From assembly GCA_964106645.2 (NCBI GenBank), contig OZ067041.1: DNA of 64,000 nucleotides, one strand, 5' to 3'. This document shows, in pieces, positions 1-64,000 of the stretch. The position numbers and the translations under genes were made by a program. Position 1 is the first letter of the stretch. Every line of letters begins with the position of its first letter. Origin of the DNA: Podarcis pityusensis. Taxonomy: Eukaryota. The notes under the pieces were generated by a model. It ran no database searches. It was given only the letters and a program-made list of their open reading frames with translations, and had not been told where the DNA came from.

Positions 1-43
1 ATGCAGAGGCATATTTAATGCAGAAGTATTCTTGGATACTTAC

Positions 44-80
44 AGATAAGCACGGCCTCCTTGCTGCCATCCTCTGCCAT
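44..80 (-). CDS. PRDM15: PR/SET domain zinc finger protein 15, first coding exon (MAEDGSKEAVLI + first base of the W codon); the gene continues beyond the left edge of the window
   Basis: The reverse strand reads ttttcaaag|GTCTTCAAA ATG GCA GAG GAT GGC AGC AAG GAG GCC GTG CTT ATC T|gtaagt. The exon is 44-89 with 9 nt of 5' UTR and 37 coding nt. It matches the recalled human N-terminus MAEDGSEEIMFIW and the expected PRDM15-C2CD2-ZBTB21 order. Confidence 0.88.
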
Positions 81-955
81 TTTGAAGACCTTTGAAAACA
101 GAAGGGACAGATTCCAATGAGACTGTTAGGCACTTCATAGCAAAAAGCTCACCTGCCCGAGTTATGTGGATTCCAACATATTAACGAAAGTGCTTTTTAT
201 GTCTAGGAGAGGCTGGATGAAAACAGGCCCCAGGTTACATTTGGCTGGAGTTTTGCTATTGATTTCTAAAGGGTTATATCACTCCCTACAGTTAAACACA
301 GAACTTAACTCACAAAATTAAAGGAACTGCATTCTATTGAGTCAGACCATCAGTCAGATATTGTCTACATTGATTGGCAGCAGTTCTCCAAGGTTTCAAA
401 TGGGATATTCCTAGCCCTACCTAGAGATGGTAGGTGCTCTATCGCCTTCCCATCACCCACGAATGTTATTGTTTTAAGAACGCTGTGTACAATAACTTGA
501 AAATTTAACATTCAACCTTGTGTTTGAATTGCAGAACATGACAAGTTTCCTAAACAAACATAACTTCCATACAGGAAAAAGCATTTACAGAGCTATGTAT
601 GGCACATGTCTATTCCATGTGATCTTATACATATGGTGGAAAGCCCTAGCCAATCCCATTTGCAAACGGCCTTCACTTGAAAAATGAAAATAAAAGTGAG
701 GTACCTAGCTTTGAGGTTGCAAAGGTTGCATCTTTCAACATATGTTGAAAGACGAAAACCAGTTAAGACCAATTAAAAGTATCAAAATGTAATAATTCGA
801 AACGTATTGATTTCCACAATAAGTTCTTATGAAACTGTGCATGTAATGTGCACAGCTGGAAGGATGAAACAGCTGGTAAAGAGTTATTATTCAGTACTGT
901 TTCCTGAAACAGCAAAAGGCAGGTTTGTTGGCTCATTTTACTTTAAGTGCAATGC

Positions 956-982
956 AATAATAATAATAATAATAATAATAAT
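956..982. repeat. (AAT)n microsatellite, probably the tail of a reverse-oriented L2-like element
   Basis: Direct read; the tail interpretation is inference. Confidence 0.8.
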
Positions 983-1376
983 TACTTAGATTGACATGCC
1001 CTTCACCAGAACGTTCCAGGGCAGGTTATATCAATATAAAATACATAACTGAAAACAGGTTAAAAATATTTTCAATCACAACTAGAGTGGGTCCTAAATT
1101 ATATGTATCTCAAGTGTAAAAAGAACAGGGTAGAGATGAATCTTCAGCATACAACAAAAGTTATGCAATGAAGGTGTCAGATGCACATCTGTGGGGAGGA
1201 AATTACACATCACTTATGACCCAATATTTTCCAGAAATTGTATGATTCTCGGAGCCCAGTACTTACTGTTGCAGTCCAGCTTTGGTTCAGCTCAGTGCAG
1301 CATGGCAGCAAAAAGGACCAGGCAAGGGCATAGCAGCCGTGAGCTCCTCTCTGGAGGCTGTATGGTCCTGCTAAAC

Positions 1377-1507
1377 CAGTGTTCCCAAACTTGGGTCTTC
1401 AGCTTTTGGACTACAGTTCCCATCATCCCTGACCCTGGTCTTGCTAGTTAGGGATGATGGGAGTTGTAGTCCAAAAACAGCTGGAAACCCAAGTTTGGGA
1501 AACACTG
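1377..1507. mobile_element. Palindromic hAT-type MITE
   Basis: TIRs CAGTGTTCCCAAACTTGGG / CCCAAGTTTGGGAAACACTG; nearly the whole element folds back; 8-bp TSD tgctaaac/cgctaaac. Confidence 0.85.
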
Positions 1508-2029
1508 CGCTAAACCATAGTTTGACTTGGCATGACATGCAAACCACAGGGTGTGCTGCTATTGAGAAAACTGAAGGCTACTGGTAGCCCAAGAAACACT
1601 GCTTTTTGCAGAAGGGTTAATGTCAGTTTTCTTGTGCAAAACTGAGTACAACTGAGATTCATGCATTGCACCTTGAGGAGATACTTGGAGTGACAGATAA
1701 TCCACCACAATCTGAAGAATATATCTGAAGTTTTTATTTCTAAGATGGCACTCGCTGCTCACTCAGATACTCAAGTCTCCCTACCTATCATTGAAGACCA
1801 CTTCTAAGCTTTCAATCTGGTACTTTCAGAAACAGCAGCTTCTGTTCTGAAATGTTTTGCAGGTAACTGCGATAGCTGACAACGGAGAGGGGCCAAAACT
1901 GGTATTTATTTGGGAGTCTTCTAGAAATAAAACTCCCGAATGCAGAAAAGACAAGCAAGGACATAGACATGGCACTTCTTAAGAGGGCCCTTTAGCTTTT
2001 GCTTATGGAGAGGCAATCTATAAAACAGA

Positions 2030-2503
2030 AAGAGCTTGATTTCAATTATAACACCGGTCCTGAGAGATCTGAATTGGCTCCCAGTACGTTTCCGAGCACA
2101 ATTCAAAGTGTTGGTGCTGACCTTTAAAGCCCTAAATGGCCTCAGTCCTGTATACCTGAAGGAGCATCTCCACCCCCATCGCTCAGCCCAGACACTGAGA
2201 TCCAGAACCGAGGGCCATCTGGCAGTTCCCTCATTGCAAGAAATGAGGTTACAGGGAACCAGGCAGAGGGCCTTCTCGGTAGTGGTGCCCGCCCTGTGGA
2301 ACGCCCTCCCTTCAGATGTGAAGGAAATAAGCAGCTATCCTACCTTTAAAAGACATCTGAAGGCAGCCCTGTTTAGGGAAGTTTTTAATATTTAATGCTG
2401 TATTGTTTTTAACACTTGATTGGAAGCCGCCCAGAGTGGCTGGGGAAACTCAGCCAGATGGGCAGGGTATAAATAAATTATTATTATTATTATTATTATT
2501 ATT
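2030..2503 (+). mobile_element. L2-clade LINE, 5'-truncated 3' end
   Basis: The ORF ITPVLRDLNWLPVRFRAQFKVLVLTFKALNGL..YL is the typical L2 ORF2 C-terminus, followed by a 3' UTR and a (TTA)n tail. Confidence 0.85.
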
Positions 2504-3083
2504 TCTCCATTTGTGTACATTTACCTGAAGGCATAAAGGACCCTGGCAGTTCACGTCGGCTTAATTACCTAGAATGCACATGTGGTTAAGCATGACAGCA
2601 ACTACCTCTGAACTTGTGGGGCACAGGATGTTTCCCCTAATAGATACAGGGACTAAGTGAATTAGGGATGCTTCACAATTTTATGTAGCAGCAAACGTGC
2701 TTTCCACAACATGGATGCCCAGTACAACTAATCCTAGCTCTCTGGAAACACTATTTTGACTCTCATGCCGTTTTCATTTGTGAGCAAATCATTTCAAGTG
2801 TGTATTTTATGTAACAAGTACCCCATAAGTCTGTTAGCTGGGATGGCTCAAAAAGTGATTAAATTCAAATGATATTCTCTCCATAGCTAATATGAGATAG
2901 CTAAATGGCACCTCCATACTCAGGAGTACTCTTCTGAATATCACACACTGGGGACAGAAGTCTAACTTTACACCCTGCTTGTAAGCATCCTGGAAGCACC
3001 AGGATCCTGGGAGATAAACAAGACATGTCCAGGAAAATGAACACCGACTTTAATTGTGTTTTGACCTCCACCTTCCTCTAGGG

Positions 3084-3217
3084 CAGTTTCCCAAACTTGG
3101 GTCTCCAGCTGTTTTTGGACTACAGCTTCCATCATCCCTAGCTAGCAGGACCAGTAGTCAGAGATAATGGGAATTGTAGTCCCAAAACAGGTGGAGACCC
3201 AAGTTTGGGAAACGCTG
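3084..3217. mobile_element. Palindromic hAT-type MITE, same family as 1377-1507, opposite orientation
   Basis: Same TTTCCCAAACTTGGG termini and GGACTACA..CCATCATCCCT core; flanked by degenerate NTCTAG-type target sequence. Confidence 0.8.
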
Positions 3218-3294
3218 GTCTAGCACTACTGTCCCAAACATTGACTTTGGCTCACAAGTGGTACAACGAGAATGAACCCTGGATAGTCCAAAAT

Positions 3295-3425
3295 TAGAAT
3301 CATAGTTGGAAGAGTTCCAAGGCTCTAGTCCAACCCCGTGCAATGCAGGAACGGGCAGCTGCCCCACATGTGGATCGAACCTGCAACCTTGGTATTATCA
3401 GTACCACACACTAACCAGCTGAGCC
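3295..3425 (-). mobile_element. tRNA-derived SINE with CR1-type tail (tRNA-Ile-like head)
   Basis: Minus strand GCTCAGCTGGTTAG...CTGATAA...GGTTCGATCC, then TTCCTGCATTGCA.GGGGTTGGACTAGA...CTTCCAACTATGATTCTA. Confidence 0.75.
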
Positions 3426-5219
3426 ATATAGATGACAGATGGGAAGAGGGTGTGAAACACTGCACTATACAAGTCTTTAAGTTGCAAATCAACATGTTGA
3501 CAAAAGCAGAGTCAATACATTTTATACTTGGTTGCAGTATTTATACATTTGTGGCAATTTTCAGTGCTTGTAACTGTTGTTAACACTATGGTTTTCCTTT
3601 TCTTCTTTTTGGTATTTTTAATGCCTTAGTTTCCCATTGACATGCAAAGCAAAATTCAGATGCACCATACTAATTAATTTTATTAAAATGCTTTCATTTT
3701 GCAAAAATATAAACGAATAATCATACTGATATCAAGGCTACATGACTACAGAAATAGCATCCGTGAAATAAACACAGATAATAACTTGCAGTAAACTGCT
3801 AATTGGTACATTTTTCTTTGGGCAAGATAGGTGAGGAAGAAGAACTAATTAAAAAAGCAGCATAAAAAGAGTGAGATCATATCCGAGTATAGCTGAGAAA
3901 ACATAGACACCTGATACTTAGTAAACAGTCCAATGCCAATCGTACAACTAGATGAGATTTTAAGCCAAACGTGCAAGTATTTGCATGATTAAAGGTATTA
4001 GAGAAAAATTATTTAGATCAATAACAGGAGCAGGAAAGAGACTGCAAGTGGATTAATGGATTAACTAATATCTGAATTTGTGCAAGGAAACAAGAAAAAT
4101 GCTTTCCAATATTTTATTTTGCTCACTTACTGAATATTATAGTATTGGTTTTAATTTTACGAGAGATTATTTTGAAGCATCTTTTGCCACCTTAAATGGG
4201 CCTCTAATAGCAAACTTTGGAACTGGGTTCCAAAGGTGTTTTAGGACCATACAATGGCACCCATGCATCTTGCAGTTGAATGTATCAATCATCAAGTACA
4301 CTGTGGGCACCATTAAACAATAAATTTATTGAACAAACATACCTCCCCCGTTATATCTACTATCAACAGTGGTTGGAACATGTAGCCTTAATTAACTTCC
4401 TCAGCAGGACGTGACCATGTGTGAAGGGGAAAAAATAAATGCACCATGGAAATTGGCAGTTTCCCTTGAAAACACTCCATGACATTATTCTGAGTGTGTC
4501 AACACAAGCAAGAGCGCAAAGAAGTATTAATGATGGAGAATCCAAAAATTGGAAAAGCCTCCACCCCCATATCAGATTAGTACATGAACAATAATCCTAC
4601 TCTAAATTCCATTTTGGGGATTTTACAAGCCACCTATGACGGGTCACTTCACACATTCCTTTCTGACATGTTAATATTTTTGACACAGTGTAGTATGTGG
4701 CCTTCGATACAGGTAAACAGGTCAAGAAACAATGCATCTGCATTCAATGTCTTTTTATTAAAACCAGTTAAAACTTGCAGTTTTCACATTTATTTTCATA
4801 CATGGACATGACCCGCATGATTAAACTAGTTTTTTGAAAAATGTAATAAAAAGAGAGCAATTTATGCCACTGGATGAATCTGCCTGGCTAACAAACCTTT
4901 GCCAGTCCATCCACATCAGAGGATGAAATACAGTTCCAACAGTAACTCCTTATAGCCAAATGGATGATTGGAGAATAGGGAAAATACCTGACTCACGCAT
5001 ACATTTAATATTTAAAATATGAGAATTAATTTATCAGAATATAATATCATAATCAGCAAGCTATTCTACCAGATCTACTTCTCAACCGAGGCGAGTGGAG
5101 AATTTTTTAAAAAGAGCATTTTAAATGTTTATTTTAAAGAAACCCACATTGTTTCAATGCATTGAGAAAACGCGACTGCAAGAACAGGACGTGCCAGATA
5201 TGCCGAATTTCCCCAAGGT

Positions 5220-6620
5220 CCGCGCGTGTGTGTGTGACCTTGTACATGTGGCACAAAAGGACCAAGCGGGCGCCAGAGAGGGGGCACAATCTGCGGATTT
5301 TAAGGAGAGAGTCCCGCACCTCTCCGAGTGGCTGCAGTCTGTGGAGCAGGCCACCTCCACACGCCCCCTTCGCAAGAGCGGCGCCTGCCCTGCCCTTCTC
5401 CAGCCGCGCACCAGGCGCAGGCACGGCGGGGGAGGGAGGGCGCTTTGTCCTGCCCCCGGGCAAGCCGAAGCCCTCCGCTTCCCAGCCCCAGGGCGAGCCC
5501 GAGCCTTGCCTCTCGGGGTGCACCGCCCGCCCGCGCTGCCTCCCCGAGTACAGGGGCTGCCCCACCCAGGTCCGGTCAGGGTTGGAGGGGAAAGGAGGAA
5601 AGGGCGCGGGGCGGGAGAGAAGCGCAGCCCAGGGCGGCGGAGGCGCCAGGCGAGCCTTGCCCGCACGGGGCGGGCGGGCGGGCGGCTGCCTGGGTTGGGC
5701 TGGGGATCCGGGAGCGGCTCCGCCGGGTTTTGCCTCGGACCCGCCTCGCCCCCTCCACGCCGCGCGGCCGCAGGCGGCTCCTGCCTGTAACAAAGAACAG
5801 GCGGCGTGGAGGAGGAGAGCGGGACGGAGGGGAGGGAGCAGCAGGCGGCGCCGCGGCCGCTGCCGGGGCCCCGCCGCGCCTCCCCGAGAAGCGCCCCGCG
5901 CGCGCCAGAGGGGGCCCGCCGGCCCAGGGTCCCCGCGCGGGGGGCGAGGGCGGCGAGGGGGCGGCGCGCGGCGAGGCGGGAGGGTGGGGGAGGGGGGCTG
6001 CCTTACCTGCTTTTGGAATGTTCACACCCGGATCGAATCCGGGCTCCAGGTTCCGATCCGAGCCGGAAACCACGCGCCACCGGAAGCTGGAGCTTGGTTG
6101 TTCGCGGGGCACCATGGGAATCGTAGTTCAGGGAGTCGGGGGTGGAGTGGAGAATGGCGCGGCGGCCGTGAAACCAGGGCGGACGGGCGAGGTGGATGGA
6201 GAGAGGGGCCTCCGAGCTTCTGCTGAGCCGCTTTGTGCTAAGAAGAGGAGAGGGCAGAAGTTCTATGGCAACGGCAGCAGCCAAGGGAGGAGTGTAGAGG
6301 GAGGATGGACAGCTCTGTGTGACACGCGCACATGCGCGCCACCGCCTGGCACAGCTGAGCACGGGTGAAATCCTGGCACCTGCCCAGGATTACAGTTTCG
6401 GTTAAGCGGTGTTAGTTGCCACCCTCTCGATTTGCAGCGGGTGGACAGAGTGGCCTCCCCTGGAACTGACGAGGGACTCGCTTCTGAAAAACATGCCGTG
6501 CAGTTTTTGTGGTTTTTTTAAAAGGCAACGAAGTGCTGGGTGACATTCAGGAAGGAGACGTAGCGCAACCTTTTGCAGGGCTCCATAACCGCGTCGGAAT
6601 TAATGCACATGGAAGGTTGC
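5220..6620. promoter_or_regulatory. CpG island / PRDM15 promoter
   Basis: Very GC- and CpG-rich. Two CCGGAA ETS sites (6063, 6080), a ZNF143/SBS-like GAACTACGATTCCCATGGTGC on the minus strand (6109-6129), and an RFX-like GTTCTATGGCAAC (~6260-6272). Confidence 0.8.
6007..6110 (-). other. PRDM15: Probable non-coding exon 1 of PRDM15 (upper boundary/TSS approximate)
   Basis: Strong donor GCAG|GTAAGG (GT at 6006-6005) inside the CpG island, just downstream of ETS and SBS promoter motifs. Confidence 0.6.
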
Positions 6621-8174
6621 GCGTCCGAATGGTTCAACGTGTCAGAGATAGATGTTTAGGGGAGGATGAGACGTTGGGTTCCACTTATTAGGGGTACCAG
6701 CTTATTCTGAGAGCAATCAACAGTGCTGGTGTTGACCTTCATTAATGCCAAAGGCTTGGGTTTAGGTTAGTTGAGGGACCTACCGCCTTCGTCTATTTCA
6801 TCCTGCCCAAAAACGCAGACCTCACACACCCGCAGCATCCCTTTTCTCCGTTCTTTCAGGTATTAGCCGTAGATAATATCCTCTTGGGGAGGACGCCCTC
6901 CCCTGAAAGTTTCGTCTGGCTCCTTCACTGCTTGCGTTTTACCAGAACAGTTAAATTTCTCTCTTAAAACAGGCCTTTAAATTCCATCCAGAGTAGCTGG
7001 AATCAGCAGAGCATTCACTGCCAGTGGCTCTACCACTCAAATTGTGCCCACCCCCCACCCCCCGTTAGGATTTCTCTGCCCATCCTTAAGGTGACTGGGA
7101 AAATTATACCACACCAGACAAAGCAATATACAGGTGGGGGGGCGGGGGGGACGCAGCAGTTTAGAATACAGAAGCTTCATACATTTTGGTGTGAGGTGCC
7201 CTGTATGTTATTAAAATGATATTTTGACAAAATGTTCCAGAGTTTTTCCAAAGAGTCTTCTAGACCCCTTTGCAATGGGAGATAGGTACTGTTCTTTTCT
7301 TTTTTTACTTGCAATGCAAGCTGAGCAGAAAAGGTTGATAACTTGCTTCTTTCAGCTAAGCTGGGTCCACACTTAGTGTGTTAATACATTCCTAGGTCAG
7401 TTCCCATATGAGCATTCATGGACCTTTGTCTACTCATGAGCACAAACCAGAGTGCAAACCAGTATTGGGGTGGGATAATCCAACAAGTGAGATGGTTGTA
7501 TCCACACTGCCCAGGCTTGCACTCCAGGGAGGTCACTTTGGTGCTGTTAACACATTGATTTGACTTCACCCCATGAGACACACTCCATTGTGTCTCAAAA
7601 CAGATGCCAACAACAAGGTTGTATTCACACTGTGTTGTTCCCTCCCCTCAACTCTCAATTAGTACTTCACCTACCTTAAGTTCTGGAAGCCTGATGGTCC
7701 CTTGTGGACATGTGGACAGACACTTGTGTGCACACACCCCTTTTAAGTCTTTTTTGAATCAAGTTTTCCAGTGTATTATTTGCATGATTGCCCACTCTTC
7801 ACCCCAAGGGCCCAGGTGGATTATGATAGTAACAAATTTAACCCACTGTTTGCATAAATGAGCAGTCAAATAAATGTAAGCTACTCCAAGCAAGGTAAGG
7901 ATTTGGAGTCCCTCACGTGGAAGTATGTTGCTTCCTTTCTCGACTTTTGCTTTCGTGATTCTGGAGCTGCAAGGGCAGTTGTTTTTTTAACCATAGCTGT
8001 TTTGTGCAAGGGCAGTTCTGCACAAAAGAGCTGTTTAAAAATACAAGTAACTCACAGCTTATGTGAGGAGATGGTGCATAGGCACAACCCACCCCTGACA
8101 TACTCAAAGCACCCTCTTAGAACTGCTCCTAAGTGAACAGTCTTTCCCTCTGGAGCAGTGGACAGGTCTTGGCG

Positions 8175-8175
<1 letters not shown>

Positions 8176-8212
<37 letters not shown>
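8176..8212. repeat. (CA)n microsatellite
   Basis: Direct read, about 18 units. Confidence 0.95.
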
Positions 8213-8214
<2 letters not shown>

Positions 8215-10287
8215 AAGTTAGACAGAGTTCTCAAGAGAGCCTCTGAGAGCCAAGTAAACAAGTATGGGAACTTAAAATCTCTGCCTTCTGTGCATTTAAT
8301 TTGTACGATTCCAACCAGCTGGCCTTCAACTGCAAAAAGTGGAAACTGCACATGTTAAAAGAGTGTAAGTTGCAAGTTACGTGTACTGCAAAACAGCAAC
8401 CCCCTCCCTATTAACCAGTGGAAAAAGGCAGGCTGCATCTTTGCCTTTGGGCTGCTAAAAACAAAATGGAAGTGGGGGTGGGGATATGTAAAAGGCAGCA
8501 TGCAGTAATGAAGAAGCCACACAATGCACCTTTGGCATTTTTTTTAAAAAATCCAGCAACAGAGCTTTAAGGTTTTCAAATAGTTTTTAAATGTCTTCAA
8601 GTATTTGTAAGTTAGAGCAACAAGTGCTTCTCTTTCTAAAAACAGTTTTGCATTTCATTCCACTTATGTGCCATCGTCGAGCTATACAATAAAGCAAAAT
8701 CATAACTGAATGCATTTGCAATCCATCCTAAATTCATTTACATGGAAGCAAGCCCCATCCATTATGAAATGGGCCTTACCTCCAAGAAAGCGTTAACTAA
8801 GATCACATGGAGCTTATACACAAATATTTCATTTTTATAAGTTAATACTCTTAACAGTCAATCTATAATAAGCTTTCATATTAGAAGCTAGCATTTGCCC
8901 AACATACTGGAAACTGTTGCTTCACCTCAACAGCCTTCTTTTGCATATTGGCCTTTAGAATGCTGCATCCAAACCATCATTATAACTTATGTAAATCACT
9001 AATGCATATATCAGAAACAGTATCCCTTATCCCAATGATCTCTCTTGATTCAGTGGTTATAAGCAGCAGTGGTATTGGTATAGGTTTCGCCTGAATAAAA
9101 GTTAACAAGGGTTGATTGTTTACTTCAATCAAGCCACCTGTTCCAAAGTAAGTCCCAATGAAGTCAGAATGATTAAAATAGGCTAACGTTTACAATTTCA
9201 GTAAAAAATATATATAATACGAATGTCAGTTTAAAGCTATACACATGTATTATGTTTCCCTTGCCTACCAGTCAGTAAAGGTTTCCCCAGCCTTGTTGAT
9301 ATTTTAAACAGCAAACTATTTCAATACTGAAATACATACATCCCTCAATGTGTGTATTTAGTTCCAAAATGGGAATGAGAAAGAAAAAAGACTAAACATA
9401 CTGTATTGTCATTCATTACTTTTGTTATGATGGGGTACATTTGTCTAACAAATGGTGGGTTCCCCGAACTACAGTGCTGCACTGGCAATGCAGATCTCTC
9501 AAAGGATAACAGATAAGTTTTAAGTCATTTATCAGCATACCATCTTAAAAATAAAAGAGTTTTTTCATAGTATATGCACATAATATTAAAATTAAGAGTC
9601 ATAATAATTGCATAAATTACAAGTTTGTATGGCTACTATCTATCAAAAGCAAGTCTAATTTACACAGCTTTAGCAATTATTATTATTCTATCAGGCTACC
9701 CCATTCAGCATTTCATTTTTCCTTCCAGTAACATTCTGAGGCTGCAATTCTCTGCACCTGGGATTAAGCGCCTCTGCATACTGCAGGAATCGCTTCTGAG
9801 TAATTATATACAAGATTGCATTGCAAATGCATGTATTCTACTTCAGAACATCTGGATCAGGATTTCTTTGCTCTTTCCACTTCTACAGCTCGATACCCTG
9901 TTTAAAATTTGTATTGCTACTCTTCATTGCTTTTCCTTTAAAACAGAACCATGATATGCCACTATTAACATACATTCATGCAGACAATTGTCCACTATAG
10001 CTCCCTGGTACTGTATTTTAAGCCTGATATCTAAAAAGAAGTGTTTTTGGACTAAGGCCTGCTGATTTTAATGCGCTTACTTCCAAGTAAGTATGGTTAG
10101 GACTAAGGCCTTAGTCTTTACAATGTAAAATAGCCATAAGTCTTCTACCAATACCATGTCCCTGCTTTGCTGCCCAGCCTTTTCCATGGACCACAGCATT
10201 AGTGAATCTCAGTAAGCATATAATAGTTTATATTTCTGTAAACAGTTGCTCATGTGCAGGTCATATACATTTGGCATGTACTAGGCT

Positions 10288-10563
<276 letters not shown>

Positions 10564-10943
10564 TTAGTAGCCTTTATTTGAAATAGTAACACCTGCCCCA
10601 CTTTCAATCCAATTTCTCTTTTCTTTTTTAGTCATTGACTTTCTTTTTTTAAAACAGAAGCAGAAACCATAGTCCTAATTATATATTTTAGTAGATGTGC
10701 TAGAATACCAATAGTAGTACTGAGCATTTCTATACCTCTGAGTATTTACGGTAATTTATTTCAATCATCCACAACAACCCTATTAGGTGAATCACTATTC
10801 TCTCAGGAGAGGGAGCTAAGGCCAATATGGTGATTTTCCTATTGCCATTTAATCATAGCTCAGGGTCTTTATGGAATCTGGAGAGCTTGCTCATAGCTCA
10901 CATTGCTAACACGACATCATTACTGGAAACTACCCCAAATATT

Positions 10944-11428
10944 GCAGAGACGTCACCTTGCCAACAAAGGTCCAAATAGTTAAAGCTATGGTTTTCCCAG
11001 TAGTGATGTATGGAAGTGAGAGCTGGACCATAAAGAAGGCTGATCGCCCAAGAATTGATGCTTTTGAATTATGGTGCTGGAGGAGACTCCTGAGAGTCCC
11101 ATGGACTGCAAGAAGATCAAACCTATCCATTCTGAAGGAAATCAGCCCTGAGTGCTCACTGGAAGGACAGATCCTGAAGCTGAGACTCCAATACTTTGGC
11201 CACCTCATGAGAAGAGAAGACTCCCTGGAAAAGACCCTGATGTTGGGAAAGATGGAGGGCACAAGGAGAAGGGGACAACAGAGGACGAGATGGTTGGATA
11301 GTGTTCTCGAAGCTACCAGCATGAGTTTGACCAAACTGCAGGAGGCAGTGGAAGACAGGAGTACCTGGCGTGCTCTGGTCCATGGGGTCAAAAAGAGTCA
11401 AACACGACTAAACGACTAAACAACAACA
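10944..11428 (+). mobile_element. RTE-clade BovB LINE, 5'-truncated
   Basis: ORF VKAMVFPVVMYGSESWTIKKA...IDAFELWCWRRLLRVPWTARRSN...LKLRLQYFGHLMRR.DSLEKTLMLGK; (CAA)n tail; 12-bp TSD accccaaatatt at 10932-10943 and 11429-11440. Confidence 0.92.
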
Positions 11429-14400
11429 ACCCCAAATATTTTGGTAGCGGTTTGTCTGACAATTATGTAAAGTGTAAGAATTCAGCTGTATCACTTTAGG
11501 ATCATCCCTGAGAATAAGGGCATCAAGCCTTTGATTTTCCATAAAAGTATATATTAGAAGGTGTACACTTATTAGAAAGGCTTATCGAGAAGTATACACA
11601 TTTAAATCCCTTCATGCCAATGTAATTTTTATACAACTATAGGTAAGTAGAAAAGACAGGGCAGTCAAAGAAAAGCACTCTGTATAGCAAGGAGCCTCAG
11701 TTAAGTTGTTTAGAGACAGACAGTGATATCCAACTAAGTCATACTCAAAATCAGACCCACTGAAATAAATGGACTGAAAATAAATTCCATTGATTTTCAG
11801 TGTATCTTCTCCAAGTACAACTTAGTTGGGTATCACCCATAGGCCTAGTCTTCCTGACATTCAACTTCAAGGTTCAGATAGGAGAATTAAAGTTCTTCAC
11901 TCTCCTTATGAAATTACGGTAAGAATTTAGAGTGCTTAGCTTTATGGGGATCATTCCCTTAGTGACAAACTACAATGATAAACATATTAAACCACAAAAC
12001 AAGACCCACTCTTACTTCAGTGTACAGCTGCTTAGGGCTGGATGGCTATTATAGAGAGAAATGGAACTGATGCTTTATTTACTCTAGTTTATGAAGTCAG
12101 CAAAACATTTGATAGCAATTTTACCAACTGCTTTTTTAAAAAAGGTCAGGGTATCTGGCATAAGTGTCCATAGCTACTTTCAAGAAATGAAATTTTCAGG
12201 TTTATTTTATTTCTATAATGTATTTAATCCTTCAGGTATAGAAAGTAAGTATAAGATGAGTGTGGAAAAGAAATCAGTGCAATGATATGTTGAAAGTTGC
12301 ATTATTTTTATTGTATGGGATTGTGCAAAGAGGCGAAGCGGGTATGTAACCAGCACAAAATGAAGCTACGATTCTAAATGAAGGATTCTTTTGACTCAAT
12401 TTAATGCTAAATTTTGCAAACAGGTTATTCCACACTGTTAAGTGCCAGGGAGATTTACGGCCCCAGTCTAGCATAGTTTACAACTGCCACCTCAGAGGAC
12501 AGCTCCCTTCAAAGCAATTGCTTGTTTTGCACATGTTGATTCATGTTAACTGTGTGCAATAATTTTTACCAAAATGCATGCTAAAAATGACAAAGAATTA
12601 GAGAAGTAAATAAATGGTCAATCCAGTTTCAGACTAGGCAGGTGACAACACTAGTTTTTATAAGCCCCCTGATTGGTCAGGCTTCAGAAAATCAGTTTAT
12701 ACTCCTCCTTCCCCCTTTCCCTCCAACTACAATGCAAGTATTGGTGCAGTTTCCCATCCGTAGTACTGATCAATAGCACCAAGAACCTGAACATCAGGGG
12801 CCATTAGCTTTAGAGGTCTTAAAACAAAGCAAATGATTATGCTACCACCTTTAATTTGGGGGAACCTGCAGACAAATAAGTCACATGATGTTAAAAGCCT
12901 CTTTGTTGTATCATATCTAGCAATCTCACTTTATAGATTCCTAGGCAATGACAGGGTTTACTCTGTGCTGCTGGAATTTAAGTTTTCGGCATGACTGGCC
13001 AAATACATTTTGCTGTCTCAGGCAAAGGACAGGTTGATGCACCTGCCTTCCCCTCCACTGCACTTGAGTGTAGATGGCTAATTTAAGGGGCAAAGGGCAA
13101 ACCACATGGCACACACCCCTCATGTGACACACAACAGCTCAACACTAGCTGCCCACTCTACCCGGTACCAGGTAACTGACTACTCAAACAAATGCTGCAA
13201 TGCTTAGTGCCAGCATGCAACACAGGAGCCCAGCTATGCATGCACACACACAATGCCTGCTGTTGTCTGTGGCACCCATTTGTGGTATAGAAAGCAGCTA
13301 CTTCCTTTGCTAAAGTTGTATGATGTCCCATCAAGCCACCTGCAGTTAAAATATCCAGCCAGCTCATGCCAGGCAACAAGAAAGTATAATCTCTTGTAAG
13401 GTGGGTTTGTGGGAGGAGCAGCTGCCATGCACTCCCACCATCCACTATTTAAAAAATGTATCTATCCCACTTGTCAGGGTTACAGAGCATGGAGTGCGCA
13501 GAGCGGGGTACTTTCTCCTCAGTGCGAACCAATCACAACCAAGCCAAACACATCTGGGACTGGAAAGAAGAGCTTTCATGGCAAAGGGCATAGCATCCAG
13601 CAAGCTCAGGAATAAGCACCTCTCCACTCATAAATTAAGTACTGACTACAAATGCAGAAAGGGTATATTCCAGGAAGCCAAGTCATGCAAAGAAAGGTTC
13701 TGTGAGCACAGTGAGAAAGTGGTCCTATCCAGCAGGAGGAGCCTTCACATCTGTAGTGTAGAATGACTTTCGGGCTTCTTTGGATACTAAAATTTGCAGA
13801 GTACAAAATATTCTCTTATCGCAGTAGACGTGAAGGCATACACACACATATGCAAAGAACCACTTCCCTTTCAAAGTACATCTGGGAGGCCAATTCCTTT
13901 TTAGTTTTATTTTTTAAAATGGGGGAAGTGGCTAATACTATGCACACACACCTCTTTTGTACTCTTGATACAAGAACTAAGTTTGTAACACGTTACAAAG
14001 AGCTTGGCTTTGAGACAAAATGTTCTCTTTCAAAGCACCTCCATGCATGAGCGTTATATTTCCACAGTTAATGAATTCTAGCTCCAAACGGACTAGATTC
14101 TGTGCATTGTAGCTCAGAATGACAAGTGCTTTGCAAGTGACTTGAAATGATATGTGACAGTCCTTTTGTCTTCTAATGCAGCTTGCTTCTGCCCCAATCA
14201 CTTCTGCAGAGAGTGGGTGAGATTTAAAGCACCAAAGGAACATGCAGGCAAAGGGTGCTGAATTCTCTCCCCACTCACTGCCTTCCGTCTGCAACTATTT
14301 TTCACAGAAGCTTTTCTTCTGGCTGGGCCTACTTCTGATACCCGAGCCTAGATGGCAGGGAGGAAGGGCTTTAGGGGAAGAGGGCAAAAGCAGCAAGCAG

Positions 14401-15032
14401 AGGAAAGACAATTTCTGCAGTTGTCTTAAGGAAAATTCATTCACACAGACTAACAGGTGTACCAACTAAGCTAGAGATACAACCTATATTAATGGTTATG
14501 TCTACAGACACCTTTCGGAGGGGTAATCAGTATAGCCATGAAAGAAACAGGTGAAATGTTCTTGGTTTGGTTTTCTTTTTTAAGTAAAAGGTTATTCAAG
14601 TTATATTAAGTGTCTCACAGTAAAGCTACACACTCTCAAAAACATCAAGACAGATAACTTACTGTGTAGGCAATTAATTCTGGTTGGCATAGTGGTCCAC
14701 TTATGTTTACAAAGAGAATAGGTAAGAAATTTGGAGTCAGAAATATAGGTAAGGAGGTAAATACAATGAAGAGTCAAAATATGCAAGTTCCAAGTTATAC
14801 TGAGTTTGGTAATAATGGCTGAGAACCTGAAGTTGTGCTTTATATATATGTCTTCCTTATATATATAAAAAATACCCTAATTTTCCATTTTTAAAAATCC
14901 CTGCTCTTGAACTTCTCAAACTAAGATTAAAAAGAACCACCACCCACACTGTAAGGCTGTCACACTATTGCATTTTTAAAGAGCACCCACTGACACTCAA
15001 TTTTTTTCTACCAAATTTAGAATTCATATAAC

Positions 15033-15205
15033 CAGTGCTTTTTCCTGGGGGGACGCAGGGGTATACATACCCCTAAACATTTTGTGAATCTTTGTACTTT
15101 TGTCAGTTTACTGTATTTCTTTTTCCCAATTTGAACTACAAAATGGTGATACTCTTGAGTCAAAATGAGTGTACCCCTAAACAATTTTAAAGAAAAAAAG
15201 AACTG
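15033..15205. mobile_element. Non-autonomous hAT-type DNA transposon
   Basis: TIRs CAGTGCTTTTT / AAAAAAAGAACTG; 8-bp TSD catataac/catataag; internal repeated TACCCCTAAACA. Confidence 0.75.
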
Positions 15206-15359
15206 CATATAAGAAGTCATACTTTTGCACGTGGCGCTCTTAGAGCTGCTTCACATACCAAGTTGTACAAACTCACCACTTTCAATTAAAGTGTCACAGG
15301 ACTTGCCTTGGGTTGTCTGTATGCATTGGGGGGAACTGTAGTTAGTTTTGCTGACAGTA

Positions 15360-15925
15360 CAGTGGTACCTTGGGTTACAGATGCTTCAGGTTACAGACTC
15401 TGCTAACCTAGAAATAGTAAGGTAAAGGTAAAGGTAAAGGGACCCCTGACCATTAGGTCCAGTCGTGACCGACTCTGGTGTTGTGGCACTCATCTTGCTT
15501 TATTGGCCGAAGGAACTGGCGTACAGCGAACCAGAGCAGCGCATGGAAATGCCGTTTACCTTCCCGCCAAAGTGGTACCTATTTATCTACTTGCACTTTG
15601 ATGTGCTTTCGAAGTGCTAGGTTGGCAGGAGCAGGGACCGAGCAATGGGAGCTCACACCATCGCGGGGATTCGAACCGCCGACCTTCTGATCGGCAAGTC
15701 CTAGGCTTTGTGGTTTAACCCACAGCGCCACCCGCGTCCCGCCACCCACAGAAATAGTGCCTCGAGTTAAGAACTTTGCTTCAGGATGAGAACAGAAATC
15801 GTGCTCTAGCGGCGGGGCGGCAGCGGGAGGCCCCATTAGCTAAAGTGGTACCTCAGGTTAAGAACAGTTTCAGGTTAAGAACGGACCTCCAGAACGAATT
15901 AAGTTCTTAACCCGAGGTACCACTG
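15360..15925. mobile_element. Tc1/mariner (Tigger/pogo-like) MITE containing a nested Sauria SINE
   Basis: TA|CAGTGGTACCT...AGGTACCACTG|TA; internal repeated CAGGTTAAGAAC units. Confidence 0.85.
15419..15749 (-). mobile_element. Sauria SINE (reverse orientation)
   Basis: The minus strand starts GGGACGCGGGTGGCGCTGTGGGTTAAACCAC, has a B-box-like GGTTCGAATCC and ends in an (ACCTTT)n tail; TSD agaaatagt at 15410-15418 and 15750-15758. Confidence 0.85.
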
Positions 15926-16607
15926 TAGTTTATATTCATAGATTGAGCATAATTTAAAAGAGAGAGAACATATAGCCATCTCTTATGTTACAGGGTATGC
16001 TACCAGTACACACTGCACAAGTACACATGATGTACTTACTAATTGTGTAGTGTGCAACAGCTCTTATTAAAGTGCTTGAACACCTTTATTTAGGATATAT
16101 TAAAGCTGGTTTTTTTTAAGTAAGAAAAATAAAGATGGTATAACATGAATGAATTATTGAAGTACAACGGAAACTAAAGTAATATGTGGATGTTTTACAA
16201 GAATTGCTCATTGCAATTCTTGCAATTATAGAAAACTTATAAAAAGTCTAAACACTTTGCTGCCCTGGCCTGCTTTGGAAGGAAGGACAGGATATGTTTC
16301 ATAAATAAAATGATATAAAACAAGCAATAAATATAGAGCTGAGTACATCGGTCTTTAGAAGCCCTTTTATGTAGATACTTTTTGCCAAAACTACTTTCTC
16401 AGGGGTACCACTTTTGAATGAGGCACCCAATTACTAAGGCAGAGAGATGAATAAATGCAGACACATTAACTAGAATAGGGGAAAAGTTGGTGTTCTTAAA
16501 CAAGTTTATATGTAGAATTAATTATGAAAAGGTCATGAAACTGCTTAAAAAGTGTGCTCATAATTTTATTTTATTAAAAAAAAAAGCTCCAAGAGAAATC
16601 CCATTAC

Positions 16608-16923
16608 CTTTGGATTTCTTCACAGTTCCAGGTTCCGAGATGCTTATGGAGCTCCCAGACATCTTATCACAGTCTTGGTCTAGTAGTGCATTGCTCTGCC
16701 ATTGTTCGCTACTGTCATCTAAAGTCCAGGCATCATGGCTGTTTTCCTGGGGATCTTCATGGGCAGGTATTGTTTGGGATACATACAGTGAGAGTTTTTC
16801 ATTGGAAGGAGACTGTGCAAGAGACCCTTCTACACTGGAAGACTCATCTTGCTTATAGGAGCCATCCATGGCTGCCGCATAGTCCATCATGAGTGCAGCT
16901 TCAGTATCCTGAGATAAATTAGT
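16608..16923 (-). CDS. C2CD2: C2CD2 exon 13
   Basis: tccag|TNLSQDTEAALMMDYAAAMDGS...SISISEPGTVKKSK+G|gtaat; 316 nt. Confidence 0.92.
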
Positions 16924-17118
16924 CTGGAACAGTAAAACAAAAGAGATGCAGAGATAAAACTGGTTGAGAAAAACGTATAGGAACCGAGGAGCTGTTCTAG
17001 GCATGTCCAAACCCTTGGGGGATTTTGTTGTTGTTATTCTGCTCTTTTAGCAAGAAATTTATTTAGTTTTAAAAGTAAATTCTAGGAGGGGGAAAAATTA
17101 TGCAAAGGGTGGGGTTCA

Positions 17119-17268
<150 letters not shown>

Positions 17269-17414
17269 TTAAAAGAATGTGATTAAGAGAATGACAAGAT
17301 GCAGACAAGATGCAGGCAACAACTGAAGACACAAAGAATCAAAGCAGGAATCTAGTAGAAAGCCAGTTATGTAAACCAAGCCTTGATTTACCAATATTTT
17401 TTCCAGTGCACTCC

Positions 17415-17845
17415 AATAAAATGCTGGTTTCGACCTATAAAGCCTTAAACGGCTCAGGACTGCAATTCCTCAAGGACTGCCTCTCCCCATATGAACCAGC
17501 CCGAAACCTGCAATCATCATCAGAGGCCCTTCTTCATGTATCCCCTCTGTGAAAGATATGGAGGGCAGCAACACGAAAACAGGCCTTTTCTGTGGTGGCT
17601 CCCTGTCTGTGCAATGCTCTCCCCAGGCAGGCTCACCTGGCACCTTTGTTACATTTTTCTAGTGCCAGGCAAAAACATTCCTCTTCTCCCAGGCCTTTGT
17701 TTAATTAGCCAATCTATGGCCTTTTAAATGGGGAGGGAGGGTATTGTTTTTGTTTGTTACTATGTTACGTATTTTTGTGTTTTTATATTGTAAACCACCC
17801 TGAGATCCTCAGGTGAAGGGTGATATAAATAATAAATAATAATAA
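17415..17845 (+). mobile_element. L2-clade LINE 3' fragment (degraded)
   Basis: KMLVSTYKALNGSG..FLKDCL; (AAT)n tail at ~17826-17845. Confidence 0.75.
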
Positions 17846-17935
17846 TTCAGCTCTGACCCTTATGTTTGAGTTGTGTCTATAGAGACAGACCAACTTTCAA
17901 ACTTAATGCTATTTATTTACATGTTAATATTTTTA

Positions 17936-18184
<249 letters not shown>

Positions 18185-18898
18185 TTATTTTCTCATCTGC
18201 ATATTTCAAAATATATTCCTTAATAAAGGTCTACTAGGCAAGACATGCAAGTTCCATGATTCAATCTACTGGCAACTTAAAAACAACAACAAAACAACAA
18301 CAACAAAACCCTTAAAAACAGCTCTGGGGATTTCCAGATTGAGTCTAAACACTAGGAAGTGCTTTTTTAATTCTTCCCTCCCATGACATTTCTCCCTTCC
18401 AAAATCCTTTCACCAAAACTGGTAACAGTCTTGCTGGGTAAAACAGGTACATATATTGGAACGGCTCACAGACCAGCACTTTAACCATTCTGATCTTCAT
18501 TTTTGGAGTTTCTATATATTTTTCGGCACATTTTAAAAGCTACCTCACTAGGTCATGGATGCAAAAGCAGGACACGAGTTCAATAGGCACAGAACTGGAC
18601 ATTCTTGACAATTTGTGAAAACTGCAAGCCAGATTAATTTTATTGTGATTCAAGCCAGTCAGCTAGTGTTAGCACTTTCTCACTGTAAAAAATTCACACT
18701 TATTATGAAAGTGAGCCTAGAGTTACACAGATGCCTTTTATGCTATAGTAAATTTATAATTCATGCATGGTGGATCTCTCCACTTGCAGGCTGAAGGACT
18801 GACATGGCAGATTTTAAACAGACGTCTCATAAATTAGTAAAAGTAACAATCCATCTTCTTCATTGCTGCAATAGGATTTTATTACTTGGACATTCAAT

Positions 18899-18900
<2 letters not shown>

Positions 18901-18930
<30 letters not shown>
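18901..18930. repeat. (TG)15 microsatellite
   Basis: Direct read. Confidence 0.95.
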
Positions 18931-18933
<3 letters not shown>

Positions 18934-19020
18934 ATAGTCTCAGGACTAAAGAAAACAAATGGTTCTAAAGTTGAACGCATGCTGCAGACCTTCTCTGTTT
19001 TCTTGTCTGTGCTACAATAT

Positions 19021-19022
<2 letters not shown>

Positions 19023-19061
<39 letters not shown>
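19023..19061. repeat. (CA)~19 microsatellite
   Basis: Direct read. Confidence 0.95.
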
Positions 19062-19065
<4 letters not shown>

Positions 19066-19827
19066 GAAAGAATGTATTGCAGATGTCTTTTAAGTTTCCA
19101 AGTCCCCTGATGGCAGCCTGCCTTTCATCTGGTCACCAATACATTTCTAACTTCTCATTCATTTCCAAGGACTGTTCAAAATGCATCTCTTAAGTATAAA
19201 GGTAAGTGCTTGGTCAGTGGTGGAATTTAGGCTCTCAAATTTCAGCTGCTCCCTGTGTGACCAAAATTTGGTGCTCCCCCCGCTTCTCTCGCTCCATTAT
19301 GCAGCATTCATTTAGCGCCCCCTGCACTGCGGCCCCCAGGACAACAGCACCAGTTGTGCCAACTTGGTAATACTTGGTGAAGCTATCCACGCACAAAAAT
19401 TAAGAAAATAAACCTTATGGAAATTCTTATGTTAGCAGCTTCTTACAACATTTTTGAAATTTTTACTCCTTGTACCCATCACTTCCTGAAAGGATATGAA
19501 AAAAGCTGCAATCTTTTTCCACATTAATTCCTTGTTTTCAACAATATTTCAGTATTTACACATGCTGGCATATGTACTTAAAGTAATTGGCTAGATGATA
19601 AAGTGTATGAATTTTTGAACTCATGCAGCTATTTGCAGAACTCAGTACCAGGCTATACTGGTACAGGAACCAACCTTGTGTGACATCATCATGTACCAGA
19701 GCCACAGATAATTAGATAATTTATTACCTGCTTTTCATACAACTTAAAAATGTACCAAAGAATTGCTTTTTTTTTTTTTTTAAGTCAAGCTTTGGGAGCA
19801 ATCCAAAGTTGTGTTCTATTCTTTCAC

Positions 19828-19999
19828 CTGAATGCAGAATAGATGGTCTCCCTTCTATTAAAGGCTTGGCTTTCACAGCAGTAACAGTAGTGATCACAGT
19901 CCCACAAGGCATCACAGTTCGATCTTTCTCTACTTTTGCAACAGGAATCTTGGGGGGAACTTGCAAAGTTCTGGACTCTGAAGGTTCTATGTATAAGAA
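19828..19999 (-). CDS. C2CD2: C2CD2 exon 10
   Basis: tttag|FLYIEPSESRTLQVPPKIPVAKVEKDRTVMPCGTVITTVTAVKAKPLIEGRPSILHS+G|gtgaa; conserved KDRTVMPCGT; 172 nt. Confidence 0.94.
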
Positions 20000-20464
20000 C
20001 TAAAGAAGAAAAATAGTTAGGATTTTAAAATTCAATTAAGGACAGTTCAGTAGCGATAAATTGGTGATAAAATTTGGATAGGCCACATGTAAGGGGAAAA
20101 CCTGCAATGTATGACCATAGTCCCACTGATTTTTGGAAATCATGTACATAAAAAGAGTAATTTTTGCATTATCGTTAGCTATTTTGCATGGTATACATGT
20201 CTACCATTTACTAAAAGAATTTATAAACTGTGTTGGACTAGAGAACCCTTGTGGTCCCTTCCAACTCAATAATTCTATGATCCTATGAAATGTTTCCAAA
20301 GCACCAAATTATGCAAATTGAGTATACACCTGAGTCATATTTCAGGGAAAGACATTCGTTTTCAATAGCTGCCTGAAAGCAAGGAGTTGGGAGCTGATTA
20401 AAACTGGTTGGGTCAGGAGGAAAAAACTAGTTCGAGAAGCCAGCTTATAAACTTAAAATTCTAC

Positions 20465-20592
20465 CTCTGCAGTAACGGATCCTACAGTAGAGCTACTACT
20501 GCTGAGCTGACTGTTCAGTGCAAAACCTTTGTGTCCAGAAGGCTGTCTCCTGAACAAGTCCAAAGGTACAGCAGCCACAGCTGAGAAACCAC
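20465..20592 (-). CDS. C2CD2: C2CD2 exon 9 (C2 domain)
   Basis: tgcag|(S)GFSAVAAVPLDLFRRQPSGHKGFALNSQLSSSSSTVGSVTAE|gtag; 128 nt. Confidence 0.92.
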
Positions 20593-20720
20593 CTGCATTG
20601 AAAAGAAATGCATTGAAATCTATCTGTACATGAATCCACTAGTAGATCAGCATCCTATTAGATTGTTGTTGCAGAAATAAAAGATTAGACACATAAAATG
20701 AATTTATCTGCAATACTTAC

Positions 20721-20782
20721 TATCCAGTCCCCCTTTTTCTACAATCTTTACTTGCAGTTCTTTTGATTTGGCATTTAATTCA
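20721..20782 (-). CDS. C2CD2: C2CD2 exon 8 (C2 domain)
   Basis: cacag|(F)ELNAKSKELQVKIVEKGGLD+A|gtaag; 62 nt. Confidence 0.92.
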
Positions 20783-21336
20783 CTGTGAACAGAAAAAAAG
20801 CATTTTAGAACTGTCATATAGTTTCATATTTTGCAATATAGATTACTGACTACAGCCTATCCACATCCTGGAAAGTTTCACAAGGTGGATTCCTGTCTGC
20901 CAAAATAACTGCTAAAAGGTATAAGAACCTTGCAAGAAAAATAAAAAACTTACCTCTCCACACACCTCACTTATTGCAGTATATCAAATTTCCCAAAAAG
21001 TAAAAAAAGAACTTATTTGGTAAGACCACTGTACTGTCTTCAGCAATACTGAAAATGTATTAAGCTGCTAACAATTAAGAAAATACAACCTCTCTCATTT
21101 AATCGCTCTTCACTGGACAACCCAAGAGCCACCCATGTTTGTTTAAAACAAACAGCAACTAAGACTTCCCCCGCCCTGTCCCCAAGCATTGGCACTAGAA
21201 TATTTAGGAAATATGATAACTTATGAATGCTTAGCAGATAGGATTTTCCCCTGCCCCATAGTGACATCTGGAGGATAATAGAAGGTGTAACATTTCCCAC
21301 TGTGCTTATTATAGTGTTATTAAAATCAGAACTTAC

Positions 21337-21445
21337 AAGATGAATTCATCTTTCCAAGAGAAGTCCATGGGACTATTGGCTGCAGAGCTTGAAAACTTCT
21401 GCAAAGGATCATTGAGCTGGATTATACATACTGGGCTAATGCCAC
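21337..21445 (-). CDS. C2CD2: C2CD2 exon 7 (C2 domain)
   Basis: tgcag|GGISPVCIIQLNDPLQKFSSSAANSPMDFSWKDEFI+TT|gtaag; 109 nt. Confidence 0.92.
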
Positions 21446-22898
21446 CTGCAATGAAGGTAAAAGATGAGTTTGTTTCAAGTGAGAATTGCTTAAGGTACCT
21501 CTTTATGCTTTTCACATTTGAGTGAACTACTGGCAGGAGACCTCATCCAAGAAACCCTTTGGGAGTTGTGTGAGAAGTATAACCTGCACCAACATGGCTA
21601 GCAGTGCAAGGTCTGTTATCTACATGACAGCAAAGCAGAAGCAAAGTTACAAGAATGAAGTTAGGAACTCGGGAAGGTTCCTGTGAGCAGAAGCTTCATC
21701 ATTCCATCTTTGGGCAGGGGAATGTTCTGTGTGCACAGTGGCAAATACAGATTATTTTCAAAACAAAAGCCTCCATTTCCCTTTTGATTCAAGCCCTTAG
21801 TAGCCAGAAATGCAATTCTAGATGTATGCTTAAAAAAACTGTTTTAATGTTTGAAAGCTGCTCAGGAGACTCAAAGAGCCTATTAGCCATTCATCTAGGG
21901 CTTCCTTAGGAAAAATACAACCAAACCATGATTCAAATCACAACAAAAGCAAGACTGTCAAAGACTATACTGCTCCAAGATCAATTATCATCCAAATTCG
22001 GCCAAGATTTGGAAAATAGGGGTAACAATCCGTTAAAAACAGTATGCAAAGGCAAGGTGAAGATCTCTACCCTTAACTCTGGCCTGCCCTGAAGTTAGGG
22101 AAACAAGCAAGCATAGACTTGTAGAACCTTACAAAACCTGATGGGCAAGTTTTTAATTCAGCTTCTCGTAAACAGGCTGCACAGTTCACAGCACACATAA
22201 TGTAATGCCACCTATACCTTTTGGCTGTTCTGATGTTTTGAGTTGTGTAAGGCACTTCTAGTTAATACAACAGTAGAAATTGTTTCAGTTATTAAAATAC
22301 TGTCATCAGTGAAGAAACATATGAGCAATGTAAGGTATGAAAAAGGATGGCTGGAGAGAAATATTTTTCTGTACTGAAGTTAAAAATAATATTTTTAAGA
22401 AGTATTATTATAGAAGGCCCATATTACAGAGATCAATGAAGAGTTCATTCTACATAAAAGAGAAAGTTCACATCTCTCTGGGGTGCTTCTCAGTGGGGTA
22501 TAGGCCACCCAGTGTTCAGAGTGCAAGGCAAGTTCTTGCCTAACCTCAGAAGCAACTCTGGGAATTTTATTTTGGCAAGAGTGTTGAGAAATGTCTCCTA
22601 AGGGCCTGGAGTCCACACATGGAACTGCAACTCAAAAGAAAAGAAAGCAATTTGTTTGAGGTGTTAGCTTGCCATACGATGTGCCTCCTTGTGAGTGTTC
22701 TCCACCCTACATACAAAATCCTGAAGCTTCAGAGAGGAAAAAGAATAAACCAAATCTCAACCAGTCATGTATCCCTGAGGCAAAGCCCAAGCCTTTCTCT
22801 GCAATTATGGGATATAATTTGTGACCACTGCTTGTTATTTTTGCAGAATTAAGAGATTATAATATGGGGACAAAGGGAAGTAAAACCAAGTTATTTAC

Positions 22899-23019
22899 CC
22901 GCAATGCTTTGATTGGTCAGTGTAGCTTTGATGTTTTTCATCAGCAGTTTTAGTTCATGAGCCCTTGGAGGTTTAGGAGGACTGGTGCCCTGAGGCACAA
23001 CACCTGTTTTTTGTACATT
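22899..23019 (-). CDS. C2CD2: C2CD2 exon 6 (start of C2 domain)
   Basis: tag|NVQKTGVVPQGTSPPKPPRAHELKLLMKNIKATLTNQSIA+G|gtaaa; conserved PPKPPRAHELKLL; 121 nt. Confidence 0.92.
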
Positions 23020-23233
23020 CTATTAAAAGGAAGCAAAACAAATAAGATTGTTTTAGATAAACTCCAAGCAATTTATGTTCACATCAATTAACTTCCAACA
23101 GTCATACATATGTGTGAACTGGACAAATAGATTTAGCCAAAGCCCTGAGTCATAACTTACCACAGCACTAATGAAGATGGAGGCACAGCAGTGACAAATA
23201 AAAACAGACTTTAAAATAAAAATAGATAAATAC

Positions 23234-23356
23234 CTGCAATGCCTTTACATCTGTAGGTTTTGTACTCAGAATCACAGAGGGAGATGCTGAATTTATGAGA
23301 TACCGCAGCAGACCTTTAAGTGTTTCTGATACTGCACATGCCCCAGCTGTCTGGTC
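23234..23356 (-). CDS. C2CD2: C2CD2 exon 5
   Basis: tttag|DQTAGACAVSETLKGLLRYLINSASPSVILSTKPTDVKALQ|gtatt; 123 nt. Confidence 0.9.
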
Positions 23357-24770
23357 CTAAAAAGGAAGAATACATTGATACATTGCACTGCTTGTAAAAT
23401 TCAGAAGCTTGGTTCACTTTCGAAAGACACCACAGCTATATTGCTCTACATGCACTGTACTGAACAAAAACAGATTGTGGCTCCACTTCTCTGGGCTTAA
23501 GTTGCATCAGGAAAATGGAAATATGTGTAGACATAAGCTCCTTTCCTATGCTCTTATTTACAGCAAAGGGAAATAGTCAGAGCAGTTTGTAAAGCCATGA
23601 TGCACTCAATTAGAGCAACTTTGTCAAAAGCCAAGTCTAAAACAGCCAAGATCCAAGCAAGAGATTACACTGATTGGCTTACTTCCTGGCAAGGCCCCAC
23701 AAGTCATTAATAAAATTGCTGATCCACACCGCTCACCAAGAAGGGTCTGCGGTCATAATGCTGCATTATGACTATTTAAGGAGAAGGCATCATTTACTCT
23801 GAACAACCTTGACAATTCTCTGCATTATTTTAAAAAAGCAATTCCTTTGTGCAGATGCCGATCCATGTGCAACATTTAGCTGTGGATAATGACTAAGACA
23901 ACAGAATATCACCTTTAGCTAAGACCAGGGTAAGATACAGGTCATGTATGCATGTTGTCAACACCCTTTGAACACACACTGTTCTTCAATACTTCAGTCA
24001 TGTACACCCCTCTGCTAACCTCCTTATTCTTACCCCTAAAAGTTGCACTGCAACAACTTAAATACCAGTATTTGCTTTAGTGCCCCTTTTCTAGTTCTGA
24101 ATATTCAGTGGGAGACACAACAGCTAAATTCAATCCTGCCTCCTATCTGATATTTTAGTAGCATGACCCCCATAAATGCTGCCACTTAGGTGGGGTCTCT
24201 CAACCTTTTAGAAGAGAGAGCTTTTAAAAACCCCTTGTAGGATGAGAAGGCCATCCATAACATCCCCCCAGTACACAATTTTGGGCAAACAGCGGCCCTT
24301 TTTGTTGCATCACAAAGTGCTTTTAAGTCTTCCAAGCTTGGTGTGTGGGGCAGGAAACTACGGTAATCCTCAAAGGGGGTGGGGAATGTAAAAGAAGTCT
24401 CGTTGGGTGTGTGGAGTTAATCACTGTTCTCTGTGAGGCAAATATTAAAATATCTGTAGACTATTATTAAAGGTGAGCATTGGAAGCAGTGGCTTATAAT
24501 TACTCATGCAAAACTGACACCTAAACATTTAATTTGAATCATTTCAAAGAGCCATGCTTCCAAGCCAATATGCCATGGATTGCAGCTATACATCCTCTCC
24601 TAAGTAAGCTGCCTTGGAAGCAAGTCTTTCTAGGTGTCAGATCAAGGTATTAGTAATTATTTAAAAAGTAAGAATCAAATTTGCATAAGCTGCTGCAAAC
24701 ATAATCATTAATTTAACATGTAGTTTTGATGGAAATCATGCTAGACACAAGCAAATGCTAACAGACTTAC

Positions 24771-24875
24771 CTCCTGTACTTTAGTAGGCTTAATTTCAGT
24801 GTTTGTTTCTGAGGTCCAGATGAAAGACCACTTGACCTGAATGTCTTCCTCTTTGGATTTCATTGAAAGTTTCAG
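24771..24875 (-). CDS. C2CD2: C2CD2 exon 4
   Basis: tacag|LKLSMKSKEEDIQVKWSFIWTSETNTEIKPTKVQE|gtaag; 105 nt. Confidence 0.9.
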
Positions 24876-25514
24876 CTGTAAATACGATATCATTACCATT
24901 TTAGTTTTGCCCATTAACAGATCTTGTACCCTAATTTTACTAGTTCTTCCAGCAATTCACAATGGTTGCAATTCATCAAGCAAGTACTGGGAATTTCCCA
25001 TTGTCAGAATCTGAATATTTTGTGCTTGTAGATTTTTTTTTTGCCTTCCATAACCACAAAGGGAGCCCAGTCACCCACACAATTCATTGATAACCATAAA
25101 CAATCAGATCAATTTAACCTGCCATCATTTATAATTCACGCTTGCTAAAAGCTGAGCCATAGCAGTCACTAACTGCATATTAGGGACACAACATTTCATA
25201 ATGTCTCCATATCTGTTTATATTTAGAATCCTGGTTCTGAGGGTTCAGTCAAACTACAGCTATTAAGTTCAGATGTACTGGCAAACTATGGTTTGATTCA
25301 ATAAGAAAGTAATGACTTAAGCTTTGCATGCAAGGGGGGGGGGGGAGGAATGGTTGAGCCTACACATCTAAACCATGGTTAGCAGAATTCTTCAAATGCA
25401 GTCAATATTAAACCCGAGGAGGACTTTTCAAAAGTTCCACTTACTAGACTATCTGGGCTAACCTAATAATAGAAATAAATAAAACTATAGGTAAAATTTA
25501 GCAAAACAAATTAC

Positions 25515-25646
25515 CTGCAAATGAAGTGGAGACAATTTTACACTGTAAGACTGACATTCCGAAGTAACAGATGAAGAAACAGAAGAAGGATTGGGCATAC
25601 TGACAATAAAATGAAAGGCATTTCCAATTACATTACAAGAGACCAC
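25515..25646 (-). CDS. C2CD2: C2CD2 exon 3
   Basis: ccag|VVSCNVIGNAFHFIVSMPNPSSVSSSVTSECQSYSVKLSPLHLQ|gtaat; 132 nt. Confidence 0.9.
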
Positions 25647-27189
25647 CTGGAATAAAAGTAAAACTTGGCTTTAGAGACTGCATACACACATTTATATAGG
25701 ACACTATTATGTGCATTTATGTAATTGACTGTCACTCACTGACAGTAGAGTTCAAGCTTTCATTGTGGCAACACATGTAGTCTAAAATTAAAGGAGGCCT
25801 CTCCCCCACCTCCTCAGGTGAATACAACTGGCATATAATACTGTCCATTGTATCAAAAAGTCTAATTTTAGAACCAAAATTATATTCTTCTAAAGACAGA
25901 AATACAACAAAGAAGTGAGGACCTGCAACTAAAAATGGTGCATTATATGCCCAGCTGCTGACAAGAGCATTCAATGTTCCAGCAAGTATTTGGGATTTGT
26001 AGGGGAGCGGAGAGAGAGAAGTAGAGTTTTTTTTCCCCTTTCCCACATTCCTGACACCTTTCCTTCCTACGTTGCTATGCAGAGCTAGCCCTGAGTCCAA
26101 TCACTCCACCCTGCCTTGCACTGTATTGGAGAATGAGGAAGTTTCTAGGGAAAGGGAAGAGGTGGGCGTTTTTTCTTCCCTCCCTCCTGAAACTGCCCTG
26201 GATTGTTCAGGGAGTTTCCCCCACAACCAGGATACAAGCTGTTTGGGGCTTCAGCAGGTCAGTTCCTACTCTCTCCCCACCCATTTCATTTTCCTTTCCT
26301 CCAAAACTGACACACTCAACTTTCTATGGAATTTTGAATGTATGTGTTTGTGGGGGGGAGACAAGGGGTGTCAAATGAAATAACCAGAAAATGAAATTTA
26401 ACAGGAAGATATATTAAGTTAGGGAACTAGCTCAGTTATTTTCTGCAACATGCTCTTAACAGACCAGTTGCTCTGCTTCATTAGAGGGGGGGGGGACCCT
26501 TTACACAGGCAGAAGCAGAACCCCCTCACTTTTTTCTCCCCCATGCCATTTAACTGAAATCAATATTTTTAAAATTTGTAAATCATGCCCTTACTGTTTG
26601 TGGCTCTAAGTTTAGTTATTAATACAATCAGCCTCTAATGCAAATTCATGTGCCTGACAGATTTTCAACATCCTATTAGAATGCACAAATATATTATTTA
26701 ATTTGCTTGCTTTTCAGCCACAGAGAGATTTGTGAAGGTTAGCTCAAGATGGTCAGACAAAATTAAGAAGACGCTTTCTTATTACCATTATTAGTCTGGC
26801 TTCTGCAGAAGACCAGACCAATGAACCACCACTATTCGCCTCTAGGCTTACCTGCAAGAGTACAACATTGTCTCCCTGCCCCAGATTCCTTTCCCACAAC
26901 CTTTGCAAATAATAATGGCGAAGGCTATTAGAAGCACATATTTCTCTTTCTCAAGCTATTCTCTTTCCCAAGAACAGGTTTGCCTTGCAATTCCTATTAA
27001 CTATTTCTTGTCTGCTAACTTTCAAAAGCAGAGTAGCATAACCCTAGTCATTAATCCTGTCATTAAGAGATCTGTGCAAATTTTACATAGCTAACATGGA
27101 AAAGGTTGTTTATTTACCAGCATGATGCACAATTTGGCCAAACTTTTTGTGAGAAACATCACAAGTAGCAAATTGGGAAAGACTGTATT

Positions 27190-27322
27190 GATAGAAGAGT
27201 GTCTATGCATGCACACAAAAGCTCATACCAATAACAAACTTAGTTGGTCTCTAAGATGCTACTGGAAGGAATTTTTTAAAAAAAAAATCGACTATGGCAG
27301 ACCAACAAAGCTACCTACCTGT
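27190..27322 (+). mobile_element. Second Penelope-like fragment, hammerhead core degenerate
   Basis: GCATGCACACAAAAGCTCATACCAATAACAAACTTAGTTGGTCTCTAAGATGCTACTGG...AGACCAACAAAGCTACCTACCTG; CUGA is lost and GAAA has become AAAA. Confidence 0.65.
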
Positions 27323-29222
27323 AACCAGAACGGTATTGATAGTTAGTGAAAACTATAAACACATACTTCTGGGCATAGTGATATTGTTACATTACTAGTC
27401 CTTATAATCGTTGTATTTTGCTACAAAAAAGAAAAGACCGCAAATATCCAACTCTCCACTCAACAGCCAACTCATACAATACTCTCAGGACAGACACCAT
27501 GACAGCAAGCAGGGAGCCCCTTACTGTGATTCCACTGGCATTATTTATCAGCTTAAAGAAGTCTTTTAGGCTCAGTAGGTCTTATTCCCAGGTAAGCATA
27601 CACGGGATTTATGCCTTAAATTGTCACTATGGTTCCTAAAGCTGCAACACTTACAATTTTCCCCAGCAGTGATGTTTTCAGGTGGCAAATTAAGCGGTCT
27701 ATACTCTTTTAGGGTCTAGAGTAGAATCTACTGAAAGGAACTCAGGGAGAGGGCTCAATATATATGTATCAAACAGCATAACCAGGTCTCTAAAGTACTC
27801 ATTGGACATTTGACAAGTGTGTTTATGTTAACAGGCAGTGATGAGACAGTGACAGGGGGCTGCCCCTGTTCTGATCAATTGTTCACTCCTGTTGAGGAAA
27901 GAGTTAGCTAGCAAAATGCCTGAAGACAGCTCTAGTGATCTTTCTTCCTTGTACTGATCAGGCCCACATCTCCTTAATGTCACTAGTGCTAGGTAGCTAT
28001 TCATCAGCAGTAAAGTATTCCAACAAAGAAATCGGTTAACAAGGCACAGCGTGTATGAATAGTTATGCTACTTCAGGCTGTTACTGAAGAAGTCTTCACA
28101 TTGCATTTGTCAATATAAGCTAATCCTGGCCATAGCAAGAAAATTATAAAAGAGGATTATTGCTACTGTATGATTTTCTGTTATCAATATTCACAGGCAC
28201 GTGACTGAGAGGACACACCCACTGCTAGAGAAAAGCATGTATTTAACAATGAAGTGAAAGTCTGCAGAGTGCCACTCCCACAGTTCACAACAGTTGGAAA
28301 TTACAGACAATATTATGTGAACTTTGTTCAGGGTGTGCCTTAAGCTAAGAACAGCAGGAACAGAGAGATAAAAGTGTAACTCCATCCAGAAAGGCCAGCC
28401 TACAAGATGAAGGCATACCTCAGACTAGGCTTGTTTACAGGGGATTAAATTGAACCCTTGATCCTACTCCTGTTTTGATATTATTACCTTTGCTCACAGG
28501 AGTACTTCTGCAACTTACTCAAAGATTTTGAAGCCAGAAGGACTTGTGCTCGTGTTTGCTTCTCATGGAGACACTGGTATGTCAATTCCTAGCATACTTG
28601 TGCCTGATTTGCGAATAATTTTCTTCACTGGAGTGATTTCAGATACACTCCAGTGAGAACAGCCTTGCAAAAAAGCAGTCCTAAAAATTTTTGTAGTACC
28701 ACTTAAGTTAAACACTATGTAGTTTGCCAACCACATCAGGAGCCTGACAACCAAGTCGGTTGGCATATTACTAACAAAGACAGAGTGGCTTCTATTCCAA
28801 CATCAGATGCTAAAACACTATGCATATGCTTCTTAGAAAAACAAAATACAGCCCTTACAATTATATATCCATTCCTGGTCTTTATATTTGCATAGCTCAT
28901 ATTTTATGGAATGCAGTTTCTAAGAGCGCAAGTTATTAACCAGTTGCATAGGGGCATACTGCATTTTTAGTACAGACCACTTTATTTGTGTATATTAATG
29001 ATCATAAAAGAAAAAGGCAATCAGAGACAGACAGACAAAGATAGGGTGTGCAGTCCAATAAAGAAAATAACAAATTGTTACACTGACTGATATGTATCAT
29101 TTTAAAATTGTCCTTGACCCAGATCTAGGGTTCAGAAATTCAAATGCATACATTTTGGTGGGGATGGGAAAACGAGACAAGAGACCCACAAAGTAAGGAA
29201 CTATCAGGTCAAGCAAGCTCAC

Positions 29223-29321
29223 CTTTTCATCAGCAGACTTTACCACACTTACAACACGTTGTACCACAAGCTCTAGAGGCCGAGGAGCTGCATGTTCTTC
29301 AAATGTAAACAAGCGGGAGTC
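29223..29321 (-). CDS. C2CD2: C2CD2 exon 2
   Basis: cccag|DSRLFTFEEHAAPRPLELVVQRVVSVVKSADEK|gtgag; 99 nt. Confidence 0.92.
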
Positions 29322-29389
29322 CTGGGGGAGAAAAGTAACATTTATTTGAAATAGTTTCCATAGCCCAAGGCAGAAATGCTTCTGAGTTC

Positions 29390-29530
29390 CAGTTGCTGGA
29401 AACCACAGGAAGGAAGAATGCTCTTGAGCTCAAGTCCTCCTTGAGAGTTTCCCACAGTCATCTGGTGGATGAACATGGTGGGAACAGGACGCTAGACTAG
29501 ATGGGCCATTGGCCTGATCCAGCAGGCTCT
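29390..29530 (+). mobile_element. CR1-type 3' end fragment
   Basis: GGAACAGGACGCTAGACTAGATGGGCCATTGGCCTGATCCAGCAGGCTCT, a recurring squamate CR1/SINE tail. Confidence 0.5.
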
Positions 29531-32014
29531 GACGTTCTCAGTTCCCTGTTTGGCATGGGTTTCAGAGTATATGTTATTATTGAAGTTCACAGATTCCAAA
29601 GAACCCCAAACAGCTGGATGTTCAGCTAAATTCCAAGTCCTAGGACTAAATTTAGGAAGAAATATTTGACAATTAAGTATGCAAATATGCTTGCCATAAC
29701 AGCTCCTTGATTTCATCTGAATTAGGTGCCTGAGAAGCTCAACTGCTTATATTAGAAGAGCCAAAAAGCAACTTATATTTATCTTGCTTAGTAATGTGTG
29801 CCATAAATCATGTGGCTACAAGATCGTCACCTAATTGTGTCACCTAATTATTACTTCAGTATAAACAGAAACCAAGTAATGGCTACTTAATACTGTGGTG
29901 GACATAAGTTTAGTTTTAAGAACTAACCCCTGTGAGCAGTCCATGTCCACCCCATACTGACAATACTAAACAGAGTAATTTTACCAACAAGTTACTTAGC
30001 ATTATACAGCACTTTAGAGTGTTCAAAGGATTCACATTAACTCCCCCAGTCTTCCTAATGACTCTTTAGGGTAGGCCAGTATTATTTGTATAATTGCAAA
30101 TTAGGGGCTAAGGCCAACAGATTCTAGTTCGCCCAAGGCAATCTTGTAGGATGTTGCATCTCATTGAGGACACTCTTAGGGTTGTGTCTGTGTATGATTA
30201 GGGTTTGCTCAAATATTATTGTGGGGTACAGCCTCCAATTCCTTATTCATTTCTACAAATATTATCAAGAATGCTAGGCATGCAACAATAATTGCCAGTA
30301 GTTTACACAAAACTGCAGTGAACAAGATACGGTGCTTGGGTTGTCTCATACAAGGCAATCTCCTGGAAATGCAATTGCATGATTTGGGATGGCCCAAGTA
30401 TGAAATTGGGATGAATAGCCCCAGTTCCTTATTTGTGTTTTCTGAGGTTCAAGTACTATGCAAAACACAATGTGTTTTTTGTTCTGTTAGAGAGTCATAT
30501 ACACAAATATTATTAAACTGACATTACCAGCTGTAGCTGGTGTGTGTGTGTGTGTGTTAAACTACATGCTCATACTTTCAGTTCATTATAATATACATGA
30601 AAGCTTGAGTCATGGGGTAAGGAGAATGTGTGCATGAATTCAACTGTGCTTAGCTTATTTTTGGTTGCTATTTTGTTACTGTTGTTATTATTGTTTTATA
30701 GATTATGAAGGCTGAAGTACTTTTTGGATCCTATAATATGATTTTTGTTGTAATTGTGATGTTTAGCTTTTTTTAGTAGTTTTGTTAATAGTGTTTTATA
30801 GATCGCAATTGTTTGATTGATCATTTATAATTGTTTTGCTGGTGATTCATGCTGTATTTGTGATGTTCTATTATTGAATTGTTATTTATAAGCAGCTTTG
30901 GGATTCATTTGAATGAAAAGTAGCGTAGAAATATAATTGATCAATCATTGGCAGGGGAAAGGAATACAACTCCTGTTGAACACAAGTAAACTTTAAGCAG
31001 TGCTGAAAGCTCTACTGCAGATGTTCTCAAACTGTGGCCAATGGAAAGGTTGCTGAACAGCTGAGACTTTCTGTTCTCGGTCCTGCACTCAAGCTACTGC
31101 TGCTCCACTGGCTTATGACAATTCACAAGATTTTAAAATGTGCAAAAAAATTTAACTGATTTGTAGGAAGGACTCTATGAACTGTAAGCAGAGATACTGT
31201 ATGAACTTTTGTAAACCCCCCCCCCAAATCTTTAATAAAAACATTTTTTTAAAAAAGAGTCATGGTCACTTAAGACTGGGTACATTTACCTTTCTCTTTT
31301 GTACTTTCAGTCATGTATGATGTGATTTTAATGACCTGTTCACATTTGTCAAGTAACAAATAAGTAAAATAAATAAAGCTAGCACACCACACCCCTTCAT
31401 GGAAAGATGGAGAATTTAGTAGTCATCTGCATTGCTAAAAATTTAGGATTTCAAGCCTGTGTGTGTGTGTGTATGTGTGTGTGTAATCTCTTGAACTTGC
31501 AACATTAGCAATGGAGTCACATTTAACTACAAACTGCTTATTATATGTTGCGTATGCTCAGTTGTTACATTAACATTCTTCTCGAGTTTGTGATGAAGCA
31601 GAAGAAGCAAATCAGAGTTTCACTGGCTTCCTGATGACAGCATTGTTTTGAGTTGGACGGCTCAGTGAGAGTAAAAACACATTGCGCTGCCAGGCAGTGA
31701 ACTCATCAAAAGAAAAAGGATGCAGTTGCTTTCTTGGAAAGGATGTACGGATGCAAGGCATTGTTACTTTCCTATCAGCTTTCCTACAGTGTGCTTGCTT
31801 CCTAGCCTTTGACCCCCTCACAATTTACAGTTCAATTTGCAGGTTTTTTTGTTTTTGATTTAAAGTTATTAAGATCTAATGGAACACAGACAAGCAACGT
31901 GCTAGGTCAGGTATCATTAACCTTTCCTGACCCAGGAACCAGTTTTAAACCAAACATGCATTTGGGGACGCATTTCTTAACCTTTTACCATACATATAAT
32001 TGCAGGGTGCTAGT

Positions 32015-32228
32015 CAGAGGCATGCCTAAGGGTCGGTGAAACTGGCCTTCATCGGGGTTGCAGGCCTGGGGGGCACGAGCAAAAATCACCTACCAGGCTA
32101 CGGAGCGTATATATGTGTGTGGCAAAGCACTGAAATTTAGGATAAGGTTCCCATCCTTCACACAAAGGGGTGCAGTAAAGTGATTTTTCAGGGGCGGGCA
32201 CCAACAAGGGACCCTAGGTATGCCTCTG
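32015..32228. mobile_element. Non-autonomous hAT-type DNA transposon
   Basis: TIRs CAGAGGCATGCCTAAGGGTC / GACCCTAGGTATGCCTCTG; 8-bp TSD gtgctagt/gtggtagt. Confidence 0.75.
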
Positions 32229-33159
32229 GTGGTAGTGCTCCTTTTGCAACCCACCTTGGCTCAGGCCATGATCCACAAGCGGGTCGTGACCTACCAGTTG
32301 CAGACCAATGGGCTAGATGACTATGCACGGCACAACTGCTTTGATTTATATTTTATATAAATTTCATGAAACAAAAATGTAATAGCAATAATAATAATAA
32401 TAAAGAGAGCTCCTGGGGGGCAGCTGCCCCCCCTAAATCAAGTACGGTAAGTAAATAAAAAAATACTTAACTGACCAATTTCATCACAGATAACTCGGTT
32501 CTGTCTCCCCTAACAAAAAGCCTGTCCTCTCCTTAAAATAAATCTTGTCTATGCCCATAGGTGGGAGAAAAGGAGGCCGAATGAATGAACTCTTGGGATG
32601 GGAGTTTTAAGGGATAAAGTCACAAACAATAGTGAAGGAATTGCTCCATTTTCCAGAAATTCAAGAAAACCCAGAGAGTTTATACATAACCTACTTGCAA
32701 ATAGTTGTTTGGTAGCAAGGAGGAAAAGATCCCTTTTTTTCAGATTTTAGATTTCAGGTTAAACAAAATTACACTGATCACTCCACACAAAGTCTCCCTG
32801 ATTTTAAGGAACTGTACAGCCCCAATTCATTTATGTTTGGCCGCTTATCAACCACACTCTGTTGACATCAAACAGACGCAAAGCTGAAAGGTCCTGCCCG
32901 TGTGTGGTCAACGAAAATCGCCTGCTCTCGGTGCAACCAGCGCAACCCACAACACTTAAGAATCGAGCAGCTTTTACGGGGCAATTCTCATGGCACCGTG
33001 ACTTGAGTGCAAGTTCTCAGGTCCCCCCCAGTAAACATTATTTGTCGTTGCTCAATTCCAGACTGCAGAGCGCCTTAGCGTATCCCCTGTAGTCTGTTTG
33101 CAGCAAAAACAGCACGCAGTTTTGTTGTGGCACCTCCGAGACTAAGCTTCGCTGGACCA

Positions 33160-34510
33160 CGGTGCGCTTCCTCAGGTGCACGAAGTCCTTTTCTCCCGAG
33201 TTGCAGGTCTACAGGACACAGTTTGGCGAGGCAAGATCGCGGCCAGCGAGGTGAGAAGGCATTGCAGGGAATGGGATGGCGAGCCCAGCTCCCTACGGAG
33301 CCGGAATCACGCAGAGCTCGCCTCAATGCTTTGTCTTACCTCCCTTGCTTTGGCTTCCCGGTTAAGCGCCGCTATCCAGGCTTTCTGCCACTGGCTCCTC
33401 CAGCTGCTCAGAGACAGCAGCCAGGCGAAGAGGGGACCCTCGTCCGGGGGCAGAAGTTGCTGGGGCGCCGGCGAGGGCTGCCTCCTGGCGCCTTGCCGCA
33501 GCGCGCCCAGGCCCCACTGCACCAGGTAGACGGCGAGCACGGTCAAGGCGGCCGCGAACAAGGAGAGCAGCGAGAGGCGCTGCAGCTCGCCCAGCCAGTA
33601 AGCCAGCCAAGACATGACTGACCATAATGAGGGGAGCGGCGGGGGAAGCCTCCTCACGTGGCGGCAGGATCCCTCCCCGCCTCCCCGCGCGCCTCAAGGC
33701 ATCGGGCTCCTCCGGGTCGCCGCCGCCGCCGGCCCACGCGGAGCAAGAAGAAGAATCCCTCTCCGGAGGGGCGAGAGCGAGCAGCCCCGGCGACGGAAGG
33801 GCTCGCGAAGGACATTCGCCTCCCTCAGCGAGAGAGAAGTCGCCCGAGCCAGGAGGCAGCAGCGAGCGGGACGCCAGGAGGAGGAGGAGGAGGAGGAGCC
33901 CGCGTCACAGGGCAGGACCTGCCCCGCCGAGCCTTCAAGCAGCGCCACACGCGCGCAGCTACCGCAGCCGCCGGCCGGGAAGAGGACGAGGAGAAGCCTT
34001 CCGAAGCGCCGCCGACAAAGCGCGCTCCGCGGCCCCGGGAAGCGGAGGAGCCAGCAGCCGCATCCTGCCCTCGCTCTGCTCCTCTCCGGGCAGCCCTGCG
34101 GGACCCCGTGCGCGGCTCCTCAGGGCCCGGCAGCTGTCCCGCCTCCGGGCGCTGAGGGAATTGTCGTCCGGCTCTCAGCTAAGCTGCCCCGCCGCCGGCG
34201 AGGAGGAGAAGGGGAGGGAGGAAATCCCCTCCCCTCTCACGCGGACCGGGCAGCAGCAGCAGCGGCGGCTCCTTATCCCTCGGCGGCCCTTCCCAGCCGG
34301 CACCTCACAGCCCTTAAAGGCGCAGCAGCGGGCTGCAGTCGCGCCCACCTTTGCTCCGGCCAAGCCTGCGGAAGTGGCCGTCCAGCGGCCTGGACAATGG
34401 GAAACCATCTCCGATGTCAGGTCCGATTTCAGCCTGCGCGCGAGGCCTTGCGGCGCATCTCTGGGGCTCACGAGCCCTTTGCTGTCAAGGTTTCGAGGCA
34501 GGCCCAAATC
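33160..34510. promoter_or_regulatory. CpG island / C2CD2 promoter and exon 1
   Basis: GC- and CpG-rich stretch covering the C2CD2 start codon and about 900 bp upstream. Confidence 0.8.
33340..33615 (-). CDS. C2CD2: C2 domain-containing protein 2 (TMEM24/C2CD2L paralog), exon 1: N-terminal TM helix and start of the SMP-like region
   Basis: MSWLAYWLGELQRLSLLSLFAAALTVLAVYLVQW...SWRSQWQKAWIAALNREAKARE; donor GGAG|GTAAGA; 276 nt, phase 0. Confidence 0.92.
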
Positions 34511-37039
34511 GTATTGTTTTAGGGCATATTTTTGGGTAAGACCCTTAAAAATATTACTTGAATAATGCCCCAAAACCCCCACAAAGTGTTACTGAAGTTC
34601 ACAGATAAATTGATTGGCCTTATTTAAAGATGGTGAGCCAAGACCCCACACAGGTATAACTGCTAAGCAAAAGGCATTTCCCTAAAAATTGGTCAGCTGT
34701 GTGTCTGAATATTCGCACATGGACCATGTGGGTTAATGTTTGGGTCACCTCTTTGACTGACAGTTGAAGCAAGTGGTTTGACACTGAATAACAATGTACC
34801 ACAAGACCAAAAACAGAAATATTACAGCTTTGACAAAATATAGACCTAAAAAATAAAAATTGATAGGGCATTTTTCCATGGCAGCTCCTCAAAAGGTGGC
34901 CAGGTTTTGGGAAAGGCTAAAGGGAGCCACCTTGGCTTGGAAAAGTTTGGCAATAACAAAAAAGCTGACTGACAAACTGAAGGAAGCTAAAGGTCAGACT
35001 GTTATATAAATGTATGGTCTGGTGTGATTTTGGCACCTATAATAACAAGAAAACAGCAGAAAAGCATGGACACTGTATGCTTACCTATATAAGTGATAGA
35101 TTGTAACTTCTAAGTATTTGTATATTGTTTTATGCTTACTGTTTGGGTTCCTGAGATTATGTAAAAAACACACATTTTTTTCTCACCGTGCATCCTCTGT
35201 GCGAAAAATGCTTTCTGAAAGTACTCTGTGCATTCTCCAGTCAACTCCATGCAGCATGTTTACACATTAGGAAAAGTTGTACATCAGCACCTCCCCCCCC
35301 CCCCCCGTTATGGGTCTGTAGTACAACAGTACCTGCTAAGATATCAAACGTAAAGGGGCATGTGTGACATATGGTTAGAAGGTAGGTTTAAAATAACAAA
35401 AAATACTTGAGTTAAGCTTACACTAAACCCAGAACATCCCTGGAAGGATCTCACATGCCTGTAGCAGATCATTTCATCGGGTTTCTGGTTGTCCAACTAA
35501 AGCAGTGAAGTTTGAGCTCTGGAGCCACAATTATTTGCCAAAAATCTCAAAAGCTAATTTTCTTCTCCTGAAAGCAGCCATAGGAGAACAGAGGGAGGGG
35601 ATGAAGTGCCCTGGCTCTCTGACACCCCAGTATGGAGCCCAGGGTGCCCATCTAAGCTGCTGCTTAGCTTAACAGTAAAACAATTGCTTGGATTTTTAAG
35701 TGCTAAGGAAAAAATGCCGTTTAATTCCACTGCACAGCTGGATTTTAATGAGATCTCAGCATCAGTTGCCTGGGCTGCCAGCTTCCATTATAAACATGGG
35801 GGCCAAGAGTGGGGAAGGAGACTATGCTGGCCTAGCTATTGATCCCAAGAATCAGAGTGCGCCTTTAAGCAACTACACAGGCAGGGTAACAGGGAAAACT
35901 ACTGCAAGGGGAAGGAGGGCAGGTGGCCCTGGAAGAACTCCTGCATACAACTGTGACTCTTCTTAAATTTATTAAATTTGTGTACCACTCTTCATCCAAA
36001 GATCTCAGGGTGGTTCATAGCATGAAAATACAAAATTTATGTATCCCAATGCTGCAACACATTAAACTAGTGATAAGTTCCTCTGATATCGCAGGGTCTT
36101 ACTGTCAACTAATGAGAACTGGAGCACTGGCAGCCTATTTCATATTAGACTCCCATGAGACAGAATCACTTGAAAGAACATGTTTATTTTACTCCAAATT
36201 TTCTTAATAAAGATTTAGGTAAAGAAAACATACAGTAGAAAAGTAATACAAAGCAGCAACATTACATTAAAAGAAGGGATTCTGAAAACAGGATTTCTCA
36301 GTCCTAAAAAAGTTAATTGGATTGCTACTTAAAATTCAGCACAGATGTATTAAACCAGTATAATGCCTACAATATATAAATAATTATAAAAACAGACCTT
36401 TTTAATAAAATTTGTATATATCTTTAGTTTGAGATCAGAAGCAATGTCAATAGAAGTTAAGTTACAGTCCTTTCTGCATATTGGTGATGGCTACTCCAGT
36501 TGCCCTTTTAAAGAAGCCCCAGAGTAGATAGGAATACTATCAAGAAAATTAGGCCTTTTTGTTAATTTTCTTTTGAAACTTCCCTCAAGCCATTTAGATT
36601 TGACCTCTGGCTGTAGGAAGGGGATAAAATAAATTAGCAACCAGTTAACATACAGCTGAAAGGTAACTGGTGGTATGTATAACCAACAAAGTGCTATGAA
36701 ATGCAAAACTAAATTAAAATGTAAAATACAAAAACAAGAACTTGGTGCAGTCCACACAATCAGGTTCAATAGCTATAAAAAGAATTAGCAACATTCATAT
36801 GTAGGCATTTAATTGTTTACCATATAAGTGCCAATGCTGCAATTAGAAGCAGATTTAGTTTTATTGACAACAGTGGCCCTTTAAAAATAAATGATATCAC
36901 CCTAGGAGGCCTATAATTTAGATAGTTTCTTCATGATATAAAGTGGTAAAAACGGTTAAGGACCTCATGGAGTGCTCATCTTGATAGTGTTCCTTCACAG
37001 GTCAAGTTAAGCCATACAAAAATCTTTGAGATAAGAATA

Positions 37040-37248
37040 CAGGCAACTGTTAACTTACATGGGGGTTAAGTTCCAGGAATAACACATAAAGCCAAAAATC
37101 ACATATAGTCAAAACACATTGAGTGCAATGGCGAGTGGAATTGCCAAAGCCCCCCCCACCTGATGACCCCTTTTTATTTGTTTTTATTTGCCAAGAGTGT
37201 AAAGTTGAATGCGCACAAGTTAAATGCACGTAAGCTGCGAGTTACCTG
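37040..37248. mobile_element. Tc1/mariner-type MITE (second family)
   Basis: TA|CAGGCAACT...AGTTACCTG|TA; a related degraded copy lies at ~54436-54725. Confidence 0.6.
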
Positions 37249-37640
37249 TATATGACACTACAGCCCAGACTATTACAGTAAGGTTCAGCTCTATACAAGG
37301 TTTCAGTACTGATGAACTAGTTACCACTGTAGGAAAAAGAAATGTACGTTTATTTTACCCTAATACTCAGGCAAGAAAATGTAAACAATGTTACAGAGGA
37401 CTATAGGCACATACCAGCTGCTAATGACAATGGGTTAGGGTTGAAGAAGATATAAAAACACACTTCCAGAGAAACATGGTAAAGTTATTGTTACCTATGA
37501 CGATATACGCCTTCCTATGGCGCTGATAAACAGGTTTGAAAGGTTTGTAATTTTAGAAACCTGAAAGATCTCCTGAATCAAATATAACTGTGGAAGAACC
37601 ACTTTCAGCTCTTAAAAAACAATCTTTTGTGTCTCTAACC

Positions 37641-37768
37641 CAGGCATAGGCCCTCCAGATGTTTTTGGGACTACAACTCCCATGATCCCTAGCTAACAGG
37701 ACCAGTGGTCAGGGATGATGGGAGTTGTAGTCCCAAAACAGCTGGAGGGCTGAGTTTGCCTATGCCTG
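37641..37768. mobile_element. Palindromic hAT-type MITE with the same core but different termini
   Basis: TIRs CAGGCATAGG / CCTATGCCTG; 8-bp TSD ctctaacc/ctctagcc. Confidence 0.85.
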
Positions 37769-38334
37769 CTCTAGCCCTCGAGTCAGGATTCAGACATGGT
37801 GCTAAAGATACAGAAAAACTGTCTGAAACAATTTCATTGAAGTTGTGGTCTAAATCAATACATGGAATTAGTTTGGAATCAAAGTTGTTGGGTTCAGAGT
37901 TTTGACCATGTTGCTAAATGCAATTTATTTGGATTTCCCACTTCTGAATCCAGGAATTACTACAATAATTTGGAAATCTGTGTAATGCGAGAGAGATAAA
38001 TATTTGCTTTGGAGCAGCCCTGATCTGACCTGGGTTTGAACCAACTCTGATCTGGGCTCCTACCAATCCAGGTCTGTACACAGCGTTTAATTAGGTTTAA
38101 AAACCCTGATTAAGCATGGTCTTCAGGTTGGGGGGCGGGAGAAAATAACACATGCAGGTTGCCTGCACATCTGCCCCTGCCCTTGCTGCTAGAATGCCGC
38201 CCTTGACACACCCAGATCATTCCAGGTGGACCTGACCTGACCTGGGGCTGCCTCCATCCAATCCAGCTGCATCCCAGTTCAACTTGAATTTGGTTTGGGA
38301 TCTAGCAAGATCATGTGCACTGCCCTAGTAAATA

Positions 38335-38570
38335 AAAGGTAAAGGGACCCCTGACCATTAGGTCCAGTCGTTACCGACTGGGGTTGCGGCGCTCATCTCG
38401 CTTTACTGGCCAAGGGAGCTTCCGGGTCATGTGGCCAGCATGACTAAGCCGCTTCTGGCAAACCAGAGCAGCGCACGGAAATCCCCGTCGTGGGGATTCA
38501 AACCGCCGACCTTCTGATCGGCAAGTCCTAGGCTCTGTGGTTTAACCCGCAGCACCACCCGCGTCCCCCT
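38335..38570 (-). mobile_element. Sauria SINE, internally deleted copy
   Basis: Same head and ACCTTT tail as the 15.4-kb copy; TSD tagtaaata at 38326-38334 and 38571-38579. Confidence 0.85.
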
Positions 38571-39229
38571 TAGTAAATATAGGAGAGTAAATCAAGTATC
38601 CCAATATATAATCACAAGGGTGACACCCAGATGCAACTCTCTGAAAGTATCCCATTGACCTAAGTGTGGCTATTCTAAGTGAGCCATCAATAGTTGCTTG
38701 GGGGGGAGGGAATAATTTAAGGATCCATTTATTAGAAAAAAATTGTTTTCATAACACTTCCTTTCCATACAGAAAAATCCAACAAAGGTAGATGGGAAAG
38801 TAATGCTACATTTCCTTAGTATGTTTAAATAGCTAAAGTATTTTAGAGAAATACTTCCATGAAGTTTTTCCACAGTTATTACCATTTGGATATTTTTATT
38901 TGTAGATAGAATTCAGCAAAGCACTTGCTTAAAACCAAAAACACCTTTTCAAATATTGGTGCTTTCAGAATTAAATGTCCATTTCCAGATGTTGATTAAG
39001 CTTTTCTGGAGGAATACTCTTATTACACAAGTCTGAAATTACTTTAATTTCAAGGGCTACTTCTGAACATGTTGACATTAAATTCTCATTCAAGTGACTA
39101 TTTGGAAGAGGGCTGAATTTTGTCCATTTTAGCAACAGACCTAAATAAGTATTGTAAAATATGTATTTAAAATCTGCAAATTTTTCTCATGTTAATACCT
39201 CAAATCCCTCAGTTTGAGAGACTGTGAAC

Positions 39230-39235
39230 TTTATT
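39230..39235 (-). terminator. Candidate ZBTB21 polyadenylation signal (AATAAA on minus)
   Basis: AATAAA ~4 kb downstream of the stop codon, at the end of an AU-rich UTR-like block; further AATAAA hexamers lie near 39360-39370. Confidence 0.35.
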
Positions 39236-40579
39236 TGATAAAAATATATACTCAGACAAAAGGCCAAAGCCTTTTCTTGTGTAGAATGAGACTATTTTAG
39301 TATTTCATTACAGCACTGCAGAATTAAACATGATAAATAACGAATCAATAGTTTTCATTTTATTTTTATTATGGTCAAACTAAATATATTCCTTGAAGAT
39401 TTAAGGTATATAATAAGCAACATATTCCATAATTTATAACTTTTAAAACATATATTAATCTTTAAGCAGAAGTATATTTATTCCATGTCCAGCAAAATAA
39501 ACACTCTTACAGCTCTTTAAAGTATTGGATTAAAAACCTAGAGGGAAAATCTTTGTCTATAAACGTACCCAAAAAAGTATTCTGAGAGGCAGGGTTGTTT
39601 TTTAATCAGTTAATAAACAAGAACTGATGTGAAAAAGGTAACAAAAACAGACCTAACATTAGAAACTAACAAAAATCCTTAGTATTATTTTTTAAGAAAA
39701 AGCCCCATTTCTTAAAAAGCATATTGTAGTCTTTAAAATCCTAGTTATTTAGGTTTTATTACCTTACTAGAACCCAAATAGTAATATAGCAGAACTCCTG
39801 TTGAAGTTTCTGCTTGAGGATTACGTTAGTGAAGCACCATTAGATAGGCATAGTACCGGTACTTCCCTTTTCTAGATGCTTGAGGATTCAGTTAACAAAG
39901 CACTGCTATGAAGGCATATTTCCCTTTTCTAGGACTGAGGTGGGGGGACCTGGTTTTGGCAGGGCTTGTAAGAAGAAATTCAATAGGTGAAGCTATTCCC
40001 AGTATGGAGTCAAAGCTGGGGGAAATGTCTGCCCCATAGTTGCTTAAAGGCACAGGAGCCCTGCTAGAATAAAATACTGGTATCTAGAAAGGATGATATT
40101 GACTCCAATCCATTGAAATTAATGCAAATTCTATAACTAACATCAGTGAAGTTCTGATGAATGTAATTGACCGCATAGTGTTTTGTGTATAAAACCAATG
40201 GACAAACTGTAGGTAGGTTGAGTTGCACTTTCCGTTCCCGTCTACATATGAGTAGTCATGACCATCATTAGGCAGATACACATATGGAGACATGCAACGT
40301 GTAAGCTAAAGGAGAAAAGATGCAACTAGCATAGATTTCTCTTGTCACAGCAGTTGGAAAAGGTTCTACTGCTATTTCTGCAGAAGGTATTTATGTGCTA
40401 CACACAGATATGGGTAAGGAATGCTGGAATGTGTGAGAAAAGCCCTGAGCGAACTGCCCTAAATACCTTTTAAGTATGGAATAAGCAAAGTTTTGATACA
40501 AATATTTGCTTATAGCACAAAGAGAAAAGGTCTCGCTAGTAATAGGCCTCGCTTCCACTTTTAGAATTCTGTTACACTG

Positions 40580-40710
40580 CACAGAATCACAGAATTGCAG
40601 AGCTGAAAGGGACCCAGATAATCATCTCGTCCAACCCCCAGCAGAGAAGGAACCTTTTACCCAACATGGGGCCAGAACCCACCACTCTGAAATTAAGTAT
40701 CATGCTTTCA
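40580..40710 (-). mobile_element. Degraded tRNA/CR1-tail SINE in the putative ZBTB21 3' UTR
   Basis: Reverse copy of the same GGTTGGAC..GATGAT..GGGTCCCTTTCAGCTCTGCAATTCTGTGATTCT tail with a decayed tRNA-Lys-like head. Confidence 0.55.
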
Positions 40711-43226
40711 TCACTTGATGTTCTTATTCTACTTGAAAGCTATGCAAAATCTTAAAGTTTAGGAAAGAAAGATCCAAGTTTTGTATGCCTCACACCCTGT
40801 TGGATCTTAAAATGGAACCATGGAAGATCCACACAGGTAATGAGCTATTTTATTTGCATTTCTGAAGAGCAGTTTCCCATGCTTCATCAGAAGCTGCTTT
40901 TAATATATAGCTGGGCTTCAAAAGCAGCTTCTAATACACTATTCTTCAGAAAACAAGTAAAAAAAAAAAAACAACCCAACCATATTTCACATTAATGGCA
41001 TTAAATAGATCAAAATTGCTTCTTAATGGGACTAATTTCCAAATATGTAGTAAGTCTTAGGAAATGTGCTATGTTGTTGTTCTTTCTGGACTGCCATGGA
41101 AGTTGATTCTATTGATATCAACAGAATTCCTTAAAAATAAATTCATTTAAAATTGGGGTGCCAGTTATTACTCCCACTCCACACGAACTCAAGAACCAAC
41201 TTCTCACTCCTTTTAATGAATCTCATAATTACTCGGAGCTGAACACCAAAGTTTACTGTCTTTTCCCATAATCCAAAAGCTAAGTAATTCAACTACAGCA
41301 TTCATACCTTAGATCAAGTTTAAAATGCAACTAGCAATTCATTAATTTTAAATGTCGATTCCTGAGTAGGAAACAAAACCGTAAGAGCTTCCTGGCAGAT
41401 ATCTGTATTAATGATGCTACTCTGTCATTTGGGAGCAAGGGCCCTGCTACAACTCAGTGACCCAATTCCTGTAGTCTTTTCCAACTGCGTGAGTACCAAA
41501 GTGCACACAGAACTTGCCTACCCAATGGTTTCTCCCTTTATTTCAACAGGTGAAGTCAATGAATGAGAACCCTAATGTGTACAAGAATTTGTGCATATTA
41601 TCTAAGCACACATGGATCTTTGGAAAAGGTATATGGCTACCGCTGTCCTATAAATAGGTGTGTGTGTAAATTCCACTGGATGAAGTGGAATTTACATGCT
41701 CTTAACACAGTAAGTATGACTGCATGTCACCATCTACTGCATGATTAGACCCACAAAAATCAACGAGTCATATCAAACGCTGTGTGACAGAATTCCGCTT
41801 GCACAATAAAACTTTACTATCCCCCTGTTACTCCCCCAAAATCTACTCTGGAGGGTCCCCCAAGCCTCTGGAGCAGATTTTGAGGGGTCTGCAGGTGAAT
41901 GGGGGACATTATATTACACAAGTGGAAGTCTGCTGTACAAGTGGAACAACAGCATTGAATACAACCCATAGGCCTTAAGCATGCCTAAGTGAGTATTGGA
42001 TTGTACTTCATATGCTTTAAACAATCTTTTTTTTATTTAAGTACAAAACAAAAAGATACTCAAAGTATGATACAGGGTAAGAGAAACATTCTGCTCGTTA
42101 TTTGTGAAATACATTTGTGGTACTGCATTTTCCTTTCCAAACTATTTATATTTAATAGAGGTTCTGTGTTTTTATTTTATTCACTTATACATATGTAAAT
42201 ATTTACATCTGAACTCCCCCCCCAAAAAACTTTCTTGTATTCTCAGCAGAGCTCACCACCAAAAAAACTGCATTTGCTTCTCCTTTTCAGAACTAGCATA
42301 GTCATACATTCCACTGTAATAAAACACATCCACACCAATACAAATCAGAAGAAACAAAGCACAACTTAATTTTTGACATCCACTCAATGCTGTTTTGTAT
42401 TTAAAACAGTAATATAGTTTGCATTAGGATATCAGTTGGCAGTTGCTTAGCACATTGTCTAGTTACCAAAATATCTATAGAATATCGGCCTCTGAGGCCC
42501 AAATAAAGCATCTTCATTTTGATACTCTTCCTTCAAAAATGCTTTAAAATGGCTGGAAGCAGGCTGGCTGCTACTTTATATATAAAAATCCAAATATTCA
42601 CATATTGCTAACATTTAATTGTATCGTATCTTGCACAATATCCATACAGAAAATTCCAGTAACCAAAAAACTCCATGTTAATCAGTTTTCAATAAGGGTC
42701 AAGTTAACTCAAACGAGGTTTTATTTGTTATTGCTAACGTTCAATAAGATCAAGGTCAACACAGCAAAATTCTCAATTTCTTCCCTTAACATCAAATGAA
42801 TGAGTAATATTTCTATGGCGCCCATGAGAGAATTAATCTCTGTGAAAACACAATAGACATTTTTCAGGATTTGCATTATTCTAAACTCTTTTAACTTGCT
42901 GTTGCCTTTTTATATAAATCCATATATACCAGGATCATAGGAAGAACATGTAACCAGATTTAAATGAATGCAATTATTCATTAAGTAGGAGATCCTAGAC
43001 CACAATGCCTTAAAATGTGAGCAATTTACTAACAATAAATTGAGTTTACCTTAATCTCCACATCCAAAGCTGCACCACAAATGTCAAATTTAATTGCTGA
43101 GGGTTCTTGTCCCTTTATATATATATATATATAAAAACTTCATTTCAAATGCTGTAACTTCAGAAACATCAGGGAAATTAAATCTTAAAAATCCCTTGTA
43201 GGCATTCTTTATGCCTTCTTCTTCTT

Positions 43227-46200
43227 TTAATTGTGTGTCTGTTCGTGACTCCAAAGACTAAATGCAGTTTTGAATGTCCTATGGCAGAGTTTGCACATAT
43301 ACTGTCTTTTGAAAGTGATCGCTGAAAGTGGTGGAGCGTGGTAAAAGAGTGTGTCCGATTCCTGAGGGACAAATAATTTCTCAGTAACTGAAGGAGTTTC
43401 TGACAACCCCGTAGGGCTATCGGGTTCCAAAGGTTGTATTTTGGGAAGGGGTGGGGGAGGAGGCAAAGGTGGGGGCGACGGAGAATTAGCTGGTGCGTAA
43501 ATCTCAGGTTCTTTTCGCACAGGCTCCTCTGTAGCTTGTGCCATGTGGGACTGGAAGTGACTCCACAGGCGGAAATTGGTGCGGAAGGCTTTGTTGCATA
43601 CATGGCAAATGAAGGGCTTCACCGAACACAAAAGCTCCTGGTGGCGCTCTAGCTGCTTGTGTACCGTAAAGATTTTCCCACATTTCTCACAAGGCCACAA
43701 GCCAGTGTCTTTATTGGAGACGGTTTCCTTGTGTTCCTGGTTGCCTTCAGAGACCTCCTCTTCTAAATCATCTGCAGGCTCTTCTTTGATTTGGATTTTA
43801 AACTGTTTGGAGACACTCAGATCTTCGGGGAGGCATGAGGAATCTTCCGAGTCAAAATTAATCTGCTCGGAGGAGTCGCTGAACACGCTGTCTTCTTTGG
43901 CTGCAACGAAGCTGTTTGTCTTGTTCGGCTCCAGCTGAGAATGCAGCCTGGAAGTGCCGCTCACTTCGCCGTTGTGTTCCACAACCGGCAGAGACAGGTT
44001 CTCTGTCGGAGCCATGGTATTTTGATTGTGAACCTCAACCTGGTGACGCCAAATACTGAAAGAGGATTTGAAAGTGCGCATACATTCTAGGCAGGTGAGC
44101 TTCTTGTATTCGCATGCCATTTCGTGGTCATGCTTCAGGTTTAGAGAAGAAAAACGGAGGCTGCAGTATGGGCAGACAGTTGCATTCCGGCAGAGCCGCT
44201 CATGATTCCCCTGTTCAATAAGAGAGGGAAGGTTAGCATGACAAAGGCGGCACTGGTAAACTTTTTTGTTTTCTACTGGGCTTTCGACGCGAGGTTCCTC
44301 TTTGGGCTTAAGTGGCTTATTTCCTCCAACTGCTTTTTCCCCTGGATGCATTTTTATATGCTGCTTGAACTGTGAGAGGAAGCGATATGCCTTCCCACAG
44401 TAGGTACATATATAGGCTCCTCTGGTTCTCGACCTCAGGTTTCTTTTGATGACTTGCTGTGCTTGTGAACCAGCCTGTCCCTGAAAACCTTGCTTGCCAC
44501 GCCTTAGCTTGACGATCAGGGCCTTTTTAATCTCTCGCTCCCTCACTATATCAATTAATTTCCTTTGGAACTTTTCATCCAAGATAGCGTGGGAACTGGA
44601 AGCAGGTGAAGGGTTCTTCACAATTCCATGCTGGGTCTGGCAATGCGTCCAAACTTTGAAGTTTGTATGAAATCTCTTATCACAAATATCACAAGAATAG
44701 GGTTTTTCAGGGTTGTGGTACATATTGACATGACGATGAAGGCCTGCCGTTGACCTGAATATCTTAAGGCAATGTTTGCACTTAAACTTTTTGTTAGGTT
44801 TTGTTTCTTCCAGCTCACTATATTCATCTTTGCTAATGTCAGAATCAGGGAAATCAGCATCACGGGGTGTAGGATTTGAGTTTTCCTCAAAATTGTCCTC
44901 AGACCCAGGGGAAGCATGTTCATCCACTTTGATTTTTTTGAGTGGTAGCCTTCTGTCTGCTTGAAACCTCCTTTTAGCTGGGAGTCTACTGAGATCCTTA
45001 TGATCATCTTCTGTTTTAAAAGCATTAATCTTATTGGAAGATGATGAAGCATCCCCAACAGTAATTCTTATTATTTCAGAAGGCTCTGAAAGTGGACTGC
45101 TAGGTTCTGTTTTAATCCGTATTTCTCTAAGAGGTGAAGAGACCTCCCTGTCTCCAGACTGGGAGGCACTAAAAGACCTAAGGCGATGGGGGTACATTAC
45201 ATGTGTCTTGCCATCAGGAACTGCCTCTCCTGAAGACTCTTTCACAGATGGCTTTTGTGACATTACATTTAACATTCTCCCTTGTGCGTTGTTCACCACT
45301 GAAGGTCCTTGAGAAAACTTGAAGTCGACAGAAGGCGAATAAACAGGAACTTGACTATCCATGGACAATGACCTTCGAAGAAGACTTTTTACAAGCGGCC
45401 CACTCCTGTCAATACTTTGGTTCGCAGGACCAGATACCTTAGATGGGATCACTAATCCTAACTTTGAATAGTATAGCAAATTCCTGTCTTCCCCTGGGCC
45501 AGCTCCTTTTCCTGTCTCTCTCAACAAAAATGTGGATTCAGATGAGCTACGTAATGATAAGACTGGTGGACAAGGTCTCTTCAAAGGTACTTCTGCTGCC
45601 TTTCCTCTTAGGAACTGATCACTTCCTCCTGCTTCATCTGCTCCCACTTCTTCCTCTACAGATGTTTTCTGTGACAATACTGCATTCCTTTTAGTTCTGC
45701 TTTGATCATCTGCTGTAGCCGAAGAATGTTCGTGGGACTTGGAGTATCTTAAAGAACTGTCTTTCAGCCATCTCCTTTCATTTTGCGATAAGCTATGTAG
45801 AAACTCAGTTGGCTGTGTAGATTGTGGCCGCTTAGGTTTGACAGCAACTGAGGACGAGGACTTAGAATTATGGCTTACATCATGTGAGGTTTGACCAACA
45901 TTTCTTCCCTGTGCTTCATTTTTGCTCTGACAAACTATGACACTTCTCTTCTGGGAACTGCTTTCATCATCCTCTTGGAAAAATATTTTCTTAATAGGAC
46001 ATGCAGGCAATGGAATTTGAGGACTTTTGGAAACAATGTTAGTAAGAAAGGAAATCCCAAGACTGTAGCCCACTTCTTGCACACCAGCAAGGCTGCTTTT
46101 CTCAACAAACAAGGATGATGAGTAAATGTAGTTTAATACATTGTCAAAAGTATCTGGTTCGCAAAAGTCAAGCTGAAACACTGACTGAGACTCATTTTCT

Positions 46201-46385
46201 TTTTTAGTGAACAGAGACTGAAAATATTCACTGCTGGCAGCCAGAACATTTTTATGAGCTCGAAATTTTTGGTCTCCCACTATAAGAACAACATCACAAA
46301 GTTGCCCTTTTAGTCGTTCCTCATTTAAAGCACTTAGGAGAGAAATAGCATGTGCTGGATTTATATAATGCAAGAGTCCCTCCAT
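43227..46385 (-). CDS. ZBTB21: Zinc finger and BTB domain-containing protein 21 (ZNF295), 1052 aa, single coding exon
   Basis: N-terminal BTB (MEGLLHYINPAHAISLLSALNEERLKGQLCDV...HKNVLAASSEYF), multiple C2H2 fingers (CKHC..H..H, CDIC, CTYC, CRLC, CPYC, CLEC, CEKC, CHVC, CKLC), a PEDLS CtBP-type motif at 43815-43829, and a Pro-rich C-terminus. Acceptor ttgcag| at 46398 gives 13 nt of 5' UTR in this exon. Confidence 0.97.
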   Translation of the reverse strand: MEGLLHYINPAHAISLLSALNEERLKGQLCDVVLIVGDQKFRAHKNVLAASSEYFQSLFTKKENESQSVFQLDFCEPDTFDNVLNYIYSSSLFVEKSSLAGVQEVGYSLGISFLTNIVSKSPQIPLPACPIKKIFFQEDDESSSQKRSVIVCQSKNEAQGRNVGQTSHDVSHNSKSSSSVAVKPKRPQSTQPTEFLHSLSQNERRWLKDSSLRYSKSHEHSSATADDQSRTKRNAVLSQKTSVEEEVGADEAGGSDQFLRGKAAEVPLKRPCPPVLSLRSSSESTFLLRETGKGAGPGEDRNLLYYSKLGLVIPSKVSGPANQSIDRSGPLVKSLLRRSLSMDSQVPVYSPSVDFKFSQGPSVVNNAQGRMLNVMSQKPSVKESSGEAVPDGKTHVMYPHRLRSFSASQSGDREVSSPLREIRIKTEPSSPLSEPSEIIRITVGDASSSSNKINAFKTEDDHKDLSRLPAKRRFQADRRLPLKKIKVDEHASPGSEDNFEENSNPTPRDADFPDSDISKDEYSELEETKPNKKFKCKHCLKIFRSTAGLHRHVNMYHNPEKPYSCDICDKRFHTNFKVWTHCQTQHGIVKNPSPASSSHAILDEKFQRKLIDIVREREIKKALIVKLRRGKQGFQGQAGSQAQQVIKRNLRSRTRGAYICTYCGKAYRFLSQFKQHIKMHPGEKAVGGNKPLKPKEEPRVESPVENKKVYQCRLCHANLPSLIEQGNHERLCRNATVCPYCSLRFSSLNLKHDHEMACEYKKLTCLECMRTFKSSFSIWRHQVEVHNQNTMAPTENLSLPVVEHNGEVSGTSRLHSQLEPNKTNSFVAAKEDSVFSDSSEQINFDSEDSSCLPEDLSVSKQFKIQIKEEPADDLEEEVSEGNQEHKETVSNKDTGLWPCEKCGKIFTVHKQLERHQELLCSVKPFICHVCNKAFRTNFRLWSHFQSHMAQATEEPVRKEPEIYAPANSPSPPPLPPPPPLPKIQPLEPDSPTGLSETPSVTEKLFVPQESDTLFYHAPPLSAITFKRQYMCKLCHRTFKTAFSLWSHEQTHN

Positions 46386-46637
46386 GATTTAGGTATACCT
46401 GCAAGACAAGAAAAAATAAAACCAATAGCGTTTAGGTACATTTACAAGAAACAAAAAAAGAAAGAAAGGAAAAAAGAAAGAAAGGAAAAAAGAAAGAAAG
46501 AAAGCTGTAAAAGTACAGGATTCTTCTCCAGTAAAAGGCTGAAAAGTCAATATATAAATAGTAGTCTGTTTTCCTTTGGAGACAGAGGGAAGATGATATG
46601 CCTAATACACCATGGGAGTTAAAACAGCAATACATTG

Positions 46638-47133
46638 AATAGAATCATAGAATCATAGAATCAGAGTTGGAAGAGACCACAAGGGCCATCGAGTCCAACC
46701 CCCTGCCAAGCAGGAAACACCATCAGAGCACTCCTGACATATGGTTGTCAAGCCTCTGCTTAAAGACCTCCAAAGAAGGAGACTCCACCACACTCCTTGG
46801 CAGCAAATTCCACTGTTGAACAGCTCTTACTGTCAGGAAGTTCTTCCTAATGTTTAGGTGGAATCTCCTTTCTTGTAGTTTGGATCCATTGCTCCGTGTC
46901 CGCTTCTCTGGAGCAGCAGAAAACAACCTTTCTCCCTCCTCTATGTGACATCCTTTTATATATTTGAACATGGCTATCATATCACCCCTTAACCTCCTCT
47001 TCTCCAGGCTAAACATGCCCAGCTCCCTTAGCCGTTCCTCATAAGGCATCGTTTCCAGGCCTTTGACCATATTGGTTGCCCTCCTCTGGACACGTTCCAG
47101 TTTGTCAGTGTCCTTCTTGAACTGTGGTGCCCA
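46638..47133 (-). mobile_element. CR1 LINE, 5'-truncated 3' end, in the ZBTB21 intron
   Basis: [56 protein letters not shown]; canonical (ATTCTATG)n tail. Confidence 0.92.
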
Positions 47134-48077
47134 GATACATCGGCCCTGATTCAACTAACCTGGTGTGTTAACAAAAGCCATCACAACGGCTCCCTTTAGT
47201 GCTGTGTGGACATTTCTCTTCCTAAATCCACGCTGGAAAGCCAGGTAAACCCCCAGAACAACATGAGGAAGGAGGGGGGTGGGATTTTCCGTCTTGCAGC
47301 AATGAACGCTTGCACACACAAAATGAACAGAAGAGCGCAAGTTGAATTCCTCCCACAGTAAGCCACAACAACAGGCCTAGCCTAGTGCACAGTAATTGGT
47401 TTCATATATTTGCTGCCATTTTAAACTGTTTTTTATATAGTTGTTTTTATATATGCAATTGCTTAAACTGTTTTATATATGTTTTATTGTACTGCAAATC
47501 ACTCCAAGATGCCTTATCAGTGGCAATTCATAAATGCAAACAACAACAACCAGATATGATTCTAGGCATATGGAAGCTAACTTATGTTTAAAAAAGGCAC
47601 CCCAATGTAGTGATTACTACATACAGTAGCTAGCAGAGTTCAAAAAATGTGTTTAGGTATTTTCTCCTGTTCTGTAACAAAAAATAACCCAATATATGAA
47701 AGCAAACTGCATGCAAATACTTAAAAGTCAGATTCTGGGGGGGAAACCCCCATGAATTTCTAAACAAATATTCAGGGCACAGTGGATTGTGCTGTATAGT
47801 TTCAATCCCACTGTACACATGTGCAGGCTGGCTTGGATCAATACTAAATTAGTCTGTTCAAATTGTAATCAATGTGACTTAAATCCCATTGCTTTCAATG
47901 GTAATCAAGCGCAACTAACCTAGTCTGGCTCAAGCCCAATGTTTGGGAAACTGAGCCTTTTGTATCTTACATGTATAGCTTAAGGCAAGTATTGTTCCAT
48001 CCTTTTTTCATTTTACCGACAGCCTCATGAAACAACTGTCATAAGGATTACATGAACAACTCTTCTAAAAAAGCTGT

Positions 48078-48079
<2 letters not shown>

Positions 48080-48122
<43 letters not shown>
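48080..48122. repeat. (TA)n microsatellite
   Basis: Direct read, about 21 units. Confidence 0.95.
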
Positions 48123-48126
<4 letters not shown>

Positions 48127-51100
48127 CAGCCCAAGCAAGAAAACCCAAGAGGATTCTTCTTAAAAAAGAGAGAGAGAGAAAGGTTACTGTTCCGTAAGAT
48201 AGTGGACTGATAAGTTAAGTCTCACTGAATTCAGAGGGAACTTTCCTTCAGATAAACATGTATAGGATTGTGTGTTAGAGCGAGGTTGACTCAAGTGCAC
48301 AAGGCTGTGTCAAGAGAAGGAGGGTTGAACACCTATATGTATCATGAGTTATGCAGCAGAAAAGAAGTGAAGAAAACTTTAGGAACAGTTCTTATTTATA
48401 TAATTCAGCAGTGGAAACCTGTGGCCAATGGCTGTAAATGATTAGAGATGTAGCCTAGCAACACAAACTGCAGGTTCCCTCTGCTTAGCTATAGTTTAGC
48501 CTTGCATCCAAAATAGGCTAGCTTTTCTTCAGCTAATTTTACTATTATCCTCCAATGCTATGTCCTTTGGGAAAGCATCTCAGGGGCCATAGAGTGTTTC
48601 AGACCTCCCACTCCAAGGGTGGAGAGAGAGATTTGACCCCAGAGGGGAAGGTCCAACCTTGGGTAGCACCCGCTTGACATGAAAACCTCCATGGCTCTTG
48701 CCTCATTAACAATGGACTTCCAACATGAGAAGAGTCACAAAAGGGCCATGCTGGGGCATGGAACTAAAAGACCCATAGCATCCCCAGCCCTTGGACACAC
48801 TACTCCCCAAACCAGGGAAAACATATGCCAGCCCTGGAGCTCACCTAAGTGATTTCCCTCCCAGTGGAAACAGTGGGAAGGAAACAGTTCCAAAATGGAG
48901 AGTGAAGGAAGGAGGGAATGCCCAGAAAAGACAGAAGAACAGAAACTGTTCCTTCCCCTTCACTTCTAACTTGCAAGGTGTGTCTAGCAGGACTCCCATT
49001 CCAGCAGTGTCCCCCTGTCCCACCAACAGGTATGCTCTCTAAACACAATGAAATTTCTCAAAAAGTATCATCTTAAAACAAATGTAATTTAAAAATAAAA
49101 CATACCATATGACCTTCCTTCTCTCTTCTTGAATTTAGAATATGCTCAAAAACAACAGAAAGATTCAGGATTCCATTTCTTCCTTAATTTGCAGTTACTT
49201 TCAGGTCTGCATCTCAGATGATCTGGGGGAGATAAAACAGCTTGCTTGAAAAAAAATTAATCAGTGTGTGAAAGTTTCACATTATCAGGTGCTTTGCTCC
49301 TCCTCCATTACTGCGTTGCACAGGGGAAGAAACAAGCCCAAGCCAAAGCCTGTCATGTCACAATGTGCGAACACATGGGCCTGTGGTTTGTTTCCTTCAA
49401 ATGTCCACAAGTAGCCAGCCATGAACAAACTTTTGCTCCCACTCATTCTGCCCATGTTCTTATACTACAAGTCAGATTTTGGCTTTGTTTTCTTTCCCCC
49501 TGCTTAGCAGTGTCAGGAGCGAGAGGAGGCGCCTGAGCAAGGTGTGCCCCATAGTTCTACCTCAGACTTATCAAGCACTTGCCCAGGTGTACAGAGGTAC
49601 TGGAAAAAAGATGATCACTGTAGCACTTGCTGTATCTTTTTACCACCACTTCTGTACAGCACAGGGCCATCCATTTGTTTTGTTTTGTTTTAAAAAAACA
49701 TTTTTAAAGTGGTCAACAACAGCCCAAGTGGGTCTCCTGGAGCTGGTGAGGCCCAGAATTTAGTTGACCATGCTGGGTACTGAAGCAAGACCTGTTTACC
49801 AATGTTGCTGTTCAGCCTACAGTATGTGACATCCCGCATAAACACCTGCACTGGTTTCTTGTCCATTTGCGTAAAAACACCTCACCCTCACCTTTGCTAT
49901 CTCCACTACTGTATCTTGATATATCACTACCCGTGGCCTTCATTCCACCCTGCCAGCTATTTAAAGGTTTCCTGCTCACTTAAACAACTGTGCTCTTTCC
50001 CCCTTCCACTCCTTATGTCAACACCTTCATACAGAACACCTTCATGATGTAACTTCTCCCTTCCTTCAAAGGTTCCTTAAAACCCTCTTCCGTCAATATT
50101 TTTGGAGTACCACTTTAGTTCTCATCTCCTACTAAGCCTAAAGCACATGTAATTAAGCCCAACGCATACAACTGAACACTTTGCGAGGAAAAACCCACCC
50201 CAGCCGCACTTCACATCTCTCAACTGCTTTCCCCAGCTTAGTTCACTCCAAGTATTAGAGAAGAGCATGGAGAAAGCAGCCTGCATTACTCAAGCACAAG
50301 AGAGGCAAAGTTAGGGGGGAGGGGATTTGTCTTGTCATCAATCTTCATTTTGGCTATTCACAACCCTGTCTTTGACACAGGCAGGACTTCAGAGGGAAAC
50401 ACTTGGTGTCCCTCACTTGGAGGTGTATTATAGCCACATTAGGTGATGTCTGACTCTGATGCCCAAGGATGCCTTCTGCCTCACATTGGGAGCACAGGAT
50501 GGTCACTCTGAGTAGGGGATTCTCTATCCTGTGGTGTGGCCAAGAAATTCACACCAAGGGCTTCTTCTTCATGACTGCCTTCCCAGTGAAATGGCAAAGC
50601 ATGCTGGGAAAGGAACAACTGTACTTCACCAGCACTTTTGTTTCACTAGGATTTTGGATTGTTTTAACTTTGTGGCCTTGTGTGACTGAAGTGGGAAGGG
50701 GGCAGAGCAGAAGTGGTCCATTTTTATTAACACATGCTTCTTCCCCTGTACTTGGCCCATTGTCATAAAAACTTCAGTGAATGCCCTCATTGCCTTGAAG
50801 TGTGATGGCTGAGCATAAGCAGCAGGGCCTTTTCAGTTGTGGCACCTACATATAAAGCAACTTTATCCAGGAAACCCTGCCCATCTCATTTACTTGAATT
50901 TCATCATCTTGTTCATACCATTTTAGGCAGGATATTGGCTGAAATTGATGGCTTTGTTATTTTCTTATCTGTTTCTGCAATGAGCAGAAACCCTGTATTC
51001 CTCAGACTCTTTTGTGTTACTTTGTGTGTTATGGGGTTGTTTTATTTGTATACACAATCAGTTTTCACTTAGATGACTAGATACCATTGTATCATATTGG

Positions 51101-52689
51101 GACATACATTTGCTAGATGTATCACAAAACTCATGTTCCACATGAAGACATTCTGGCGCATCTGCTTGGGCCTACTGAAATTAAATCTAAACAGAATGCT
51201 TTATTTGTATGGGCTGGTTGTAGTTATTCAAAAGATGGCTAGGCAGCACATAGGACATGGCCAGATGCACTTTATTTTTGTGTATCCCAGGGCTGGCACC
51301 TTGTGATGAAAACAGTTCTGGGACTGAAGTAGCAGATTCTATAGCTGACCTAGCTGGATCTCAAGTTAGTTCTTGTTGGTCTGTGTGGCTGGATTTGGCA
51401 TCAGTATGGTTGAGTTGATTTCAGCAGGCAATGGTATTTGATAGCACCACACTGTATTTCTTTATCACATTTATAGCCTAACTTTAAACGACAAAAGTCC
51501 CCTCCCCCTGCCCCAAGATATATATACACCATAAAATCTTCTCCTCTTTGGTACCTGAAATCTGAAGTGAGACTAATTGATTTTGAAGCAACTGTAACTC
51601 TCCTAGCTCTTGCCAGAATTTACATTGCAAAAAACGAGAAGATCAAAGCATGTGTTCAGTTAAAAGTCTGGTTGGAAAATAAATGACAAGTAATAACATG
51701 CATTAAAATGCACATCTAAGAAGAGAAGACATAGATCAACATGAGAATAAGTCCACAGAGCACTGGACTTTTTCATGTCAATGGAATGAGAAAACTGAAG
51801 ATAATATTTACCCTTATAACTCAATCACAGTGATTTGATCATTAAACAGCTCTTTCATTTGGAGACTCTCCATTTTAGATGTTCTGGTTTATTTTATCTC
51901 TTTTTCGATTCTACTCACCATTTTTAAAGAATTTATCTCCACATATTCTTCCACTCTCTGTCAGCTATCCATTAATAACTTATCAATAATCTTAATAGAT
52001 TATTTATCTGTACATATATGCCTTTGTGCTATGATTTCTCATTTCTCTCTCCTTTTACTTTTTGACTATAAAGCAATGATGAGATAATGCTATTTTATCT
52101 GAATCAATCACATGACAATAAAGCACATTTCTGATTTAAAAAATAACAATAAAAAATCATCACCATATTACAGTAAGGCTTCAATTCCATACTAACTTAC
52201 CTGGGAGTAAGCCCATTTGAAGTCTATGGGGCATACTTTAGAGTTGACATGCATAAGATTGTACTGTAAAATACAAAAATCGGGGAGTTAACAAAGCAGC
52301 AGTAACCTAGACCAACAAGGACAAACCTAAATTCATAGTTTCTTAGGTACCAGTGTAAGTTCAAGCCCATAACTATTTTCATTAAGAGGGGTCAGCAAGT
52401 GATAAAACAAAAGCAAAATCACATCTGGCTATTATGACCAAAGCGCTCCCCAGAATCCTCCTGCATAGCTAGAGCCAACCCACGTGTATGTTGGTTTGGG
52501 AGAAAGTATGTCACAGGGTGCACATTCTATTTGTGCTTGAACCTCCATCTCCAAATGCTAGCATCTCAAGAAGTGTAAAGCACTTATGAGAGGGCACATT
52601 AGCACCCTTTTCCTTCTGCAGAGAGCAATTCCCCCCTACTCCTTACCCAGAATGACATCATAAGGCTCAACAGCCCACCACACCCATTT

Positions 52690-54110
52690 TCCTGCGCACG
52701 CTCACAGAGCCCTCTTTCACCCCACCCACAGGGACTACCCCGAGCATAGCGGGTGTGCGGTCAACTGTGTCCGTATGGGCAACGCACAGGCGCAGTGAAA
52801 AGAAGTAACCATGCACCGAGAGCTGGCAACTGACATGCGTATTAGACACCCAGAGGAATACAAGGGCATGCGTATTCCGTACCATGAGCGAGGCTGCTGG
52901 GATCAACGCATGCGCCGCAAAGGGGTGGGAACCCGTTTTGTAACCTGCGCAGGCGCAAATGCGAGCTCAGGGACCGCAGCCCTTACACGGTGGAGGGGGG
53001 GAAAAACATACCTCAGAGTTACGTCAGGAAAAGACGCCTTTGTGCATGGGGAAACCCACGCCTTTGTGCAGGGTGGGGGGAGACCCGCCTTGAGCAGGCA
53101 GGAACTGGGGCCCGCTACTCACCTTCTCCGCCGCTGGACAGGCTCCCCCCTTCCTCCCCCCCACTCTCCGGCCGCCTCCTTTTACGATTCACCCGCGCGC
53201 GCTGCCGCCACCGCCGTGATTCCATCCATCTTGAATTTGACGTCATCCCACACCAGGGATGAGGTCATCGCAGTGAACGCTCGTCACGTGCGCAACATTC
53301 CGATTGGTCAGCGCCAGGCGGGGACGGCTGAGGGGGGGGGCGGCGGCAGGAGAGCATAAATTGCCCGAAATGGCGGTGGAGCGTGTTTGTGTTTAATGGG
53401 GTGTCATAGCAATTGCGGGCGATGTTTCTCCTCCCCACAGCCAGCCAGCGCTCCCTGCCTTGGCCGCCTAAGCCAAGTAGGGGAGCGGGCGGCGCTGGTC
53501 GTTGCTAAGGGCGGCGGGAACTCAGCAGGTCTCTGAGGAGGGAGGAGGAGGAGGAGGAGGCCTGAGGGACATGAAGCCGACCCAAGGCGTCCCCCCTTTT
53601 TTTAAAGAATGAGGAAGGGAGTCTTTCCTCTGTGGATTCCCCTTAATAAGCACTTCCCGCGGCAGGATACGCCACGCGCGCGCGCGCTCCTCTGCCAAAT
53701 AAAAACTCCCGGGTGGAAACTTGCTGCCTGTGTGAGTTCTGAAGAAAGAAGGAAGGAAGGAAGGGGTGGGGAATAAATATATTTCCAGCAGTCTTTGTTT
53801 TCTTAATAAAATGCCGCTTGTGCCTCGGGAAGCGCCAATAATAAGTGGCATCTCTTTTCGTCCTCCTGGAGTCACTTCATAGTGCGAGCTGGGTCTTCAA
53901 AGTAGCCGGCGCCCTGCTGAGCGCGTTTCAGTCTTGCAGCCCTGCTGCCGATCAAGGCGAGGTTCCCCTTCCCATCCGCAAATGCAGAGGGAAAGGAGGC
54001 TCTGATTCAGCGCCAAGTTAATGTTCAGGGAATTTACACAGGCGAGGCCTTTCCGTGCCTCGTATCTAATGCGAATCACCAGCCTGCTGAGCAGCTGGAT
54101 TGCGCCTTTG
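52690..54110. promoter_or_regulatory. CpG island / ZBTB21 promoter
   Basis: NRF1 TGCGCAGGCGCA 52946-52957; TTACGTCA 53019-53026; perfect CRE TGACGTCA 53238-53245; E-box GTCACGTG 53283-53290; ATTGG (CCAAT on minus) 53303-53307; YY1-like AAATGGCGG 53368-53376; RFX-like GTTGCTAAGG 53501-53510. Confidence 0.85.
53123..53240 (-). other. ZBTB21: Probable non-coding exon 1 of ZBTB21 (TSS approximate)
   Basis: Strong donor GAAG|GTGAGT (GT at 53122-53121) in the CpG island, immediately downstream of the CRE/E-box/CCAAT cluster. Confidence 0.6.
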
Positions 54111-54460
54111 AATTTTATTTGTTTATTGAAAAAAGCACATACAAGAAGTGAAAATAACTGGCACAGGACAAGCGCAAACATGCTTTTAGCATGCGTGAGG
54201 AAGAATTCATGTTGCTTTCCCATGATTTGTGAGAACTGCAAAATGACAATGCAACTTAGTTGAGTTGTGGTTTTCGGTTTCTGTAGCTGTCCTTGTTACC
54301 AGGGAATCTTGATTCGGTGCATTCTCTGTATTAAGTTTTATTTTATTCATTAAGTTTGTATAAGTTATATTCATTAAGTTTGTCATCCAAAGTAACTTAC
54401 AACCAAACAAATAGACAGTAAACCCCACATAGATACAGTAAGCCTGCAACCCCAGGAAAG

Positions 54461-54580
54461 GTATAGCGTCGTAGGTAGAGCATTAGACTCTTAATCTGAA
54501 GGTTGGGCAAAAGATTCCTGCATTGCAGGGGATTGACTAGATGACCCTCATGGTCCCTTCCAGGTCTACAATTCTATGAT
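54461..54580 (+). mobile_element. tRNA-derived SINE with CR1-type tail (tRNA-Lys-like head, B-box deleted), nested in a MITE
   Basis: GGTAGAGCATTAGACTCTTAATCT head, then TTCCTGCATTGCAGGGG..GACTAGATGACCCT..GGTCCCTTCCA..ATTCTATGAT. Confidence 0.7.
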
Positions 54581-54769
54581 AACTTAGGTGCGGGTTATGT
54601 TCTGGGGTGGGATTGCCAAAGTCATTTTCTCCAGAATCCTGACCCCTTTCCACCACCATTTTATTTATTTATTCCCATGCTTGTAAAGCTAGATGTGCAC
54701 AATTTAACTGTGCATAAATTGCTATATATTAAAACCAAGAGGAAAGAGAAATACATTAAAAGCATCCCA

Positions 54770-55265
54770 CCCACTTCTAAAGGCTACACATAGTTAAAGG
54801 CCAACTTTGAAAGTTTTTGTCTGTCGCCTGAAGACAAATGATGGTACCAGGCAGTCCTCCCTGGGGAGAGCATTTCACAAGCATGGAGTCACTGCAAAAA
54901 ATGCCCATTCTTGTATGGTTGCCCTCTGGACCTCTTGTAGAGGAGGCACATGAAGAAGGGCCTCAGATGATGATCACCGAGTCCAGGTCGGTTCATAGGG
55001 AGAAGCGGTCCTCGAGGTATAGCTGTCCTGAGCCATTTAAGGCTTTATAGGTCAAAACCAGCACTTTGAACTGGCTCCAGAAATTAACTGGGAATCAATG
55101 TGGTTGGGCCATGGTTGATGTCATTTGCTCAAACTGTATTGCCCCCGTGAGCAATTCTGCACCTTCTGAATTCTGTACCAGCCACTGAATTCTGTGCCAG
55201 CTGAAGTTTCTGAACTGTCATCAGACATTCTCACATATAATGTGCTGTGATCTAACCTAAAGGTT
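54770..55265 (-). mobile_element. L2-clade LINE fragment (reverse)
   Basis: The reverse complement reads TTCAAAGTGCTGGTTTTGACCTATAAAGCCTTAAATGGCTCAGG, homologous to the 2.1-kb and 17.4-kb copies. Confidence 0.7.
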
Positions 55266-55312
55266 AGATTTTCTGGCTCTCTCTCCCCCCACCCCACCCT
55301 GTCAAGCCCATA

Positions 55313-55535
55313 CAGTGGTACCTCAGGTTACATACGCTTCAGGTTACATACGCTTCAGGTTAAAGACTCCGCTAACCCTCAGGTTAAGAACTTTGCTTCA
55401 GGATGAGAACAGAAATCGTGCTCTGGCTGTGCAGCGGCAGCAGGAGGCCCCATTAGCTAAAGTGGTGCTTCAGGTTAAGAACAGTTTCAGGTTAAGAACA
55501 GAATTAAGTACCGTACTTAACCCGAGGTACCACTG
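55313..55535. mobile_element. Tc1/mariner MITE, same family as 15360-15925, without the SINE
   Basis: TA|CAGTGGTACCTC...GAGGTACCACTG|TA; shared internal GATGAGAACAGAAATCGTGCTCT and GGCCCCATTAGCTAAAGTGGT. Confidence 0.85.
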
Positions 55536-58500
55536 TATTGCCTATTACAACAATGTCTCACACTATAACCAGGGGAACTCACTGAAACAGTTCCTGTACC
55601 TCTTCTGTGGGTGCCATTGCCAGTATAAGAGAAAAGGGGGGCATTCATGGGGAGTTTCAGCCCTTCCTTTTCTGTATGTTCTTTTGTTACCCATGAAAAT
55701 CTTTTAATAAAAACATTTTTAAAAACCTTAACCACTTGTTCTCACTAGCCTAGCTACTGTACTGGAAGGCAGTTAACACACCACCTAGGAGGACACTCTC
55801 TTGCTCGCTCGCTCGCTCGCTCGCTCTGTCTCTCACACACAAACACCACAAGCCAAAAGCACTATAATGTACTTACAGTTGTTTACATATTGCATTTATT
55901 TTTTATTGTTTAGCCATTACAAAATACTAAAAACAAATTGAGACTTAGAGACTGTCTTCCATCTGTAACACATTAACTTGGTGGACATCTGGGTAGATAT
56001 ACATAGAATTATGGCAGAGTATTTCAAAGATGGATGAAATCCAAAGAAAATTAGCTATGTTGCAAATTTATTGAAGTAAAATTGATCTGGACACATACAA
56101 TCCTGTTGATTCAAACGGGATTTGCTGTACAATCTGAAAATGCTTAATACTGAATTCAGTGGAACTGCTTCTGAGTAAGGTCTACCAAACTTCCTTTGGT
56201 TTATGTCTATTTTTTGTAATATACTGAACTATCAAAACCCTCCTGAAGTACAAATTCTAAAATTTCAAAGCAAAAATTCCATTTTATTTTTTAAAAAACA
56301 GTGTTCATACCATAAGTGTAGAGAAGTCAAACACACACCCTGAAAAAAGTCAATGAAAATGGTAATTGTAAACATTTTTTCTTCATTAGTATAGTAGTTA
56401 TGTACAGCTGTTATTTTCCTGTTAACAAGGCTTTAGGGATTAGGTTTCTTGGCAGGACTTGCAGTATAGTAATGGAACACCATTTCTCTTGATTGTAGTG
56501 TATAAAAGGTTTGTGCATATAACATTCAGAAGGTTTTAAAGAGAAAACCTTAGGCTTATTTTGTGTGTGTCCTCAAAATGTAAAAAACCCGAAACTGCTC
56601 CCTGCCAATAGAAAGCTAACATATCATGGATAAAGATTTTATTCTAGCATTCTCTCTGCTCATAGAAAGTTAAAACATTACGAAGAAGTCTGAGCTAAGA
56701 ACCAAACCAGACGTGATGTGGGATATCTGTAGAAAGGTTTTCTCATGGTTGGTTTATTGTTAAAGCGGTGGGGGGCGGGAATCGGGACCTCAGCACAGGA
56801 GAGGAGTTTAACCTTTTCTTCTGCCATTTTTCTGATCTAAATTATCTCACCAAAATGCTATTTGTGTCATGCGGATTTAGCAGACTTTCTTTTTTCTTTT
56901 TGGAGGTTGGGGGAGAGGAGGAGGGATATAATCAGGGCTGGCCTGAAATGTTTTGCTGCCTGTTCCACAAATGGATTGGTAGGTGATGATGAGACAGCAT
57001 ATTCCGCTGTGGCTGAGGGCAGCAGGCTAGCTTAGAGGGAGTGAAGGATAGCACAACTCTGTCCTTCAACCTCACCAAAATTTGCTTCCCGCTCCACCTG
57101 CCCCCTGCCCACTCAAATAATGCAGTGCGGTAGCTGCAATGCCAGCATGTGTTTCATGAGCACAGCAACACATGGGCGATACTTTCTGGAGTGCATGGCT
57201 TGGGCTGTTTGCCTCTCTGCTGACCTGGTCAAGTGCCTTTCCTAAACGCACTGTTGGCAATACATTGCAGAAAAACAGCCCAGGTCAACAAGAAACAAGC
57301 ACCTTTGCCTCTAGGGCACCGCAGCTCAGCAGGATGGGAATAGTGCAACTGGGGAACCCTCAGCGGAGGCTTCCACCTCTGCCTATTGGTAGGGCTGGTG
57401 CTGGGACTGCATAGTTTCAGTCAGAAAAAGGGTGGTGGCAGCAAGGGACTGGATTAAACCTCCCCCTCACATTGCCGTCTCAGTCTGATTCTCCTTAGCA
57501 TGCATGTCTGTTTTGACCTTAAGAGCAAAAACATAAGATATTGATAAAGAGGACCTCCTGCATCAAACTTAAATTGACCCTAAAAACCTTTCCTCTGGCA
57601 GGTTTTCATGCACACAATTTTTTTTCTATACCGGGGAGATGTTAAATGTATTATTTCCCTACTTCCAATGAGGTGTATAGCACATAATATATTTGACTCA
57701 GTCCTTAAAGTCTGTTTTGAAGTGGTTGTAGGCTTGGAGCTGTTCACAAACAGTTGACTCTTTTTTTAATATCACTTTGTAGTTTCAGTTATGATGGGAT
57801 GGCCTAAACATCTTTCAAGACCTGGTGGCTTTCATTGTAAAAAACTTCTTTTAGCATGTTATTTAAGCCCGAAAGGGTGAGATGTCTGGTGAATAACAGT
57901 CATACAAATGAGCTGTCAGCCAATTTGACAGAATCTGCTCTGTATCTGATGTGTTGCACAGGTGAAAGAATTTTATTTATGTAGATTTTTATCTTTATCA
58001 TTCTTGACCACAGGGTGGGTTACAAACATTTGCAAACATTGCATTTCACCGGAGGAGAAGATAAAACGAAAGTTCCAGTTAGTTACATTTCTTAAAACCA
58101 ATAGCTGCTATGAAATCACAGTATTTAAAAGCGGGGGGGGGGGGGGGGAACGGGACGGGTGGACTTGGAGCTGATGGCAAAAAGATTAAACCATTACTGC
58201 AAACCCCACAAGTGCCCCTATTTTCCAGGGACAGCCCCAGATTTACAGAAGCCATCCCTGTTTCTGATTTGATCCCGGAATGTCCTGCTTTTCCTATTTT
58301 CATGGGAGAAATGTTGAAGGGTATGGAGTTATGTGACTCCCAAGCCAAGGAGATAAGTAACTATATAACCTTTAGAAGATATCTGAAGGCAGCCCTGTAG
58401 GTATAGCTACGATTTTAAATGTTTCATGTTTTATTATGTATTTATATATAATAAATATATTTATTATATATAAATACATGGCTGGGGCAGCCTAGTCAGA

Positions 58501-61500
58501 TGGGCAGGGTATAAATAATAACATTATTATTATTATTATTATTGAATAGGATGTCCCAAATTTCATCAGATAAATTTTGGAGGGTATGTTAGTGCCAGCT
58601 AGACTTCCAAAAGGAGGACATTCCACTTTCAAGGTGTCACCACTAAGAATATCCGTTCTCCTATCTATATATCTCAGCACTACAAAATTATGAATAGATT
58701 AGAAGGAAGCACATACTGTTTGATGCACCCCGGGGTGGATAAAGTTAACAACTTTCTTCTCCCTAAAGTTTGAATGAATTTAGGTAAAAAATCGAGGTAT
58801 ATTTAGATAATGGACGCTTACCCCATTCTTGTGTGGGTGTATAAAGCCTGTGTAGAACTCTGAAACAAAGGCTGTCAGTAGCTGAAAATACTGTTGAATT
58901 TTCTTAATCCCTTTTAGCAACTACAAAATCCTATATTTCCTTATAGGTTAAATTTCCTTGAAGTAGTTGCTATTGATGTTGACAAGATTCAAGCTTAGCT
59001 TCTGGTGAATGCAAATTTATTGTCTTATACTTAACTATATTTGTAAACCTGTCAGTTTTGTGGCTGCTACTTTGCTTTATTCAGCAGTATTAGCAACTGA
59101 GCCAAAATAAATCATAATTTTAAAAAAGGACTTGTAATGAACACAGGATATGAATTGCCTGCGGGATCTGCCCCTGATAGTTCACAAACTGTAATTTATC
59201 ATTTAGCTCTTTGCAAGTGACTCACCCACATGAGAAAAATAAAACTATTCAGATTCAGTTGTCGGTGTCACACTGCCTTTGGGTATTTACACATATAAAA
59301 CAAAAAAATACTGGGTTGTGTTTTTTACGGATATAAAAAAACCCCATAGTAAATGGACACTTTATAAATATACTAATTTGAAAGCACATATATGTTTGAT
59401 TTTGTTTTTATAATCATTATGTAACATGTTTTACTTGAATGCAAAAGTATGGAAAGGATAAACAAGTTAATAAGGTGCTATGGGAGCTGTGCAGGTTATG
59501 GCTTGTTAAAGTCAGAGCCTTGAGTTACATGCGCAGAAGAAGATGCAAGGTCATTTAGAGAAGGTCATGTCTTCTCAGTGTCCAACATTACAGATGCTTC
59601 CATTGATTTACATTTCCACTGCTTCTCACTATCTCCAGTTATCCATACCTCCCGCCCTCCCTGCCAAACACATGCACATCATAGGCCAGCAATTATACTA
59701 CAAACAAACTTTGGATATTGATCTTAATAGGAACTAGCAAATAAGAGAGTTTTGTTTAAAACAAGGCTTATAACTTATTAGGATAGGTGTAATAGTTTGT
59801 AGAAGTGAGGAGATATGCAGATAAATATCCTTAAGATGGTAGCTGTGCTGTCTTTACACATACTCAAAATTATTTTCAGATCAGCTTAATGAACTAATGC
59901 AGTTATGGGCCATGTGTTAAGCATGAAGGCTAGATAACAAGCAGCTAGAGAGTGCAAGGACAGGCAGTTGCTCTTCCAAAACAGATGAACTCATCCCTCT
60001 CCATCTATTTGCTTCATAATGATAGAATCTGCCTAACACATTTGGAGCTAGCTAGGGGTAATATGACAGTACAGTTCAGACTCACTGATGAAAAAAATAT
60101 ATTATTTGGGTACCTGAACCAGGGATGCCCCATCTTCTTAAGACTGTTGGACAGTGGGCAGTGGTGAGGTGTGATATGCCTTAGAACCCAGCTACTGGCT
60201 TCCAGGAGGGAGGTTCTGTGATGGAGTGAGATGGCACAAGCAGGATACATGAAATGAGAATGAGTTTGCTGTATTGTTTTTGGTCTGAGCGCTGATTCTG
60301 AATGGGTTGTCCATTAATACTACTCATTTCAGAACATTCTTTTCTTTTACGTTCTGTAGTCTCCTACAGCACAACAGAACAGGATGATGTACAGCAACAT
60401 TCAGTTCTTCAACAGCTGATACCATTTAATTGAATGGACAAGTTCCTGTTATTTTAGTATCAACATTTCAGTTTTAGTACAACAAATCCACCTTACACCA
60501 CCTTTCACTTCAAGAAGAAAAAGTATTATTCCCTGCTACTCTGGGTACTTCCAAATGGCTTTTATTTTTCCTTTTCTGGTGGGGGTGGGTGGGTAGGTGT
60601 GCAGCCAGGGATCTGACACCTGCAAGCCATATTGGGTCTGTTTTAATCCTCAGTAATTCCAATCAGGATGGTCTAGAGGAGATCAGAGAGGTGGGTTTGT
60701 CCAGAGAGTGGTGCAAATATAAAACAAAGCAACCAACGCTTACAACTTTGTATCTTCAAGTTTTGTTTTGTTTTTTACAGTCAGTGTTACCAGCAAATAA
60801 TGGTCAGTAACAAACCACACAGCCAATAAACAAGAAGCTGCTTTAGGGATGAATTTCATTTTACTTTGTATTCAAATAAATGTACATAAAGAAATGAAGC
60901 AGAGGGAAGAAATTAGAAATGGTTGGGACAATTGAATTTAGGGAATGGAAGGAAAGGTTCAAATATTTTGGGTATCATGATAAGGAATCTGAGGTGTGAA
61001 TTGAGCAGAATGTAACAGATTTTTAGAAAATTAAGACAAAAGTAAAAGACTACCAACCATATCCAAGAAGTAAAAAATGCCCCAAAGGGTAGGAAAATCC
61101 CCCATCTGACAAATTATGCAAAAGGGTGTTGAAAATATTTTCTGTTGTCTAAAATGGCTGGCAAATCTATTTTGAGTCCTTCACTGAAAACCTCTTTTGA
61201 CTTGTTTCCACGGCACTGAAACATTCACTATAGTAACCGTAGCCAGGGGGGAATCGTATCCTCAGGGGATATGAAAGCTCCTCTTAAAGGTAAATGGAAA
61301 CATTGCTTAATCAAATTCATTTATCTTTTGATTGAGACCACTTGCAGCACAGAATTTGAACATGCATATAATGCTGCAAATAATCCTACAAGGAAAACCA
61401 AAATACTTTGTTCCCAAGAAAACTCATGTGCATGCTGTAGAAGTTAAAATGAAAGGTAGATAAGGCTAAGAAAACCAAACAGGGACTGGTGCTGCATATG

Positions 61501-63329
61501 AACTCCTGTCTATAACAGGCGTTCTCATCTTATTGCCACACAACCTTGATGTCCTACCAGGTCTAACTTCAAACAGCTCTGCTAAAAGTCCTCTTTTCCA
61601 TTTAATCACACACAGTGTGCTATTTTTGAGCTGTAATTCAGATGATACTGTTGAGGTGGTCTTTCTTTTTGTGCTTTTATCCACAAAGACATTTGCAGCA
61701 TGTTTCACATTCTTCCCTTGCTCATTCCACACTTCCCTAATCTCGGGGAGCAGATTACAGTACAAAATCTGCTCCCTGAGATTAGGTAGAACAAAGGAGG
61801 TGGCACAGAGAGAGGAGAATGAGAGAGAGAGAGAGAGAAGGGACTGGCTCTGCCAACATGCACCCCCCAGAGATTACCTCCCTCCTAAAGGAGTGGGGCC
61901 CTCAAGGGCACACAGGTTCCCCATGATGAAACATGATGGTGGTTTCACCCTCTGACTCTTAACTACTCCTGTTCTCCCCTAAAGAAGTCTCTTCCCTCTG
62001 CCCAGTTCAATCTAGACTACACCCCAGCTTCCATTGTTTCTCTCACAAAGGGTTGGAGCTACCCTCTAATCCTGCTGACCCCCCACCCCACGCTATACTC
62101 ATGTACTTGTTTTTAAGACCAGTCGACTTCCGTGGAAGCTGGCTACAAATAAGTGAGGTTTAATCAGGGTGTTATTCCGCAAGCGACTACATCAGGTTGC
62201 TGAGGACCAGGATTAGTAATTGAGATGCAAGCATTCCGTGGGGAAAGCGTTAATGAACCTCCACAGGCAAGGCGCTGCCTAGATTCTCTCTGTTCTGAGG
62301 CCAATCGCTTTACCTGTACACTAAGGAGAAAAACGAAGGCAATTCTGCTTTATTTCCTAAAATCTGGATGTAAAACCAACTGCTATTTTGTTCCCTGGGA
62401 ACAATGATATTGCAAAAAACGATGAGGACCTTTAATTCAGTGGCTAGGATCCTTGCTGTGTCCGTCTTCATTCTGTGTACCACTACAGGGCAGAGAACAG
62501 TTAACACCTTTACAGGCAAGTAGCAAAACACTTTACTGATACCTACGTAGTTTCACGTTTAATTTTAATTTGGACATGGCACTGAACATTGCTCTTCAAA
62601 AATCTACTTTTACCTCAGGGACCATTTATTTTCAGGACAACTCTTGTGATTCATCCTAGCTCATTGGCGATTATGGATTTAAAATTCTCAGGAGTGCTTG
62701 GTGTCTTTTGGATATAGGATTCTGGGTGGCAAGTGATGCAGCTTTTTATCATGAAGCACCTTAAAAAAGATGCGAACTAGGGTCATTATGCTATGTAAAC
62801 TATAGACCAGAGAAACTGCCTCTGCAGAATTCTCTGAGAATTTGTGGATGTGGAGGTTTTTCAGCTTTGTTTCTAGCTCTGGAATCCTGTGATCCCGTTC
62901 TCGATTGGGGCGGTGGTGAGGTTAGCTTAGTAAGCAAGACTGGCTAGATCAGTTGTGGAGAGGCTTTCAACAAGAGATGTGATGGATGGGAATGAAGGAT
63001 GTTGCGCCTGCAAATGTTTGTGCTGACCTTTGTTTTTAAAACAGTTGGTTGATGGGTCAGAACCATGAAAGGACCCAGAATACAGTCCTCATGGGAACAC
63101 CATGCTGTTTAGCCTAATCATGGGTAGGAACAATAAGACTATGTAGCTCTTCCGTTACCACTGTATTCAGATCAATATTTAAACATTGGTTTAATTTCTT
63201 ATTGACCCTTATCATCTAGGCTGGGCTATGATTTCTGAATAATTAGAAATATTTGCTCTTCTAAAAGTCTATCCTTAAAAGCTGAAAGCTTTTGCAGAGA
63301 GCTGCATTCTGAATGAATTAAAACCAGTA

Positions 63330-63488
63330 AAACCAACTAAAATTTTAAGGTATCTGAAGAAGTGTGAATGCACACGAAAGCTTATACCCAGAACAAAGAT
63401 AGTTGGTCTCTAAGGTGCTACTGGACAATTTTTAATTTTTTGAAATTTATTTCGACTGCGTCAGACCAACATGGCTACCTACCTGAAT
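63330..63488 (+). mobile_element. Penelope-like element fragment (pseudo-LTR) carrying a hammerhead motif
   Basis: CTGAAGAAGTGTG..CACACGAAAGCTTATACC...TAGTTGGTCTCTAAGGTGCTACTGG...AGACCAACATGGCTACC; flanking direct repeat ttaaaaccagta (63318-63329, 63489-63500); homologous copy at ~27190-27322. Confidence 0.7.
63349..63388 (+). ncRNA. Minimal type I hammerhead ribozyme motif
   Basis: Stem I GGUAU/AUACC; CUGAAGA; extra A; stem II GUGUG-aaug-CACAC; GAAA; palindromic AGCU stem III; UU cleavage site. Confidence 0.6.
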
Positions 63489-64000
63489 TTAAAACCAGTA
63501 GTTTCATTACAGGGGTAGCCACTATGAATCCTATAACATTGTAGCCTGTGCGGTGGTGGTGGTGATTGTGTAATCAGTATCATTGGTTCAGAATGTCAAG
63601 ATTTTGAGAAAGAAAACCGAAGCTACACGCTTCTCCCTCTCCCATCCATGCTGCTGTTCTATACGGCTATTGAATAACACTGTGCCCTCAGTTGCTATTT
63701 GCTGCAGGAGGCCTGACTTATCTCATTATTCTTAATTTGTCCCAACATTAAAAAGTGAAGGGGACTTTGAATCCTCTGTTAGTGTGCATAACTTTATTCC
63801 CAGACATTCTGCAGTAGCTTTCCAAATATTGAATTTTGCAGAAACATATTCATAACAGAATGACAAAGGAGAAAAGAAAAACAGGCTGATAGGGAAAAAG
63901 AAGGGTAAAAATGTGTTGGCATCACCCCAAAGGGGTGGACTTCTTTCACATGCCACATTTCCACTGGTTACCTGCCACAGTATATATATCATGTGTTATT

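What the first reader, a model, noticed from the sequence alone, without database searches (positions are those of the whole stretch)
33362..33625. A 4-nt tandem duplication turns the apparently ancestral first AUG of C2CD2 into a strong-Kozak, out-of-frame overlapping uORF
Seen: the minus strand reads CTCATT-ATG-GTCA-GTCA-TG-TCT-TGG (GTCA twice; plus-strand TGAC at 33615-33618 and 33619-33622). The upstream ATG at 33625 has A at -3 and G at +4 and lies 10 nt before the in-frame ATG at 33615, which has G at -3 and T at +4. It opens an 87-codon ORF (MVSHVLAG...SLDSGA*) that ends at 33362 inside exon 1. Removing one GTCA gives ATG GTC ATG = MVMSWLAYWLGE, which aligns without gaps to the recalled human start MAMARLGSWLGE. 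A tiny ATG-CCT-TGA uORF also sits at 33702-33694. Inference: C2CD2 here would be translated only by leaky scanning, with possible NMD or a novel peptide, making this a natural hypomorph or a regulatory innovation. It could also be an assembly error or a polymorphism.
Basis: partly seen in the sequence, partly recalled or inferred. Interest (0 to 1): 0.75.

Follow-up and report, generated by a model that had tools for sequence, protein, structure and literature searches.

The report
Old decoy start before C2CD2
A wall-lizard lipid-transfer gene has an out-of-frame start codon ten bases before its real one, which probably dampens its translation, but birds keep the same spacing, so it is an old and common kind of regulatory feature and not a recent duplication that crippled the gene.

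Summary
An ATG in strong context lies 10 nt before the C2CD2 start and opens an 87-codon out-of-frame overlapping ORF. It is not an assembly error: none of 4 runs (4 organism labels) has an indel there, and one contig is spliced to exon 2. The 'recent tandem duplication' reading fails. Of 326 reptile and bird orthologues, 256 cover the start and none has Met-x-Met. Of 32 bird models running upstream, 30 read [LV]-W-S-[AS]-Met, matching the lizard's L-W-S-V-Met without a gap. So the spacing predates the lizard–bird split, and the exact repeat is probably coincidence. The gene is intact and not evolving fast; the uORF's length is what chance gives. Best reading (0.6): an old overlapping uORF that competes with the main AUG. 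The bird base at −10 is unknown, and no mammal sequence was retrieved. The scan's notes held nothing on this gene. New member of a common class; modest interest.

The parts
33623..33625 (-). Upstream ATG at -10, out of frame with C2CD2, strong context (A-3, G+4)
   Evidence: identical in run X2, no indel in X9, X12, X15
33362..33625 (-). 87-codon overlapping uORF; stop ends 22 nt before the exon 1 donor
   Evidence: no homologue found; length expected by chance
33615..33622 (-). GTCA twice; probably a coincidental repeat, not a recent duplication
   Evidence: birds have the same spacing with C at -2 where the lizard has T
33616..33627 (-). 12-nt leader block conserved in register with birds (frame-0 reading L-W-S-V in lizard, [LV]-W-S-[AS] in birds)
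33613..33615 (-). Main C2CD2 start codon (G-3, T+4), the start used by orthologues across reptiles and birds
33340..33615 (-). Coding part of C2CD2 exon 1 (92 codons, including the N-terminal hydrophobic segment); spliced to exon 2 at 29321
   Evidence: splice seen in RNA-like contig of X15
33601..33623 (-). Predicted 9-bp hairpin (-8..+1 with +7..+15) with the UG of the main AUG in its loop; weak, post hoc
   Evidence: z about -2 in short windows, -0.17 over 181 nt
33694..33702 (-). Two-codon uORF; its stop ends 68 nt before the -10 ATG
33654..33815 (-). Further non-overlapping uORF, 53 codons
33959..34063 (-). Further non-overlapping uORF, 34 codons
33616..34250 (-). Possible 5' leader in a CpG island, covered by the same spliced contig in a related organism; true start sites unknown
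   Evidence: a contig cannot show a start
10288..33615 (-). C2CD2 coding span: 14 exons, all introns GT-AG, 704 aa, no internal stop

Best explanation
An old out-of-frame overlapping uORF (oORF) placed 10 nt before the C2CD2 start, in a leader block whose spacing predates the lizard-bird split. SHOWN: the uATG and its context; no indel in four runs; its place on a spliced contig; the shared spacing with birds; an intact gene. INFERRED: birds also have A at -10 (only the TGG that follows is fixed by their peptides; any base there gives an NUG triplet with G at +4). INFERRED: scanning ribosomes often start at the stronger uAUG, run 87 codons in the wrong frame past the true start and stop just before the first junction, so they cannot make full-length protein and may expose the mRNA to NMD. 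The rest reach the main AUG by leaky scanning or by competition between closely spaced AUGs. The net effect is a standing cap on C2CD2 output set by start-codon stringency; the start site matters, not the peptide. The exact GTCA repeat arises because the lizard has T at -2 where birds have C.
For:: of 326 distinct proteins, 223 start at the canonical Met, 33 extend upstream, 9 start downstream, 61 lack exon 1; none has Met-x-Met. Of the 32 bird models that extend upstream, 30 (29 neoavian species) read [LV]-W-S-[AS]-Met; the other 2 hold only one upstream residue. Three of the 30 are NCBI XP_ models with continuous frames (P0141, P0166, P0169). The window reads L-W-S-V-Met; chance of L-W-S in that register is about 2 in 10,000. 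Up to 11 of 12 leader bases can match the bird peptides; no indel in 4 of 4 runs; X15 contig runs from 34250 through the site into exon 2; 704 aa intact; 66.4% identity to tuatara against 62.3-66.5% for seven other squamates. Mechanism: PMC9743702 (abstract and passages) reports that out-of-frame uAUGs repress, less so when close, and trigger NMD in yeast; PMC4770231 (abstract) reports sliding past recognised AUGs even in good context.
Against: No bird, turtle or non-lacertid DNA was seen, so A at -10 outside these lizards is inferred. 27 of the 30 bird models are 'partial' models that probably extend only as far as they match a guide protein (recalled), which inflates conservation among birds. 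No upstream data for fowl, ratites, crocodilians, snakes or geckos; one turtle model (P0053) reads M-A-L-Met instead. No translation data: nothing shows the uAUG is used. For X9 and X15 a substitution in the uATG is not excluded, because 18 substitution rows were hidden (by my tally 7 of X9's 18 and 11 of X15's 28 listed changes). A local hairpin could explain the conservation without a uAUG. Start sites are unmapped.
Confidence: 0.6

Rival explanations
1. The leader block is old, but the ATG is a squamate or lacertid gain by one substitution at -10 (birds carry CUG, GUG or UUG there). The oORF is then a lineage-restricted, tolerated dampener, still without any duplication.
For: Bird peptides leave the third base of the Leu/Val codon free; A is only 8% of the leader's bases; uORFs are reported depleted near coding sequences (PMC4890304 abstract passage).
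Against: The neighbouring bases that can be determined mostly match between lizard and birds, so a match at -10 is the simpler guess; PMC11057154 (passage) cites uAUGs as the most conserved 5'UTR triplet.
Confidence: 0.24
2. The block is conserved because it pairs with codons 3-5 in a hairpin around the main AUG; the uAUG is incidental and little used.
For: 9-bp stem with pair probabilities 0.91-1.0 in a 150-nt context; z about -2 in three short windows, 6-11 of 200 shuffles as stable; the bird C at -2 would keep its pair with G+9.
Against: Windows were chosen after seeing the stem; z -0.17 over 181 nt; 70 of 259 proteins have W-L-P at residues 3-5, which breaks the -6/+13 pair, and passerine models with W-L-P keep W-S-A upstream; 20 have Gly at residue 3.
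Confidence: 0.11
3. One reading: a recent 4-nt tandem duplication in this lizard lineage shifted an ancestral in-frame first AUG out of frame, giving a hypomorph.
Against: 0 of 256 sauropsid models with Met-x-Met, and birds share the 'duplicated' spacing; such repeats occur 3.5 per kb; no rate acceleration.
Confidence: 0.04
4. Assembly error or private polymorphism.
For: None at this site. The window does differ from all four runs at one other base (33462).
Against: X2 is identical at the site and no run has an indel.
Confidence: 0.01

Closest known systems
Out-of-frame overlapping uORFs (oORF/uoORF) of vertebrate mRNAs
   Same: uAUG in the leader, no in-frame stop before the CDS, different frame, stop inside the CDS (definition in PMC11057154). 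15.0% of 18,764 human MANE leaders hold at least one oORF (in-frame extensions included).
   Different: Unusually close to the main AUG (10 nt) and in the stronger context of the two; spacing apparently kept between lizards and birds. No paper linking C2CD2 to a uORF was found.
Closely spaced competing AUGs (Brownian-ratchet scanning, PMC9743702; 43S sliding, PMC4770231)
   Same: Two AUGs closer than about 17 nt and out of frame, so the downstream AUG should win part of the initiation.
   Different: Those data come from yeast libraries, HeLa reporters and reconstituted systems; this is a natural gene, untested.
ATF4 delayed re-initiation leader (recalled)
   Same: A very short uORF followed some 70-90 nt later by an out-of-frame uORF that overlaps the CDS.
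   Different: In ATF4 about 100 nt separate the inhibitory AUG from the main AUG (recalled); here 10 nt, too little for ribosomes to skip one and catch the other, so stress induction by that route is unlikely.
C2CD2 / TMEM24 (C2CD2L) ER-plasma membrane lipid transfer proteins
   Same: Orthologue of C2CD2: 96.6-99.1% identical to lacertid C2CD2; relatives carry PF18696 and PF00168; SMP region matches TMEM24 structure 5TOD. Broad expression and tether function per PMC11334333 (passages).
   Different: Nothing unusual in the protein.

Membership tests
Out-of-frame overlapping uORF | AUG upstream of the main AUG in another frame | tested here: met
Out-of-frame overlapping uORF | First in-frame stop lies inside the CDS | tested here: met
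   (stop ends 33362)
Out-of-frame overlapping uORF | Present on the mature mRNA | tested here: met
   X15 contig spans the site without indel and is spliced to exon 2; related organism, RNA status guessed by the tool, substitution rows partly hidden
Out-of-frame overlapping uORF | Translated and repressive | not testable with these tools
   needs ribosome profiling or reporters
Recent tandem duplication of an in-frame start | Outgroups carry the single-unit state (Met-x-Met) | tested here: not met
   0 of 256 reptile and bird models; 30 of 32 extended bird models keep the lizard spacing; mammals not retrieved
Recent tandem duplication of an in-frame start | Repeat rarer than background | tested here: not met
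   3.5 such repeats per kb
Conserved-peptide uORF | Peptide homologues in other species | tested here: inconclusive
   no hits, but alternative frames are rarely annotated
Conserved-peptide uORF | ORF longer than the main frame's codon use predicts | tested here: not met
   60% of 20,000 resamples as long
ATF4-type delayed re-initiation | Short upstream uORF that allows re-initiation | tested here: met
   two-codon uORF at 33702-33694; use not shown
ATF4-type delayed re-initiation | Long gap between inhibitory AUG and main AUG | tested here: not met
   10 nt against about 100 nt in ATF4 (recalled)
ATF4-type delayed re-initiation | Induction by eIF2-alpha phosphorylation | not testable with these tools
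   needs experiment
Hypomorphic or decaying gene | Broken frame or relaxed constraint | tested here: not met
   14 GT-AG exons, 704 aa, no rate excess against tuatara or tortoise; a protein-identity check only, no dN/dS

The most novel reading that the evidence does not exclude
C2CD2 dosage would then be sensitive to start-codon stringency (eIF1/eIF5) in sauropsids but not in mammals, a natural experiment on competition between closely spaced AUGs.
Probability: 0.3. Interest if true: 0.5.

Novelty: new member of a known kind. Interest (0 to 1): 0.27.

Why it matters
As an overlapping uORF it belongs to a common class, so general interest is modest. If the uAUG proves conserved from lizards to birds at only 10 nt from the start and in the stronger context, it is a clean natural test of how ribosomes choose between adjacent AUGs, and a first handle on translational control of an ER-plasma membrane lipid transfer protein. 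It also shows that a perfect short repeat need not be a duplication.

Tried and rejected
Whole genome: none held. Outgroup DNA: metagenome scans with an exon 1 alignment (0 of 595 pattern matches confirmed) and a full-length alignment (0 of 340), and a viral scan (0 of 237) gave nothing. uORF peptide: no relative among 684 candidates, among 1.84 billion representatives or in the Atlas; a blank here is weak evidence. Run search: no holder on record as RNA; X15 is a guess by the tool, though its contig is spliced. Literature: C2CD2 with uORF, upstream open reading or ribosome profiling gave 1-2 listed papers each, none about a C2CD2 uORF by title or abstract start. Supplement searches for C2CD2 found nothing in PMC4890304 (1 small file), PMC6283423 (60 characters held, uninformative), PMC11057154 (3 files) and PMC10032668 (6 files). 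The supplement of PMC7530721, which lists chicken conserved-peptide uORFs, could not be read and may bear on novelty. The scan's own notes held nothing on this gene. Rejected: artefact, recent duplication, selected peptide, ATF4-type switch, decaying gene.

Full report
OBSERVATION. The sequence is as described. On the minus strand an ATG at 33625 (A at -3, G at +4) lies 10 nt before the ATG at 33615 (G at -3, T at +4). It opens 87 codons in another frame and stops at 33362, 22 nt before the exon 1 donor. GTCA occurs twice at 33622-33615. The leader holds three more ATGs: 34063 (34 codons), 33815 (53) and 33702 (2). Perfect 4-nt tandem pairs are common in this window, 227 positions or 3.5 per kb, so the repeat alone does not show a duplication.

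THE GENE. The main frame is C2CD2 of a lacertid lizard. Splice-aware assembly gives 14 exons, all GT-AG, 704 aa, no internal stop, 99.1% identical to Podarcis lilfordi and 96.6% to Lacerta agilis and Zootoca. Identity to tuatara is 66.4% and to tortoise 68.9%; seven other squamates give 62.3-66.5% and 64.5-68.5%. There is no sign of decay. This is an identity check, not dN/dS.

IS IT REAL? I laid 4 of 24 listed runs: X2 (organism A), X9 (C), X12 (D) and X15 (E, guessed RNA). All have full depth in bin 33610-33645 and no indel listed there; the gap totals of the covering contigs are accounted for elsewhere. X2's covering contig has one other letter (33462) and one 3-nt insertion (33717), so it is identical at the site. 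X12's covering contig has 18 of 20 other letters shown, none at the site. For X9 and X15 substitutions are less certain, because 18 rows were hidden (my tally: 7 of X9's 18 and 11 of X15's 28 listed changes). The rows shown for X15 alone all lie at or below 33709, which suggests the list was cut in position order and that the site is unchanged; this is inference. X15's contig runs from 34250 to 33339 and its loose end is the first 30 bases of exon 2, so the site is on a spliced transcript in a relative. A contig cannot show where transcripts start.

WAS THE uATG THE ANCESTRAL START? Among reptiles and birds, no. Of 326 distinct proteins (isoforms and close species included), 223 begin at the Met matching 33615, 33 extend upstream, 9 begin downstream and 61 lack exon 1; none has Met-x-Met. 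Gene callers usually take an in-frame ATG two codons upstream when there is one (my knowledge), so its absence is informative. The key evidence was unplanned: 32 bird models translate through the leader, and 30 of them, from 29 neoavian species, read [LV]-W-S-[AS] before the Met; the other 2 hold a single upstream residue. The lizard reads L-W-S-V in the same register; with one unit removed it would read I-M-V. A chance match of L-W-S is about 2 in 10,000. So the distance from the TGG to the start has not changed since lizards and birds parted (about 280 million years, recalled). Birds have C at -2 where the lizard has T, so the second bird unit is GCNA and the perfect repeat is most simply a later coincidence. 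Caveats: 27 of the 30 are 'partial' models, probably projected from a guide protein (recalled), which inflates conservation among birds. That does not affect the lizard-bird comparison, and three XP_ models show the same reading in continuous frames. One turtle model (P0053) reads M-A-L-Met, while other models of that species start at the canonical Met.

WHAT IS NOT KNOWN. The bird peptides fix T-9, G-8 and G-7 but not base -10, the third base of the Leu or Val codon. With A it is ATG; otherwise CTG, GTG or TTG, always with G at +4. Three scans for outgroup DNA found nothing. I put conservation of the ATG itself at about 0.65-0.7, by judgement from the match of the flanking bases.

HOW IT MOST LIKELY WORKS (inferred). 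A scanning ribosome meets the stronger AUG first. Those that start there pass the true start out of frame and stop 22 nt before the first of 13 junctions, with 12 further downstream, which fits the usual NMD rule (recalled). Others start at 33615. PMC9743702 (abstract and passages) reports that AUGs within about 17 nt compete, that repression by an out-of-frame uAUG weakens as it nears the main AUG, and that such uAUGs lower mRNA through NMD in yeast. PMC4770231 (abstract only) reports sliding past AUGs in good context. So 'translated only by leaky scanning' is too strong, and a partial, tunable cap is more likely. The peptide looks incidental: exon 1 has T at only 6.5% of third positions, so that frame stays open by default (60% of 20,000 resamples as long), and no homologue was found. 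The layout recalls ATF4 (short uORF, then overlapping uORF), but the 10-nt gap is too short for delayed re-initiation to tell the two AUGs apart.

RIVALS. (a) The ATG is a lizard gain by one substitution in an old block, 0.24. (b) The block is kept for a 9-bp hairpin with codons 3-5, 0.11: z is only about -2 in windows chosen afterwards and -0.17 over 181 nt, and 70 of 259 proteins have a residue that breaks one pair. (c) Recent duplication and hypomorph, 0.04. (d) Artefact, 0.01.

KNOWN AND NEW. Overlapping uORFs are common: 15.0% of 18,764 human leaders, in-frame extensions included (PMC11057154 passages). C2CD2 is a broadly expressed ER-plasma membrane tether and lipid transporter (PMC11334333 passages). 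I found no paper on a C2CD2 uORF in three searches or four supplement searches (one held almost no text). PMC7530721's supplement, which covers chicken uORFs, was unreadable (passages read). PMC9825487 and PMC4890304 were read as passages; other papers were seen only as listings.

VERDICT. Real and fixed, but not a recent duplication and not a crippled gene. Most likely an old overlapping uORF beside the C2CD2 start: a new member of a known kind, interest 0.27. The boldest open reading, a twin-AUG element out of frame in sauropsids and in frame in mammals, has probability 0.3 and would merit 0.5.

Noticed in passing
window 33462: All four laid runs, including X2, read C where the window's plus strand has G; it changes residue 52 from Glu in Podarcis relatives to Gln in the window. 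A private allele or a consensus error.
   Followed up: no
window 34318-34313, minus strand: TATA-like TTTAAG about 63 nt upstream of the 5' end of the X15 contig (34250), which stops inside a short GCT repeat. A weak hint of a start region near 34290 and a leader of about 650 nt.
   Followed up: partly
window 33694-33725: The stretch just upstream of the two-codon uORF varies: 14-nt deletion in X9, 3-nt insertion in X2, three adjacent substitutions in X15; no change is listed in the uORF itself.
   Followed up: no
window 33601-33623, minus strand: Predicted 9-bp hairpin around the main AUG whose first base is the G of the uAUG.
   Followed up: partly
protein P0053 (Terrapene model): Has an in-frame Met three codons upstream (M-A-L-Met), unlike other models of the same species; may be a model artefact or a turtle variant of the upstream ATG.
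   Followed up: no
window 5001-7000 and 53001-54000: Two more GC-rich islands, probably promoters of the neighbouring genes (PRDM15 and ZBTB21 by recalled human gene order; not tested).
   Followed up: no
proteins P0018, P0041, P0056, P0097, P0315, P0316: Models from leopard gecko, two anoles, pig-nosed turtle and a tinamou have N-termini shorter by several residues before the hydrophobic segment, so the start region has been remodelled independently in several lineages.
   Followed up: no
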